From: Candidatus Bathyarchaeota archaeon
GTDB taxonomy: Archaea; Thermoproteota; Bathyarchaeia; Bathyarchaeales; Bathycorpusculaceae
Assembly: GCA_963767735.1 (NCBI GenBank)
Contig: CAVYES010000006.1
Coordinates: forward strand, 32,001 to 96,000
DNA: 64,000 bases
Reading direction: 5' to 3'
Shown here: positions 1 to 64,000 of the stretch, in pieces
Layout of the letters: each line of letters begins with the position of its first letter
Position numbering within the stretch: position 1 is the stretch's first letter
Position numbers and translations under genes: made by a program
Notes under the pieces: model-generated
Seen by the model: only the letters and a program-made list of their open reading frames with translations
The model's database searches: none
What the model was told of the DNA's origin: nothing

Positions 1-110
1 ATCGAACTAGCATGAGCGCTTTACACTATGAGTATTGGAAAGCACTACACGAATTATAATTTTTCAGCGTTGAAAATGTTTTTCTGGCCCCTCTGATTGG
101 TTTTGCTGTT

Positions 111-1064
111 TCAACTTATTGTTGAGTAAATTTTTAGGAGCTTCTGAACGAGTACGGGCGCAGAATGATTGATGTTAACGTAGTTAAGTTGTTCCTCTAC
201 TCTGTTTTCCTTTTCATTTTGGTTGCTAAGGAGTCTCGAGATTATTTCTGCGGTTGCAACAGGGTTGCTTAGTTCTTCTAAGGGGCATGAAGCAAAGAAC
301 TTCTTTGGAACGGAGTGCACGACTGGGCGTCCGCATGCCATAGCTTCTATTGCTACGGTATCTAAATGTTCACGTCCAGCGGCGAAACTGCCCAAAACTA
401 GGTCACTTTCCCAGAACAGTTCATTGATTGAGCCATGGGGAACTTTGCTGATAAAATCGATGTTCAGCTTAAGCTCTTTTGCCAGTTGCTTTGTTTTATC
501 CAGGTCTTTTCCTGCATTAAAGGTCTTGATCTTTATCTTTTCTGGAACTAGTGATGCTGCCCGAAGCAATTTGTCTGTGCCTTTTATGCTAAAGTCGGGG
601 GCTGATGCCAGAAAAATGTGGTATTCCGGTCTTTTTTCGGGTAACGGTTTTGGGAAAAAGATTTCGGGGTCAAAAGGTATGGGGAAGTACTCTGCAGTTT
701 CGTTGTATTCTTTTGCAACGCTTAAAACAGTTGGCTGGGCTACAAGTATCTTATTGCAGCTTTTTAAATTATTTTTTACGATTCTGCCCCATTTTCTACT
801 TCGCAGTGTTTCGCGCAGGTCACTCCCATGCGCGTGGCCGACGAGAGGTTTCTTGCCCAAGAGTGAGGCAATATAGCAGTCCTGAAGGAGATAATGGACA
901 TGGTAGAGGTCACCCTTGGTCCGAAGAATTTTGTAGGCTATGCCGAAGGTTTTGCTCCAGAATCCTCTTGTTCTTTTGATGTGCTGCTTTTCGAGGTCTG
1001 TTGGGAAATACTTGAGCAAAGTTTCTCCTACATAGGCACAATCGTTAATCATGACGACTTTCAT
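111..1064 (-). CDS. Glycosyltransferase family 4 (GT-B)
   Basis: HAHGSDLR N-domain motif; C-terminal EHLDTVAIEAMACGRPVV GT4 motif; start placed at ATG 1064 (MKVVMIND). Confidence 0.85.
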   Translation of the reverse strand: MKVVMINDCAYVGETLLKYFPTDLEKQHIKRTRGFWSKTFGIAYKILRTKGDLYHVHYLLQDCYIASLLGKKPLVGHAHGSDLRETLRSRKWGRIVKNNLKSCNKILVAQPTVLSVAKEYNETAEYFPIPFDPEIFFPKPLPEKRPEYHIFLASAPDFSIKGTDKLLRAASLVPEKIKIKTFNAGKDLDKTKQLAKELKLNIDFISKVPHGSINELFWESDLVLGSFAAGREHLDTVAIEAMACGRPVVHSVPKKFFASCPLEELSNPVATAEIISRLLSNQNEKENRVEEQLNYVNINHSAPVLVQKLLKIYSTIS

Positions 1065-1197
1065 CGGCACATCCAAACCATGCTTGATCTCTTTAAGCAC
1101 TTGTTTCTTTTAATGGTAACGATTTTATCTTATAATTATAAATACATTCTGTGCGAAAGCAATATTCATTTTAAGTTCCAAACGTTGAAGGAGTATT

Positions 1198-2144
1198 ATG
1201 AACAAAGCTCGTAGAAGTGTTCTCGTTACCGGCGGAGCAGGTTTCATCGGTTCGCATCTGGTTCCACGACTTCTTGAATTAGGCCACTCAGTGACTGTGT
1301 TGGATAATTTATCCACTGGAAAGTTGGAGAACCTTGACGGAGTACTGAATCATCCTAAGTTTATGTTTCAGCGCGGAGACATACGAGACAAGACCATTCC
1401 AAACGAGGCTTTTGACGGCGTTGACTCTGTTATTCATCTTGCCGCCTTGATAGATATCTCAGCTTCCGTTTCGGATCCAATTCAAAATCACGAAGTTAAC
1501 GTAGATGGAACCTTTAATATGCTTCATGCAGCTGTCAAGCATAATGTAGAGAAGTTTGTTTTTGCTTCTTCGACAGCCGTTTATGGCGACGCGAAAACCC
1601 TGCCACTTCAAGAAAATATTGCTCTCCGCCCGATTTCGCCTTATGCAGCTTCAAAAAAGTTGTAGGCGAGGCATATTGCAGTGCATTTGCAAGTTGCTTT
1701 GGGCTTGAGACAACTGTATTGAGGTTTTTCAACATTTACGGTCCAAGAAGCGAAAACAGCCCATACAGCGGAGTCATCACCAAGTTTCTCCAAAAAATCG
1801 TTAAAGGCGAAGCCTTGACCATCGATGGCGACGGCGAGCAGGCTCGAGACTTCATACATGTAAGCGACGTAGTCAAAGTTGTAGCCTTGGCTTTGGAGCA
1901 GGAGGGATTGAAAGGCGAGATTTTTAATGTTTGCACGGGCGTGCCCACAAGCATTAATCAGCTTGCTTCCACTTTGAAGACGATTACTGGAAAAAAACCA
2001 AACGTTAAGCATGGACCTGCAAGGTTAGGCGACATACGAAGCAACTACGGCGATCCTACTAAGGCTGAACAGGCATTGAGTTTTAGAGCTACTGTCGATT
2101 TAACAAAGGGGTTACAAATATTATTTAAAGAATTTCAAAAATAG
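1198..2144 (+). pseudogene. NAD-dependent epimerase/dehydratase (UDP-glucose 4-epimerase-like), frameshifted
   Basis: VTGGAGFIGSHL, YAASK, RFFNIYGP, ARDFIHV motifs split over two frames; shift at the A6 run 1653-1658, frame resumes as VVGEAYCSAF; may be a sequencing error. Confidence 0.8.
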
Positions 2145-2285
2145 CATTCTGTTTTTTCACCGCAACAAATTGCTTAAGTAAAAGGCGACGCTGAATGAAC
2201 TAAGGCTACGGTTTTATTTTTCAAAAGATAACGGATTTGGGCTTGCAGCCATTTTTTTTTAACTAAATTAGCTTAAACTTTCGTT

Positions 2286-3146
2286 TCATTGACTTCTATT
2301 CTGCCAGCTTGCTCCGCGTATATATCCTAAAAGCCAACACAATCTGATAATTGGATAACAAAACATCAGTCTAGGATCACGCATTTTCAAAGACATTTTT
2401 AAACTTGAAAATGGAGATTTCAGAAATTTTAGAAGAAGACTGCTCAAATTTTCTTTTGTATAGATGCTGCGGAATTTTTTAAGACGACTGTAAATCTCTG
2501 GTAAACTTTTTCCATAAAAATAATAATGTTTAAACTCGTTTAAAAGACCGCCATAATGCAAATGTAAACTTTTAACATCGTAATCTACAAGCCATTTGTA
2601 CCCTTTTGACTCAAGCAAATGAGAAACAAATGTGTCGATACCCGCAAAATTAACTTTTGGAAATCCTCCAATAGTCCTTAAAGCCTCTGTACTCCAAATT
2701 GTGTTGTCTAATGTTTTTCCAAAACCACCGTAAAAATCAACATCTTTTCTAGTTGACTGGTATAGTTCGACGCTGAAACAAAAATCGTTTCTGGGCAGAA
2801 ACCGAAGTCCGCAAGCTGCGCCAACACCTTCTTTATTTATGATTAAAGCAGAAACCCTGCGCCACCAATCAGGTGATAAAATGACGTCTTGTTCAAAGCT
2901 GCAAAAATAACTAGTTTGGACATATTTTAGGGCGGTGTTTGCGCCGTCACTTATCCCTTTGCCCTCATTCTTAATAACATTCCACCCATACTTTTTTGCA
3001 ATATCGACGGTGCTGTCTTTACTGCCATCATCAACAATAAACTTTTGATTAACAACCTTTTCTGGGATAACTTTATTGATGCGGCTGAGGACGATCGGCA
3101 GCGTTTTTTCGCCATTTAAAGTCCACATGACCAAATCAACTTTCAA
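2286..3146 (-). CDS. Glycosyltransferase family 2
   Basis: IVDDGSKDSTVDIA, GISDGAN GT-A motifs; DxD-like EQD. Confidence 0.85.
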   Translation of the reverse strand: MKVDLVMWTLNGEKTLPIVLSRINKVIPEKVVNQKFIVDDGSKDSTVDIAKKYGWNVIKNEGKGISDGANTALKYVQTSYFCSFEQDVILSPDWWRRVSALIINKEGVGAACGLRFLPRNDFCFSVELYQSTRKDVDFYGGFGKTLDNTIWSTEALRTIGGFPKVNFAGIDTFVSHLLESKGYKWLVDYDVKSLHLHYGGLLNEFKHYYFYGKSLPEIYSRLKKFRSIYTKENLSSLLLKFLKSPFSSLKMSLKMRDPRLMFCYPIIRLCWLLGYIRGASWQNRSQ

Positions 3147-3348
3147 TCCTTATCCCTCACAATGTTGTCACAGAAAAATCTGAGATGTGAGTTTATTAAT
3201 CTTCTTCCGACAGCGTCTTTCCTCGTTCTCTCAAATTCGTAAGCTGCTGATTATTTGTAAATGTAAGCTTATAAGTAAAACCTCATTTAGGGTTAGCTAA
3301 AATAACGTCAGCAAATAATCCGATAAATTAAGAGAAAGGCGTAGGAAC

Positions 3349-4482
3349 TTGGCGAAATTCCTTGTAGTTCACCCATACTTAGACGTTTACGGCGGAAGTG
3401 AAAGAGTATGCCACAACGTAATCAAAACCCTAGTTGCACATGGACAAGAAGTAGAATTGTTAACTTTCGATTTTGACGCTGACAGGTATATGGATATAGT
3501 AGGACAAAATCTTCCCAAAGAGGTCACTGTTGATTCGTTAGGAAAAAGAATAGAGGTTGAACCGCCCTTCATCATTTACAAAAGGCATCGTAACTATGTA
3601 AAGTTACTAAAAAAATATAGAGACCGCTTGAAATACGATTACTTGTTTTCCACACAATCCTCCTCCCCGTTCGAACCCGTTTTCTTGAATAAAGCCAAAA
3701 AGAACATTGCTTACGTACACTTCCCAGAAATACACTTCAACTATGACCAATCTCAGCTGAAGAGGAAAGTTTACTTGTGGCTGTTCAAGAAATGGGTTGA
3801 ACAAGGGATAAATAAACTGGATATGGTTTTCTGTAACAGCAACTATACCCGAGAAATGATTGAACGTTACTGGAAACCTTACGGTGTAAAAGATCCAATT
3901 GTTGTTTACCCACCTGTAAACTTGGATAATTTTTGGTGCGATAAGCCACTATCGGAAAGAAGTAAAAGAGTACTCTATGTCGCTCGTTTTATCCCAGTGA
4001 AAAGACATGAAATAATGAAGAAGTTAGCAGCTGATTTGCCATCATACGAGTTTGTAAGCGTTGGCGGATTAATGGACGCAGAAAAAAACTGGTTTAACAA
4101 ATTCTCTGAAAACCTTCCTCAAAATTATACTTTGAAAACCAATTTGCCAGAGGCAGACTTGCTTGAAATTATGCATGATTCAAGGGTTTATGTGCACTTA
4201 ATGGAAGGAGAACACTTCGGGATAGCTCCGGTTGAAGGTTTGGCAAGTGGATGTGTCACTCTGGTTCATAACAGTGGAGGAATGAAAGAGTTTATCCCCG
4301 AAGAATTCAGGTGGGAAAACTATGCTGACTTGAAAGAAAAAATCGTCAAATACATAGAACCTACACAGGAAAGTGCAGATTGGGAGAAGAAGCGCAAAGA
4401 ATTGTGGAGTAAAATTTCAGCATTAAATATCGAAGCGTTTCAAAATGACATTTGGTTTCATGTGCAAACATTAATCAGTTAA
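3349..4482 (+). CDS. Glycosyltransferase family 4 (ALG11-like)
   Basis: GGSERV, AYVHFP, CNSNYT, VVYPPV, EHFGIAPVEGLASG motifs. Confidence 0.88.
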   Translation: MAKFLVVHPYLDVYGGSERVCHNVIKTLVAHGQEVELLTFDFDADRYMDIVGQNLPKEVTVDSLGKRIEVEPPFIIYKRHRNYVKLLKKYRDRLKYDYLFSTQSSSPFEPVFLNKAKKNIAYVHFPEIHFNYDQSQLKRKVYLWLFKKWVEQGINKLDMVFCNSNYTREMIERYWKPYGVKDPIVVYPPVNLDNFWCDKPLSERSKRVLYVARFIPVKRHEIMKKLAADLPSYEFVSVGGLMDAEKNWFNKFSENLPQNYTLKTNLPEADLLEIMHDSRVYVHLMEGEHFGIAPVEGLASGCVTLVHNSGGMKEFIPEEFRWENYADLKEKIVKYIEPTQESADWEKKRKELWSKISALNIEAFQNDIWFHVQTLIS

Positions 4483-4495
4483 AATCATCATGTTG

Positions 4496-5605
4496 TCATG
4501 GTTCTTCGCATGGGTAAGGGATATTTCCTATCGACCAGGGATTAATGGGTTTGTTGTGACTATGAATAAATTGCCGTGCAATTGTTCCCATAGCGTCATA
4601 AAGACGGAAATACAGTTTTATCGGGGCAGTAGGTAGCTTGGCGATTGTATAGGCTAAGGTGGGGGAATAACCCGAATATTTAGTTAAATCTTCTCTCAAA
4701 TTATCAAAAACTTCAGCGTTGTAAACGCCCTCGCTTCGCAGAGCCACCAACGAAAGTGACCGTCTCATATTCATTATGTTAAATTTATTTACAAACACAG
4801 CATTTGCAAGATATGCAATGACCCGCTCCTTATCCGCGGCAAGATAAACATCTGGCAGAGAACGAATAACTTTCTTCAAATCCACCCAAATCTGAAAGCA
4901 CCTTGGTATCCACTTGCTCTTTCCCGAATCGGTTGCACAAGGCTCCGCTAGGAAAAAAACATTCAAATTCTTTTTATTAGCGATATACTCAAGACTCAGA
5001 CCAAGAATCGTCCAATCAGTATTTGCGTATTTTGGCAAAAACTTCGATTTCCATGCTTCTGCTGGAAGAATTTCAAATCCCAATCCCGACAAGTTGCGAC
5101 TTAGTTCCAAGAATACCCTTCGGGCGGAAGTGTAAATTTGGGTCTTAGGAACCTTGAAAACCGGATTTAAATCGTTTAGAACTACCATGTCCCAGTTAGC
5201 TTCTTCAAGAATCTTGTAGATCTTGTCCAGCATCCCGGGTAGGAGAATGCGTCTGGCACCGATTACCCAAACGAATTTTGAAGAAGCCATACGTGCGGCA
5301 TTGATCATATTTTGGTCGATGCCCAAATTCTCCTTGTTTGACTTAAAGAACAAAAGAGGATAATTTTTTTGGAAGGATTCCAAAACCTCTATTGTATGAT
5401 CAGTTGATGCATTGTCGGAAACGTAAATCGGAATGCTGTATTGTCGAGCTTGAGGAATCATGGCTTCCAAGCTTTTTCTTAATGGTTCCGCATGATTGTA
5501 TGTTGGTGTGCACACAGAAAGTAAATCGTTTTTTTGAGGCGTCACTATTTTGCTTCTGTTAAATTGACTATCAACTGTAGCGTAAGTTTTTCCTTTAGTT
5601 TCCAT
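4496..5605 (-). CDS. Glycosyltransferase family 2 (RfbV-like)
   Basis: VCTPTYN, VSDNASTDHT, NLGIDQNM. Confidence 0.8.
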   Translation of the reverse strand: METKGKTYATVDSQFNRSKIVTPQKNDLLSVCTPTYNHAEPLRKSLEAMIPQARQYSIPIYVSDNASTDHTIEVLESFQKNYPLLFFKSNKENLGIDQNMINAARMASSKFVWVIGARRILLPGMLDKIYKILEEANWDMVVLNDLNPVFKVPKTQIYTSARRVFLELSRNLSGLGFEILPAEAWKSKFLPKYANTDWTILGLSLEYIANKKNLNVFFLAEPCATDSGKSKWIPRCFQIWVDLKKVIRSLPDVYLAADKERVIAYLANAVFVNKFNIMNMRRSLSLVALRSEGVYNAEVFDNLREDLTKYSGYSPTLAYTIAKLPTAPIKLYFRLYDAMGTIARQFIHSHNKPINPWSIGNIPYPCEEP

Positions 5606-5659
5606 ATGGCACTTTTAAGAGTTTAGTTTTCGCTAATATAAGGTTTTACTCAGAATCCT

Positions 5660-6634
5660 CTATAGACGTACGAGCTCCTTATTTTTTGAATATGCGATTG
5701 TTTTGTCTAATCCTTCGCTTAGATTGTACTTTGGCGACCAATTGAGTTCTTTCTTAATTTTAGCGGCGTCAAGTACAAGGTACGGTTGGTCAGACGATAA
5801 GGGTCTTAGCGGATAGCCTGGAGGATAAGAACCGAACTTTACCTTCTTAATGTCGTATCCTACCTTCTTAGCTATCAGTTCAGCCAATTGCCTATTTGTA
5901 ACGCCCTTTCCAGTGCCCGCATTGTAAACCTGTCCGTCTGCCTTTGGGTTCTTGGCGACAAGCACATAAGCATTCACGTGGTCGTCCACATACATATAAT
6001 CCCTCACCGAGTCAGGAGCGCCAATATACAGGCTCTCACCCTTCAGCATTTGAGTAATGAGGTATTCAACCATGAAATTCTTCTCAAATTTCCTGCCATA
6101 CGAGTTAGTTGGCCTCAACACGGTGCCGTGCAGATTGAATGAGTTGAACATCATCTGTACGTACAAGTCGCCTGCAGCCTTGGTTACAGCGTATGGGCTC
6201 GACGGCTTCAGAGAAAGCGTCTCTTTTAACGGTTCATTACCCTGAATACCATACACCTCGGCGGTCGAGGCCGCAATCAACTTCCGTTTTTGCGCATCAG
6301 GCAGTTCTAATAGCGCGTGAGCTACGTTCATTGTGCCCGTGAAATTCGCCTGTTGATATTCAAATGGGCGCTCAAAAGAATCGCGAACTGGACTTAGGGC
6401 AGCTAAGTGAAAAACAACGTCTGGGTTAGCAATTTTTAGGGCGTTACGGGTGGAAGCATAGTCTGTAATGTCTCCCGACACTAATGTTACGTCCTTGACT
6501 GTTTCGCCGAGAACATCAAAATTTCTGCTTGCTACGCGGCGGACAAGACCGTAAACCTCGTTTCCGTTGCTTACAAGTTTCTCTGCCAGATTGCTTCCTA
6601 TAAAACCCAGAATTCCTGTGATGAGAGCTTTCAT
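5660..6634 (-). CDS. NDP-sugar 4,6-dehydratase (GDP-mannose/dTDP-glucose type)
   Basis: ITGILGFIGS, HLAALSPVRDSF, STAEVYG, PSSPYAVTK, RDYMYVDD. Confidence 0.88.
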   Translation of the reverse strand: MKALITGILGFIGSNLAEKLVSNGNEVYGLVRRVASRNFDVLGETVKDVTLVSGDITDYASTRNALKIANPDVVFHLAALSPVRDSFERPFEYQQANFTGTMNVAHALLELPDAQKRKLIAASTAEVYGIQGNEPLKETLSLKPSSPYAVTKAAGDLYVQMMFNSFNLHGTVLRPTNSYGRKFEKNFMVEYLITQMLKGESLYIGAPDSVRDYMYVDDHVNAYVLVAKNPKADGQVYNAGTGKGVTNRQLAELIAKKVGYDIKKVKFGSYPPGYPLRPLSSDQPYLVLDAAKIKKELNWSPKYNLSEGLDKTIAYSKNKELVRL

Positions 6635-7347
6635 TTTTTACATCCTCGTATTGATTCAAACTCTTTTTCCGCGATAGATAAGTCTTTAACGCTATTAATG
6701 GTTAGCCATCTTTCACCTTTGCCAAGTCGGTATGCTTTAAGAAGTCGTTTTTCTGCGAGCGCGGGAAACGCAGTTTTCTCGATGGAGCCTATCGTGGGCA
6801 GGTAGTCGCATATGGCGTGATTGAAAACGTAGATACCTGTGTTTATGAGTTTGTCTTCAAGTAAGGGTTTTTCTTTGAATTCTACGATGTCGTTCCCGTT
6901 GAGCTCAAGCACAGCGAAGGGTGACCGCATGGGCGAGACGGCTATTGTTGCTATGCCTTTTTGTGCGAAGTGGAAATCGACGAATTTTTCGAGATTCATG
7001 TTTGTCAGTTCGTCGCCGTTCATCGCGAGGAAGTTCTCGTCATTTACATGTCTTTTAATGGCAAGTCGAAAGCCTTCTCCTGTCTCACCTTCCTGTGTAT
7101 GCTCGCTGAAATCCACTTTGATTCCCAGATGGTTTTCTTTAACGTAGTTGATTACTGCTTCTTTTCGGTGAGATACGCCAAGAACCACGTGGTCAAAGCC
7201 TTGGTCTCGAAGCCAAGTAAGCGTCCAATACAGGAGAGGTTTTCCCCGCAAGGGTATCATGCATTTGGGCAGGTCTTCCGTAAGAGGGCGCATGCGCAAC
7301 CCCGACCCACCGACAAGCACTACTGAGGTTCGAATTTTCAGCGCCAT
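6631..7347 (-). CDS. Sugar-phosphate nucleotidyltransferase
   Basis: LVGGSGLRMRPLTEDLPKCMIP, NGD, EFKEKP, INTGIYVF; overlaps the dehydratase start. Confidence 0.88.
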   Translation of the reverse strand: MALKIRTSVVLVGGSGLRMRPLTEDLPKCMIPLRGKPLLYWTLTWLRDQGFDHVVLGVSHRKEAVINYVKENHLGIKVDFSEHTQEGETGEGFRLAIKRHVNDENFLAMNGDELTNMNLEKFVDFHFAQKGIATIAVSPMRSPFAVLELNGNDIVEFKEKPLLEDKLINTGIYVFNHAICDYLPTIGSIEKTAFPALAEKRLLKAYRLGKGERWLTINSVKDLSIAEKEFESIRGCKK

Positions 7348-7559
7348 TTTAGGTCACTTTTATAGAGTTTACTGATTATTGGAGCCTGCATATATAACGC
7401 TTTAAGTCTTAAAGTCTCCTGCCATCGAATCGCTCCAGTTCTCAACAATCTCGTCTCCGTTTTTGCTCAGATACCCAAAATGAATAACGTGATAGGTGCT
7501 AGATGCTTTCTGCTTCTTAATGGCAGAGGGTTTATAACTAAAATAGCATTTTCCCTTAG

Positions 7560-8213
7560 TTGGCAAATGAAGAAGCAATGATAAAGCTAAGAATCGACGT
7601 AGATTACCCTTACCCGTCTAGGAATAAAAGTTATTTATACATAGCCTTGGGAATCAAAAAAAGAAAAAGCAAAGATTATCTGAAAAACGCTCAAATCATC
7701 GCTAAAATGATTAATGAATCGCCAAAAGAAGTTATGGCTTACTGGTTCTTTACACCCTGCACAATACCTGATAAAAAACTGCTCGACTTATTAAACCCCG
7801 ACAAACATGAGGTAGCTCTGCACATTGCAACAAACCCTTACCAAGAATGGAAAATCTTAGAAAATGAAACCAACCGGACTGTAAAGTACTATACCATTCA
7901 TGGAACTCAGCGGTTAATTGCCCAGTTGTTGTGGGGACGAAAAATTGGACAAAAAGAAGCTAATGTTCCTAGCGATTTCCCGTTAAAACCCTTCGATGAT
8001 CTCAAGGTTTTTCCTACCATTAGTTTAGATCGTGTACGTTATTCTCATAGTTTAAATGAAACTGTAAAAGAAGCTGAAGAAGCGATTAATCAAAATCGTG
8101 TGTTAGCTGTTCATCCTGACTGGCTCTTTAGAAAAAAAGGTCGAGGAAAAAACCATAGGGCAGCATTTTATGATGTCTTAAAAATTATTTTGGATGTCGA
8201 TAAGGATGCTTGA
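7560..8213 (+). CDS. Hypothetical protein, polysaccharide deacetylase-like fold
   Basis: LRIDVD near N-terminus, HEVALH, TIHG, AVHPDW pattern typical of NodB/CE4-like barrels; possibly fused to next ORF. Confidence 0.55.
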   Translation: MANEEAMIKLRIDVDYPYPSRNKSYLYIALGIKKRKSKDYLKNAQIIAKMINESPKEVMAYWFFTPCTIPDKKLLDLLNPDKHEVALHIATNPYQEWKILENETNRTVKYYTIHGTQRLIAQLLWGRKIGQKEANVPSDFPLKPFDDLKVFPTISLDRVRYSHSLNETVKEAEEAINQNRVLAVHPDWLFRKKGRGKNHRAAFYDVLKIILDVDKDA

Positions 8214-9069
8214 AAAGTTAAGGATAAAAAAGAAAGCTTTCTTCAGGATAGCCTTCGACATTCAAGAGTACGAAAAAAACATTATTCCCGACAAGGGATT
8301 CACTGAGAAGCTAAGAGAAAAAAACGTGGATATTTTTACTTTTCTTGATAGAAAATGGTGCTGCCCAATTCCTAATCCGCCAAGCACCTGGATAAAAAGC
8401 GAAGATAACGTTGGCTTGCTTGAAATGAAAGACTATGACAGCTGGTGGAGCAGTGTTGGAAATAAAACTCGCAACATGGTCAGGCGGGCAGAGAAAAATG
8501 GCGTAAAAGTCGATGTTGTCCAGCCAACAGAGAAATTTACTGAAGGCGTTTGGAAAATTTACAATGAAACCCCCATAAGGCAAGAACGAGCTTTCCCACA
8601 CTACGGTGAAACGCTAGATACAGTTGCTCGGAACATTTCAGCAGCCCAAAACTCCACGTTTATCGGCGCATTTTTGCAAGAAGAACTTGTCGGATTCATC
8701 CAAATTATCCACGGTGACAGCATATCCGTGATTTCCCAGATTCTTTCGATGCAGAAACATTGGGATAAAGCAGTGAACAACGCGCTTCTTGCTAAAGCGG
8801 TTGAAGTCTGCGCCTCCAATGGCGAGAGGTGGCTTATGTATGGGCGAATAGGAAACCACCCGTCACTTGACAAATTTAAAGAAAGCAACGGATTTGTCAA
8901 GTTCCCGATAACACGTTACTACGTGCCCCTGACATGGAGAGGCAGAGTTGCTACACGACTGGGGTTACATCGGGATTTTAAGGATGCCTTGCCGCGGTGG
9001 CTTAAGGATCCGCTTATTCCAGTTTTGAACTGGGCAAGCAGAAATAAGATGCGGTTGAAACTGCATTAA
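8194..9069 (+). CDS. GNAT/FemAB-like acyltransferase
   Basis: KTRNMVRRAEKNGVKV and SLDKFKESNGF are FemAB-like GNAT signatures. Confidence 0.65.
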   Translation: MSIRMLEKLRIKKKAFFRIAFDIQEYEKNIIPDKGFTEKLREKNVDIFTFLDRKWCCPIPNPPSTWIKSEDNVGLLEMKDYDSWWSSVGNKTRNMVRRAEKNGVKVDVVQPTEKFTEGVWKIYNETPIRQERAFPHYGETLDTVARNISAAQNSTFIGAFLQEELVGFIQIIHGDSISVISQILSMQKHWDKAVNNALLAKAVEVCASNGERWLMYGRIGNHPSLDKFKESNGFVKFPITRYYVPLTWRGRVATRLGLHRDFKDALPRWLKDPLIPVLNWASRNKMRLKLH

Positions 9070-9154
9070 GCAAAATAAGATAAAGACGCCCAGTAGCCAT
9101 AACTTATAATTATTAAGTCTCTGAATTAATCTACAAAACGGAAAAGTACTCTGC

Positions 9155-10348
9155 ATGCGTGACGAACATCCCGTAGAGTTTAACGTGCTTGATGTTGGTT
9201 CGGGAAATCAGCCGAGAGGCGACGTAAATGTAGACCTCTTCCACGGTTCTTCATCTCAGAAAAAAAGAGCCAATAACTTTGTCATCGCCGACGCCGAGTT
9301 TCTGCCCTTTAAGGATGAAGCGTTTGACGTTGCATTTTCCGCTTTCACCATCGAGCAGGTTAAAGAGCCTTTTCTTATGCTGAAAGAAATGTGCCGCGTT
9401 ACCAAAAGAAAAACAATAGTGCGGTACGCATACAAGTTGGGCAGTGGAGCAAGAGCGCCTAATCATATCCAGCTTTTTGATGAAAAATGGTTCCAGAACG
9501 CAGCTACAACACTTGGTTTTGAAAGCGTCCAGTTTACCAATAGTAGCGATTATCCAATTAGTGTAAAGGTCCTGAAAATTTTTCCAAAAAAAACTCAGAT
9601 TCGGGCTTGGGGAATTTTTCGGCGTTTTGAAAGATGGTCTAGAAAAATACGAAAAGTTCAGGTTGAGATGGAAGTTTGGATTAAGAAAAGTAAACCCCGC
9701 TTTGATTCCGCTGAGATGAAATTCGTTGTGGTTTACAACATTCCAGAGGCTTTTAGGCAATACTTTTCTTCAAGCCCCTTTGTTTCTGCCGACAAAGTGA
9801 TCGCGTACCACAACGTGAAGAATGAGCCTCTTCCGAAGTTTTACAACGAGACTGTTCGAAAGTATCTGTCAGAGGAAACATGGTTTATTTTCTGCCACCA
9901 AGACTTTGTTTTGCGAGAAGACCTGAAGTTACTTTTAAAAGAGAAAGACACTGAAGCAGTCTACGGTCCAATAGGTGTGCGTCTTGCAGCAGAACCTTTC
10001 ATGGGGCAGATAATTCAAGCTAACAATGAACCTATCGGTACCCCACTAAGCGATGACACCGTTGTCCAAACGCTTGATGCGCAATGTCTAATTGCCCACG
10101 CATCAGTTTTCAGGCAGGGGCTGTGGTTTGATGAGCGATTTCCCTTTCACTTCTATGACGCCGATTTTTGCATGAGCGCATACACCAGGGGCTTCGACGT
10201 TTTGGCCACGCAAATAAATTGTCAACATAAAAGCAGAACCTTAACTGGGGACGTCAACTCGCCCAACTACCTTGCGTCGTTGTCTGATTTCAAAAAGAAA
10301 TGGAAACGTTTCCTGCCCATAAAAACATCGACAACAACCGTGACGTAA
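9155..10348 (+). CDS. SAM-dependent methyltransferase / GT-A glycosyltransferase fusion
   Basis: N-terminal VLDVGSG...ADAEFLPFKDEAFDV; C-terminal FCHQD, VQTLD, FDERFPFHFYDADFC. Confidence 0.72.
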   Translation: MRDEHPVEFNVLDVGSGNQPRGDVNVDLFHGSSSQKKRANNFVIADAEFLPFKDEAFDVAFSAFTIEQVKEPFLMLKEMCRVTKRKTIVRYAYKLGSGARAPNHIQLFDEKWFQNAATTLGFESVQFTNSSDYPISVKVLKIFPKKTQIRAWGIFRRFERWSRKIRKVQVEMEVWIKKSKPRFDSAEMKFVVVYNIPEAFRQYFSSSPFVSADKVIAYHNVKNEPLPKFYNETVRKYLSEETWFIFCHQDFVLREDLKLLLKEKDTEAVYGPIGVRLAAEPFMGQIIQANNEPIGTPLSDDTVVQTLDAQCLIAHASVFRQGLWFDERFPFHFYDADFCMSAYTRGFDVLATQINCQHKSRTLTGDVNSPNYLASLSDFKKKWKRFLPIKTSTTTVT

Positions 10349-10406
10349 AATCTGACCCTAAAGTTTAGCGTCGGCTTCTTATAAAACTCAGAAGTGTAAG
10401 CTAATT

Positions 10407-10676
10407 TTATATCAGGAGTGCTTTGAGGATTTGGTTTAGTTCTTCCCTGTTTTTGATGCTGCGAAAAATGGCTTTTCCACTTGCGTAGAGGCGGAAAGAT
10501 GTGTCTTGGAAAGTTAACTCAAAGATTATTCCAGCTATGGTGTTTTTCAATTGGGCTTTTTTTAAAATTTGGGCGATAGCCTCATCCTTTTTTTCGTACT
10601 TGAAAACTACTATAACGTCTTTTTCTTCACCGCATGTTCCCTCAATTCGCGCCACGTAATCTTCGATGGTTGCCAT
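10407..10676 (-). CDS. Small hypothetical protein (single Cys), coupled to sufS
   Basis: 89-aa ORF whose ATG overlaps the sufS stop (TAATG); TCG motif and FRLYASGKAIF segment. Confidence 0.7.
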   Translation of the reverse strand: MATIEDYVARIEGTCGEEKDVIVVFKYEKKDEAIAQILKKAQLKNTIAGIIFELTFQDTSFRLYASGKAIFRSIKNREELNQILKALLI

Positions 10677-11905
10677 TAGAGCTGATCAATCTCCTTTAAG
10701 ACTTCAACGAAACGGTCAACTTCCTCGCGGGTGTTGTAAATGTAGAAGCTTGCCCGGTCAGATGAGTGAAGCTTTAGAATTTGCTGATGAAGAGGCTGCG
10801 CGCAATGGTAACCGCTTCGTATCATTATTCCATAGTTGTCACAGATAAGCGCAACATCATGCGACGATAATCCTTTAACGCTGAAAGGTATTATTCCACA
10901 TTTCTTGGTAAGGTCATTGGAGCCGTAAATTGTAACTTTGGTGCATTCTTGCATGCGTTCAATTGCATACTTAGTTAACGCTTTCTCATGGCATAGCACG
11001 TTGTCCATGCCTACTGCTTCAAGATACTTCACTGCTTCAGCTAAACCAACAGCGCCGCCAATGTTAGGCGTGCCTGCCTCAAACTTCCACGGCAGCTCAT
11101 TCCAACTTACGCTACACCCCGCGCCCAAGAACTCTACTTCCTTAATCATTTCTCCGCCACCTTGAAAAGGCGCCATCTTTTCCAGCAAATCTTTTTTGCC
11201 GTAGAGCCCCCCGATGCCTGTTGGACCAAGCATTTTGTGTCCGGAAAAAGCCAGAAAATCCGCATCCAAATCCTGAACATCAACCTTCAAATGCGGCACA
11301 GACTGTGCCCCGTCAACCAGCATTAACGCGCCATTTTCATGGGCAACTTTCGCGATTCGTTTAACATCATTAATTATGCCTGTGACATTTGAAACTTGGC
11401 TCAAGCACGCGATCTTTGTTTTGCTTGAAAATTTGCCCTCAAAATCATCGTAATCCAATGTGCCGTCCAGATTTACGTTGGCATATTTTATGGTGAACCC
11501 TTTAAGTTTAGAGATGATTTCCCAAGGCACAATGTTGCTGTGATGCTCCATTAAGGAAACTAAAACTTCATCATCTTTGCATAAGCTGTTTAGTCCCAAA
11601 GAATATGCAACTAAATTGATTGCTTCTGTTGTGCCTCTAACAAAAACAAGTTCGGAGGCGTCTTTGGCGTTGATGAATTTAGCGATTTTTTCCCGTGAAT
11701 TCTCATAAAAATCAGTGGCTTCTAAAGATAAAGTGTGGACTGCTCTGTGTACATTGCCGTTGTGGTTTTCATAGAAGCTGCTTACCGCGTCTATTACTTG
11801 ATGGGGCTTTTGTGTGGTGGCGGCGTTATCAAAATAAATTAGGGGATTGTTGTTTACTTGCCGTTTTAATATTGGAAAATCTTGCCGAATCGCTTCTACG
11901 TCCAC
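10676..11905 (-). CDS. sufS: Cysteine desulfurase, SufS (group II)
   Basis: YFDNAATTQKP, MEHHSN, DGAQSVPH, SGHKMLGPTG (PLP Lys), RSGYHCAQP (catalytic Cys). Confidence 0.93.
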   Translation of the reverse strand: MDVEAIRQDFPILKRQVNNNPLIYFDNAATTQKPHQVIDAVSSFYENHNGNVHRAVHTLSLEATDFYENSREKIAKFINAKDASELVFVRGTTEAINLVAYSLGLNSLCKDDEVLVSLMEHHSNIVPWEIISKLKGFTIKYANVNLDGTLDYDDFEGKFSSKTKIACLSQVSNVTGIINDVKRIAKVAHENGALMLVDGAQSVPHLKVDVQDLDADFLAFSGHKMLGPTGIGGLYGKKDLLEKMAPFQGGGEMIKEVEFLGAGCSVSWNELPWKFEAGTPNIGGAVGLAEAVKYLEAVGMDNVLCHEKALTKYAIERMQECTKVTIYGSNDLTKKCGIIPFSVKGLSSHDVALICDNYGIMIRSGYHCAQPLHQQILKLHSSDRASFYIYNTREEVDRFVEVLKEIDQL

Positions 11906-11907
11906 GA

Positions 11908-12426
11908 TTACTTCTCAGCCTTCTTCTCGTCCTCTGCCTTCATTCTCTTTGACAGCATCTTTGAAAGTTCTTCCTCTTCCAACGCCTGCTTCTCCTCGAA
12001 CGTATGCTCCGCCGGCATCCAGCTTGGAGCAGCAACATTTCTTTGCGTGAAATATTGCCGTATTGCCCGTTTCAGCGCGCCTACCGCAAGGACTCCGCAG
12101 TGGAATTTGACGCTTGGCAACCCGCCGATTTCCTCAGTGACTCTCTTCCAAGTTATCTCTTCCCAAGCTTTCTCAAGAGTTAAACCCTTAATCATCTCAG
12201 TTACAATGCTTGATGTGGCGATGTTGGCGGCGCAGCCGTAGCTTTCAAAGCTTGCCTTCTCAATAACGTCTTTATCGGTTATTTTCAGGTAGAATGTTAT
12301 CATGTCTCCGCAAGCTGGGTTTCCAGCGACTGCTACTACGGTGGCATCTTCCATTTTTCCCAGGTTCTTGGGGTGTCTAAATAAATCCATAACTTTTGGG
12401 TTGTACGGTAATGGTATACGTGACAT
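11908..12426 (-). CDS. iscU: Fe-S scaffold IscU/NifU-N
   Basis: GNPACGD, YGCAANIA, LPSVKFHC; start taken at MSRIPLPY. Confidence 0.9.
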   Translation of the reverse strand: MSRIPLPYNPKVMDLFRHPKNLGKMEDATVVAVAGNPACGDMITFYLKITDKDVIEKASFESYGCAANIATSSIVTEMIKGLTLEKAWEEITWKRVTEEIGGLPSVKFHCGVLAVGALKRAIRQYFTQRNVAAPSWMPAEHTFEEKQALEEEELSKMLSKRMKAEDEKKAEK

Positions 12427-12427
12427 A

Positions 12428-13651
12428 CTAATGCACTCCTGTTGAGCCAACTATCCCTCTAATACGATTGACAGCTGTAGGTAAAGCTTCTAAAACGTAG
12501 GCTATATCCTCTTCTGTGTGGCTACGCGTGACTTTCATCAGAATGCTGCCGTGAGCTTCCTCGAATATGCGTCCAATAGCGATAAGAACATGGCTTGGCT
12601 GCAAAAGTCGGCGGCTGCATGCGCTTCCGCTGGAAACGTAGATGCCTTTGAGGCTAAGTTCAATGGTTAATGCTTCGCCTTCAGCTCGCAGGAAACTAAC
12701 ATTAGCGTTGTCGGGGGACCGTTTATCGCCTTTTGGACCGTTAAAACGCAAGTCATCAAGCTCGCCAAATATGCCTTCAACCAGCATGTCCCGCAGCTTT
12801 CGCATCTTGGTGGTGTTTGCTTCGAAGTTTTGGAATGCAAGCTCCGACGCCTTGGTGAAGCCGACAATTAACGGGGTGTTTTCGACTCCTGGCCAGAGCT
12901 TCTGTGTTCCAATCTGTCCTTCCAAAATGCGCTCCATGTTTACGCCGTCACGCAGATACATTGCACCCATGCCTCGTGGTCCCTGAATCTTGTAGCTGCT
13001 GATAGTGGCTAAGTCCACGTTTAAGTCTTGCACGTTAAAGGGAATCCTGCCATAAGCATCTGACGCGTCGGTGTGGAAGAGCGCCCCCGGATTTTTGGCT
13101 TTAACAATATCTACCGCTTCTTTGATCGGTTGCACTGTCCCAATTTCATTGTTCACGGCTGAAACGCTTACAAGAATCGTGTCGTTGTCGACTGCTTCTT
13201 TGAGTTTCTCAAGGTTGATGAAGCCTTCATGATTGACTTTGACTTTTTGGGTGGTGAAACCGAACTTCTGCATCATCTCAGCGACTTGCATCACGTTTAC
13301 TGGTTCGATTTCAGATATGATGATTTTTTTGCCTTTGCTTTTTTGCGCAAAACATGTGCCCATGATGGCTAAGTTGTTGGCTTCTGTTTCACCTGGAGTG
13401 AAGGTTATTTCTTCCAGGATTTTTGCGCCCATTGTCTTGCTGATTTTTTGGAAACAGTTCATTATGACTTCAAAAGCTTCCCAGCCTGGCTTATGCGTGA
13501 GCGTAGGGTTGCCATAGGCTTTCTTGTCAAAATAAGGCAACATCTCGTCAACCACTTCTTTAGGAACTATGCTGGAGTTCTCGTTGTCAAGGTAAACCTC
13601 GTGCGTTATACCTTCATGCAGTTTAAGGAGTTCTTTCACGTTTTCAACCAT
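12428..13651 (-). CDS. IscS/NifS-family protein (group I desulfurase fold) with degenerate PLP site
   Basis: VNNEIGTVQP, SSYKIQGPRG, SSGSACS, PSHVLIAIG; many active-site substitutions (see findings). Confidence 0.85.
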   Translation of the reverse strand: MVENVKELLKLHEGITHEVYLDNENSSIVPKEVVDEMLPYFDKKAYGNPTLTHKPGWEAFEVIMNCFQKISKTMGAKILEEITFTPGETEANNLAIMGTCFAQKSKGKKIIISEIEPVNVMQVAEMMQKFGFTTQKVKVNHEGFINLEKLKEAVDNDTILVSVSAVNNEIGTVQPIKEAVDIVKAKNPGALFHTDASDAYGRIPFNVQDLNVDLATISSYKIQGPRGMGAMYLRDGVNMERILEGQIGTQKLWPGVENTPLIVGFTKASELAFQNFEANTTKMRKLRDMLVEGIFGELDDLRFNGPKGDKRSPDNANVSFLRAEGEALTIELSLKGIYVSSGSACSRRLLQPSHVLIAIGRIFEEAHGSILMKVTRSHTEEDIAYVLEALPTAVNRIRGIVGSTGVH

Positions 13652-13797
13652 AGAGTATCCTCCTGTTTTGAGGGATAATATAACTCGTTACATTGCTAGT
13701 ATCTAGTTCAAATAGAAAAATGTAGCTGAAAAAACCGTTTTCGCAACGGCTAATTCTATTAATCAGCTAGTTCAATAACTGATAAATCAACGAATTA

Positions 13798-16044
13798 ATG
13801 GCGAGTTCAAAGTTGAAGATTGCAGAGTTGCCCGTACCCGAATCAGTTAAAGATATCCTGCTTAACTCGGGAATTACCGAATTGTTTCCGCCGCAGGAAG
13901 AAACTATACGAGCAGGAGTGCTTGAAGGCAAAAACATTCTTTTAGCCAGCCCAACCGCCTCGGGCAAAACTTTGATTGCTGAACTCTGCGGTCTCAAGCA
14001 CATTTTGGAAAAGAATGGCAAAGTAATTTATCTCTCGCCACTTCGAGCGTTGGCAAGTGAAAAGTTTGAGGAATTCAGGAAATACTCATCTATCAGAAAG
14101 GTGAGCGGAAGAAAAGTCAGCGTTGGCATCAGCACGGGCGATTTTGATACCGCTGACAATTGGCTTGAGCGCTATGACATTATAGTTACCACAAATGAGA
14201 AGGCGGATTCGCTTCTGCGGCACCGTGCCAAATGGATGGATGAAATTTCCCTAGTTGTGGCGGATGAGGTTCACCTTTTAAACGATGCAGGTCGTGGTCC
14301 AACCCTTGAAGTGGTGTTGGCTAGGCTACTGCAGGTTAATCCTGACATTCAGGTTTTAGCGTTAAGCGCCACTATAAACAACGTGGACGAAATCGCGTCG
14401 TGGCTGAAAGCCAACTACATTGTGACTGAGTGGCGTCCAGTGTCGCTTAAGGAAGGCGTGTTGCTGAATGAGGAAATTCAGTACAAGGATGGCGATGCAA
14501 GAAAAATCGAGAAGAAAACGCGGTACCCAACAGTAAATTTGATACTGAACACGCTGAAGACGGGTGGGCAAGCCCTCGTTTTTGCTTCGACAAGGAAAAA
14601 CTCGGTTTCAGCCGCAAAAACCATTGCCCAACACACGGGCGAAGTGTTATCTAAGCCTATGAAGCGGACGCTGGAGCATGAAGCAGAAAAAATCCTCTCT
14701 GCGGGCGAGCGGACGCAAATCAGCGAAACTCTCGCTGAGCTTGTTAGGTGCGGCACAGCTTTTCACCATGCTGGCTTAGCGGGGGTTCATCGTAAGTTGA
14801 TTGAGGATTCGTTTAAGGAGGGAAAAATCAAAGTTTTAACCGCCACGCCCACGCTGGCGTTCGGCGTTAACTTGCCTGCGCGAACGGTTATTATTCAGGA
14901 TTACAGGCGTTTTGAGCCAGGCTACGGCAACTACCCAATCAGCGTGCTTGATTATAAGCAGATGGCGGGAAGGGCGGGGCGACCAAAATACGACAAAGTC
15001 GGCGAATCAATCCTTATCGCTAAAACCTCCGATGAAGCAGACTACCTGATGGAAGGCTACGTTTTAGCTAAAACCGAGCGGATTTGGTCCAGGTTAGGGG
15101 TTGAAAAAATAATCCGCGGGCACGTGTTGGCAACGGTCGCTTCAGATTTTGCGCACTCCGAACAGGGGATTTACGAGTTTTTCGGCAAAACCTTCTACGC
15201 TTACCAATACGACGTTAAGGCAATCAAGGGCATTATCGGCAAAATCCTTGAGTACCTCTATGAAGAGAAAATGATTGATTACGTCGGAGACAACCTCTGC
15301 GCCACAAAGTTTGGGAAAAAGATAAGTGAACTCTACATTGACCCGCTCTCAGGAGTGGTAATCCGCGATGCCCTGAAAAACAAGCCCGCTTCCCTGACAG
15401 ATTTTGGCATGCTTCACTTGGTTTCGCACACGCCCGACATGGGACCAGTTATGAGACCCTACGCGCGAGAGTGCGATGCATTGGCGGTTGCGCTTGAAGA
15501 GCGAAAAGACGAGTTATTCACTGATATTCCAAACGAGCGGGGCGACCACTTCGAGTACGAGCAGTTTTTGGGCGAAATCAAAACGGCGTTGGTTATGAAG
15601 AGTTGGATTGAGGAAGTCAGCGAAGAAAAACTCATTGAACAGTTTAACGTGCAGCCCGGAGACTTGTATCGGACCATTGAGAATGCGAAGTGGCTGCTTC
15701 ACGCCACCGACGAGTTAGCTTCACTTTTCGGAGAAAAAGAAGTTCTGCCGCTAACTAACGAGTTGATTGAACGTGTTGCTAAAGGCATAAAGAAAGAGCT
15801 ACTGCCCATCGTCAAGCTGGAAGGCGTAGGCAGAGTCCGCGGACGCATCATGTACAATGCAGGCTACCAAACCATAGAAGACATAAAGCACGCATCAATC
15901 GAAGAATTGACGAATTTGCCACTTGTTGGTCCAAGGTTAGCTAAGAAAATCAAGGAACAAGTCGGTGGATTCGTAAAAAAGGATACATGGGAAAAGCTTG
16001 ACAAAGAGCCAGAATTTAAGCAAAGGGCGATGTCTGACTTTTAA
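13798..16044 (+). CDS. hel308: Ski2-like DNA helicase Hel308/Hjm
   Basis: PTASGKT, DEVH, SAT, FHHAGL, TPTLAFGVNLPAR, QMAGRAGRP; C-terminal HhH with GVGRVRGR. Confidence 0.93.
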   Translation: MASSKLKIAELPVPESVKDILLNSGITELFPPQEETIRAGVLEGKNILLASPTASGKTLIAELCGLKHILEKNGKVIYLSPLRALASEKFEEFRKYSSIRKVSGRKVSVGISTGDFDTADNWLERYDIIVTTNEKADSLLRHRAKWMDEISLVVADEVHLLNDAGRGPTLEVVLARLLQVNPDIQVLALSATINNVDEIASWLKANYIVTEWRPVSLKEGVLLNEEIQYKDGDARKIEKKTRYPTVNLILNTLKTGGQALVFASTRKNSVSAAKTIAQHTGEVLSKPMKRTLEHEAEKILSAGERTQISETLAELVRCGTAFHHAGLAGVHRKLIEDSFKEGKIKVLTATPTLAFGVNLPARTVIIQDYRRFEPGYGNYPISVLDYKQMAGRAGRPKYDKVGESILIAKTSDEADYLMEGYVLAKTERIWSRLGVEKIIRGHVLATVASDFAHSEQGIYEFFGKTFYAYQYDVKAIKGIIGKILEYLYEEKMIDYVGDNLCATKFGKKISELYIDPLSGVVIRDALKNKPASLTDFGMLHLVSHTPDMGPVMRPYARECDALAVALEERKDELFTDIPNERGDHFEYEQFLGEIKTALVMKSWIEEVSEEKLIEQFNVQPGDLYRTIENAKWLLHATDELASLFGEKEVLPLTNELIERVAKGIKKELLPIVKLEGVGRVRGRIMYNAGYQTIEDIKHASIEELTNLPLVGPRLAKKIKEQVGGFVKKDTWEKLDKEPEFKQRAMSDF

Positions 16045-16170
16045 ATTCTCAACTCAGGTCGCGCTTTTTTTTGTTTGCCTATAACAACGCCAAAGTTTTT
16101 CATATAAGATTGTTGTGCACGTTTATATCTGTAGACCTGCTGAAATGGCTAAAACAAGGAATTTGGGTAA

Positions 16171-16659
16171 ATGGCAACTCCGAAGAAACCGTATTTAAAA
16201 CGAGATGTTGGAATTGTTTTGTTTATAACACTCCTTGTCGTAACTGTATTTACAGTGTACCTTTTTGAAAGTCAACAGATTAAGACGGCAAACATAAATC
16301 CCTTTACAAATAGCGGTCACTCACCTTCCAGTCCTCAAGCTCCAACGCCATACCCAAGTCCAACCGTTGTTATTAATGAAATCCAAGTATCAGGTACAAT
16401 CAATATAGCAAGTTTGGAAACTCAGCCTATATCAATAGAATTTTTGGATACTGCGACAAATTCAGGATATTTCGCATCAATTCAAAATGGGTTTTATAGC
16501 ACGTCTCTTCCAAATCAACAGACTTATGATGTGTTTGCCACTTGGGGCGGGTCAACAGTCAATATTAACGGCGTACCGACAAGTGCCTACGGTATGGGAA
16601 CATTCAACCTTAATGCAGGCGTTGGAATAACGTCAATTACAAAAAACTTCTCAGGCTAA
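16171..16659 (+). CDS. Hypothetical membrane-anchored/exported protein
   Basis: N-terminal TM helix, Pro/Ser/Thr linker, beta-rich C-terminal domain. Confidence 0.65.
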   Translation: MATPKKPYLKRDVGIVLFITLLVVTVFTVYLFESQQIKTANINPFTNSGHSPSSPQAPTPYPSPTVVINEIQVSGTINIASLETQPISIEFLDTATNSGYFASIQNGFYSTSLPNQQTYDVFATWGGSTVNINGVPTSAYGMGTFNLNAGVGITSITKNFSG

Positions 16660-16680
16660 AGGAATGAACCGAGTTAGGCT

Positions 16681-16696
16681 GAGAGAGAGAGAGAGA
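16681..16696. repeat. (GA)8 dinucleotide tract
   Basis: gagagagagagagaga between convergent genes. Confidence 0.85.
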
Positions 16697-16718
16697 AGAA
16701 AACTGTTAAGCACGAAAA

Positions 16719-18068
16719 CTAAAGGTTGTTAGTATCGGCTTTTGCGAATTTTTCTGCTTGTTTAACTGCCGTGCCCAAATAGTTCTTGGGGTTTAAAGCT
16801 TTGTCTATCTCTTTTTCGCTCAGTTTGCGACTTACCAATTTGTCGTCGAGGAGAACTTGCTTGAAATCCAGCCTTTCCACTGCACTCTGAATTGTCAGTT
16901 TCCTAAGCATCTCGTGTGCTTCTTGCCTGTTCACGCCCTTTTTTGTCAACGCCATCATCACGGCTTCCGACATGGCGCGTCCCTGCGTAAGGTTCAGGTT
17001 CTGCAGCATCCGCTCTTTATCGATTCGCAGGTTAGCGACGATATTGCACATCAAACTAAGCATGTAATCAACAAGGATGTTTGATTCGGGCAGAATGAAC
17101 CGCTCCGCTGACGACTGAGTTAAGTCCCGCTCATGCCACGTAATCATGTCTTCCAGCGCTGGCATGCTGAGGCTTCGGACGATTCGGGCTAAACCGCAGA
17201 CGCGTTCGCATGTTTCAGGGTTCTGTTTATGCGGCATTGTGGAGCTGCCGACTTGCTTGCTGGCTTCAAACGCCTCGAAGAGTTCGCCGATTTCGGGTCT
17301 CTGAAGCTCCCTTATCTCGGTTGCGAAATTCTCCAGCGAAGAAGCAACCATAGCATAAATGCAAACTAGTTCAGCGTAACGGTCTCTTTGGACAATCTGG
17401 GTTGAAATCTCTGCTGCGGTTAAACCAAGCCGTTTCATTACAAGCTCCTGAATCTGCTCGGCATGCTCACCTAAACCCGCTTGCGTGCCGACTGCGCCGC
17501 TTATTTTCCCGACTAAGACGCGTTTTTTGCAATCGTTTAGCCGTTCTATGTGCCTGTTGACTTCGTAGCCCCAAACCGCAAACTTGAAACCCAAAGTAAT
17601 CGGCAAGGCATGTTGCCCGTGGGTTCTGCCAATCATCACCGTTTCCTTATGTTGAGCCGCTTGCTTTTGCAATATTCCCTTTAAATCGGCTAGCTTTTTC
17701 TCGATAAGGTTTGAGGCGTCTTTCAGCTGCAAGGCGTTCGCGGTATCTACAATGTCGTAGCTTGTTGCGCCCAAATGCACGTAGGCGCCGCTTGACCCGC
17801 AAACCTCAGAGAGCGCACGAACCAACGAGGCAATATCATGCTTAATCTCCCTTTCAATAGCTTTCACACGCTCAACCTTAACATAATTGGTGGAAGCCAT
17901 AGAAGCGATTTTTTCAGCATTCTTCCTTGGAATGTTGCCTACTTCAGCATGCGCCAAAGCCAAGGCAGCTTCAACATCAAGAAGTTTTTGAACTCGTGTT
18001 TCTTCTTCAAAGATTTTAAGCATCTCTGGCGTTCCATAACGGCCAGTATCTATAGGTAGGATAGGCAA
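16719..18068 (-). CDS. purB: Adenylosuccinate lyase
   Basis: HLGATSYD, GRTHGQHA, GSSTMPHKQNPE signature; probable TTG start at 18068. Confidence 0.95.
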   Translation of the reverse strand: MPILPIDTGRYGTPEMLKIFEEETRVQKLLDVEAALALAHAEVGNIPRKNAEKIASMASTNYVKVERVKAIEREIKHDIASLVRALSEVCGSSGAYVHLGATSYDIVDTANALQLKDASNLIEKKLADLKGILQKQAAQHKETVMIGRTHGQHALPITLGFKFAVWGYEVNRHIERLNDCKKRVLVGKISGAVGTQAGLGEHAEQIQELVMKRLGLTAAEISTQIVQRDRYAELVCIYAMVASSLENFATEIRELQRPEIGELFEAFEASKQVGSSTMPHKQNPETCERVCGLARIVRSLSMPALEDMITWHERDLTQSSAERFILPESNILVDYMLSLMCNIVANLRIDKERMLQNLNLTQGRAMSEAVMMALTKKGVNRQEAHEMLRKLTIQSAVERLDFKQVLLDDKLVSRKLSEKEIDKALNPKNYLGTAVKQAEKFAKADTNNL

Positions 18069-18162
18069 GTTGATGTTCCTCAAAGTGAAGGATACACACA
18101 TTAAGGATTAATGTTTTACCAATACTATTGCAGAATGTATTCTGTGTCGAGTGTGTTGTTGC

Positions 18163-19609
18163 ATGAAAGTAACAGTTGCATTGTTAGATAAGCAGCGAAA
18201 TAACGTGGTTGGGCGGGTTCTTGAGTTACTTCAAGCGTTGGGTGATGTGCGGACTTCGCATTTTGGGTTAGCTTCCCCAACGAAGAGTCTTTTTGACAAA
18301 AACCTCGACATCATGAGCAGGCAAGGCCTAATTTCATCAGCCATGGTTGGTTATGTTTCCTCAAAACCTAAAGCGGCGAGCGGCTACGAGTTTTTGCAGT
18401 TAGAGGATGAAACACTGTTTTTTGAAGGAAGAGTCTATTCGCCTATGCCCAAAGCCGCTGTCATGGAACAGGTTGCCAAGGAACCGCAGCACTGCGAAGC
18501 GCTCATGCAAAAATTAATCGCGGATGTCAGACGGAGACTATTCCTTCATCATCCTCAAGGACGGTTGGATTGGAGCTGGAAGAGACCCAGTTGGAGTTCA
18601 ACCGCTCTACTATGGCGAAAACCAAAGCATAGCCGCCATTGCCACAAACCGAAAAGCCCTATGGAAACTTGGAATAGAGAACCCCCTCTCTTTTCCGCCT
18701 GGAAACATTGCTTTTGTGAATCGTGAAGGCTTCCAGTTCAAACCCATCAAAATGCTGACTTTTGCAGAGCCCACGTCGATAACGTTGGATGAGGCAGCAA
18801 AGGGGCTTCAGGTTCTTTTGGAAGAATCAATTCGAAGACGCACGCGTGACGTGAAGGAGGTTGTGGTCGCTTTTTCAGGAGGCTTAGATAGCAGTTTAGT
18901 GGCTTATTTGGCAGATAAGGTTGGAATGAAAGTTAATTTGCTTCATGTTAGCATGGAAAACCAAGCTGAAACGGAAGAGGCTATTGAGGCATCAAACGGT
19001 TTGAATTTGCCGTTGCAGGTGCATTTGTTCAAGGATTCTGATGTGGAAAACACTTTGTCTAAAGCGGTGGCGCTGATTGAGGAGGCTGACCCGATTAAAG
19101 CCAGCGTCGGTTTGCCATTTTATTGGGCGGCAGAAGAAGCCTCTGAAGCAGGTTACCGTGTGATGTTGGCTGGTCAGGGTGCAGATGAACTGTTCGGAGG
19201 CTACCAACGCTACGTAACCGAATACTGCAAAGACGGAAGCGAAGCAGTCCGCAAAACAATGTTCAACGACGTGGTTAGGATTCATGAGAGCAATCTTGAG
19301 CGCGACCTCAAAATCACTGGTTTCCACGATGTCGAGTTGCGCTTGCCCTTTGCCTCGTTTGAGCTTGCCCAGTTTGCGTTGAGCCTGCCGATTGAATGCA
19401 AAATGGAGCATAACCCTGATACTTTGAGAAAGCTTGTTCTGCGTAAGGTAGCGTTGAATGTTGGCATGCCTGCATCGGTAGTAGATAAGCCAAAGAAAGC
19501 GGTGCAGTACTCCACAGGCATAAACGACGCCATCAAAAGGATAGCAAAGAAACAGGGCAAAACAGTCAACGAATACATAGGAGAGCTTTTTCAAGAATCC
19601 AAACGCTGA
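18163..19609 (+). pseudogene. Asparagine synthase-like protein, one frameshift near 18525
   Basis: RDPVGVQPLYY, AFSGGLDSS, AGQGADELFGGY, KKAVQYSTG; N-terminal part lies in another frame; possibly a sequencing error. Confidence 0.78.
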
Positions 19610-19812
19610 GCTTTTGGTTTTTCTTTAGGAATCCGTAGTATTAATTGGTCCGTGCCTCTTTGTCGAAAAAATGTTACCTTACGGTATTATACTAAACGGT
19701 ATAATTTTGGAGGTCGCTTCATTCTCTGGAAAAAGGTTCTGAATAATTTGCTTAAGGTAAAGCTTCATCTCACGTGAATTTGTCTCTTTAACTTTTTTTA
19801 CAATTCAACCTA

Positions 19813-19852
19813 AACCCAAAATAAGCCCTAAATCAAAAAACAACCACAAAAA
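19813..19852. repeat. Dispersed intergenic repeat, copy 1 (terminator-like on minus strand)
   Basis: TCAAAAAACAACCACAAAAA at 19833-19852 is identical to 62526-62545; adjacent 19-mer matches 62468-62486 at 17/19. Confidence 0.6.
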
Positions 19853-19871
19853 ACCGCCCAAAACGACGGGC

Positions 19872-21191
19872 TTATGGCGTTAACCTGACTTTGTCACGTG
19901 GATACAGAGTTACTTCACGGATGTTCTTTTTCCCAGTTAAAATCATCGTTAACCGCTCAAGCCCAATGCCCCATCCAGCGTGAGGCGGCATCCCGTAATC
20001 GAAGGCTTGAAGATGGTACTTGAACGATTCAGGGTTAAGCCCCTTCTCAGTCATCCTTTGGATAAGCTGGTCTTTCTGGCTAATTCTCGTGCCGCCCGAC
20101 ACCAACTCGATGTAGCGCCACATTAAGTCAAAGCCCTCGCAAATCTCCGGCTTATCCTCGCGCGGTTTAATGTAGAACGCCTTCGCGTGCGTCGGCCAAT
20201 CGGTTATAAAATAGAAGAACGGGTACAGTTTGGCTAGTTCTCTGAAGGCTTCAGTGGGTATGTCTTCGCCCCAGGGAATCACCACGCCCTGCGCTTTGAG
20301 GTCTTCCAGCACTTGGGTGTAGGTTAAACGTTTAAACGGGATCTCTGGGATTTCGAACTTGTATTTGAGCACTGAAAGCTCGCTGACACACTTCTCCCTT
20401 ACCGTAACGCAAGTGTGATGGATAACCTGTTCCAGAAGCGCCATGACGTCTTGAGCGTTCGCAAAAGCCTCCTCGATGTCAACGGAAGTGAATTCGCTTA
20501 GGTGCCTGCGCGTGTGTGATTCTTCCGCCCTAAAGAAAGGTCCAACCTCAAAGACCTTCTCAAAGCTCAACGTTAACTCCTCTTTGTAGAGCTGTGGACT
20601 CTGGGCGAGGTATGCTTTCTGCTCAAAATACTTGACGCTGAAAAGCTCTGCGCCGCCTTCAGTTGCGGAGCCAATGATGCGCGGAGTGTGAACCTCCAAG
20701 AATCCCTTTTCATACAGGAAGCTTCGTATCGCAGCAAGAGCGGTATGCTGAATTTTAAAAGCCGCTAAATTCTTTTCTTGGGTAAGATCCAGCGCTCTTG
20801 CGTCCAAGCGAGCTTCTATGTTGGCTGGAGTTTTCCCCGTTATGTCTATGGGCAATTGTTCGTTTGCAGTGCTCAAAACTTTGATGCCGGAGGGGACTAC
20901 TTCTATGCCCCGGGGCGTCATGTTAGTTTTCTTAACCGTTCCCTTAACGGCTAAACTGAATCTTTTCTGCAGCAAATCAGACTTAGCTAAAACTTCTGGA
21001 GCAATACGTTTTTTAGGAATCGTAATTTGGATGGTTCCTTCTCGGTCTTGAAGGATAATAAAGCGGATGCCGCCTAAATCGCGGATTTCTTGAACCCAAC
21101 CGAAAAGAGTCACTTCTTGCCCGTCAATTTCTGGTGTAACAGCGCTTGTATAGTGGCTTCTAGTCCAGTCACCGATAGAGTTCAAGTTCAT
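19872..21191 (-). CDS. aspS: Aspartate-tRNA ligase (archaeal type)
   Basis: OB-fold GWVQEIRDLGG; YLAQSPQLYK; FRAEES; GMPPHAGWGIGLERL. Confidence 0.95.
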   Translation of the reverse strand: MNLNSIGDWTRSHYTSAVTPEIDGQEVTLFGWVQEIRDLGGIRFIILQDREGTIQITIPKKRIAPEVLAKSDLLQKRFSLAVKGTVKKTNMTPRGIEVVPSGIKVLSTANEQLPIDITGKTPANIEARLDARALDLTQEKNLAAFKIQHTALAAIRSFLYEKGFLEVHTPRIIGSATEGGAELFSVKYFEQKAYLAQSPQLYKEELTLSFEKVFEVGPFFRAEESHTRRHLSEFTSVDIEEAFANAQDVMALLEQVIHHTCVTVREKCVSELSVLKYKFEIPEIPFKRLTYTQVLEDLKAQGVVIPWGEDIPTEAFRELAKLYPFFYFITDWPTHAKAFYIKPREDKPEICEGFDLMWRYIELVSGGTRISQKDQLIQRMTEKGLNPESFKYHLQAFDYGMPPHAGWGIGLERLTMILTGKKNIREVTLYPRDKVRLTP

Positions 21192-21207
21192 GCCTGACCG
21201 CCAATCC

Positions 21208-21717
21208 TTAATCTGCGATTTCTACGCGCAAGGACATTTTACGTACTTTACTGGCGATTTCCTTTAAAGCTTTAAGGTCAAAAGGCAACTGTGCGCCACG
21301 TTTCCTCTTCAGGATAACTCTGGTTTCAGTGGTTCCGTCTGGAAGCCAAATCGTGTTGATCGTCAGTATGCTAAAGGGCATGAATAGGTCCTCTAAGAAT
21401 TTGCGGTCATCAACACCATACTCTAACACTCGAACATTCTTGCCTGTTTCGTCGCTCAGCGCTTTGATAATCTTTCCACTATAACCTAAAAGTCTTGGCA
21501 CATCTCCATGCCCAACGATGATGGCTAAAGTTTTTTCCACCTCAATTGCCCTATAGAAACACATACTTTGCAAGGAAGGATACTTCTCTTCTAGGGAGAG
21601 CAGTAAACGGGCTACTTTCAGGTCCATCTGACTGATCTCGCCAGATTTTACCTTCGCCGAGCATTTTTGGCATAGAATGCCGCTTTTTAAGCAGAAACTG
21701 CATAGTTCCGTTTTCAT
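21208..21717 (-). CDS. NusA-like KH-domain protein with N-terminal Zn finger
   Basis: CSFCLKSGILCQKC; LLGYSGKIIKAL KH loop; INTIWLPDG. Confidence 0.75.
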   Translation of the reverse strand: MKTELCSFCLKSGILCQKCSAKVKSGEISQMDLKVARLLLSLEEKYPSLQSMCFYRAIEVEKTLAIIVGHGDVPRLLGYSGKIIKALSDETGKNVRVLEYGVDDRKFLEDLFMPFSILTINTIWLPDGTTETRVILKRKRGAQLPFDLKALKEIASKVRKMSLRVEIAD

Positions 21718-21750
21718 TGTGTGTCGTTTTTCCTGCAAATAGGAGTTTGG

Positions 21751-22041
21751 CTACTGCTTGTTTCCCCTTATTAATGTTATTTCTATTGTGCTTACGTTAA
21801 CGGTCGTTTCGCTTTCTTCCTGTGGTAATAGTTTGTCTGTTCCGATGCCTATGTTTTTGATTTTTACGTCAGGGAGAAACCTGTGCCTAACAACTTCAGC
21901 AACGTCTATTGCTCGGCTGATGGATTTTCCCCGTGCCTTTATGCTTACTTCTTTTGCTCCGCCGTGAAAGAAAGTGATGCATGCGAGTACATAGTTCATT
22001 ATTGGTTTTTTTCCGATTAAGACAGCGTCGGCATCAGTCAC
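21751..22041 (-). CDS. albA: DNA/RNA-binding protein Alba
   Basis: [33 protein letters not shown]. Confidence 0.95.
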
Positions 22042-22407
22042 GTCTTCGCTTCACTCCTAGTTACTTTTTAAGTGGCTTCAGTAAACTTTTTTTGAAAATA
22101 AATACATTGTGGTATAGGTTCAATGTTCTATCTAGGCGTTCGCAAACTGGTTGCAGCTGTTTGCTGTTTTTTGTTTATCCAGTACCACAGTTTATTTCTA
22201 AAACACAAGCTGTCTTGGGCTTGTAAAAAATCAGCCCCCTATTTAAGAAGCCAAATTAATCACCTTCGCAAATGATGAAACCCTAAATTGTTAGAGAGCG
22301 CCTTCTTTTTTGGTGTATCCTTATCTTGTTTTTGACGGTTTTGGCAACACCAAATTCTTAAGCAACCTCATTATTGTAAACGTTTAACTTAACAAAACAT
22401 CACATAA

Positions 22408-22875
22408 GTGATCAATTTGGAGCCATTAACTAAACGTTCAATTCAACTCTTAAAAACATTGTATGAGAAAGGGAAATCTACTAACACCTATACGCTGAAG
22501 GTAAAGCAAGACGAATTATCAAGCCAATTGGGAGTCAGTAGACAAGCTTTAAACGTGCACTTGCGCAAACTAAAAAATCGAGGCTACATTCGAACTGGCA
22601 GAGGCTTCATAGACGTCACTGATAAAGGATTGAATGCTCTGGGCGTATCCACTACTCCAGCCTTTATTCTGCTCAAGGTTTCACCAATTAAGCGAATACA
22701 TGTTTATGAGCAAATTCGTGATCTTGCCGTTTCTAGAGCTTTCCGGATAGCTGGCGAAGTAGACGCATTAATAATTGTTGAGCGCGATAACCTTGACGAA
22801 ATTCTAAAGAAACTCTATGACATAGACGGAATCGAAGATACACGTTCTTATGTCACGATTGAGGAAATTAAATAG
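22408..22875 (+). CDS. Lrp/AsnC-family transcriptional regulator
   Basis: wHTH (QDELSSQLGVSRQALNVHLRKL) plus RAM-like C-terminus (IAGEVDAL...IDGIEDTRS). Confidence 0.8.
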   Translation: MINLEPLTKRSIQLLKTLYEKGKSTNTYTLKVKQDELSSQLGVSRQALNVHLRKLKNRGYIRTGRGFIDVTDKGLNALGVSTTPAFILLKVSPIKRIHVYEQIRDLAVSRAFRIAGEVDALIIVERDNLDEILKKLYDIDGIEDTRSYVTIEEIK

Positions 22876-22883
22876 GGACAGTT

Positions 22884-24023
22884 TTGAATTTATTTGAGTA
22901 TGAAGCAAAACAAGAGTTTTCAAAGCATAATATTTCTATTCCAAAGGGCAAATTGGTAACTAAACTGGCCCAAACAGCTGAGGCGATTGCTGACCTTAAG
23001 CCGCCTTACATGGTGAAAGCACAAGTTTTAGTTGGCGGAAGAGGAAAAGCAGGCGGAATCCTATCTGTTACAACGGAAAAAGAAGCGGAAGAAGCCGCCG
23101 TTAAACTTCTTGGGGCACCAATAAGAGGTTTGATTGTTAAGCAGGTGCTAATAGAAGAAAAAATTCCAATCCGCAAAGAACTGTACTTGGGAATTGCGGT
23201 TGACCGCTCTAACCAAAGCTACGTTGCCCTAACTTCTGCAATAGGCGGAGTAGAAATCGAGGAAACAGCCAGTAAAACACCAAAAGCAATCATCCGAACC
23301 CTTATTGACTCCCAATTAGGCATGCGTTCTTTCCACTCACTGGCAATAGCAAAACAGTTAGGTTACAGCGGCAATCAACTTGTACAATTATCAACCATTA
23401 TCCAGAAGCTATACCAAGTTTGCATAGATAACGATGCTGAAATAGCTGAGATTAACCCGTTAGCCGAGACAGAAACAAGAGACTTCGTTGCACTAGATGC
23501 TCGAATGGTAATTGATGATAATGCCCTGTTTAGGCATCCCGAATATGAGGCAAGAGAAACCCAAACGCTCTCGCTTCAAGAGGCTTTGGCATTAAAGAAT
23601 AATTTGGCTTACGTTAAACTTGACGGCGACATAGGCGTGGTAGGCAATGGCGCTGGGCTGGTTATGGCTACGCTTGATTTGCTGAATTTTTTTGGAGGTA
23701 AACCAGCAAACTTTTTGGATTTAGGCGGTGGAGCAACTATTGATGCAATAGCGGTGGCTTTGCAGATTGTTTTTGCTGAACCAGATATCAAAGTCATACT
23801 GGTCAATGTTCTTGGAGGAATAACTCATTGTGATGATGTTGCTCGGGGCATTGTTGAGGCAGCAAACGAGGCTAAAGTTAAGAAACCGTTAGTTGTTAGA
23901 CTGGTGGGTACAAACCAGCAAGAAGGCGAAAAAATACTTGCCGAAGCCGGCATCAGCGTCTTAGTCAGCATGGAAGACGCAGCAAAACAAGCCGTTGAAA
24001 TTACCCGTGGAGCGCAACCTTAA
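22884..24023 (+). CDS. sucC: Succinyl-CoA synthetase beta subunit
   Basis: MNLFEYEAK, KAQVLVGGRGKAGG, EINPL, GNGAGLVMATLD, PANFLDLGGG. Confidence 0.92.
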   Translation: MNLFEYEAKQEFSKHNISIPKGKLVTKLAQTAEAIADLKPPYMVKAQVLVGGRGKAGGILSVTTEKEAEEAAVKLLGAPIRGLIVKQVLIEEKIPIRKELYLGIAVDRSNQSYVALTSAIGGVEIEETASKTPKAIIRTLIDSQLGMRSFHSLAIAKQLGYSGNQLVQLSTIIQKLYQVCIDNDAEIAEINPLAETETRDFVALDARMVIDDNALFRHPEYEARETQTLSLQEALALKNNLAYVKLDGDIGVVGNGAGLVMATLDLLNFFGGKPANFLDLGGGATIDAIAVALQIVFAEPDIKVILVNVLGGITHCDDVARGIVEAANEAKVKKPLVVRLVGTNQQEGEKILAEAGISVLVSMEDAAKQAVEITRGAQP

Positions 24024-24899
24024 ATGGGCATAATAATTAACGCTGACACGAAGGCGATTGTTCAGGGCATCACTGGGAAACAGGGCAGCTACCAAACCAA
24101 ACTCATGCTTGATTACGGAACCAAAATAGTGGCTGGAGTAGTTCCGGGCAAAGGCGGAACCTCAGTTAATGGAGTCCCCGTTTATGATACCGTTAAAGAA
24201 ACTGTTGAGGCGTATTCGCCTAATGCTTCAATAATTTTTGTGCCAGCGCCGTTCGCTCAAGATGCAGTTCTAGACGCTATCGCTAATAAAATCAAGACAA
24301 TAGTTGTGGTTACCGAGCATTTGCCGATAAAAGACACAATAAACCTAATGGCTTACGCAAATCAGTCGCAAGTCACTATTATTGGTCCTAACACACCTGG
24401 AATAATAACTCCTGGAGAGTGCAAACTTGGAATAATGCCAGCCAGCATCTTCAAGTCTGGCAGCGTTGGCGTGATTTCAAGAAGTGGCACTTTAACCTAT
24501 GAAATAGCGGCAGGGCTTACAGCCAACGGTTTAGGACAATCAACCTGCCTTGGCGTCGGCGGTGACCCTATTGTGGGCTTAAATTTTATTGAAGCCTTAG
24601 AATTATTCAGAGAAGACCCAGAGACTAAGGCGATAGTTTTGATTGGTGAAATCGGCGGTAACGTGGAAGAATTAACGGCAGAGTACATAGCACAAGAACG
24701 TTACCCCAAGCCGATTGTGGCTTATATGGCTGGACGATTTGCGCCGTCTGGCAAGCGGATGGGTCACGCGGGAGCCATAATAATGGGCAAGCAGGGTACT
24801 GCACAAAGCAAAATTGAAGCTTTAACAAACGCTGGAGTTAAAGTGGCTGAAACGCCTAGTGATGTGACAGAGCTCTTGATTAAGGCACTTTTGCGTTAA
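24024..24899 (+). CDS. sucD: Succinyl-CoA synthetase alpha subunit
   Basis: VQGITGKQG, GPNTPG, SRSGTLTYE, GKRMGHAGA (phospho-His). Confidence 0.93.
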   Translation: MGIIINADTKAIVQGITGKQGSYQTKLMLDYGTKIVAGVVPGKGGTSVNGVPVYDTVKETVEAYSPNASIIFVPAPFAQDAVLDAIANKIKTIVVVTEHLPIKDTINLMAYANQSQVTIIGPNTPGIITPGECKLGIMPASIFKSGSVGVISRSGTLTYEIAAGLTANGLGQSTCLGVGGDPIVGLNFIEALELFREDPETKAIVLIGEIGGNVEELTAEYIAQERYPKPIVAYMAGRFAPSGKRMGHAGAIIMGKQGTAQSKIEALTNAGVKVAETPSDVTELLIKALLR

Positions 24900-24994
24900 G
24901 ATTGGCTTTTTCTGTAAATTGCAAAGTTAAGACAAAAGGTATATTTGATACTTAACCATCAAAGACTTAGCCAAAATGGACGGTTAACAATAAT

Positions 24995-25156
24995 ATGCCA
25001 ATATTAGACCCAGTTAAAAAGGCAATAGCGCAGAAGCACAGGTTATACATGAAAATCTGCAGAGACTGCGGCGCACGTAACGCTGAAACCGCAGTGAAAT
25101 GCCGAAAATGTAAAGGCAAAAACCTGCGCTGGAAGAAACGAGAAATAGTAAAGTAA
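24995..25156 (+). CDS. rpl40e: 50S ribosomal protein L40e
   Basis: Manual translation MPILDPVKKAIAQKHRLYMKICRDCGARNAETAVKCRKCKGKNLRWKKREIVK; too short for the ORF track. Confidence 0.92.
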   Translation: MPILDPVKKAIAQKHRLYMKICRDCGARNAETAVKCRKCKGKNLRWKKREIVK

Positions 25157-25217
25157 AGAAAGAGCTTATTTTTATTTTACTTTTATCTTCGTAACTCAGC
25201 TTCCTAAATCTCTTATT

Positions 25218-25832
25218 TTACAACGTTTTTATCAGCGTTTCCATGTTGAAAAAAGTGTTGGCGCAGCCGTTCTTTAGCAACGGAACAGATTGCCAAGCCA
25301 TGCCCATGCTACTCAGCTTTTCGCCAGACATCATCACTTCTGGACCGCATGCAACACCTACAACCCCCTCATACTTCTTTTGCTTCAAAATATTAGGCAC
25401 ACAAGAACCACCAGATAAAACGTAAACGTCGTAACCTTTCTCTCTGGCAATGCCTTCCGCCTTGTTGACAAAACAGTCAGGTGAGCAATGAGCACAAACG
25501 TAAGAGTTCAAGCTCGGCTCAAAAACGGCTTGGCATTGACTATCCATGTATTTCCTACAACAGTGGGGAAGGAACAGAGCCCTCTTTTTGGTCTGCAGAA
25601 ATTCCTTTTTTTGTACCAAGTTCAAAGTTTGCATTTTAAGGAGGTCTTGAATTAGCACCACGGCATCTTGGATGTCAAGTCCTGAAACTTCCTGGATTCT
25701 GAATTTTCTGATTAATTCCTGTAAGGTTTTCTCAAAAACCTTCTGCATGCCCATTTGGTTGCCGACAATGGCGAGTTCTATGAAAAAGTGCTGCGGCGCC
25801 TTTGAGATGTCGAAAGTAAACTTATAGGGCAT
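25218..25832 (-). CDS. DUF116-family Cys-rich protein, copy A
   Basis: LFLPHCCR, CAHC..DC, GGSC, GVVGVAC, PLLKNGC. Confidence 0.8.
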   Translation of the reverse strand: MPYKFTFDISKAPQHFFIELAIVGNQMGMQKVFEKTLQELIRKFRIQEVSGLDIQDAVVLIQDLLKMQTLNLVQKKEFLQTKKRALFLPHCCRKYMDSQCQAVFEPSLNSYVCAHCSPDCFVNKAEGIAREKGYDVYVLSGGSCVPNILKQKKYEGVVGVACGPEVMMSGEKLSSMGMAWQSVPLLKNGCANTFFNMETLIKTL

Positions 25833-26023
25833 AAATCAAAATGAATAAAGATCCAAACTTAAAAAGAATATCTCTTATGGAGGGTGAGGAAACACATTTT
25901 TGCTTTAGCAAGGAAGCGTGCTTTAGATCATTTATCTCACTGATTTAGGCGCAGCTGGCAAAAAATGACGCTTCTAAAAAGAAAAGTGGCAACCATTAAC
26001 CCACGCAATGAGCAGGCTCGAAA

Positions 26024-26638
26024 CTATAGAGTTTTCACGAGAGTTTCCATATTAAATACTGTATTTGCACATCCATTCTTTAACAACGGTATAGCTTGCC
26101 CGGCTACATTTAAGCTGTTCAAAAATGGCTCCAGCACTCTCATTTCTTCTCCACACGCAATTCCCACTACGCCTTCGTAATGTGTATTCTTCAGAATCTT
26201 GGGTATGCATGAGCCGCCTGGTACCACGTAAACGTCATATCCTTTTCCCCGAGCCAAGCAGTCAGACTGGCTAACTAAGCAGTCTTTTGAACAGTGGGCG
26301 CATGAGTATGACGGGATATCTGAATTAAAAACTGCTTTGCAGCGTCCGTCTAAGTACTTTCTTGTGCAGTGAGAAAGAAAGAGAGCTCTTTTCTTGGTCT
26401 GCAAGAATTTGCCTCTCTCTATCATGTTTACTGCCTGTAAATCAATAAAGTCCTGAAGCAAGACTAAGGAATCAGAAAGATTTAGTCCCGTAGCCTCTTG
26501 TATTCTGAACCTTATAATAATTTCCTGTAATTTTTTAATTAATGTTTTATGCATGCCCTTCTGGTAACTCACCGTCGCAATTTCGGTGAAGAAGAAACGC
26601 GGTACCTTTGACAAGTCGAAAGTAAATTTATAGGGCAT
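26024..26638 (-). CDS. DUF116-family Cys-rich protein, copy B
   Basis: Same motifs and same 204-aa length as copy A. Confidence 0.8.
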   Translation of the reverse strand: MPYKFTFDLSKVPRFFFTEIATVSYQKGMHKTLIKKLQEIIIRFRIQEATGLNLSDSLVLLQDFIDLQAVNMIERGKFLQTKKRALFLSHCTRKYLDGRCKAVFNSDIPSYSCAHCSKDCLVSQSDCLARGKGYDVYVVPGGSCIPKILKNTHYEGVVGIACGEEMRVLEPFLNSLNVAGQAIPLLKNGCANTVFNMETLVKTL

Positions 26639-26699
26639 GTATTTAGCTAAGCTATTATGATGCTTAAATAAATAGCTGCGTCTATGTAAGAATTAACAG

Positions 26700-26987
26700 T
26701 TATTTCTTTTCCAAGTCCAAGAGGTCTTTAACGGCTTTCAGCTCTTCTCGGAGTTGCTCTACTTCTGCTTCAAGGTCGCTGGCTTTTAACTCCGCATCTT
26801 TCTTAGCGGTCTCTAGACCACTCAGCAATTCAGGTTTTGAATCAAGCTTTTCTAGTTTCTGCTGTAGATCAGCTAAATTTTGTCTAAGCCCTAACTGTAT
26901 TTCCTTAAGTCTTCCAATTAACTCTTCTACTTTTGGCGTTTCTAACGTTTTTTTGTTGGACTTAGCCATCTGTCTAAACACTTCCAT
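26700..26987 (-). CDS. Hypothetical coiled-coil protein
   Basis: Leu heptads, charged; co-oriented just downstream of tfb. Confidence 0.6.
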   Translation of the reverse strand: MEVFRQMAKSNKKTLETPKVEELIGRLKEIQLGLRQNLADLQQKLEKLDSKPELLSGLETAKKDAELKASDLEAEVEQLREELKAVKDLLDLEKK

Positions 26988-27012
26988 TGAAAAGAAAAAT
27001 TGAAAGAGCTTA

Positions 27013-27978
27013 TTAGATGCTTATTTCGAACATTAACCGTTCAACGAGTTCCTTGTACCTGTTCCGAATAGTAACCTCAGTCACCTGCGCAATCTCAGCG
27101 ATTTCCCTCTGCGTCTTCCGTTCACCTGTCAAAACTGACGCTACGTAACTTGCTGCCGCCGCAATTCCGGTTGGTCCTCTTCCTGATGTTAGTTTAAGTT
27201 CTTTTGCTGCGGCTAAGATTTTGTGGGCGATTTCTTCAACTTTTCCCTGCATCGTCAGTTGATTAGAAAACTTTGTTATGTACTGGCTTGGCCTAAGTGG
27301 TGGAATTGAATAGTTTAGTTCTCTGATTAAGAAACGGTAGCTTCTGCCGACTTCTTTCTTGTTTACACTTGATGCCTGAGCGATTTCGTCTAAAGTTCGA
27401 GGTAAGGCACATTGTCTGCACGCCAAGTAAATCGCTGCCGAAGTAACACCCTGAATTGACCTGCCTCGAATTAGCCGTTCTTTTACTGCTTTTCGGTAAA
27501 TTACTGAGGCTGTTTCAAGAATGTTTTTTGGAAGGTTCAAGTTGTTAGAAATCTTTGTTATTTCAGAAAGTGCAAATGCCAAGTTGCGTTCTGTGGCGTC
27601 TGAAACTCTGATGCGTCTTTGCCATTTCCTAAGACGATAAACTTGCGCTTTCTGCCCGGGAGAGAGACTTTTACCATAAATGTCTCGATCATGCCAATCG
27701 ATGGTTGTTGATAAACCTTTATCGTGGATTGTGTATGTTAAGGGCGCTCCAACTCTGGTTCGCTTTGACCTTTGCTCATCATCGAAGGCTCTCCACTCTG
27801 GTCCTCGGTCAGCTATTTTGGCTGCTACTACGAAACCGCAGTCCATGCACACTATTTCGGCGCATTCATAATCGCGCATAAGCCTGGTGCTGCCACATTC
27901 AGGGCATGATTGTATTTTGGCAGGTTCTGTTTTTACAGATTGGTCTGTCTCTTCATGTAACTCGGTATTTTTAATCAT
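27013..27978 (-). CDS. tfb: Transcription initiation factor IIB
   Basis: CPECGS...CMDCG Zn ribbon, GPEWRAF B-reader, two cyclin repeats, [13 protein letters not shown]. Confidence 0.97.
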
Positions 27979-28253
27979 TCATTTTTGCTCCGTTTCGTTT
28001 TCGAGAGGAGCAAGTACACCGGTTTATTCAATAGTTTAGCGGGTTCCCTGACAGTTGGTTTAACGACTGCATAAGGAGCAGACACTGGACCGATAATGTC
28101 AAAAACTTTACCCACAACACTTAAGCTTTCATCAACAACTTCTGAGCCAATTCTAGGCGCTTTCTCAGTCTTAACAATCATGTTTTTTGACGGAGTTAAC
28201 GCCCGCACCCTGCCCAATCTTTGCAAACGCGCCATTCCCCTCTCGCAAAACAT
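27975..28253 (-). CDS. gar1: H/ACA RNP subunit Gar1
   Basis: [19 protein letters not shown]; gar1-tfb synteny; exact start uncertain. Confidence 0.88.
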
Positions 28254-28330
28254 GTAGGTGACCGTAGGAGCTTATTTAAAGCTTTCTAAAGGCTTTATAA
28301 GCTGAACGATTTAGACTGACATTTTTTAGT

Positions 28331-28347
28331 CGAAAGCTTCTTAAATA
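28331..28347 (+). promoter_or_regulatory. Putative BRE/TATA promoter of the rpl7ae operon
   Basis: cgaaag...ttaaata about 45 nt upstream of the ATG. Confidence 0.5.
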
Positions 28348-28389
28348 AGAAGTGTGGATAAGACTGTGCCTTAAAAGGGTGAGGCTAAT

Positions 28390-28770
28390 ATGTCCAAACC
28401 ATTCTATGTAAAATATGAAGTACCGAAAGAAATCGTAGATGCAGCCTATGAAGCCCTAACGATTGCTTCTAAATCAGGAGTTGTTAGGAAAGGAACAAAC
28501 GAGGCAACAAAAGCTGTTGAGCGATCTCAAGCAAAACTTGTCGTAATAGCTGAAGATGTTGATCCGCCAGAAGTGGTAGCGCATTTACCTCTTCTCTGCG
28601 AAGAAAGAAAAATTCCATACGTGTTCGTTCCAAATAAAGACAAACTAGGCAACGCAATAGGCATAGACGTCCCATGCGCAGCAGCGTGCATTCTCAAGGA
28701 AGGCGAAGCCGCAGGATTAATCAAAGAAATCGTTACTCGGATTGACCAGGTTAAACGAGGATCTCAGTAA
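28390..28770 (+). CDS. rpl7ae: 50S ribosomal protein L7Ae
   Basis: [28 protein letters not shown]. Confidence 0.97.
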
Positions 28771-28988
28771 TGAGCAAAGAAGCAGCAGAAGAGCTTATTC
28801 CATCAGAAGTTATCCAAGTCATAGGCCGTACAGGTGTGACTGGCGAAATTACGCAGGTTCGAGTCCGCATCATGGAAGGAAAAGATAAGGGCAGAATCAT
28901 AACACGCAACGTTAAAGGACCAATCCGCGTTCAAGATATTCTTATGCTGCGAGAAACAGAAAGAGAAGCAAAGAAAATTACAAGATAA
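28770..28988 (+). CDS. rps28e: 30S ribosomal protein S28e
   Basis: [28 protein letters not shown]. Confidence 0.97.
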
Positions 28989-29004
28989 CTGAGGAGAAAT
29001 TGTC

Positions 29005-29202
29005 ATGCCAAAATCAAGAAAATGTTCATTCTGCGGTGCTGATTTCCCAGCTGGTACAGGCATGATGTTCGTTAAAAACGATGGATCGATTTTATGGTAC
29101 GATTCTGGCAAATGCAAGAAAAGTTCATTGCAATTCAAACGAGACGCACGTAAACTAAAGTGGACCAAGTACTTCGGTAAAGAAGAGAAAGGCAAAGGTT
29201 AA
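29005..29202 (+). CDS. rpl24e: 50S ribosomal protein L24e
   Basis: CSFCG...GTGMMFVKNDG...RKLKWT; synteny. Confidence 0.95.
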   Translation: MPKSRKCSFCGADFPAGTGMMFVKNDGSILWYDSGKCKKSSLQFKRDARKLKWTKYFGKEEKGKG

Positions 29203-29315
29203 ACCACAAGTCTTTTCAGTTCCAACCATTTTTTCATTTTTTAGTAATTTTGTTATTCGATTTTTTACTGAAAGCTTATCTTTCGGCGGTTTTAATCATA
29301 AATTTAGGTGCCAAC

Positions 29316-29624
29316 TTGCCCCTTTTCCGTACAAAAAAAGAAGCGTTCGAATGGTTAACGTCAAGCAAAAAAACTATTGATGTCAGAAAGGGCAATCCAC
29401 ACCGCGGTGAGGTTGCTGTTTATCTTTCAGGGCGAAAGGTTCTACGGATGAGGATTATTAAGAGAGAAACGGGAAGACTAGGCGAAGTTGTGCGGCCTGA
29501 TAATTACGTGCTGGTTATTCCTTCCGCTGTGGTTATTGATGATGCTCTGGCTTACCTGCGGGCGCTTTACGATGGATATGATGGCGATTTTACCGCTTAT
29601 TATATTGTGCCGTTAGAGAGTTAA
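29316..29624 (+). CDS. ASCH/PUA-like domain protein
   Basis: FEWLTSSKKTIDVR resembles the ASCH GxKxxExR motif; TTG start after AGGTG. Confidence 0.55.
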   Translation: MPLFRTKKEAFEWLTSSKKTIDVRKGNPHRGEVAVYLSGRKVLRMRIIKRETGRLGEVVRPDNYVLVIPSAVVIDDALAYLRALYDGYDGDFTAYYIVPLES

Positions 29625-29783
29625 GCTTTTTTGTCCATTTTATATTTGCGATTATGCTAAAATAAATGATTAAACTAAATTATTATTGTAAATATATTCC
29701 GTTTTTAGTAGAAAAAATAACTAAAACGTAACGCTTAAATATGCTACTGATGCTTTGTTCATATCCATAATGAGGAATTAAAA

Positions 29784-30821
29784 ATGGTAAAATTTAGTGG
29801 CTGTTACACTGCGCTAATAACCCCCATGACTCGTGATCGCCAAGTCGATTACGAAGGCTTGCGTCAACTGGTAGCTTTCCAAATAAAAGAAGGTGTAAAA
29901 GGTATACTCGCCGTCGGCACTACCGGAGAAAGCCCCACCTTAGACTGGAGTGAACACAACAAGGTTATTGAAAAAACCCACGAATATGCAGGCGCAGAAG
30001 TTTTAACTATCGCTGGAACAGGAAGCAACTCAACGCAGGAAGCCATCGAAGGCACAGAGCACGCCCAGCGCACAGGCATAAAATGTGTTCTGCTTGTAGA
30101 CCCATACTACAATGGGCCAAGCTCGATGGAAATACGTAGAGAATACATTGAGCCAATCGCACGGCAGTTTCCTGAAGTTCAAGTAATTCCATACATTATT
30201 CCAGGCAGGACAGGAACCCAACTTTACCCGCAAGACCTCGCTTTACTTCACAAGCAATACCCAAATGTCAGCTGTGTAAAGGAAGCCACTGGCGACTTGA
30301 AAAACATGGAGTTAACCCGCCAATTCTGCGGTGAAGACTTTGATATTCTCTCAGGAGACGATGACAAAACCTATACTATGATGATTTCGCCCGACATAAG
30401 AGCAAGCGGCGTAATATCTGTAATCTCTAATGTAGCTCCGAGTGCTGTTGTTGATATGGTGCACTATATTCTGGATGGCAACGAAGAGGCGGCAAGCGTA
30501 ATCGCCCAAGCACTGCAACCGCTCTTTAGCATAGTTACCGTTAAAACACAAGAACAAACCTTATACGGCGAGGTTGCATGCAAAGCTCGCAACCCTCTCG
30601 CCTACAAGACGCTAATGAACGTTTTAGGCATGCCATCAGGCCCTTGCAGACAACCATTAGGTAAAATGACTCGCAACGGCTTAGAAGTAGTGCTCACAAA
30701 CGCCAGAAAAGTGTACGAGAACACCTCTGAAATCCTTCAGCCCATTGAAGACTACTTCAACGTCGACTTGAAAGAGCGATTGTATAATGAGAAGTACTTA
30801 GAGGGGCTTTTCTATGCTTAA
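29784..30821 (+). CDS. dapA: 4-hydroxy-tetrahydrodipicolinate synthase
   Basis: GTTGESPTL, PYYN, IPGRTG, VKEATG, LSGDD. Confidence 0.92.
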   Translation: MVKFSGCYTALITPMTRDRQVDYEGLRQLVAFQIKEGVKGILAVGTTGESPTLDWSEHNKVIEKTHEYAGAEVLTIAGTGSNSTQEAIEGTEHAQRTGIKCVLLVDPYYNGPSSMEIRREYIEPIARQFPEVQVIPYIIPGRTGTQLYPQDLALLHKQYPNVSCVKEATGDLKNMELTRQFCGEDFDILSGDDDKTYTMMISPDIRASGVISVISNVAPSAVVDMVHYILDGNEEAASVIAQALQPLFSIVTVKTQEQTLYGEVACKARNPLAYKTLMNVLGMPSGPCRQPLGKMTRNGLEVVLTNARKVYENTSEILQPIEDYFNVDLKERLYNEKYLEGLFYA

Positions 30822-31608
30822 GTTATGTGTGGCAGGCGCCGCAGGCAGAATGGGCAACGCTATCATCAACGAAGCTACCTCAAAAGGGCATCAAATAGCT
30901 GGCGCAGTCGAGGCTCCAAATAATCCCTGCATAGGCAAAACCTTGCGGGAACTTGGCGTTTCCAATTCCGATACAAAAATTCAAAGTTCCGACCGATTGA
31001 GTGAAGCATTACGTGATGCTGACGTTTACGTTAGTTTCACGATGCCCGCTGCTGAAGTGATTAATATACCTATAGTCGTTAACCTTGGAAAACGCATAAT
31101 CCTTGGCACCACAGGTTTTACTCCAGAGCAAAACCGTCGAGTAGTTAACGCCATGTCAGGCAAAGTTCCAGCCGTGTTCTCGCCAAACTATTCAGTAGGC
31201 GTCAACATACTGTTCAAGATAGCTGAAGGTTTGAAGGCTTTTCCATCAGGATATGATTTCAGCATAAACGAAATCCATCATACCGGGAAAAAGGATGCTC
31301 CAAGCGGGACAGCAAAGAAGCTAGGCGAAATCATCGCTAACACGCGCGGCTACACAAAAGTAGTTTCGGGAAGAGAAGGCATAAGCCCAAGGCAGCCTGG
31401 TGAACTTGAAATCACAGCTCTGCGAGCAGGAGGAGTTCCAGGAATCCACGACCTAATCGTTGCAGGACCATATGAGATGTTGCGCATAGAGCACACAGCG
31501 TTCTCCCGTAACGTTTTTGCTCAAGGTGCTGTTTACTCAGCTGAATGGTTAAGTAAACAAAATGAGCTTAAAGTGTTTAGTATGGCTGACGTCTTAGGCT
31601 TATCTTAA
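30814..31608 (+). CDS. dapB: 4-hydroxy-tetrahydrodipicolinate reductase
   Basis: GAAGRMG, GTTG, EIHHTGKKDAPSGTA. Confidence 0.95.
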   Translation: MLKLCVAGAAGRMGNAIINEATSKGHQIAGAVEAPNNPCIGKTLRELGVSNSDTKIQSSDRLSEALRDADVYVSFTMPAAEVINIPIVVNLGKRIILGTTGFTPEQNRRVVNAMSGKVPAVFSPNYSVGVNILFKIAEGLKAFPSGYDFSINEIHHTGKKDAPSGTAKKLGEIIANTRGYTKVVSGREGISPRQPGELEITALRAGGVPGIHDLIVAGPYEMLRIEHTAFSRNVFAQGAVYSAEWLSKQNELKVFSMADVLGLS

Positions 31609-31675
31609 CAGAAAAATCAACCATTAACTTTTTTATCAAGGAAAAACAACTCAGAAGCAAAAGGAAGAACCAATA

Positions 31676-32734
31676 ATGTCGATGAAGCGTAAAGTCGCCA
31701 TATTAGGCGCAACCGGAGCCGTTGGACAACGGTACATTCAATTACTGCAGGGGCACCCGTGGTTCCAAATTGAGGTGCTTGCTGCTTCAGAGCGGTCAGC
31801 AGGCAAAAATTACGGGGATGCTTGCAATTGGGTTATGGAGTCAAACTTGCCCAGAGAAATTGCTGAAATGCCCGTAGCCAACGCTGATGTGGAGTCAGTG
31901 GAGAAGGCAGGCGAGGTGGATTTGGTGTTTTCGTCTCTTCCAGGCGACTTGGCTGGTCCAGTTGAGTCTGAGTTTGCGGCGCTTTTTCCGGTTTTCAGTA
32001 AGGCAAGCGCTCATCGCATGGAAAAAGATGTTCCTTTACTCATTCCAGAGATTAACCCTGATCATGTGGATTTAATTAAGATTCAGCAGAAGTCGCGAGG
32101 TTGGAAAGGCTTCATAACGACTGATCCAAACTGTAGCACTATCCAACTTGCAATTTCGCTAAAGCCTTTGATGCAGTTTGGCTTAAAGCAAATTATTGTT
32201 TCCACCATGCAGGCGCTTAGTGGAGCAGGATACCCGGGTGTTCCATCTTTAGATATAATCGACAATGTTGTTCCCTTCATCTCAGGCGAAGAAGAGAAAA
32301 TGGAGGCGGAAGCCCTAAAAATACTTGGCTCCTTCAACGGCAAAGTTGTCCAAAACGCTGATTTCAAGCTTAGCGCAAGCTGCAACAGAGTTCATGTAAA
32401 GGATGGCCATTTAGAATCAGTCTTCATCAAGCTCGCAGAGGACCCCTCAATAAAAGAAATAGAAGCTGCCTTTGCCAACTTTAGCGGCGAACCGCAAAAG
32501 CTCAAATTGCCCTCTGCTCCGAAAAATCCAATCGTGGTTCGGCATGAGAAAAACAGGCCTCAACCTCGTTTTGACCGAGATACAGGCTGCGGAATGAGCG
32601 TTGTAGTTGGCAGAATTCGCAAGGACCCCATTATGACTTTCAAGTACATGTGTCTTGGACACAATACCATTAGGGGCGGTGCAGGCGCAGGCATTCTGAG
32701 CGCTGAGCTCTTTGTAGCAAAAGGTTTAGCTTAA
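31676..32734 (+). CDS. asd: Aspartate-semialdehyde dehydrogenase
   Basis: GATGAVGQ, PNCST, QALSGAG, SCNRVHVKDGH, HNTIRGGAG. Confidence 0.95.
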   Translation: MSMKRKVAILGATGAVGQRYIQLLQGHPWFQIEVLAASERSAGKNYGDACNWVMESNLPREIAEMPVANADVESVEKAGEVDLVFSSLPGDLAGPVESEFAALFPVFSKASAHRMEKDVPLLIPEINPDHVDLIKIQQKSRGWKGFITTDPNCSTIQLAISLKPLMQFGLKQIIVSTMQALSGAGYPGVPSLDIIDNVVPFISGEEEKMEAEALKILGSFNGKVVQNADFKLSASCNRVHVKDGHLESVFIKLAEDPSIKEIEAAFANFSGEPQKLKLPSAPKNPIVVRHEKNRPQPRFDRDTGCGMSVVVGRIRKDPIMTFKYMCLGHNTIRGGAGAGILSAELFVAKGLA

Positions 32735-32772
32735 CTAATGCTCAAAATAACGCATTCACTGGTGTAGACAAC

Positions 32773-34056
32773 ATGGTAAAGAGAAAGCTTCGTGAACCTT
32801 TAGAAGACCGAAAAGGAAACTTGTTCTTCGACGGCGTTTCGGTTAAGGAATTAGCAGAAAAATACGATACGCCCCTGTACGTGGTAAGTGAGAAACGCAT
32901 CAGGGATAATTATAATCGGATTTATGACGCGCTAATCCGTAATTACAAGTACGTGCGGGTTTATTATGCTGCAAAAGCCAACTCCAACCTCACAGTCCTG
33001 AGGATTCTCCAGTCACAAGGGGCATACTTAGACACTGTCAGCCCTGGCGAAGTGTTCATGGGCTTAATCAGCGGGTATACGCAAGACCGCATAATGTTTA
33101 CAGGAACCAGCGTCCGAAACGACGAATTAAAAATGTTAGCAGACGCCAACATCACTGTAAATGTGGATTCTCAACCAGAGCTAGATAGGCTGCTAAAGAT
33201 TGGTGTGCCCCAGATTTTGTCAGTGCGTGTTAACCCCGAAATCGGCGCCGGCCATCACAGCCACTGCATCACGGCTGGGCCAGACTCAAAATTTGGGCTT
33301 TGGGAAGAAGAAACAATACAGGCTTATGCGATTGCTAAGAGAGCAAGAGTGGAACGCTTTGGCATTCACATGCACATTGGCTCAGGCATCCTTGGCGTGG
33401 AGCCTTATGTTTTGGCGGTGGATAAGCTGTTGAGCATAGCTAAACGTGTTCACGACGAAGTAGGCATAGATTTCGAATTTATCGATATCGGCGGCGGATT
33501 TGGAGTACCTTACAAGCCAGAAGACAAAGAATTTGATTTAGCTGAATTTGCCGCAAAAGTGGTAGCGCCGTTCAAAGGCAAAGTTGCTGAGTATGGTCTC
33601 GGTAAACCATTTTTGTGCATTGAGCCAGGCAGATACTTGGTCTGCGACGCAAGTATCCTCTTAACAACCGTTAACACTGTCAAGGTTACACCTTCAAAAA
33701 AATTCGTTGAAGTAGACGCTGGCTTCAACACATTGGTTAGGCCAACGATGTACGGATCCTACCATCCAATACTAGTTTCAAACAAGCTCGCATTAGCAGA
33801 TAAAGAAACCTACGATGTGGTTGGTCCAATTTGCGAGTCGGGTGATTCTTTAGCCAAAGATCGGACATTGCCCCAGGTTGAAGAAGGTGACTTACTGGCG
33901 GTTTTGAATGCTGGTGCATACGGTTTCAGCATGAGTTCACAATACAACGCAAGACCACGCGCTGCAGAAGTCCTGATTAGGCAAGGTAAACCCGTGGTGA
34001 TTAGGGAACGCGAGCAGCTTGATAATTTAACGGCTAATCAACGGACGGCAGAGTAA
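32773..34056 (+). CDS. lysA: Diaminopimelate decarboxylase
   Basis: YAAKAN, SKFG, HMHIGS, EPGRYLV, GPICESGD, AGAYG. Confidence 0.95.
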   Translation: MVKRKLREPLEDRKGNLFFDGVSVKELAEKYDTPLYVVSEKRIRDNYNRIYDALIRNYKYVRVYYAAKANSNLTVLRILQSQGAYLDTVSPGEVFMGLISGYTQDRIMFTGTSVRNDELKMLADANITVNVDSQPELDRLLKIGVPQILSVRVNPEIGAGHHSHCITAGPDSKFGLWEEETIQAYAIAKRARVERFGIHMHIGSGILGVEPYVLAVDKLLSIAKRVHDEVGIDFEFIDIGGGFGVPYKPEDKEFDLAEFAAKVVAPFKGKVAEYGLGKPFLCIEPGRYLVCDASILLTTVNTVKVTPSKKFVEVDAGFNTLVRPTMYGSYHPILVSNKLALADKETYDVVGPICESGDSLAKDRTLPQVEEGDLLAVLNAGAYGFSMSSQYNARPRAAEVLIRQGKPVVIREREQLDNLTANQRTAE

Positions 34057-34058
34057 CC

Positions 34059-34901
34059 GTGACTCGTTTTTGGAAGATGCATGGTTTAGGAAACGACTAC
34101 ATAGTGATCGACAACAGGGGCGAGAAAATTAGCGGTGCACAAGCTGCAGAATTAGCTAAGAGGCTTTGTGTAAGGCGCTTCTCGGTTGGAGCGGATGGTC
34201 TTTTGTTGGCTTCTTACTCTAAAGCTGCTGATGTTAAAATGAGGATTTTCAACGCTGACGGCAGCGAAGCAGAAATGTGCGGCAACGGAATAAGATGTCT
34301 TGCTAAGTACTGCTACGAAAACAGCATCGTGCCAAAGCAAGAGTTCACAGTTGAAACACTTTCAGGCTTAAAGCATGTATGGTTAACAATAAAGGAACGA
34401 GAGGTTAGTGCTGTCAAGGTGGATATGGGAGCGCCAAACTGGGAAAGAAGCTCCCTTCCCATGCTCGGACAAGGCACATTCATCAACGAGGACTTAGAAA
34501 TCAAAGGTGAAATCTACAAAGCAACATGCCTCTCAATTGGCAATCCTCACTGCGTAACATTCGTTAACCAAGCAGACAGTTTCCCAGTGGAGCTTGTCGG
34601 TCCAGAAATTGAGAACTATAAGGTATTTCCGAAAAGAACCAATGTCAGCTTCGTTCAAGTCCTAAACCAAAACGAGTTGAAAGTTCGTATTTGGGAGCGG
34701 GGTTGCGGCGAAACATTAGCGTGTGGTACTGGAGCCTGTGCTGCTGTGGCTGTTGCAAACAAGCTTGGAAAAGTGGGAAACAAAGTTACCGTACATGTCT
34801 TGGGCGGCGACTTGCAGGTGGAAGTGGCTGACGGCTTGTTTTTGAGTGGTGCAGCCGAAAAAGTTTTTGAAGGAACGCTGTTTGGAGAGGTCTCAACATG
34901 A
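34059..34901 (+). CDS. dapF: Diaminopimelate epimerase
   Basis: KMHGLGND, NADGSEAEMCGNGIRC, GNPH, ERGCGETLACGTG. Confidence 0.96.
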   Translation: MTRFWKMHGLGNDYIVIDNRGEKISGAQAAELAKRLCVRRFSVGADGLLLASYSKAADVKMRIFNADGSEAEMCGNGIRCLAKYCYENSIVPKQEFTVETLSGLKHVWLTIKEREVSAVKVDMGAPNWERSSLPMLGQGTFINEDLEIKGEIYKATCLSIGNPHCVTFVNQADSFPVELVGPEIENYKVFPKRTNVSFVQVLNQNELKVRIWERGCGETLACGTGACAAVAVANKLGKVGNKVTVHVLGGDLQVEVADGLFLSGAAEKVFEGTLFGEVST

Positions 34902-36058
34902 CGTTTGAATATGCAGAGAGAATAAAGCGTTTGCCGCCATACCTGTTTGTTGAAATTGAGAAACAAATTAAAGAAAAAAGGGCTCAAGGCATAGACTTAA
35001 TTTCGCTTAGCATCGGCGACCCCGACCTTCCGCCTCCAAACTTCATCTTAGACGCGCTCAAAGAAGAGGCGGCTAATCCAAAGAACCATAATTACTCCTT
35101 CAGCCAAGGCGAACCAGACTTCCGGGAAGCAGTCGCGAACTGGTACAAGAAACGATTCAGCGTTGACCTGCAACATGACCAAGTGGTCGCGCTTTTAGGA
35201 TCCAAAGAAGGTATAGCAAACATCGCACGCGCATTCATAAACCCTGGCGATCGCGTGTTTGTTCCTGACCCTGCTTACCCCGTGTATGCCAACGGAAGCA
35301 CGATTCTTTGTGATGGCACAACGGTGCCGTTACCGTTATTCGAGGAAAACGGGTTCAAGCCAGACTTTGAAGCAGTTAAGCCAAAGGACATTAAGATGAT
35401 GTTTCTCAATTATCCCAACAACCCGACGGCAGCTACAGTTGACAAAGACTTTCTCAAAGAAGCAGTAGACTTCGCCAAAGACAACGGCATTATCCTCTGC
35501 TATGACAACGCCTACTCCGAAGTAACCTACGACGGCTACCGAGCCCCAAGCATACTGGAAGTAGACGGCGCCATGGATGTTGCAATTGAATTCCACTCAC
35601 TTTCAAAAACCTTCAACATGACAGGCGACCGCATCGGCTTCGCAGTTGGAAACAAGCAACTCGTCAGCGGCTTAACCAAGGTTAAATCGCAAATAGATTC
35701 TGGACCGCCCGTTTACACCCAGAAAGTCGCAGTTAAAGCCTTAGCCGCCTACACAAGCCGCGAACCGCTTGAGTTCCTAAAGAAAAACAACCAAATTCTG
35801 CAGGAACGCCGCGACCTGCTTGTTGAAACACTCTGCAAAATAGGCTACAAATGCGAGAAGCCCAAAGCAACCTTTTACGTTTGGGTTAACTGCAAAGGTG
35901 ACTCAATGCAATTCGCAACTAAACTGCTTAATGCTGGTGTGGCTGTTACGCCAGGCATCGGATTTGGCATGCACGGCGAAGGCTACGCGCGAATAACGTT
36001 TAATCAGCCCAAAGAACGCATAGTTGAAGCCTGTAATAGAATCGCCAGCGCACTCTGA
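34898..36058 (+). CDS. dapL: LL-diaminopimelate aminotransferase (class I PLP)
   Basis: LPPYLF, IGDPD, NYPNNPT, DNAYSE, SLSKTFNMTGDRIG; last gene of the dap operon; no dapD/dapE in the operon. Confidence 0.82.
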   Translation: MTFEYAERIKRLPPYLFVEIEKQIKEKRAQGIDLISLSIGDPDLPPPNFILDALKEEAANPKNHNYSFSQGEPDFREAVANWYKKRFSVDLQHDQVVALLGSKEGIANIARAFINPGDRVFVPDPAYPVYANGSTILCDGTTVPLPLFEENGFKPDFEAVKPKDIKMMFLNYPNNPTAATVDKDFLKEAVDFAKDNGIILCYDNAYSEVTYDGYRAPSILEVDGAMDVAIEFHSLSKTFNMTGDRIGFAVGNKQLVSGLTKVKSQIDSGPPVYTQKVAVKALAAYTSREPLEFLKKNNQILQERRDLLVETLCKIGYKCEKPKATFYVWVNCKGDSMQFATKLLNAGVAVTPGIGFGMHGEGYARITFNQPKERIVEACNRIASAL

Positions 36059-36286
36059 CAGTTTTTCCTTTTCTTTGAGGATATTTTATTAATTCTTAAA
36101 GGCGTCTCTCTACTTTATTGGAAATTGTGATCTCACTTACAGTTAGACCATGCGTTTCGGCCGCTTTTGCTATGAAAAAGCATTTTTCTGAAATTGACGT
36201 TTTCGCACCGTTGCGTTTAGCAATAAGTTAATACAGTATATACTCAAATGTGGTTAATTATATAAATTAAGACGCGTATATGCAGG

Positions 36287-37315
36287 TTGAGGGATAGTAT
36301 GGAACGAAGGGTTATGTCGCTTGGCAGATCTTCTTTGGTTATTTCTCTTCCCAAAAATTGGATGCAGCTAAACGAATTAAAGAAAGGCGATGTTGTCTCA
36401 TTTGCCATCCAACGCGACCGCTCTTTGGTTATTTATCCTGGCGCGAAGAAAAAGACAGAGGCAAAAGAGACAACGCTCCGCATTGACACAAATGAAGACG
36501 AGCTGCTGATTACGATGAAGATAGTGGGCTGCTACCTAAACGGGTACAGCGGAATCACCCTCATCTCAGAAAAGGTTTTTTCCGTTCCGCAGATGAAGGC
36601 AATCCGCAAAGCCGCGGGAATGTTATACCTAAGAATTATGGAGTCTAACTCTAAGGGTGTTTTCATTCAAACCTTAATGGACGAAACCAAAGCAGATCTA
36701 AAGCAAACTGTACTCAGGTTGCATATGATCTCCCAGTCAATGGAGGAGGATGCGATTAAATCGCTGAAAAACAAAGACATAGCCTTGGCAAAAGCTGTTT
36801 TCTCCCTCGACGATGATGTGTACCATTTCGTCTATTTCCTTCTTAGAGTGCTTCGCGATGCTGTTCAAGGCTCAGCTTTGGCAAATGAGTTTAGGCTCGA
36901 CCCGTTGGAATGTATGGATTATCAGACCTTGGTTTACATGATGCGTGATGTGGCAGACAATTCAGCGGAAATAGCGCGGCACGTAATAATGCTGAATGGG
37001 ATTAAACAGGATATTCCTGAGAATGTATTGGAGCTGATGTTCATCGCAGGAAATGAAGCTTTGAATTTATATGTAAAAGCGGTAGACACTTTCTTTTCGA
37101 AGGATATCTCAAAATCAGTTGAGATACTTAGGCAACGAGAAGAAATAGCGAAGTTGGATTCGGAAATAGCCTCCAGAGCATTCGCAGAAAAACAACAAAA
37201 TGAGCAATTGATTTGCGCAATCTGCTCCATTAGAGATAGCATAAAAAGAATTGCGGACTGTGCCGCAAGCGTAGCAAGGATCGCAATAAATCGCGAATTT
37301 ATCTTATCTACTTAG
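36287..37315 (+). CDS. AbrB-PhoU family regulator
   Basis: N-terminal RRVMSLGRSSLVISLPKNW AbrB domain; two PhoU-like helical repeats (DDDVY; IKRIADCAASVA). Confidence 0.85.
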   Translation: MRDSMERRVMSLGRSSLVISLPKNWMQLNELKKGDVVSFAIQRDRSLVIYPGAKKKTEAKETTLRIDTNEDELLITMKIVGCYLNGYSGITLISEKVFSVPQMKAIRKAAGMLYLRIMESNSKGVFIQTLMDETKADLKQTVLRLHMISQSMEEDAIKSLKNKDIALAKAVFSLDDDVYHFVYFLLRVLRDAVQGSALANEFRLDPLECMDYQTLVYMMRDVADNSAEIARHVIMLNGIKQDIPENVLELMFIAGNEALNLYVKAVDTFFSKDISKSVEILRQREEIAKLDSEIASRAFAEKQQNEQLICAICSIRDSIKRIADCAASVARIAINREFILST

Positions 37316-39041
37316 ATACAGGATTTTTTGATGGCGGATAGCTCAAAGTCAGCGTCAACTTGCTCGGGAACAGCTCTTTAGTCAATAGTTTTCGTGCAAG
37401 TGGCAGATCGGTGTTGTAGTTGTATACTTCTTTTCCGTTGGATCGTGCGTCGCGTAGAATCTCTTTTTCAAGTTTGTGTTTTAGATCTCCAACTGTAAGT
37501 GCTCCGATTGTGAAGATTCCAGGCAGCATTTCTCGCATGTCATCTTTTAATTCTATTCCTTCGACTCCGAATGGCGGTACTGCATTTATGTCAAGTAGGA
37601 CCTTCATGGTTTTGACTTCATTCAGCATTTCTTTGTCTATGATGCGAACGCCCATTACTCCTGCGCACATCACTACATCGGCTTTCTTTATGATCTCAAT
37701 TTTCGAAGCTGGAGTTGGCGCGAATATGCCTTCCACTTGAACGCCGTGATCCTTGGCTAATAGTTTAGCTATGCCCTCAGCGTGTTCTTTTCCGTCAACG
37801 CGTTTCGGATTAAGACTGGCAATCATTACTTTGCATCCCATTTTAGCCAAGAGAACAGCAGCTATTTGTCCTACTGCACCTGTGCCTAGGATAGCGACGG
37901 TTTTAGTTTTCAATTCCCCAAGTTTGCTTGCTTCGAGAGCATTTTCGGCTTTTGCTACCATGGCGGCGGCAGTTGTATATGCACCAGCTGGGTCAACGAT
38001 TATGCTTGCTTTGAATGGTGGAAACATCGCATCTTTCATAACTTCAAAGACTTGTTCGGCTCTTTCAGCATTTTTCCCTCCGATCAGAAAGCAGGTGTGC
38101 TTAACTGCCTTGGGTCCTCTGGAGAGTAAAGCGTCCATCACTATACTTTTGACGTCTTCAGGAATGATGTTCTGGTAAGGAACGACTGCATTGTATCCAG
38201 CATCGTAGGCCATGCAGATGTCAAATGGACTTGCTTTAACGTCGGTGTCGAGGTAGAACAGCAGGTATGGCGCGTTTTCAGCTGCTTTTCCGACAACGGG
38301 CTTAACCTGAATCTGCATTGATTGGAGCCAGTTTTCCATTTCCATTGAAGATGGGGTTTCAACCTGAGTTGAGATTATTCTTTTGGAGAGTTTTGCGATT
38401 TCGACATTAGCGTTGACCGATTCCAGCATTTGCTTAACTCCAGCAACGTGCTCGGGGCTGCAAATGTGCAGGCATGTTATCTCGTCTTTGTTCTTGATTT
38501 CTCTTGCGCGCTCCATTATATCCATGACCATCCAGCTTTCTCTTACTGAGAAATTGACTTCGCGTTCTTGTTCCTCTATTTCGGATTGTAAACTCTGGCC
38601 GTATGCAACGAGGTAGTCTCTCTCTGTGGAATCGTCGCTTTTTTGTCTGTTTAGGTTTTCTATGTTCTTGATTATGCTGTCTCTTAATGCTGTTTTTTTG
38701 TCAAAAGCAGATTCAAGATAGGTTTTAGCTTCGCTGTCTATGTCAACGGGGAAGAAGGGTATGCTGCTTTTTTTGAACACGTCGGCTAAGATGTTATCTT
38801 CGAAGAATTCCTTTTGAGATCGATTGCCTAGCTCTTCCGTGACGAAGTCTATATTTACTTTGGCAACCACGTTCTCGACGAATTTGTAGAAGCCAATTGA
38901 TGGTTTTTGGAGAGCTTTTAGGCTATCTTGCTTTGCGGAGAAAGATTTTTCTAAAAGCTGAAAAGGTTCATTGTATTCTTTTTCCTGTATCATTACTGTT
39001 AAATTCTTTTTTTCAAGAGGTTTTACTTCAAGTACTTTCAT
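37308..39041 (-). CDS. NAD(P)-dependent methylene-H4MPT dehydrogenase (MtdB-like) with extra N-terminal domain
   Basis: SPFDICMAYDAG, SRGPK, DPAGAYTTAAAMV, GTGAVG, DINAVPPFGVEG from residue ~257; AGGAGG RBS upstream. Confidence 0.82.
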   Translation of the reverse strand: MKVLEVKPLEKKNLTVMIQEKEYNEPFQLLEKSFSAKQDSLKALQKPSIGFYKFVENVVAKVNIDFVTEELGNRSQKEFFEDNILADVFKKSSIPFFPVDIDSEAKTYLESAFDKKTALRDSIIKNIENLNRQKSDDSTERDYLVAYGQSLQSEIEEQEREVNFSVRESWMVMDIMERAREIKNKDEITCLHICSPEHVAGVKQMLESVNANVEIAKLSKRIISTQVETPSSMEMENWLQSMQIQVKPVVGKAAENAPYLLFYLDTDVKASPFDICMAYDAGYNAVVPYQNIIPEDVKSIVMDALLSRGPKAVKHTCFLIGGKNAERAEQVFEVMKDAMFPPFKASIIVDPAGAYTTAAAMVAKAENALEASKLGELKTKTVAILGTGAVGQIAAVLLAKMGCKVMIASLNPKRVDGKEHAEGIAKLLAKDHGVQVEGIFAPTPASKIEIIKKADVVMCAGVMGVRIIDKEMLNEVKTMKVLLDINAVPPFGVEGIELKDDMREMLPGIFTIGALTVGDLKHKLEKEILRDARSNGKEVYNYNTDLPLARKLLTKELFPSKLTLTLSYPPSKNPVSK

Positions 39042-39087
39042 GTTTTTTGCCTCCTTATTATTGGTTTTACTAGTATGGAGGCGAAAA

Positions 39088-39137
39088 TATATACTTAGTC
39101 GAAATATTGTATATGCAGATATATACGGTATATACAG
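39088..39137. promoter_or_regulatory. Cluster of TATATAC/GTATATGC motifs upstream of the MtdB-like gene (putative operator)
   Basis: Four TATAT(A/G)C cores within 50 nt; similar words upstream of the AbrB-PhoU gene. Confidence 0.4.
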
Positions 39138-39143
39138 TTTGCT

Positions 39144-40022
39144 TTACTGTATACCGCTTTTTTCATAAAATTCTTGGGGCAAAGTCGGCGACAACATTAG
39201 TTCAGTCTTGACTTTTTGCCTGCCATCTTTCGAGTGAGGTTTCCTAATCAAAGTGTCATTATATTTCTCAATTTCCCGAGCTTCTTCAGCTAATCTCGCA
39301 GCTGCTTGAGCTATCTCATGCGCGCAGGCAACTAAGGGAATGTACTTCTCGCTTTCTTTCTCCATGAAACATGCTTGAGTATCTACCTCTGCAATTTTCT
39401 CCGCCATCCCGTAAGCAGCCATTGATTTCGCTTTTGCATACGGATTATTGAAAGTCGAATTGTCTCGTACTGCATTCATGTCAATTACCACTTTAGGAAG
39501 AGTTGGAGTCTGATTGGTTTCAAGCGCATAGATCACTTTATCAATTTCTTGTTGAACAATCCTGTAAACGCCGGTAATCGCAAGTATTTTGTTGACGTTT
39601 GAATTGAATATCGCCATTTCAATAGGATCCAAGAATTCTTTTCTGGCTCCTATCAATGGATCACCAGTGATGATTATATAGCCTAATCCTTGACTTTCCA
39701 TTTCTGCTTTTGCCCGTTTTGCTGGAAAATCGGAGATCACAATGCCTGGCCGACCGCTTTTTGAAATTAGCTCTCTAGCCTTTGCCGGTCCCGGTAAAGC
39801 GGTGTTAGGTGAAATTACGACAAAAACATCTGGGTTGAATTCAAAGATTTTCGGCAAGGCGTCCTCGACATCTTCAAGACCCATTTTCGAACCCGTCGTA
39901 ACTGTTCGAACTTTGATGTCTTTTCGGTCAGCTAATTCATCGAGGAGAAGTTCAAGATTTGGTGATGTTCCAATGTTTCCACACTTAAAAATTCCGATCT
40001 TTTTAGGTTGTTGTTCAGCCAA
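39144..40022 (-). CDS. mtd: F420-dependent methylene-H4MPT dehydrogenase
   Basis: KCGNIGTS, LLDELADRKDI, SPNTALPGP, DPLIGARKEFLDPIEMAIFN, NPYAKAK, RKPH. Confidence 0.92.
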   Translation of the reverse strand: MAEQQPKKIGIFKCGNIGTSPNLELLLDELADRKDIKVRTVTTGSKMGLEDVEDALPKIFEFNPDVFVVISPNTALPGPAKARELISKSGRPGIVISDFPAKRAKAEMESQGLGYIIITGDPLIGARKEFLDPIEMAIFNSNVNKILAITGVYRIVQQEIDKVIYALETNQTPTLPKVVIDMNAVRDNSTFNNPYAKAKSMAAYGMAEKIAEVDTQACFMEKESEKYIPLVACAHEIAQAAARLAEEAREIEKYNDTLIRKPHSKDGRQKVKTELMLSPTLPQEFYEKSGIQ

Positions 40023-40331
40023 TTTAACTCTCTGCTCCTTGGTACTTAAGATTTTACGCCCGATTAGCTTTTAAAGTTTTCATAATTCGTATTCCTCACA
40101 AAACTGTTCGTTTAATTTTCATTGCAAAGCGATTTGAAGAAGTACTGTAACATTAAAGTCAACAACAAGCTTCGGCAGTATCCCAACAGCTCAAGATCGT
40201 TAAACAAGAACTCTTGCTACTAGGTTTAGAATAAAATAAATTTCTTAACTTGAAACTTGTGCACCGCAATTGTTTAATAAGTTAGATTTCAGAGTTCTAT
40301 CCATTGAAACTCAAGAAGGGAAGGTATCAAT

Positions 40332-41375
40332 ATGTCAATAAACGGGAATTTAGAGAAACTCTCAAATGCTTGTGGAGTAACAGGCAGAGAAAGCGAAGTC
40401 AGAGAATTAATGATTCGGCTAATGACTCCCTACACGGATGAGATAGTTGTTGACAAACTTGAAAACGTAATCGCCATCAAAAAAGGCAAATCTGCCGCCC
40501 CAAAAATTATGCTTGCCGCTCACATGGACGAAGTCGGCTTAATGGTGAAAACCATCACTAAAGACGGTTTTCTGCAATTCACTAAAATGGGCGGAATAGA
40601 CGACCGCATCTTACCCGCTCAAAAAGTCACAATTTACTCAAGAAAAGGCATTTTCCCCGGTATAATCGGCTCAAAACCTCCGCATATTCAGAAAGAGGAG
40701 GAGCGGAAAAAAATTATAGCCTTCGACGAACTTTTCATCGATATCGGAGCCGAAAGCAAGGAAGACGCTACCGCAATGGGCGTAGCGGTCGGTGATCCAG
40801 TGGGCTTTGACATAAAATATGTTCCGTTAGGCAGGGATATCGTAATCGGCAAAGCTTTTGATAACCGAGCTGGCTGCGTTACAATGGTTGAAGCTCTAAA
40901 ATTAATGGAAAAGACCGATTATACTGTTTGCGCCGTTGGCACTGTTCAGGAAGAAGTAGGCTTACGTGGTGCCGCAACAGCAGCTTTCGGTGTTGACCCT
41001 GACTTAGCAATAGCGCTTGACGTGACCATAGCGGGTGACGTTCCTGGCGTAAGAGAATTCGACACTAGCGTTAAGATGGGTAAAGGTCCGGCACTTACAA
41101 TTTCAGATTCGGGGTTGATTACTCATCCCAAGGTTTTGCGTTGGCTTTTGGACACGGCGGAAGAAGAAAAAATCCCTTTCCAGCTTGAAACGGGATTACT
41201 CGGGTCAACTGATGCAGCAAGAATTTCCATAACCAGACAGGGCATTCCAAGCGGCAACATATCTATACCCACAAGATATATTCACAGCCCAGTCGGTATG
41301 CTATGCTTAAAGGACATAGAGAACTCGGCTAAGCTTACTGTTGCAGCGATCCAAAGAATTTCAAAATATTTCTAA
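40332..41375 (+). CDS. M42 family (TET) aminopeptidase
   Basis: AAHMDEVG, KAFDNRAG, QEEVGLRGA, STDA, RYIHSP. Confidence 0.92.
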   Translation: MSINGNLEKLSNACGVTGRESEVRELMIRLMTPYTDEIVVDKLENVIAIKKGKSAAPKIMLAAHMDEVGLMVKTITKDGFLQFTKMGGIDDRILPAQKVTIYSRKGIFPGIIGSKPPHIQKEEERKKIIAFDELFIDIGAESKEDATAMGVAVGDPVGFDIKYVPLGRDIVIGKAFDNRAGCVTMVEALKLMEKTDYTVCAVGTVQEEVGLRGAATAAFGVDPDLAIALDVTIAGDVPGVREFDTSVKMGKGPALTISDSGLITHPKVLRWLLDTAEEEKIPFQLETGLLGSTDAARISITRQGIPSGNISIPTRYIHSPVGMLCLKDIENSAKLTVAAIQRISKYF

Positions 41376-41453
41376 ACTTTCCCTCTGGGTATGATGCATC
41401 AGCGAAAGCATTTTTAAACAAACACTCTTCTTATCCTATTGTTGGCTTAAGTT

Positions 41454-41903
41454 ATGAGCACGACGGAGAAATTTGCTGGAAAATTCGAGTTTTTAGAACA
41501 TACCGCTGACGTTTACATTCGAGCGCATGGCACAACAATGGAGGAAGCATATGAAAACGCGGCGCTTGCAATGTTTGAAGTTATGACCGATACTGATAAA
41601 ATCACCCCGATGCAAGAGGAAACATTAGAGGTTGAAGCCGAGGACCAATACGCGCTGCTCTATAGTTGGCTTGAAGAGTTGCTTGTTAAATTTGAAACGG
41701 AAAACATGCTTTTTTCAAAATTCCAGATAACAAACTGGGAAGAAACAGATGAAAATTTCAAAATTAAGGCGAAAGTTTTTGGGGAAAAATTTGATTCCCA
41801 AAAGCACCCGCAAAGGGTTGCTGTTAAAGCTGCAACTTATCATAGAATGGTGATTATAAGGGAAAGAGATCGTGTTATCTTAGAGTTCATCTTAGATATT
41901 TAA
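41454..41903 (+). CDS. Archease
   Basis: FLEHTADV, VKAATYH, ILDI C-terminus. Confidence 0.93.
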   Translation: MSTTEKFAGKFEFLEHTADVYIRAHGTTMEEAYENAALAMFEVMTDTDKITPMQEETLEVEAEDQYALLYSWLEELLVKFETENMLFSKFQITNWEETDENFKIKAKVFGEKFDSQKHPQRVAVKAATYHRMVIIRERDRVILEFILDI

Positions 41904-42104
41904 AGAATCAAAAACACAAAAATCACCATGTCGAAGCATGAACTTCGCTCAAATTAAAATCGGGCGATTTTTCCGAAGCGTTAGTAGCCGTTCCACCAGG
42001 ACGTGATTGATGCATTCTCAATTGGGGTTCGCCGGATTTGTGTATTGAAAAAAAATCTGCACTTCAAGAATGTGGAGAAAAATGATTCTTGAATTTTTTG
42101 GTAT

Positions 42105-43166
42105 TTACTGTTTAAGCTGAGCTTGGACGGTCGCGACTGCATCGTGTTTTTTCTTCGATAATTTAAGTAGCAAGCTCTTGGAGAAGGCTCCTTCTTCCAA
42201 CGGTTTAGATTCTAAGAATCCTGTTTTTTCCGCGTTAGTGAATAGTTCTTCGCCTTTTTCCGTTCGGATAATCGTGAAGGTCCAGCCATCAAGTCCAAGT
42301 CCGCCAACCGATATGTCTGCGAGTTCAGAACTGAAATCCTCGCACACACTGCAGCTTTTTCTGACGTACTGTTTTATGTCTGCAAGGGGAATAGCAGTAG
42401 TCCCTGCAGGAGTGGTTATGAGCATTTTTCCTTTAATGTTCATTTTTGTAATGTCGTTTAGGTTGATGCCGAGTTTGCCTTTAATGTGGGTTTCCATTAG
42501 CCCTTCATAATCGAAGCACTCTGAGCACATGAGCCCCACAAGATACTTGATTGGGGAACTGTACCTTTTCACACCGTTCATCTGCATCTTTCTAACAGCC
42601 TGAATCTGACAGGGTGTGCCTACGAACGCGATTTGAGTCTTTTTTTGCTTAATAACTTCGGGCAAGCCGAGAAGCGCAGAGGAACAGGAGTATTTTGTCC
42701 CCGCTGACTCAATAATTTTGTCGGCTGATGTCGCAAGAATCGGGGTAGGAAGGAAGGGTTTTTCTTGGCTTTTTCCGGAAACTACTGCTCCATCGATTAA
42801 TCCGTTCTGGAGAGCAGCTACCAGCATTGCGGTGGCGGCTCCTCCGTCTTGGCGAACCTTCTGAATGTCGCTGGGTTTTGCTTGGGCTATAGCTATTCTG
42901 CGGAAAACTCCGAATTCCTCTTCAGACTTTCTTGACCTGCCGAAAACAAAGTTCTCGGCTTTTGCCATTTCCCAGTTGTATCGCGGGCAGGCTTGGGCGC
43001 ATATGCCACAGACTTTGCATTCTTTCGCCAAATTGGGTTTTCCTTTGGCAAATTCAAGGCTGCCGAAGGGGCAAACGACGACGCAAGTGCCACAGCTTGC
43101 GCATTTTCCGGTTTGAACAACTTCAGTTAAGAGGGAGTTCTCAAAGCTATATTTTTTTGAACTCAT
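42105..43166 (-). CDS. FrhB/FpoF-family F420-binding oxidoreductase with 2[4Fe-4S] N-terminus
   Basis: CASCGTCVVVCP, CKVCGICAQACP, QDGGAAT, VGTPCQ, GLMCSECF, CSVCEDFSSELADISVG. Confidence 0.9.
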   Translation of the reverse strand: MSSKKYSFENSLLTEVVQTGKCASCGTCVVVCPFGSLEFAKGKPNLAKECKVCGICAQACPRYNWEMAKAENFVFGRSRKSEEEFGVFRRIAIAQAKPSDIQKVRQDGGAATAMLVAALQNGLIDGAVVSGKSQEKPFLPTPILATSADKIIESAGTKYSCSSALLGLPEVIKQKKTQIAFVGTPCQIQAVRKMQMNGVKRYSSPIKYLVGLMCSECFDYEGLMETHIKGKLGINLNDITKMNIKGKMLITTPAGTTAIPLADIKQYVRKSCSVCEDFSSELADISVGGLGLDGWTFTIIRTEKGEELFTNAEKTGFLESKPLEEGAFSKSLLLKLSKKKHDAVATVQAQLKQ

Positions 43167-43245
43167 AACGTTAGATAATTAACTGAAAATATATAAACAT
43201 TAAACGTGGAGCTTATTTGAAATTTCATCTTTTTGCTTCGCAGTT

Positions 43246-43914
43246 TTAACCAAACCAACTTAAGGTTATCTTCAGTTTCTTTAGTTCAGCTATTATCTTG
43301 TCAACTATTGGTTCTGGCGGTTGATCAAGACTTGCGGTCCTTGAAGTTACTAAGGGCACTTTTTTCTCCTTAAAATACTCTAAGAGTGGTTTCGTCTGTT
43401 CTTGGTAGACCTGCAGTCGCTTCTTTATAACTTCGGGGTTGTCATCTGGCCGTTGGTATAAGGGTCCCCCGCATTTGTCGCAGACGTCTTCTACTTTTGG
43501 TTTTAAGAACCGAATGTTGTAAACGGTTCCGCAATTACGGCATATTCTTCGGGTAGATAATCGTTCAATAATGATCCAGTCTGGAACATCCAGTAGTAGT
43601 ATGACGTCGATTTTAGTGATAGAATCTAAGATTTTGGCTTGGTTAAGCGTTCTTGGGTAGCCATCCAAAATGAAACCCTTTCCTTTCGGAATTTTGCTAA
43701 AGCGTTGCTTTAGTACTTCTTCAACAACTTCGTCTGGAACAAGAAGCCCTTTTTCCACATAACTCCTAACTTTCCTGCCTAACTCAGAATCTTCCTTCAT
43801 TAATTCACGGAAAATATCGCCTGTCGCTATGACTTCAACGCCAAGTTTCGCTTGCAGCCTTGAAGAATAAGTGCCTTTTCCAGCTCCAGGCGCTCCGAAG
43901 ATAATTGCTTTCAA
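43246..43914 (-). CDS. adk: Adenylate kinase (bacterial type, Zn lid)
   Basis: GAPGAGKGT, GFILDGYPR, CRNC...CDKC lid, QRPDD. Confidence 0.94.
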   Translation of the reverse strand: MKAIIFGAPGAGKGTYSSRLQAKLGVEVIATGDIFRELMKEDSELGRKVRSYVEKGLLVPDEVVEEVLKQRFSKIPKGKGFILDGYPRTLNQAKILDSITKIDVILLLDVPDWIIIERLSTRRICRNCGTVYNIRFLKPKVEDVCDKCGGPLYQRPDDNPEVIKKRLQVYQEQTKPLLEYFKEKKVPLVTSRTASLDQPPEPIVDKIIAELKKLKITLSWFG

Positions 43915-44045
43915 TTTATTGTTGCCCCCTTAGCCTCCCTCCATAGACCATTAATGGATAATTAAGTTTTATGTGTCCCCTCTAATGTTTCATGGAAACG
44001 TTTATGGCATAACAGCACTTATCAAACCCAACTAAGGGTGAAGCT

Positions 44046-44966
44046 TTGCACACGCAAGAAATCGGGAAAAGCCTATTTCTAATCGAGTTAGAAACGGGAG
44101 GATTCAAAAACCTCATTTGCAGCTACGTAATAAAAGGCACTAAAACTATCCTTGTGGAGTCTGGCCCAACCTCTTCAGTACCTAATCTTGTTTCTGGCTT
44201 AAAAGAACTCGGCATCAAATTTGAAGACGTTGAATACGTTGCTATCACGCATGTTCATTTAGATCATGGCGGCGGCGCCGGAACATTGCTAAAGTTTCTG
44301 CCTAACGCAAAAGTCCTCGTCCACCCACGGGGAATGCCGCATCTGATTAATCCTGAACGGCTTTGGTCATCTGCTCAAGCGGTTCTTGGGTACGTAAGCG
44401 AAATTTTCGGGAAACCTGAACCCGTTCCAAAAGAACGAATAATTCCTGTCACTGAGGGCTCCTTTAACTTGGATGATGGCGGTAAACTAACAGTTATTGA
44501 AACGCTCGGACACGCTTCACACAGCCTTAGCTTCCACGAATCGTTAAACGATGGAATTTTTCCAGGGGATGCTGCTGGCACTTATTTCCCAGAGTTCGAC
44601 TTAATAATGCCCACTACGCCTCCTCCCTTCTATCTTGACTCAGAATTAGCTTCTTTAGATAGATTAATCGGTCTTATGCCGACAATTCTGTATTATAGCC
44701 ATTTCGGAAAAGCTTCAAATGGAGTTCGCCGTTTGAAAGATTACAAGGTTCAACTTCAATTGTGGGCAAAAATCGCGGAAGAAGGCGTCGGGAAAAATCG
44801 GAGTTCAGAGGAGATTCGGGAGAGAATAATTGCTGAGGACAAGGTTATGAGTCAGCTGTCGGATTATTTAAAATCGCATCGAATTTACTGTAGGACCGCT
44901 CTTGAAAACAGCGTTCAAGGCTTTATCGACTATGCCAAGCAAATTCAAGCTAAAGAGGGTTCATAA
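44046..44966 (+). CDS. MBL-fold metallo-hydrolase
   Basis: THVHLDHGGG, GHASH, GDAAG, SHFG. Confidence 0.9.
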   Translation: MHTQEIGKSLFLIELETGGFKNLICSYVIKGTKTILVESGPTSSVPNLVSGLKELGIKFEDVEYVAITHVHLDHGGGAGTLLKFLPNAKVLVHPRGMPHLINPERLWSSAQAVLGYVSEIFGKPEPVPKERIIPVTEGSFNLDDGGKLTVIETLGHASHSLSFHESLNDGIFPGDAAGTYFPEFDLIMPTTPPPFYLDSELASLDRLIGLMPTILYYSHFGKASNGVRRLKDYKVQLQLWAKIAEEGVGKNRSSEEIRERIIAEDKVMSQLSDYLKSHRIYCRTALENSVQGFIDYAKQIQAKEGS

Positions 44967-45010
44967 ACGTTTTATAGTATCACTCCACTGTGTCTTTAAG
45001 GTGAAAAATT

Positions 45011-46489
45011 TTGGGCGAAAGTGAAAGCAGAAAGGCGCCAGAAGAAGTTCCGCTTGAGAAAATAAACGAGTACGCTTGGCGTATCCCAAAATATAAGCCA
45101 GGCATGAGAGTTCCTGGAATGGTTTTTGCAAACGAAGCTCTTTTAGAGAAGATGAAGACTGATCGCACACTTTGGCAATGCACAAACGTAGCGCAGTTGC
45201 CTGGAATTTACAAACATGCAATAACATTGCCTGATGGGCATGAAGGCTACGGTTTTCCAATAGGTGGCGTTGCCGCAACCGACTTTGATGAAGGCGTCAT
45301 CAGCCCTGGCGGCGTAGGTTATGATATCAATTGTGGTGTACGCCTCTTAGCCACAACGCTTACCGAAAGTGAGATTAGGCCCAAACTTGTCCCATTAGCT
45401 GAAACAATTTTCCGTAATGTTCCTTCTGGGCTTGGAAGTCGACGAAAAGACCTCTCAATATCCTCCGCCGACTTAGATCGTTTGGTCGTTGAGGGTGTGC
45501 CTTGGCTCATTAAACGTGGGTTCGGTTGGCCCGAAGACGCAGAACACTGTGAAGAAAGCGGATGCATGCCTAACGCAGACCCAGATAAGGTCTCGTCGAC
45601 CGCTAAAAGCAGAGGATTAACCCAGATTGGCACCTTGGGTTCGGGAAACCACTTCTTAGAAATACAAAAAGTAGACAAAATCTACAATCCTAAAACAGCT
45701 AAAGCTTTTGGAATTACACAAGAAGATCAAGTTACAGTCATGATTCATTGCGGTTCAAGAGGCTACGGCCACCAAGTCTGCTCCGATTACCTGCGTGTCA
45801 TGGAGCATGCAGTCCAAAAGTACAAGATAACCTTACCTGACCGCGAATTAGCCTGCGCACCTGGACACAGCAATGAAGCAAGTGATTACTTCCACGCTAT
45901 GGCCTGCGCAGTTAACTACGCTTTTTGTAATCGACATGCAATTATGCATTGGGTGCGACAAAGCTTCCAGCAAGTTTTCCAGCAGCCTCCCGAAAACTTT
46001 GGTTTAAAACTTGTCTATGATGTCACCCATAACATTGCCAAAGTGGAAACCCACAAAATTGATGGCGTAGAAAAGAAGGTTTGGGTTCACCGCAAAGGAG
46101 CAACACGCGCTTTCCCATCGGGTCACCCGGATATTCCAGCTGATTATCGCAGTGAAGGCCAACCAGTCCTTATTCCAGGCAGCATGGGTACGAGCTCGTG
46201 GGTTCTGGCAGGTTCTCAGAAGGCTATGGATTTAACTTTTGGTTCAACCGCGCATGGTGCCGGCAGAATGATGAGCCGTTCAGCCGCTAAACGGCAGTAT
46301 TGGGGAGGAGACATAAAATCGGCTTTGGAGAAGAGGGGCATTGTTGTTCGCGCGGCAAGCATTTCTGTTTTGGCTGAGGAAGCTGACCCTGCATATAAGA
46401 ATGTGGATGTGGTTGCCGACGTCAGCGACAAAGTTGGAATTGCCACTAAAGTTGCAAGACTTGTTCCTCTTGCGGTGGTAAAAGGGTAA
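45011..46489 (+). CDS. rtcB: tRNA-splicing ligase RtcB
   Basis: PDGHEGYGFPIGG, GYDINCG, GSGNHFLE, HNIAK, HRKGATR, PGSMG, HGAGR. Confidence 0.96.
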   Translation: MGESESRKAPEEVPLEKINEYAWRIPKYKPGMRVPGMVFANEALLEKMKTDRTLWQCTNVAQLPGIYKHAITLPDGHEGYGFPIGGVAATDFDEGVISPGGVGYDINCGVRLLATTLTESEIRPKLVPLAETIFRNVPSGLGSRRKDLSISSADLDRLVVEGVPWLIKRGFGWPEDAEHCEESGCMPNADPDKVSSTAKSRGLTQIGTLGSGNHFLEIQKVDKIYNPKTAKAFGITQEDQVTVMIHCGSRGYGHQVCSDYLRVMEHAVQKYKITLPDRELACAPGHSNEASDYFHAMACAVNYAFCNRHAIMHWVRQSFQQVFQQPPENFGLKLVYDVTHNIAKVETHKIDGVEKKVWVHRKGATRAFPSGHPDIPADYRSEGQPVLIPGSMGTSSWVLAGSQKAMDLTFGSTAHGAGRMMSRSAAKRQYWGGDIKSALEKRGIVVRAASISVLAEEADPAYKNVDVVADVSDKVGIATKVARLVPLAVVKG

Positions 46490-46609
46490 AATTAGCCTTT
46501 TTCTTTCCGTTTTTTTAAACGGTTTTTTTTGTTGATTTGGGGAATCGTATATCTAGAAGTTTAATAATGAATTTTACCTTGAATCGATAAAACAGCTGGA
46601 AAGCATCAC

Positions 46610-48148
46610 TTGAGCAAAAAACAAATCAGGGTTCAGTACAGCGGATTCATTATTTTTACGTCTCAAGTGCTAGGCATAATTACTGGGCTTGTTTACACGC
46701 TGTTGCTTACCCGAAACATGACCACAAGCCAATATGGTATTTGGACAAACATTTTTGATTACACGGGGTACTTTTTGCTTTTCAGTGGCTTTTTACCTTT
46801 CTGGGCAACTCGGTTTGTGGCAAGAGGTAAGGCGGGAACTGTTAAAACTAGCGTTTTAGCGCAATTGTCAATAGCTCTCATTTCAGTCGTTATTTATCTT
46901 CCTGCGATTGTTCTGATTTCAAGAGCAATCGGAACCGAAGTCTACTTGCTAATTTACTTGATTACAGGCTTTTACATTTTGAATACTTACATGGTCACAG
47001 TTTTTGAAAGCATTTTGACTTCTGTGAAGCCTCAGGCAATTGGTTATGGTTTTTTAATTGAGGAAGTAGTGAAAGTGACTGTTGCTGTAGTTTTGATACT
47101 TGGGTTAAGGCAGCTATTTCTCGGCGCAATATTAGGCCTAGTTCTTTCCGCAGCAGTTCAACTATTATATTATGTGCGCCTTTTATGGGACGAATTTAAG
47201 CAAAAAACCAACTGGACCTACTTAAAAGAGTGGCTTAAGGGTTCAACAGCAATCGTCTATAACTCAATTGGCGGACAATTATTAGCGGTTGTCTTTATTA
47301 TGCTTTTTCTCATTGGTGGAGCAACCCCTAGAGCCTACTACCAAGCAGCTTTAAGTTTTACGACCGTAGTGGGCTATTCTTCTTCTTTGGCGACGGCGAT
47401 GTATCCTAAACTGCTGGCTAAAACTTGCCCAGACGAACTGGTGGGAACATCGTTGAGAACAGTGTTAATGTTGGCGATTCCATTATCCACAATAACGATG
47501 GTTATGTCTACCTCGTTCTTATCCATTCTAAACATATCTTACAGTATTGCTTGGCCAGTTCTCATTGCATTAACGATTAACACATTAGTGAGTGTGATTG
47601 CTTCGTTCTACTCTTCACTCATAATGGGCAGAGAAGGGTTCGACGCTGAAGGAAAAATTTCACTTCGCAAACTTGTCAGAAGCAAAATCTTTACAGTTTT
47701 CAGTCTTGGATACATTCAGGCAGCAATCGCTTTACCCTTGGTGTATTACGTTCTGACGCAAGTGCGGGTGGCTGGAACACCGCTAGCTGCAGTTTACGTT
47801 ATAGCAATACTCACTGGCGCCCAGCTTTCAACCTTTATTGGACTATATTGGTCTTGGCGTCGTTCAATTAGGTTACCTGTTGCTTGGAAAAGCATAGCCA
47901 AATACGTTCTCGCTTCCATCTTTATGGGCGCTGTGCTTTTCCTGCTTCCTACTACCTCAACGCTGCTCTTCACAATCGCTAAAGCCCTTGCGGGCTTTGC
48001 AATTTACGCGGGCTTGTTATTAATTATTGATGCGCAAGCAAGAGAGTTGATTAGGTTAATCTGGGAAGAAATCACGGGTACACTACGGCAGTTAATACAT
48101 AAAGGCGATAATTCGGGTCAAAACGGTTTTGAAGCAAGTGAAAATTAA
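46610..48148 (+). CDS. Multi-TM polysaccharide flippase (MOP/Wzx-like)
   Basis: About 14 hydrophobic segments; LLLTRNMTTSQYGIW and YPKLL features. Confidence 0.7.
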   Translation: MSKKQIRVQYSGFIIFTSQVLGIITGLVYTLLLTRNMTTSQYGIWTNIFDYTGYFLLFSGFLPFWATRFVARGKAGTVKTSVLAQLSIALISVVIYLPAIVLISRAIGTEVYLLIYLITGFYILNTYMVTVFESILTSVKPQAIGYGFLIEEVVKVTVAVVLILGLRQLFLGAILGLVLSAAVQLLYYVRLLWDEFKQKTNWTYLKEWLKGSTAIVYNSIGGQLLAVVFIMLFLIGGATPRAYYQAALSFTTVVGYSSSLATAMYPKLLAKTCPDELVGTSLRTVLMLAIPLSTITMVMSTSFLSILNISYSIAWPVLIALTINTLVSVIASFYSSLIMGREGFDAEGKISLRKLVRSKIFTVFSLGYIQAAIALPLVYYVLTQVRVAGTPLAAVYVIAILTGAQLSTFIGLYWSWRRSIRLPVAWKSIAKYVLASIFMGAVLFLLPTTSTLLFTIAKALAGFAIYAGLLLIIDAQARELIRLIWEEITGTLRQLIHKGDNSGQNGFEASEN

Positions 48149-48213
48149 TATGTCTAAAATGAGGAGTGTACTTTAAGCGACTTTTCAGTTCGCCCAGCCA
48201 AGTTGATTAATCG

Positions 48214-48834
48214 TTGAAGGATGAATGCGGAATTTGCGGAAGAGTTCTACGGGTAGCTTACATGCGTAAGTGTCAACGTTGCAAAAAACTGTTTTGCCGG
48301 GACTGCATGGTGCCCGACGTCGCAACAGACGATCCAAATGCAATGTTGTGTTTGCATTGTGCTAGACGAGTGGTTTCGCCCCGGTCAGCATCTAAGTATG
48401 ATGGGCTCGAGAACCATTTGAAGTTTAGAGCTGCTTTCACTGGATTGGTCAAACTTTCCTTTGCAAGAATAGACGGTTTAATTGGCAGCAACCTTCCCAT
48501 AAGCGCTTTCAGAGACGAAGCCTGGTGGAGTAACTCATCATTCAGCGCCCACGCTAAGGCTTGGCTGAATGCAGGCTGGGAAGTTCAAGAAATAAACCTC
48601 AAAGAAGGCAATGTTACTTTCAAGAAAGTGCGCGATGTTCCATTCAAGAAGTCCAGGCGATCTAAGCTTGAAATTAATAAGCCATTCACACCTGTGCCTG
48701 TTCACAAGCCTAGGTCTAAGGTTCCGTCTAAAACCAAAGTGTCAAAGCTTTATGCTCGCATAAAAAACATGGAGAGAAACCGCGCATTAGACCGCAGGCA
48801 GATTAGAGGCTTCAAGGCTAGGCCGCGGCATTAG
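48214..48834 (+). CDS. Hypothetical protein: 8-Cys Zn finger, conserved WWxN domain and basic tail
   Basis: CGIC, CQRC, CRDC, CLHC; LSFARIDGLIGSNLP...AWWSN...AWLNAGW (DUF7662-like, from memory). Confidence 0.65.
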   Translation: MKDECGICGRVLRVAYMRKCQRCKKLFCRDCMVPDVATDDPNAMLCLHCARRVVSPRSASKYDGLENHLKFRAAFTGLVKLSFARIDGLIGSNLPISAFRDEAWWSNSSFSAHAKAWLNAGWEVQEINLKEGNVTFKKVRDVPFKKSRRSKLEINKPFTPVPVHKPRSKVPSKTKVSKLYARIKNMERNRALDRRQIRGFKARPRH

Positions 48835-48891
48835 AAGAAGCTTTTTAGGTCCAAGTGGCAATTTAATGCTCAAGCCTAAGTGGTGCCATGA

Positions 48892-49410
48892 TTGTTTAAA
48901 CGAACTGTCAGTGTAGGAATCGATGAAGCGTATGCAGATTTGAAAGCTGTTCTCTTAGAGAAAGGATGCAAGATAATCTCTGAAGAGCCACCTAAGCAAA
49001 TGTTGGTCAAGCAAGGGTCGCTATGGGGGATGTCGCCAGGAACAGCCAAGAAAACGATAGCCGTTAATTTTGCGCCAGTTGATTCTGGAACACAGATAAC
49101 ATGCTCTTCTCGCCTAGGTTCAGACTGGAAAAACCTCACAATAGTGGGCTGCGCTTTAGCTGCTGTGCTGGTTGGTTTATGTCTATGGATAATGTTTGAT
49201 TTAGAAACATTTATGGTCACTCAGAAGCCTATTTTTTGGAGTTGGCTGGCAACCGTTAACGGAAATGTGGATTTCCAAGTGGCACAAGCATTTGTGAATC
49301 TAACAAAGGATCTTGTCGTCTTCCTTTCCGCTATCATCCTTTTAGAAATTGTAATTGTCGTTTATGTGCAGGCTAAAATAGACAGGTTTGCGGAACGAAC
49401 TCTCAATTAA
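48892..49410 (+). CDS. Hypothetical membrane protein
   Basis: Soluble N-domain plus two TM helices. Confidence 0.6.
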   Translation: MFKRTVSVGIDEAYADLKAVLLEKGCKIISEEPPKQMLVKQGSLWGMSPGTAKKTIAVNFAPVDSGTQITCSSRLGSDWKNLTIVGCALAAVLVGLCLWIMFDLETFMVTQKPIFWSWLATVNGNVDFQVAQAFVNLTKDLVVFLSAIILLEIVIVVYVQAKIDRFAERTLN

Positions 49411-49459
49411 ATTTTGCGCCTTGAACGAGCTTGGGAACGTGCTTAATAGAATTTAAGGT

Positions 49460-50518
49460 TTAAGCTATTTTTTTACCGCATTTTTCGCAGTATAAAGCAA
49501 ACGATTTGTTGCTTGAGCCACAATAGATGCAGAATTTGTATTTGTTGATCTCTAAATTGGCTTCTGCCACTTTAGGGTTGCTTGTTTCTGAAGAAACTGT
49601 TTGGTTAAGGGGGGGCATTCGATTGGATTTGCTTGCTGTTTTAACAGTTACGGCTATCGAAACCACTATTGCAAGGATAATTAGTATGAATAAAATAGGT
49701 TCGTCAGCGATTAAATTAACTGAAATTGGAAGAACTGGTTGGATAGTTGGATTGGGAACAGTTGAGGAAGTTGCCTGTAAATTTGGAATGTATTGTTCGC
49801 TTTCATCTATCGGGTATACGTAAACCTTTTGACCTGTGAATTGCTGGGGAAGCTGGCCAATTGTGAACCCGGGGCCTGTGGTTTCGCAGTAATAGTAGGT
49901 TTGGTTATTGCAGATGTAACTGGTGCCTGGAAGGTTATTTCCCAGTATGCCCACCGCTAAATGGTCTGGGGGGTTAATGAAAACTGCACCGTAACCCAAA
50001 ATGAGCATTAATGTCGCAAAAAGTATAGAATGAGATTTGCAGTCTCCAACATTATCAACTAAAGTTTCAACGGGAAACCTTGGATAATCTTGATAGGGTG
50101 TGCTAGCATTGTCCGTCTTGTAAGGTATGCTCTGTACGAAAGCTAAAACAAAGTTTACTTCATCGTATGAACCATACCCCTGCTGTGTTGCAGTTTGGTT
50201 AAGTTTGTCAGCAAGGTTTTGCATGTAATTATCTTCAGTTGTAGTGAAAAAACCAAAGTCTGCAAGGCTATAGGTTATTCGAACTGAATCGGGAACTGCT
50301 ACATAGGCATCATAAAGATCAACAGGAATACTTAGGTTCAAAGTCCAATGGTCTCCGCCATAATACCACGCAAACGCTGTGTTATAATACTGACTTTGAC
50401 CGGGGCTTTGAGCAGTAACAACTCCAAAAGGACACATTATGGGCAGAGAAATAATACACGCAAGCGTAAAAATAATTAATAATCTGACAGATTTGTGGCT
50501 CAGCAGAGGTCTGCCCAT
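49460..50518 (-). CDS. Exported transglutaminase-like protein with TM helix and C-terminal zinc ribbon
   Basis: Signal peptide; FVQSIPY, YPRFPVETL, GDCKSHSIL, DHLAVG, YYCETT; CIYCG...CEKCG. Confidence 0.75.
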   Translation of the reverse strand: MGRPLLSHKSVRLLIIFTLACIISLPIMCPFGVVTAQSPGQSQYYNTAFAWYYGGDHWTLNLSIPVDLYDAYVAVPDSVRITYSLADFGFFTTTEDNYMQNLADKLNQTATQQGYGSYDEVNFVLAFVQSIPYKTDNASTPYQDYPRFPVETLVDNVGDCKSHSILFATLMLILGYGAVFINPPDHLAVGILGNNLPGTSYICNNQTYYYCETTGPGFTIGQLPQQFTGQKVYVYPIDESEQYIPNLQATSSTVPNPTIQPVLPISVNLIADEPILFILIILAIVVSIAVTVKTASKSNRMPPLNQTVSSETSNPKVAEANLEINKYKFCIYCGSSNKSFALYCEKCGKKIA

Positions 50519-50551
50519 TTGAACATCTTCAATGGCGATAACATGAAACAG

Positions 50552-51043
50552 TCAACCGTTTAAAACTTCCCCCAAATCATGATTTTTCGTTAACTGTTGA
50601 ACGCTTGAACGGTTGTTCCAAGTAGTCAAGCTGTAGGCCGCTATCGCCAAAAGGCAGATTAGAACTAAAACTTTTAGAATCGAAAATGCCTGCGTGAGTG
50701 AGACTAATAGAAATGCGGCTGGAAGCGGAAGAAGCAGAAAATAAATAAACGCTATGAACCCCAGCCTGTTTCCAACGCTTTCTCTCTTGACGTATCTTTT
50801 TCCGAAGAATGCGCCTGCGATTCGTCCAAAGCCGCTTGTGCAAGTTTTGCATTGATAACAGCTGCTGCAACCGAGCCTGCGCAGAACAAGATAGATCACG
50901 ACGGCTTCTAAAAGCAGGTATGCCCAACCGTAAATCTGATTGTAAAAAATTACACCAAAAGCAGCTAGAAAAACCCAAGCGAGAACCCCCAGATTTCCCA
51001 AAACAAGCAATGGGCGGGTAAATTCAAGTTTTTCTTCAGTCAA
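50552..51043 (-). CDS. Hypothetical 4-TM protein with CxxCxxCxxC loop
   Basis: Four hydrophobic helices; CSSCYQCKTC. Confidence 0.65.
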   Translation of the reverse strand: MTEEKLEFTRPLLVLGNLGVLAWVFLAAFGVIFYNQIYGWAYLLLEAVVIYLVLRRLGCSSCYQCKTCTSGFGRIAGAFFGKRYVKRESVGNRLGFIAFIYFLLLPLPAAFLLVSLTQAFSILKVLVLICLLAIAAYSLTTWNNRSSVQQLTKNHDLGEVLNG

Positions 51044-51168
51044 GTTTTGGCTCCTTTTCTATTATGAATGGTTCCTACTTATAGATAATTTGTTTAGTAA
51101 AGTTTTTGCTCGGATAGGTCTTGGTTGCACACAATAAATGCTTAAGAATAATGCGTTGTGGCAAAAGC

Positions 51169-51450
51169 CTATTTTTGCTTGATTATGCCGTAGCTTTGCT
51201 TTTTCCACAAATCCCTAAACTTATTATAGTAATCTACAGGTTGAAAAACGGGTGCATACGTCAATTGCCATTCAAGGCCACATTTGCAAACGGCGTAAAC
51301 TTCTTTTTTATGTACATTCGCCAAAATCTGCAGCAATTCCTTCCGGCACTTCGGGCAGTAATAAGGTCCATTCACCATCTGTTTCGCGTCTTTAGTTAAA
51401 ATTTTAATGCGGCTGTTAGGAACCTTTTTCGCTTCCTTTCCCGAACCCAT
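51169..51450 (-). CDS. Elf1-like zinc-ribbon transcription elongation factor
   Basis: Basic N-terminus, YCPKC...VCKCG, QPVDYYNKFRD resembling the Elf1 C-terminal motif. Confidence 0.65.
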   Translation of the reverse strand: MGSGKEAKKVPNSRIKILTKDAKQMVNGPYYCPKCRKELLQILANVHKKEVYAVCKCGLEWQLTYAPVFQPVDYYNKFRDLWKKQSYGIIKQK

Positions 51451-51630
51451 CTTCTAAATCAATCCAAAATATACATCCATGCATGGACTAAGATATACTA
51501 TTCCATCTTTCAATCATATTTTTAACAATAGATTCGCCATGTCTTCCTCTCGAAACGGCAAGCATGATGGCAGTGCGCAACCAAACGAGAGAAGATTTAT
51601 CAACACAAATATCATTAGTGAAATGCACTT

Positions 51631-51738
51631 GCGGTCGTCGTCTAGTCTGGTTTAGGACATTAAACCGTATATCATCACTAGCGGTGTGTAAGCCTTCCAA
51701 GCTAATGATCCCGGGTTCAAATCCCGGCGACCGCACCA
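51631..51738 (+). tRNA. tRNA-Gly(TCC) with 29-nt intron at position 29/30; CCA encoded
   Basis: Acceptor GCGGTCG/CGACCGC, T-arm CCGGG-TTCAAAT-CCCGG; removing 51663-51691 restores the TTAGC-CTTCCAA-GCTAA anticodon arm. Confidence 0.93.
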
Positions 51739-51871
51739 TTTCCCCTTCGTAGTTTGCCCCGTTACTGGAATATCCTCTGAGTTTTGCGCCCATGCTTTAA
51801 GAGCCAAGTCATCTGTATTCACTGCTTGGTTAATCGGTAATTTTGAATGGTAACTGTTATAAAACGGCTAT

Positions 51872-52363
51872 GTGACAGAGTGTTTCGGTGGCTTGTTGGC
51901 GAGGGGATTTGTGGTAACTTCAGTTTGCTTGGTTATCGCTTGGGTTTTAATAGTGAGCTACCAAATTTTTACTAAAACGGCCCTGTCCACAATAGTCTCT
52001 GTTTTCAAGGTTCCTGCTCCATTTATCGCTTCATCGTTAAATTCCAACATTTCCGTGGGCATTTTCTTTTTTTCTTTTGCCTGGATGTTTGTTTTATCCT
52101 CTGTCATCACCAACTTCATCGTTGGTAGGGACAAAAGAATTTCATACAATTCTTGGTTAGTTTAGCATTAACCGCTATAGGATCAATCCTTTTGGGCTTA
52201 TTGAAAAATTTTGGTCTAAACTTATCAAACCTCAATCTTCCAAAAGCATATTCCCAACTGTTTGGCAACGCGTTTTTTTGCGTTTTTCTATCTTTCTCTG
52301 CCGTTTATTTTTATGTTAGCCATAGATTTTCAACATTCACGCAAAATGAAAGCGAAAAGGTGA
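51872..52363 (+). pseudogene. Hypothetical membrane protein, two apparent frameshifts
   Basis: Hydrophobic reading continues after shifts near 52143 and in the T7 run near 52275, ending FFYLSLPFIFMLAIDF...KR*. Confidence 0.5.
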
Positions 52364-52406
52364 AAAGCCACAAACGCAGTCTAATTTTTATTGGTGACAC
52401 TTAGAA

Positions 52407-52610
52407 ATGAGCGACGTAGATATGGCATCGATTCAACTTAAGGGTGTAAAACAGAATTTCATATTGAGCGCTGAGAAGAATTTTAAGACTGGAAGCAGAG
52501 GTTTTCATGCCCAAGGAAAAATGCAGATTGGCGACAAAAACTATCAGATAAACATTTTAGCCGTTGAAATCGGTTCCAAGCCAAAAGAGAAAGAAGAGAA
52601 AAAGAAATAA
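52407..52610 (+). CDS. Small basic hypothetical protein
   Basis: GGTGA RBS; FKTGSRGFHAQGK...YQINILAVEIGSK. Confidence 0.7.
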   Translation: MSDVDMASIQLKGVKQNFILSAEKNFKTGSRGFHAQGKMQIGDKNYQINILAVEIGSKPKEKEEKKK

Positions 52611-52677
52611 CTGATTTTTCCACCAATTTTTCTTTGTCACTAATTTTGTTGCATTAAAAGCGAAAGGGCATTTTTGG

Positions 52678-53151
52678 TTACTGCACGATTGAAGCATCAA
52701 TTATCGTTACATTTTCACGTGGTTTGTCATTTGCGCCTGTCTTTACGTTGGCTATCTTGTCGACAACGTCCATTCCCGACACAACTGTTCCGAAAACCGG
52801 ATGCTTCGTGTCAAGGAAATTGTTGTTGACTAGGTTGATGAAGAATTGGCTGCTTCCGGTGTTTGGACCTGCATTTGCCATAGCTGTTGTACCTCTCACA
52901 TTATGGTTGTCTTTGGTGAACTCGTCTTTAATGTTGGGAATAGATGAGTCTCCGTATCCTGTTCCAGTTGGGTCGCCGCCTTGTATCATAAAACCAGCGA
53001 TGACTCTGTGAAAGATTGTGCTGTTGTATGTTCCCTTCTGGACTAAGTTCTTAAAGTTGCCAGTGGTTATCGGCATATTAGTTTTTAATTCTATTGTTAT
53101 GTCACCCAGTGTGGTATGAAAAACTACTTTGGTTGGGGGTTGTGAACTCAT
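52678..53151 (-). CDS. Cyclophilin-type peptidyl-prolyl isomerase
   Basis: FHRVIAGFMIQGGDP, AMANAGPNTGSSQFFIN, HPVFG. Confidence 0.95.
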   Translation of the reverse strand: MSSQPPTKVVFHTTLGDITIELKTNMPITTGNFKNLVQKGTYNSTIFHRVIAGFMIQGGDPTGTGYGDSSIPNIKDEFTKDNHNVRGTTAMANAGPNTGSSQFFINLVNNNFLDTKHPVFGTVVSGMDVVDKIANVKTGANDKPRENVTIIDASIVQ

Positions 53152-53449
53152 CTTATAAACCTCAAAAACAAATATTCAGCACACCTATTATGCCTATTGC
53201 AAGCCACAAGCACTAATTCATTTCAAGTTAACCCGAGACCATGCCTCTGAAAAACCAAATTCTTCTCCGCCCAAAAAAACGGCAAAATTAGAAACAGAAG
53301 TGACCTATACTGCAGTTAATTTTGCAAATAAACGTTAAACTGCCCCAATTAAGCAAATGTACGGTGCAGCCCAATTTTTCTGAGAAAATACCCGTGCATG
53401 AGTTTATAAGAAATGTCGTTCTATTTATTGATGGTACGGTGTCATTAAA

Positions 53450-53701
53450 ATGAGAGATGAACTTCCATTTCCCGACAAAGTTTTGCAAACACTGCATAAC
53501 TTGTGCGCTACCGCTGCTGATTTGGCAAGAAGAGGCGACGACGTAGCTACTCTTATGCAGAAAGACCCAAACGAGATTGAGAGCATTCTGGATAGGTACA
53601 AGTCAGAGGGCTTCGCGGAAAGCTTTGTGGACAATGAAGGGAAAAAACGGTACTATCTTACTGGAAGAGGAATAATTAAGGTCTGCTCGCTTTTCACGTA
53701 G
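53450..53701 (+). CDS. Small winged-helix protein
   Basis: Helical N-part, wing ending KRYYLTGRG; co-oriented with downstream GT genes. Confidence 0.6.
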   Translation: MRDELPFPDKVLQTLHNLCATAADLARRGDDVATLMQKDPNEIESILDRYKSEGFAESFVDNEGKKRYYLTGRGIIKVCSLFT

Positions 53702-53708
53702 TGGAAGC

Positions 53709-54335
53709 ATGCATATCATTATTTTTTCATGGGAGTATCCACCAAGAGTCGTAGGCAAACTCTCCGAATACGTAAAAGCCTTATCGAGCCAACTCGCTAC
53801 CAATAACCTGGAAGTTAACGTTGTAACTTATGACGATTCGATAACCGGTTCAACCAAAGAACCCACGGGAGTACAAACAGTCAGAGTTTCAAACCCTGTG
53901 CGAACTCACATTGGAGTTTTAACCTGGGCTTTAACATTAAACCAAGAAGTTGAAAGAGCCGCAGCCAACATTTACTATCAAGCCAACAAACAAATTGACC
54001 TCATAGATGTTTACGACTGGCATTTTATTCCAGCAGCCGTAACTTTGAAAAACGGACTTGGCATACCGTTTATTTATTCCGTTGAAAGTTTGGAAGATCA
54101 TCGGTCTCAAGCTATAAATACGCCGTATAATATGGCGATTAAAAGTATCGAGTGGTTAGGTTTTTATGAGGCAGAAAAAATCAGTGTCAAATCAGAGTGG
54201 ATGCGTGACGAGGTCATTAGAATTTACAAGGTGCCTAAAGAAAAAATAGTTGTTATCTCCACAGCCTCAAATTTCTGGATAAAAGAAATCATTAAACTAT
54301 ACAATGACATGGCTGGAGGCTTAAAGAGCAAATGA
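53709..54335 (+). CDS. GT4 N-terminal-domain-only protein
   Basis: SWEYPPRVVG, DVYDW; no C-terminal nucleotide-sugar domain; overlaps next gene by ATGA. Confidence 0.75.
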   Translation: MHIIIFSWEYPPRVVGKLSEYVKALSSQLATNNLEVNVVTYDDSITGSTKEPTGVQTVRVSNPVRTHIGVLTWALTLNQEVERAAANIYYQANKQIDLIDVYDWHFIPAAVTLKNGLGIPFIYSVESLEDHRSQAINTPYNMAIKSIEWLGFYEAEKISVKSEWMRDEVIRIYKVPKEKIVVISTASNFWIKEIIKLYNDMAGGLKSK

Positions 54336-55537
54336 AAGACGATTTAGCTGTAATGATGCTCAGCTGGGAGTTCCCCCCAAGAGTAATCGGAGGAATTTCA
54401 CCGCACGTTTACTTTTTATCAAAAAATTTGGCAAAGCAAGGCGTGAAGGTTTATGTGGTAACCTGCGATTTTCCAGATGCACCCTCGCATGAAGTAATTG
54501 ACGGCGTAGAAGTTTACCGTATTGACTCTTACAAGAATCCGGCGCCGGATTTTGCCACATGGGTTTACTTGATGAATTTGAATATGCAAAAGGAAACGGC
54601 GGCATTAACAAGAAAAATCGGAGGCAAAATAGATGTTTTTCACGCTCATGATTGGCTTGTGGCAAACGCCGGAATAGGACTTAAACACGTTTTCCGAAAG
54701 CCCCTTTTAGTAACCATGCATTCAACTGAAGTGGGCCGACGAGATGGATTGCACAGCAACACTGAAAAAATGATTCATGAAACTGAAGCATGGCTCACGT
54801 ATGAAGCGTGGAAGGTTATTTGCTGTAGTGAGTACATGATTTCACATGTTAAATGGGCTTTCGGTCTTCCAAATGACAAGTTAGTTATGGTTCCTAATGG
54901 CGTCAACACACGTTGCTACGCTGAGGTTGATGCAGATTTGAAGGATTTCCGAGCCAAGTTTGCTTTGCCGGAAGAAAAAATAGTGTTATTTGTGGGCAGG
55001 CTGGTTTACGAAAAAGGTATTCATATAATAGTTAACGCTGTTCCTAAGATTTTGGAGAAAGTTAACGCTAAATTCATAATTGTCGGCAGCGGTTACATGA
55101 AAGAGCAGCTGTCAAACATTGTCCGCAGCATGAAACTTGAGCATAAAGTTCTTTTTGAAGGCTTTCTGGATGAACAAACTTTGCTTAAACTTCAAAAATG
55201 CGCTGATGTGTCTGTTGTACCGTCGCTTTTTGAACCGTTCGGAATCGTCGCACTAGAAGCTATGGCAGCTAAAAGCCCAGTGGTAGCATCTGACACTGGT
55301 GGTTTGTCGGAAATCATCGAGCATGACGTAACAGGGGTTAAAGTTTTTCCAAACAACCCTGACTCTTTAGCGTGGGGAGTAACAAAGGTTTTGCTTGACG
55401 AAAACTACCGAACACGCATAAGAGAAAACGCCTATAGAAAAGTTCTAGAAAAATATGATTGGGAAAAAATCGCTCAGAAAACCAAGCTTATATACGAAGG
55501 CGTTTTAGGCGAATATTCAAAGAGTTTTTGGGCTTAA
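54332..55537 (+). CDS. Glycosyltransferase family 4 (glycogen synthase-like)
   Basis: SWEFPPRVIGG, HAHDWL, FVGRLVYEKG, PSLFEPFGIVALEAMA. Confidence 0.9.
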   Translation: MKDDLAVMMLSWEFPPRVIGGISPHVYFLSKNLAKQGVKVYVVTCDFPDAPSHEVIDGVEVYRIDSYKNPAPDFATWVYLMNLNMQKETAALTRKIGGKIDVFHAHDWLVANAGIGLKHVFRKPLLVTMHSTEVGRRDGLHSNTEKMIHETEAWLTYEAWKVICCSEYMISHVKWAFGLPNDKLVMVPNGVNTRCYAEVDADLKDFRAKFALPEEKIVLFVGRLVYEKGIHIIVNAVPKILEKVNAKFIIVGSGYMKEQLSNIVRSMKLEHKVLFEGFLDEQTLLKLQKCADVSVVPSLFEPFGIVALEAMAAKSPVVASDTGGLSEIIEHDVTGVKVFPNNPDSLAWGVTKVLLDENYRTRIRENAYRKVLEKYDWEKIAQKTKLIYEGVLGEYSKSFWA

Positions 55538-55591
55538 TTGCCCTATAAGCGAGACTTTACCTTTTTTGCAATAAAAAAACTTGACCTCAAG

Positions 55592-56932
55592 TTATTTTCC
55601 AATCACTCGCACATTTTCAACTTGAATCCATGGAGAAATCAATTGTCCCATCTGCCGTTCGTTGCTTCCGACCAAACTTACATTTTTGAGCACCTCAAAA
55701 ATGTTGCCTGCCAACATTACGCCTCGACTGCAGTGGACTATTTCGCCTTTCCTTATTTTCCAAGCTGGTGTGGCAACAACTGAGAATTCGCCGCTGACTG
55801 GATTGCTGCTGTGTGCGCCTTGTAGGTAATAAATTATTAAGCCGTCATCCACTTCGCTTAGCATTTGTTCGCCTGTTTTGTTTCCCGGTATAACGTGGAA
55901 GTTTGTAGTGTCGATGCTGGGTGTTGAAAGGTAACCTGCTCTTGCCGCGTTTCCTGTGCTCTCTTTTCCTTCTTTTTTTGCCGAATAGTTATCGTAGAGG
56001 AAATTTTGTAAAACCCCTTTTTCTATGACCGGTGTTTTCTGATGAGGCACCCCTTCGCCGTCGAAAGCCATCGTGCGGAGACCGCCAGGGAATAAGCCGT
56101 CGTCGTAAATTGTAAGGTTTTCCGAAGCGACTATTTCTCCGATTTTCCCTTTAAACGGCGATTGATTCCTCTGAACACTATCGGCTCTAACCGCGTTAAC
56201 TAGCGTGTAAGCGAAGAGGTCTTGCAAAGCAAACTGCGTCAGGATGAGCTTGGTGGATTTGGTTTCGACTGACTTGGTTTTTAACGCTGAAACTGCCAGT
56301 TTCGCTGCTTCTTTTCCCACCCATGCTGGATCAATATCGTAATTTCTTGAAGCGTTGAATTCAAAACAAACAGGCGTGACTGCATTGCCTTCCTTAGCCA
56401 ACGTCGCTAAACTGCATTCAATTACCGTTCCCCTGTCAAAACCAGAGATTCCGTTTGAGTTGGCGATGGCGTTGGAAATATAAGCGCTTCCTATGCCGCC
56501 TTCAATGGGAAAAGCGCGTTTATCAACTTGTCCCGCGGAGTCTAGCATGGTTGAGGCGAGGTTAACTAGCTCTTCTGAGCTGAGCTCAATAATTTTATCA
56601 TCAAAAACTTTTTCCAATGGTGCGTAAGGTTTCTTTTGGGGAAGTCCATTCCAGTCTGGGTCAGGTTTGCTTGCCTTTGCAGAGTCTAAAGCTCTAAGAA
56701 TCACGTTTTCAACCACTTTTTGGTCATCGAGGATGTTTGTGTAAGCAAAACCTACTGCTTTATTAGCGGCCACGCGGATGCCTACGCCTCGGTCAATTAT
56801 CCTGTTGGTTTTGCTGATTTGCCCCAGTTCAATGCCAATGTTTGTTGCTTGCCCCTCGTAAACGTACGCTTCAGCTTCGGAGGCTCCACTTTTTAGGGCT
56901 TCATTCACCGCGTTTTCGGCTAAACTTATCAT
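55592..56932 (-). CDS. pmbA: TldE/PmbA family protein
   Basis: [25 protein letters not shown]; no HExxxH; start taken at ATG 56932. Confidence 0.88.
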
Positions 56933-56942
56933 TGTGTCTTTT

Positions 56943-58328
56943 TTAAGCACTGCCACCAACAATCACCCCATTAACTCTAATGTGCGGTCCACCATCAGAA
57001 ATGAAGGCTGTTTGGCCTTTTCCGCACCTTCCCGTGTCTAACATGAAATCTTTCCCCACGGCATCAATCTTATGCAAGGTTTCAAGAGTATTGCCGCTTA
57101 TTGATGCGTCGCGAACTGGTGCGCCTATTTCTCCATTGACTATTTCGTAGCCTTCTTGGATGCCCACCTGGAAAGTGCCGTCAAGGTTAGCTTGCCCACC
57201 CCTAAAACTCTTAAAGTAATATCCTTGCTTCACTTTTTCGATTAATTCTTCAAAAGAATGGTCTCTCGGCTCCATGTAAGTGCAACGCATGCGGATGATT
57301 GGTTCAACACGGAAATCTTCCGCCCTCGCATTACCCGTTGGTTCAGCCTTGAATTTTTGCGCTGTTTCCCGGTTATGCATCAAACCAGCGACCACTCCAT
57401 CTTTTATCAGCGTTGTTTTTTGGGTTTGGACTCCTTCATCGTCATATTTGAAAGCGCCGAAAGATCCCTCGATTGTGCCATCATCATAAAACGTTACCAA
57501 GTCTGAACCGATTTTTTTCCCCATGTTGCTTGCTAAAACACCGCCTGAAAGAGCCAAGTCAGCTTCAGCTAAATGCCCAAATGCTTCGTGAACAAAAACT
57601 CCCACCACGTTTGGACCTAAAACAACTGGGAATGTTCCTCCTTTAAGTGATTTAGCAGTTAACTGTTCTATCGCGCGTTTTGCAACTTTTTCGCCTAAAA
57701 CCTCGGGAGCTTGCTGGTCGAATATTTCGTAGCCTGCTGTAGACCCTATTTCTTCACGGCTAAAAGTGAAGACGCCCTCGTTTAAGGCTGAAGCAGTTAT
57801 CCTTGCCCAAACATACAGTTTATCCTGCTCAATGTTTGAGCCATCGCTGTTCACAAAATAGCTGGTTCCCGTCAAATCAAAATAATCTACCGTGCAACTC
57901 CTCACTCGCTTATCAAAGCTCAAGCTCGTCTTGTTTACAGTCAAAGCAGTTTTAATTTTATCCTCCATCAAAACATCTGACGGGTTCTTTTTCGGTTTTG
58001 CTTCAACGCGGTCATTAACCACTTTAGCTTGCGCAAGCTTAATCGGAGTTTTCAATCGTGAACTAGCCATTTTAGCCATTCTACACGCGTCAGAAACCGC
58101 ATTCTCCAAAATTTCGCTGTCAAACGAGCCCGCAGAAGCAAAGCCCCACGCACCATTCACGAGCACACGCAAGGCAACGCCATTTTCAATGCCCTGCTTC
58201 GCTGCTTCTACGCGCTCTTCTTTGAGGGTGAGCATTGTTTTGTAGAGTTTTTGTGCTCGGGCTTCGGCATATTGGGCTCCGTACTTTTGGGTGGCTGTAT
58301 TATTGATTTTAGTCAGAAGATCTTTCAC
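56943..58328 (-). CDS. tldD: TldD metalloprotease
   Basis: [36 protein letters not shown]. Confidence 0.92.
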
Positions 58329-58429
58329 GAGTATCTATCCTTTGTATAGCTAAACGTTTAACTAGAATATTTGAGGGAATTAAATCATTTCGCTTCAAAA
58401 TCCTTGATAGCTACTTGCTTGGAATTTTC

Positions 58430-59721
58430 CTACCAAAAATCGCCGATGTTTAACTGCTTAACAGTTCCACGTGGCGGCTTAGGTTTAACTGCTGGAGCCT
58501 CAACACCTAAAACAAGCTGGCCATACACGCCATCGTACCCAGGAGTGACCTTAGCAGTGCCATTTCTTACTTTAATGATGGCTTCAGCAATCGGAGCATC
58601 CACCACTTTCACCAACGCTTCCAGTGGCGTGTCAATGAGCACCGTGTATTCATTCCCGAATTTTTCAACCAGCAAACTATAGTTTTTCCAAACCGCCTGC
58701 GTCGAAGGCGAATCAGTGCCAAGCACCGCCGCTATTATTTCGGATAGTGGAAGCAACCGCAAAAACCCTGGCACGCCTTCCTGTTTGAAGTTTACGGGTC
58801 GATCTGCTAGTTCTTCAACACGCTGCTCTACGCCTTTAGTGAGTTTTCTACGGCAAACTGGGCAAATATTGTTGAATTTTATGGCTTCTTGGGGTGAGAG
58901 GGATACTTTGCAGTTGCGGTGTCCCGTCCAATGGTACTTGCCATAGGCGGGGTCAACTTGAATGGTGAACTTGAATCTTGTTGGATCATTGCTTTTTATT
59001 GCGTCCGTAACTTCTTGATAAGTGAATTTTTCGAGTTCGAAAACGTTGGCTTCTCTGCCGATTCGCCATGGCCAAAAACTGTGGCAGTCGCTGTTGGAAA
59101 GAAGTGCGAATCTGTCAAGCTTGCTGAGGCGCCAGTTCATTGGTGAATCGCTGCTTAAACCAGTTTCTAATGCGTGAATATGCTTTGTCATGTCCTGGTA
59201 GCAGTCTTCCATGTTGTCAAAGCCGCTGAAGGCTCCGAAAACGCTAAACCACGGGGTCCAAGCGTGCGCTGGAAAAATCATGTTGCCGCTTGAAATAGCC
59301 ATAACTTGCTCGACAAGTTGTGGAGCAGTCATGTTTAGGATGGGTCTGCCGTCCGAGGATAAATCGCCAAAGCGTTTAAGCGCCTCATTAATCTGAGTAG
59401 CGGTCTCCATGCTCGGCGTCAGAATCACGTGGTGAACTTTTTTGGATTCACCCTTATACTCAAAGATAGTGCAAACTTCAGTCGTGAGCATAAAACGAAC
59501 TGGGGAATCCGTATTGCCCGTCAACTTGAAGAGACCCGTATCTGGTTCAGGCGTTAAGGTTTCTTTGATTTCCTTGAGCCATTCTGGATGGGTAAAGTCG
59601 CCTGTGCCAACCAATTTAACCCTTTAATTTTTGAGTAGCGAGCGATTTCAGTTATGCACATTTGCTCGCTTGTTGCCCGACTGTAACGCCCATGAATATG
59701 TAGGTCAGCTATGACTTTCAA
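58430..59721 (-). pseudogene. Endonuclease Q (PHP family), frameshift near 59615
   Basis: Upstream frame MKVIADLHIHGRYSRATS joins LVGTGDFTHP after a 1-nt deletion; PAHAWTP, SNSDCHS, GKYHWTGHRNC, CPVC, PGYDGVYG. Confidence 0.82.
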
Positions 59722-59805
59722 AGTTAGCGCCTAATCCCTAACGTGCCCTTTATCCATTTTAAGGCTTCGCAAAGTCAGCGCTAAAACAGCAAACGCTAAT
59801 CAGCT

Positions 59806-60373
59806 TTACTGTGGCTTGCAGTTTAGCTGATTAGTCCATGTTACCAGCGCTTCAATGAGTTGCTTGATAAGGGTTCTTGTCTGTTCATTGGTTACTTTGC
59901 CGTTGGCATCCACGTTGTCGCGCGGCAGAGGACAGCATGACTTCAGGCTGTTAACTGGGTGCATATTAAGAAAAACAAAACGATTGACGCAGATGATATT
60001 GCGCTCTGGCTCCGCCGAGCCTCCCAGTTGATGCACTCATGATGGCGACTGATTTACCTTGAAGCGGGTTATCCTTGATATGGTCTCGAAGCCCAGTCAA
60101 TCGCGTTTTTTAAAACCCCCGGGATTGAAAAGTTATATTCAGGCGTGGCAATCAACAGTGCATCTGCCGCTCTGATTTTTTCTTTAAACTCAATAACTTT
60201 TGCGGAGGATTGTTTTCAAGGTCTTGATTGAACGGTGGAATGCCCTCTAAATCGAAAACTTCCATTGCAACATTTTCTGGCGCAACTTCTACAGCTGCGC
60301 GGACCAAGGCTTTGTTGTATGAGCCTTTTCTTAGGCTTCCAGCGAAAGCAAGAATTTTGAATTGTTTTTCCAT
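59806..60373 (-). pseudogene. NAD(P)H-dependent FMN reductase (ChrR-like), about 5 indels
   Basis: GSLRKGSYNK; [23 protein letters not shown]; GGARAQYHLRQ recovered across frames. Confidence 0.82.
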
Positions 60374-60544
60374 AGAAATCACCAGTTTCTACGCATAGTA
60401 ACAATAAGCAATAAGCGGATTTAAGCTAGCCCTTGCTAGTTTTGAAAATCTTAGGGTCGCAAACACTAGAACACGCTCCTTTCTACTTTAAAACCGAGAT
60501 TTATTACCATATTCTTTTAAAGTTCCTTAAAGTAGGTTAGTTTT

Positions 60545-60945
60545 ATGCATGAGTGGGCTTTGGCTGAAGCAATCCTTAACATCGGCAAAGGAGATTGCTG
60601 AGAAGGAGAAGTTGAAGGAAGTTACAGAGGTCACCATTAGGGTCGGTGAGCTTCAGCAAGTTGAGCCGGGCATTTTGCGTTTTGCTATTTCGCAGATGAA
60701 GCCGCTGATTTTTAAGAACACTAAATTCCACATTTTAAAAGCCAAAACAACGCTTAAGTGCAGAGTTTGCGGAACCACATGGCAGTTTAACCTTAAGAAA
60801 ACTTGATAAAACCACTGCTGAAGCTATCCATTTTGTTCCTGAGGTAGCTCACACTTACGTTAAGTGTCCTAAATGCGGCAGTCCTGACTTTGAAATCGTC
60901 AATGGACGTGGCGTTTGGCTTGAGAACATAAAAGGAGCCAAATAA
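60545..60945 (+). pseudogene. hypA: Hydrogenase nickel chaperone HypA, two frameshifts
   Basis: MHEWALAEAI start at 60545; VGELQQVE, CRVC, AIHFVPE, CPKCGS, GRGV across three frame segments. Confidence 0.85.
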
Positions 60946-61694
60946 TGGTGGTTGACCCGCGGACAAGCGTAATTAACACGCGTTTAAGCCGAATAAGCCG
61001 AATTATCGCCGTTTCAAGCGGCAAAGGCGGCGTTGGAAAAAGCATGGTTGCAACCACACTCGCCTTAACTCTGGCGCAGAACGGCTGCAAAGTCGGGTTA
61101 TTCGACTTAGACTTCACCAGCCCATCAACCCACATAATCCTCGGCGCCCAAAACGTGCAGCCGAAAGAGGAAAAAGGCTTAATTCCGCCAACAGTTGACG
61201 GCTTAGAATATATGTCGCTTGTTTACTTCGTCGGCGACAACCCCGCGCCCCTGCGTGGAGCAGATGTTTCAAACGCTTTAATCGAGCTTTTAGCAGTGAC
61301 CCAGTGGGGTGCGCTTGATTTTTTGGTAATTGATATGCCCCCAGGTATCGGTGACGTAATTCTTGATGTGGTTCGACTGGTTGAACGTATAGAGTTTCTT
61401 ATTGTTACTACGCCTTCACTTTTAGCTTTTGAAACCGTTAAGAAACAGGTGGCTCTTCTTTGCGAATTAAAAATGTCGATAGTCGGGGTTATCGAAAACA
61501 TGAAAATGGACAAGGCAGAGGGCATCGCGGTGGAAACGGAAAAGTTGGGGCTGAAGTATCTTGGCGCAATTCCGTTTGACTCACAGGTAGAAGATGCGAT
61601 TGGCAACGAAGCAAAGCTGCTCACTACGGCAATTGGCACAAAACTTCAACAAATAACAAAAAGCACAATCTTAGCAGAAAAGAGAGAGCAGTAA
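60945..61694 (+). CDS. Mrp/MinD-family ATPase (probable ATP-type HypB)
   Basis: SGKGGVGKS, DLDF, DMPPG, ENM lacking the CxxC; start overlaps hypA stop. Confidence 0.8.
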   Translation: MVVDPRTSVINTRLSRISRIIAVSSGKGGVGKSMVATTLALTLAQNGCKVGLFDLDFTSPSTHIILGAQNVQPKEEKGLIPPTVDGLEYMSLVYFVGDNPAPLRGADVSNALIELLAVTQWGALDFLVIDMPPGIGDVILDVVRLVERIEFLIVTTPSLLAFETVKKQVALLCELKMSIVGVIENMKMDKAEGIAVETEKLGLKYLGAIPFDSQVEDAIGNEAKLLTTAIGTKLQQITKSTILAEKREQ

Positions 61695-61696
61695 AG

Positions 61697-62437
61697 ATGG
61701 CTTGCCTTAAAGCAGTAATATTCGATTACGTCGGAACTCTTGTTAACTGCAGAGGTTACAGTATGGAAGCTTCAAGGCTGAAACTTTACAGGGCGTTGGT
61801 GAGTGAGGGCTTCGATGTTACTGAAGATAGGTTCGTTCAGGCTTACATTGTGGCCCATGAGAAATACCGCAAGGTACGCTATGAACAGCTAAGAGAAGTA
61901 ACTAACGCAGTCTGGGTAGCTGAAGCGCTCCGTAGCCTCGGGTTTCAGGCGAACCCTGACGATTGCCGAGTCAAAGCTGCTCTCAACGTTTTCTTCCAAG
62001 ACTTCATAGATTCACTTGAGCTGCGGGATGGCGCGAAAAAACTACTCAAAAAAGCACAAGCCAACTGCAAAGTCGGCTTAATCACAAACTTCACCTACGC
62101 CCCAGTCATCTACAAAAGCCTACCATACTTGGAAATAAACGCGTTCTTCAACACAGTTGTTGTTTCAGAAGAGAACGGCTGGCGCAAACCATGCAGCCAA
62201 ATATTCCAAGACGCCCTCAAAAAACTCCAAGTCCAACCCAACGAAGCAATTTACATCGGCGACAGCCCAATCGAAGACATCAAAGGCGCCAAAGAAGCAG
62301 GACTAAAAACGGTATTTGTACCCTCACAATTCAACAGCATAGAAACCCTCGCTGAAAGCCAACAAAAACCAGACTATACAGCCAAAGACCTCAAAGACAT
62401 CTCCAAAAAACTAAAGAGCTTAATCTGTGTTCACTGA
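61697..62437 (+). CDS. HAD-family hydrolase
   Basis: FDYVGTLV, ITN, RKP, YIGDSPIEDIKGA. Confidence 0.88.
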   Translation: MACLKAVIFDYVGTLVNCRGYSMEASRLKLYRALVSEGFDVTEDRFVQAYIVAHEKYRKVRYEQLREVTNAVWVAEALRSLGFQANPDDCRVKAALNVFFQDFIDSLELRDGAKKLLKKAQANCKVGLITNFTYAPVIYKSLPYLEINAFFNTVVVSEENGWRKPCSQIFQDALKKLQVQPNEAIYIGDSPIEDIKGAKEAGLKTVFVPSQFNSIETLAESQQKPDYTAKDLKDISKKLKSLICVH

Positions 62438-62467
62438 AAACCCGATTCAAGCGCTAAAACAAAAAGC

Positions 62468-62545
62468 AACCCAAAACAAACCCTAACCGAAGCCGCTTAC
62501 CTATAGACCTGCCCTGATTTTTGTGTCAAAAAACAACCACAAAAA
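62468..62545. repeat. Dispersed intergenic repeat, copy 2
   Basis: Matches 19813-19852 in two blocks. Confidence 0.6.
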
Positions 62546-62574
62546 TGCAACAAAAAAAGAGAATAATAAAGAAT

Positions 62575-63807
62575 TTAGATTTTCTTTGTCTTAGTAGCTG
62601 TTTCTAGTGCTACAACGCCCGGCAGTTTTTTGCCCATGAGGAATTCTATGAGTGCTCCGCCTGCTGTGCTTATGTAGCCGATTTTTTTGCTTAAACCGTA
62701 TTCCTGTATAGCTGAGATGGTGTTTCCGCCGCCTGCTAAGCTGAAGGCTTTGCTGTTTGCGATGGCTTCAAAGACGCCTTTGGTGCCGTAGTTGAATTCT
62801 TTGTTCTCGTAAACTCCCATGGGACCTGAGACAACGATGGATTTGGCTTTGCTGATGAGGGCAGCGAATTCGTCAACAGTTTTCTTTCCAATGTCGAATA
62901 TGCTATATTCAGTTGGCAGTTTACTGACAGGAATTTCTTTGCGTTTGCCAGCCACATCTAACGCGACATCAGAGGGCAAAATTGTTTTGTCAGGGTACTT
63001 TGAGAGAAGCGCTTTTATGCCGGGCACAAACTGCATCAGCTCCTTCTTAGCGAGAAAATCCATGGTTTTCTTGCCTAAGTCGACACCTTTGGCTGCGAGG
63101 AAAAGCTGCGAAGTGACGCCACCGACAAGAACGTAGTCTGCTATGCCGTTATCCAAAACGTACTTTGAGATTTCAAGTGCGTCGTCTGCTTTGGCTCCCC
63201 CCATAACGTAGACGCATGGGTGCTCGGGTTTCTCAAGGGCTTTGCTCAGTGATTTGAGTTCGCGCTCCATTATTCTGCCTGCTGCTGAAGGCAAAACGGC
63301 TGTAAAGCCAACCATTGAAGCGTGTGCACGGTGTGCAGCGGCGAAAGCATCGTTAACAAACAAGTCTGCGAGTGGTGCGAGGTTTTGGACAAGTTCAGTT
63401 TTGCTTTGCTGCTCCGGTGTGCCGCTTTTGGTTTCTCCATCCCACGAACGTACGTTTTCAAGAACTAAGATTTCTCCGCCCTGCAAGTTCTTAATGGCTG
63501 CTTTTGCTTTTTCTCCAAAGAGGTCGTCGACATATTTTACTGGGCACTTTAGGATGTTGCCTAGAATTTCTGTGTGTTGTTTGAGCGTGGTGTAGTCTGG
63601 GTCTCCTTTGCGTCCCTGATGCGCCAGGACAACGGTTTTTGCTCCTTTTTCAGCCAGCTCCTTTAGGGTCGTTTCAGCGTGTGCTCTTATGCGTACGTCG
63701 CTTGTTACTTTCTTGGTTGCGGGATCTATTTCTGAGTTGAAATCTACTCGGACAAGGACAACTTTGTTTTTTACATCAAAATCATCCAAAGTTTTGTATT
63801 TCGCCAT
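62575..63807 (-). CDS. pgk: Phosphoglycerate kinase
   Basis: RVDFNS, AHQGR, LENVR, NDAFAAAHR, GGAKADD, ISTAGGALIEFL. Confidence 0.96.
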   Translation of the reverse strand: MAKYKTLDDFDVKNKVVLVRVDFNSEIDPATKKVTSDVRIRAHAETTLKELAEKGAKTVVLAHQGRKGDPDYTTLKQHTEILGNILKCPVKYVDDLFGEKAKAAIKNLQGGEILVLENVRSWDGETKSGTPEQQSKTELVQNLAPLADLFVNDAFAAAHRAHASMVGFTAVLPSAAGRIMERELKSLSKALEKPEHPCVYVMGGAKADDALEISKYVLDNGIADYVLVGGVTSQLFLAAKGVDLGKKTMDFLAKKELMQFVPGIKALLSKYPDKTILPSDVALDVAGKRKEIPVSKLPTEYSIFDIGKKTVDEFAALISKAKSIVVSGPMGVYENKEFNYGTKGVFEAIANSKAFSLAGGGNTISAIQEYGLSKKIGYISTAGGALIEFLMGKKLPGVVALETATKTKKI

Positions 63808-63876
63808 GTTACTCACTTCTTTCTGTTTAATTAAAAAAGAAAAAGATAGGAAGGATTTAAGTTTGTTTGCTTGTGC

Positions 63877-64000
<124 letters not shown>

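Follow-up and report, generated by a model that had tools for sequence, protein, structure and literature searches.

Why would a genome keep, side by side, two non-homologous enzymes for the same methenyl/methylene-H4MPT step, one predicted to use F420 and the other NAD(P)? The question is raised by a 64,000-nt window (the whole stretch of DNA that was analysed) of contig CAVYES010000006.1 from the assembly GCA_963767735.1 of a Candidatus Bathyarchaeota archaeon, hereafter G000. All coordinates are those of the window. The habitat of the source Bathyarchaeia genome is peat soil. The features of the locus are as follows.

39144..40022, minus strand: Mtd gene, 292 aa, with PF01993 and NF002162 matches and a TTG start
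39042..39143, minus strand: intergenic spacer of 102 nt, read from the sequence
37308..39041, minus strand: ORF of a 577-aa fused protein (N-domain plus MtdB-like part)
38268..39041, minus strand: N-domain, residues 1-258 of the 577-aa protein, conserved, without a Pfam family
37308..38267, minus strand: predicted MtdB-like NAD(P)-type methylene-H4MPT dehydrogenase domain, residues 259-577, with Mpt_N (272-352) and a Rossmann domain with GTGAVG (370-490)
36287..37315, plus strand: gene of an AbrB(MazE-like)+PhoU-domain regulator, with PF04014 and PF01895
42105..43166, minus strand: gene of an FrhB/FpoF-like F420-binding iron-sulfur flavoprotein, with PF04432, PF04422 and Fer4, including an N-terminal 2x[4Fe-4S] domain

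As for the first enzyme, the profile matches strengthen the initial annotation. The product of 39144-40022(-) is predicted to be a full-length F420-dependent Mtd, with 394.9 bits against PF01993 over profile positions 2-273 of 274 and 388.8 bits against the equivalog NF002162, whose cut-off is 297. An AAGGAG lies 12 nt 5' of its TTG start. The F420 synthesis gene CofE is present in G000, as it is in all the genomes of the order (61/61), and G000 also encodes Mch and two Ftr (i.e., the H4MPT enzymes flanking the Mtd step), together with Fae and CdhC. Profile searches of G000 for Mer and Fno gave nothing at cut-off, a distant Fno-like ORF of 192 aa scoring 71.4 bits where the cut-off is 149.8, and searches for FolD and MTHFR gave no match. 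The FrhB/FpoF-like protein scores 239.3 bits against NF006807, under the cut-off of 269; in 10 of 32 related loci, a homolog with 59-91% identity is at most about 6 kb away from the fused gene, as a neighbour only.

The second gene lies downstream of Mtd on the same strand, and the ORFs 39144-40022(-) and 37308-39041(-) are separated by the gap 39042-39143, which is the co-oriented arrangement, 102 nt apart, originally described. In its 577-aa product, Mpt_N (PF09176, 93.7 bits) at residues 272-352 is followed by a Rossmann domain at 370-490, in which the G-x-G-x-x-G motif reads GTGAVG (residues 386-391). The profile search that had been proposed as a check on both enzymes thus returns Mtd for the 292-aa protein and Mpt_N plus Rossmann for the 577-aa one. 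The solved MtdA of Methylobacterium extorquens (1lu9/6tge/6tlk) aligns to residues 259-554 along its whole chain (MtdA residues 4-289; E 1.2e-37, 132 bits), and the motifs common with it are conserved across 23 fused homologs. Two proteins named at source as NAD(P)-dependent methylene-H4MPT dehydrogenases, P0293 and P0298, score about 190 bits, with 36-38% identity to the MtdB-like part. By score (about 190 vs 132 bits), this part is therefore closer to bacterial MtdB than to MtdA, as had been proposed from two motifs that, like IASLNPKR, are found in the 577-aa translation. The archaeal MtdB-like proteins form a clade of their own (SH-aLRT 92, midpoint root) in a tree that took in no MtdA sequence. 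A 639-aa MtdB-like::Mer fusion, encoded in two genomes (G063 and G107) and belonging to this clade, supports a predicted use of H4MPT by its members. The enzyme activity and the pterin and nicotinamide specificity of the fused protein are inferred.

The MtdA/B family is best known in methylotrophic bacteria, where MtdA uses NADP and MtdB both NAD and NADP. The initial annotation had taken the lack of an acidic residue after the second Rossmann strand as a hint of NADP. An acidic residue is indeed lacking there in the query clade, which has K/R nearby, but the loop varies across the fused family ("SLN..KR," "TSRS," and the acidic "VETW"/"VEPN"), and a preference of the fused enzyme for NADP is only hinted at. 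The assignment to the MtdA/B family holds for residues ~259-577 only, and residues 1-258 are an extra domain that had been missed. The 577 aa, 258 of them in this domain, compare with ~290-300 aa for the single-domain MtdA/MtdB. The long architecture is found in at least 120 homologs of 488-611 aa among the matches listed.

Nothing at the locus is more distinctive than the N-domain. A Pfam search with it gave no family match, and it matches only 71 cluster representatives among 1.84 billion, in which it precedes the dehydrogenase, follows it (one representative), or stands alone. Mpt_N is carried by nine of the 10 longer matches scanned, including P0152, which has the reversed domain order. 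Stand-alone N-domain genes also occur in tandem with fused genes. The domain stays in frame across 92% to ~40% identity, and E70, G72, R74, A105, Y108, R167, and W170 are invariant in 23 fused proteins. In an AF2 model (pLDDT 87.4, pTM 0.79), it adopts an α/β architecture with an inserted helical hairpin of ~80 residues. This defines a small protein-domain family that lacks a Pfam model and is connected with H4MPT one-carbon redox chemistry by its gene fusions, which occur in either order.

The leads on its fold and remote homology, which are TraB/GumN/ChaN-like, are weak. Aligned by hhalign with Bathyarchaeia TraB/GumN, the N-domain gives a weak match (probability 73%, E 3e-5, 159 columns), in which acidic, Arg, and His positions coincide and the region of the N-terminal G-x-x-H motif is unaligned, and TraB/PrgY/GumN/ChaN is its nearest named Atlas cluster (0.79). 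The N-domain model superposes on ChaN (2g5g_X) with Z 8.3 and an rmsd of 4.2 over 147 aligned residues and likewise on CbiL with Z 8.9, scores in the range of common α/β arrangements. Foldseek with the model returned nothing at E <= 0.001, PF01963 (TraB/PrgY/GumN) did not match the N-domain at E up to 10, and a six-frame search of G000 with PF01963 gave no candidate.

The pair is conserved. In 25 of the 29 related loci with upstream sequence, the gene immediately upstream of the fused one, on the same strand, is Mtd; these loci are relatives rather than independent cases, and an adjacency kept to this extent is not due to chance. The related loci all come from one class, most of them from one order. 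On the other side, the AbrB+PhoU gene is convergent with the fused gene and overlaps its 3' end by 8 nt; it has this convergent downstream position in 30 of 31 assessable related loci. In G005 and G053, a distant AbrB-PhoU homolog is the divergent neighbour of an N-domain gene that stands alone. The fused gene is covered end to end by RNA-library contigs (four runs, two studies). The spacer holds an AAGGAGG Shine-Dalgarno sequence at ~39048-39054 and AT-rich TATA-like stretches at ~39081-39094, and RNA-library contigs from two runs of one study stop with adapter sequence at 39032 and 39048. These contig ends hint, but only weakly, at a separate transcript start for the fused gene.

In a class sample of 201 Bathyarchaeia genomes, with Mtd scored as present when a match exceeded the cut-off, the N-domain occurs in 20 genomes, all of which have Mtd (20/20). 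Another 29 genomes have only an MtdB-like gene without the N-domain, and none of these has Mtd (0/29, with one sub-threshold match). Even though the counts include kin and are thus not independent, they imply that the short form replaces Mtd and the long form accompanies it. Among the 18 sampled genomes with the fused gene, Mtd is adjacent and co-directional in eight, adjacent and divergent in two, less than 2 kb away in one, and on another contig in seven; in at least G020, G015, and G053, both genes are kept although unlinked. In family f1, Mtd is found in exactly the seven genomes that have the fused gene and in none of the 21 others, a co-occurrence inflated because adjacent genes can be lost jointly by single deletions. 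Two exceptions lie beyond the sample: G201 has a gene of the long type that lacks the N-domain, with Mtd 21 kb away, and G202, possibly an incomplete genome, has a fused gene and no Mtd that we could find. Finally, G005 has a stand-alone N-domain and Mtd with no MtdB-like gene; the N-domain can therefore act without the dehydrogenase. That the long form is found almost only alongside F420-Mtd points to two hydride carriers of the cell being linked in a regulated way.

We therefore favor, with a probability of about 0.4, a reading in which the fused enzyme is an accessory to Mtd. The locus would be a conserved two-gene module of some Bathyarchaeia, pairing an ordinary F420-dependent Mtd with an NAD(P)-linked archaeal MtdB-type enzyme fused to a 258-aa domain. 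The two would share the methenyl/methylene-H4MPT couple, and the fused enzyme would not substitute for Mtd but connect the H4MPT one-carbon node and, via Mtd, the F420 pool to NAD(P). With both running, the net reaction would be F420H2 + NAD(P)+ <-> F420 + NAD(P)H, hydride being relayed by H4MPT, a cycle that is plausible. The N-domain would most likely gate activity or bind a partner or ligand, a role that would account for its retention in genomes with both enzymes and its usual absence from those in which an MtdB-like enzyme has replaced Mtd. Both the cycle and this role are inferred. An accessory or cycle role predicts that the long form occurs only with F420-Mtd, as it does throughout the class sample (20/20), unlike simple redundancy. 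A bolder version, which we consider quite unlikely, treats the N-domain as a new module for docking or sensing. It would join the MtdB-like enzyme to Mtd, or control that enzyme according to the state of F420, NAD(P), or pterin; the pair would be an H4MPT-relay F420H2:NAD(P)+ transhydrogenase, and stand-alone copies in Asgard archaea would have a related job. The initial annotation had also proposed that genomes with the pair should lack fno. No Fno over cut-off is present in 19/20 N-domain genomes; however, this does not discriminate, because order-mates without the domain mostly lack Fno too (34/36). Numerous Bathyarchaeia, moreover, get by with Mtd alone and without Fno, so an F420-NAD(P) link is no general requirement.

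A switch of carrier with no purposeful cycle, which we regard as rather doubtful, also fits these co-occurrence data. The two proteins would be isoenzymes for different conditions or directions, F420 serving reduction and NAD(P) the oxidation of Fae- or serine-derived methylene-H4MPT, while the N-domain would keep the NAD(P) enzyme off as Mtd works and so prevent the redox pools from equilibrating. G000 has Fae, and since neither Mer nor MTHFR is over threshold, methylene-H4MPT may be a branch end that could be oxidised. Separate transcription is hinted at by the TATA-like stretch and Shine-Dalgarno sequence of the spacer and by the RNA contig ends at ~39032-39048, and the AbrB-PhoU regulator is conserved beside the fused gene. 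Yet a mere alternative to Mtd should also occur alone, as the short form does, and for the long form G202 is the one possible case.

It is unlikely that the fused protein is bifunctional or of another specificity, with the N-domain catalytic (e.g., a TraB/GumN/ChaN-like hydrolase acting on pterin, F420, or a related compound) or the dehydrogenase acting on another pterin. The 73% hhalign match to TraB/GumN, the ChaN superposition, the invariant charged residues E70, R74, and R167, and the existence of stand-alone N-domain genes all lean toward catalysis, which is opposed by the failure of PF01963 to match, the unaligned G-x-x-H region, and structural scores so common among α/β proteins that CbiL reaches 8.9 as well. 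Another pterin would suit both the absence of a FolD match in G000 and the dual pterin use, H4F included, given for MtdA in the cited part of PMC9012536, but of the H4F-dependent enzymes searched for, MTHFR is without a match as well as FolD, and the Mer fusion within the archaeal clade points to H4MPT. Very unlikely, in our view, is an inherited and redundant cassette, with an N-domain that is a mere appendage for structure or oligomerisation. The loci do come from one class, mostly one order, and the genes are linked in f1, where they are thus gained and lost as a unit. However, the N-domain remains in frame down to ~40% identity, is fused in both orders, and is duplicated in tandem; Mtd and the fused gene stay together when unlinked; and short forms and Mtd never share a sampled genome, which shows that a redundant gene is normally lost.

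Few archaea of the subsurface are as abundant as Bathyarchaeia, and the proposed accessory role of the fused enzyme bears on the balance of ferredoxin, F420, and NAD(P) in them. Were the bolder version true, the pair would couple the F420 and nicotinamide pools in a way not previously described for non-methanogenic archaea. Pathway reconstructions in which "Mtd" counts as one function are corrected by the rule of long and short forms, from which also follows a proposal open to direct test, that F420 and NAD(P) are linked in organisms lacking Fno.

How does the module compare with known systems? The TraB/PrgY/GumN/ChaN superfamily is a candidate relative of the N-domain through a weak profile-profile and a weak structural match (ChaN), but the N-domain has no Pfam match, a first conserved motif that is unaligned, and a long helical hairpin insert. 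The MtdB and MtdA of methylotrophic bacteria share the Mpt_N plus Rossmann architecture; in contrast, the archaeal proteins have an extra N-terminal domain of 258 aa and an insertion of 3-4 residues after β-2, and the fused form coexists with F420-Mtd, which bacteria are not known to have. Fno (F420H2:NADP+ oxidoreductase) catalyses the net reaction proposed for the cycle of two enzymes, but it is a single small enzyme of unrelated sequence, transferring hydride directly and without a pterin. The "Mtd" of Bathy-6 termite-gut Bathyarchaeia agrees with short forms replacing Mtd, and the portion of that report drawn on here (Loh et al. 2021, PMC7886697) states that the F420H2 source is unclear and describes neither coexistence with F420-Mtd nor an N-terminal domain. 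A documented precedent, a hydride relay of two dehydrogenases, is the coupled Hmd+Mtd system of hydrogenotrophic methanogens, in which, according to the cited part of PMC12350162, two non-homologous methylene-H4MPT dehydrogenases likewise act on the methenyl/methylene-H4MPT couple and pass hydride from one donor to a second carrier, Mtd being one partner. In the bathyarchaeal system, the host is not a methanogen, and the second partner would be, instead of an [Fe]-hydrogenase, an NAD(P)-type MtdB-like enzyme with an extra domain.

Genes of the Mtd/MtdB-like locus and its surroundings (positions within the window)
36287-37315, plus strand: AbrB+PhoU regulator gene, which accompanies the N-domain/MtdB-like gene
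37308-39041, minus strand: fused MtdB-like gene, 577 aa, 102 nt downstream of Mtd on the same strand
39144-40022, minus strand: F420-dependent Mtd, 292 aa, full-length (PF01993, 394.9 bits, profile positions 2-273 of 274)
40332-41375: M42 peptidase (Pfam)
41454-41903, plus strand: small ORF, putative archease (by eye)
45011-46489, plus strand: RtcB-ligase-like ORF of 492 aa (by eye)

The closest public relatives of the window are Bathyarchaeia MAGs, and the stretch was found in metatranscriptome runs recorded as peat/wetland. The window spans C6:32001-96000 of genome G000, which measures 3.04 Mb and is 94.9% complete. On the Mtd ORF, the NCBIfam equivalog NF002162 scores 388.8 bits (cut-off 297). 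In the 577-aa protein, Pfam places Mpt_N at residues 272-352 (93.7 bits) with a Rossmann domain behind it, and residues 259-554 align with solved MtdA over its entire length (E 1.2e-37). Since bacterial proteins named at source as NAD(P)-dependent methylene-H4MPT dehydrogenases score higher than MtdA (~190 bits, 36-38% identity), the label "MtdB-like" of the initial annotation is fair. The start codon of the fused gene is sound, because AAGGAGG lies 7 nt 5' of it and an M-x-x-L-E start is found at or near the same point in 22 fused homologs, the predicted N-termini being longer in a few. At lower window coordinates, six co-oriented ORFs (29784-36058, plus strand) are lysine-biosynthesis-like by eye (DapA, DapB, Asd, LysA, DapF and an aminotransferase).

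Residues 1-258 of the 577-aa protein, overlooked in the initial annotation and here called the N-domain, match no Pfam family. This N-terminal extension is real and conserved: of 863 homologs in the database, the 120 top-ranking ones are 488-611 aa long and span 84-99% of the 577-aa sequence. Used by itself as the query on 1.84 billion cluster representatives, the N-domain matches only 71 proteins at E <= 1e-3, which are ~550-580 aa proteins with the N-domain in front, stand-alone proteins of ~200-265 aa (one named as from a Promethearchaeota MAG) and fragments; Mpt_N is present in 9 of the 10 longer matches scanned, P0152 (see below) among them. A survey of 301 genomes across the phylum found the domain only in Bathyarchaeia, bar one marginal match (E 3e-4). 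In metagenome scans, every locus retrieved with alignment A6 was of the Bathyarchaeia type, fused or tandem, and P0174, a stand-alone Asgard N-domain protein, gave no match. E70, G72, R74, A105, Y108, R167 and W170 are invariant across 23 fused proteins. In P0152, a 496-aa NCBI-derived protein on a 12.6-kb contig, the order is reversed, with the MtdB-like part at 16-~300 and the N-domain at 317-489. The existence of both domain orders strongly suggests that the two parts work together. A stand-alone N-domain gene may also lie directly upstream of the fused gene, as in G053 (L067:6914-7549 and 7653-9302) and in L080, L081, L082 and G029:C77. Finally, genome G005 has a stand-alone copy and Mtd with no MtdB-like gene, which shows that the N-domain has a role of its own.

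Conservation of the pair was assessed in 32 related loci of species-representative genomes, which are 56-95% identical and not independent. In 29 of them the sequence extends beyond the 5' end of the fused gene; 25 of these have a co-oriented Mtd immediately upstream (one, L038, degraded), and four do not (L025, L039, L040, L041). Of 31 assessable loci, 30 have the AbrB-PhoU gene convergent with the fused gene; next to the stand-alone N-domain genes of G005 and G053 it is divergent (24-27% identity). Copies outside the window lie at L066:5825-6901, L067:5801-6808 and L056:5230-6216. The regulator's association with the N-domain/MtdB-like gene is more constant than Mtd adjacency. On its left-hand side, the module formed by Mtd and the fused gene is constantly bordered by M42 and "archease", the latter labeled by eye. 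At L053:6226-7885 (G199), a single base separates the two reading frames into which the fused gene is broken, and at L038:3759-6038 Mtd and the N-domain match in pieces only; either decay or faulty assembly lies behind these cases. One full Bathyarchaeia-type locus (L044, DATGZD010000070.1), with archease, M42, Mtd, fused gene, AbrB-PhoU and FrhB-like genes, is filed under Candidatus Sulfotelmatobacter (Acidobacteriota), falls inside Bathyarchaeia in the tree and is probably a mis-binned contig.

The distribution of Mtd separates two forms of the MtdB-like gene: the fused long form, and a short form without the N-domain. We searched 201 Bathyarchaeia genomes for four features, finding Mpt_N in 47, MTD over cut-off in 130, the N-domain profile in 20 and Fno over cut-off in 50. 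All 20 N-domain genomes have Mtd; 18 carry the fused gene, in G062 this gene is cut by a contig end, and G005 has the stand-alone form only. The other 29 Mpt_N genomes lack the N-domain, and none has Mtd over cut-off (G176 has a sub-threshold match); these include G098, whose gene starts within 70 nt of the end of its contig and may be of either form, and G063 and G107, which carry an MtdB-like::Mer fusion. Within one family of the sample, f1, Mtd is present in exactly the seven fused-gene genomes and in none of 21 others, and in the window's genus four genomes have the module and eight the short form only, which shares ~36% identity with the dehydrogenase domain of the 577-aa protein. The short gene of G114 adjoins the very M42-archease genes that, in the window, border the module.

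In the 18 fused-gene genomes, Mtd is adjacent and co-directional in eight, adjacent and divergent in two, within 2 kb in one and on another contig in seven; in three of these seven (G020, G015, G053), at least 4 kb without Mtd borders the fused gene on both sides. Two exceptions lie outside the sample. G201 (L041) combines Mtd with an N-less gene, 21 kb away, that is nearly identical to a long form, and G202 (L040), whose completeness is not known, is the only genome with a fused gene in which Mtd was not found. As for genomes with Mtd only, CofE (F420 ligase) is directly downstream of Mtd in two (G077:C39:3486-5117 and G136:C12:36189-37820) and Mer directly upstream in a third (G110:C77:1904-4334).

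In a quick IQ-TREE phylogeny (58 rows, SH-aLRT support only, midpoint root), the archaeal proteins form a clade set apart from bacterial MtdB-type proteins (support 92), in which fused forms occupy several deep positions. The fused forms also enclose the main short clade (14 rows, support 100), which lies beside the reversed fusion P0152; further N-less forms (L041, L057b/P0219, L061) have separate origins in the tree. The topology suggests that the N-domain was lost repeatedly, the root of this midpoint-rooted tree not being established.

As for the fold of the N-domain, the AF2 model is confident (pLDDT 87.4, pTM 0.79) and predicts a five-stranded α/β core with a helical hairpin at 103-181; the full-length protein gave a pTM of 0.54, and therefore nothing is concluded on domain arrangement. 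There is no clear match to a solved structure: Foldseek against the PDB returned nothing at E <= 0.001, a profile of the N-domain alignment A1 nothing below E 0.07 against PDB sequences, and Pfam, run on each of the 26 sequences in A1, no family in common (DUF6987 on one of them, E 0.008). In the wide VIA-align search and a second look, helical-hairpin matches dominate, and the α/β core gives middling, tied scores (Tetrahymena complex IV subunit, Z 9.2; CbiL, Z 8.9; ChaN, Z 8.3 over 147 residues). Atlas matches are all under the level where they count (unnamed archaeal clusters, 0.87-0.89; TraB/GumN, 0.79). With hhalign, six Bathyarchaeia TraB proteins match at 73% probability (E 3e-5, 159 columns). 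The TraB/PrgY/GumN/ChaN superfamily is thus the sole lead with rough sequence-structure agreement, membership not being established.

Contigs from four metatranscriptome runs (two studies) cover 37342-39051 at 90-100% identity, across the domain junction, DNA carry-over being possible. The Mtd part (39144-40022) has almost no contig cover in those runs; contigs cannot rank genes, and nothing is concluded on relative expression or an operon. In two runs of one study, contigs end with an adapter tag at 39032 and at 39048, which, with a TATA-like stretch nearby, weakly hints at a separate transcript start for the fused gene. A scan for sigma-70-type promoters and terminators, a model not meaningful for archaea, gave nothing above shuffles.

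G000 also has Mch, two Ftr, Fae (481-aa open frame), CdhC and CofE. FolD and MTHFR have no match in this 94.9% complete genome, and Mer only luciferase-like matches of at most 80 bits (cut-off 348.7), so methylene-H4MPT is a node without an obvious reductase. No ORF of G000 passes the Fno cut-off; this absence is not certain because a 192-aa ORF scores 71.4 bits (cut-off 149.8) and aligns with solved Fno (E 1e-10 to 1e-11). The initial annotation had proposed a possible cycle of the pair as an alternative to Fno, and to test whether genomes carrying the pair lack fno. Fno is indeed over cut-off in only one of 20 N-domain genomes (G038) versus 46 of 152 with neither feature, but the test cannot decide since, within the window's order, Fno is scarce both with the N-domain (1/15) and without it (2/36). 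CofE, found in 61 of 61 order genomes, short-form-only ones included, is not informative, and Mer over cut-off shows no pattern (6/20 N-domain, 7/29 short-only and 40/152 other genomes). The MtdB-like::Mer fusion is a 639-aa protein (L055:5233-7152, minus strand, in G063:C16; also G107:C4, ~24531-26342) with Mpt_N at 20-100, Bac_luciferase at 321-612 and 449.7 bits on TIGR03555 (F420-dependent Mer). One polypeptide would carry out two successive H4MPT steps, each with its own hydride carrier. An FrhB-like gene (L055:4064-5140) directly follows it, and F420-Mtd is absent from G063 and G107.

Short MtdB-like genes behave as Mtd replacements, in agreement with what Loh et al. 2021 describe for Bathy-6 (PMC7886697). 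The long form behaves differently, being kept with Mtd even when unlinked. In the simplest reading, it would let electrons leave to, or enter from, NAD(P) at the C1 redox step that it shares with Mtd. If the two enzymes have the activities that we infer for them, their coexistence would necessarily allow F420-NAD(P) hydride exchange via H4MPT, which the N-domain would control or organize. A regulated switch of carrier, instead of a purposeful cycle, also fits the data, which do not separate the two. Complex predictions for the 577-aa protein (A3) with Mtd (A4), at 0.07 and 0.18 against a mark of 0.32, speak neither for nor against binding. A literature search on MtdB/MtdA in the Bathyarchaeia, Asgard or H4MPT context found no account of the fusion or of the Mtd and MtdB-like pairing, which supplementary tables may list, and the phrase "Hmd-Mtd cycle" was not found. 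A close parallel is the exchange between H2 and F420 by Hmd and Mtd, as described in PMC12350162: while that couple links H2 and F420, the pair in the window would link F420 and NAD(P), via H4MPT.
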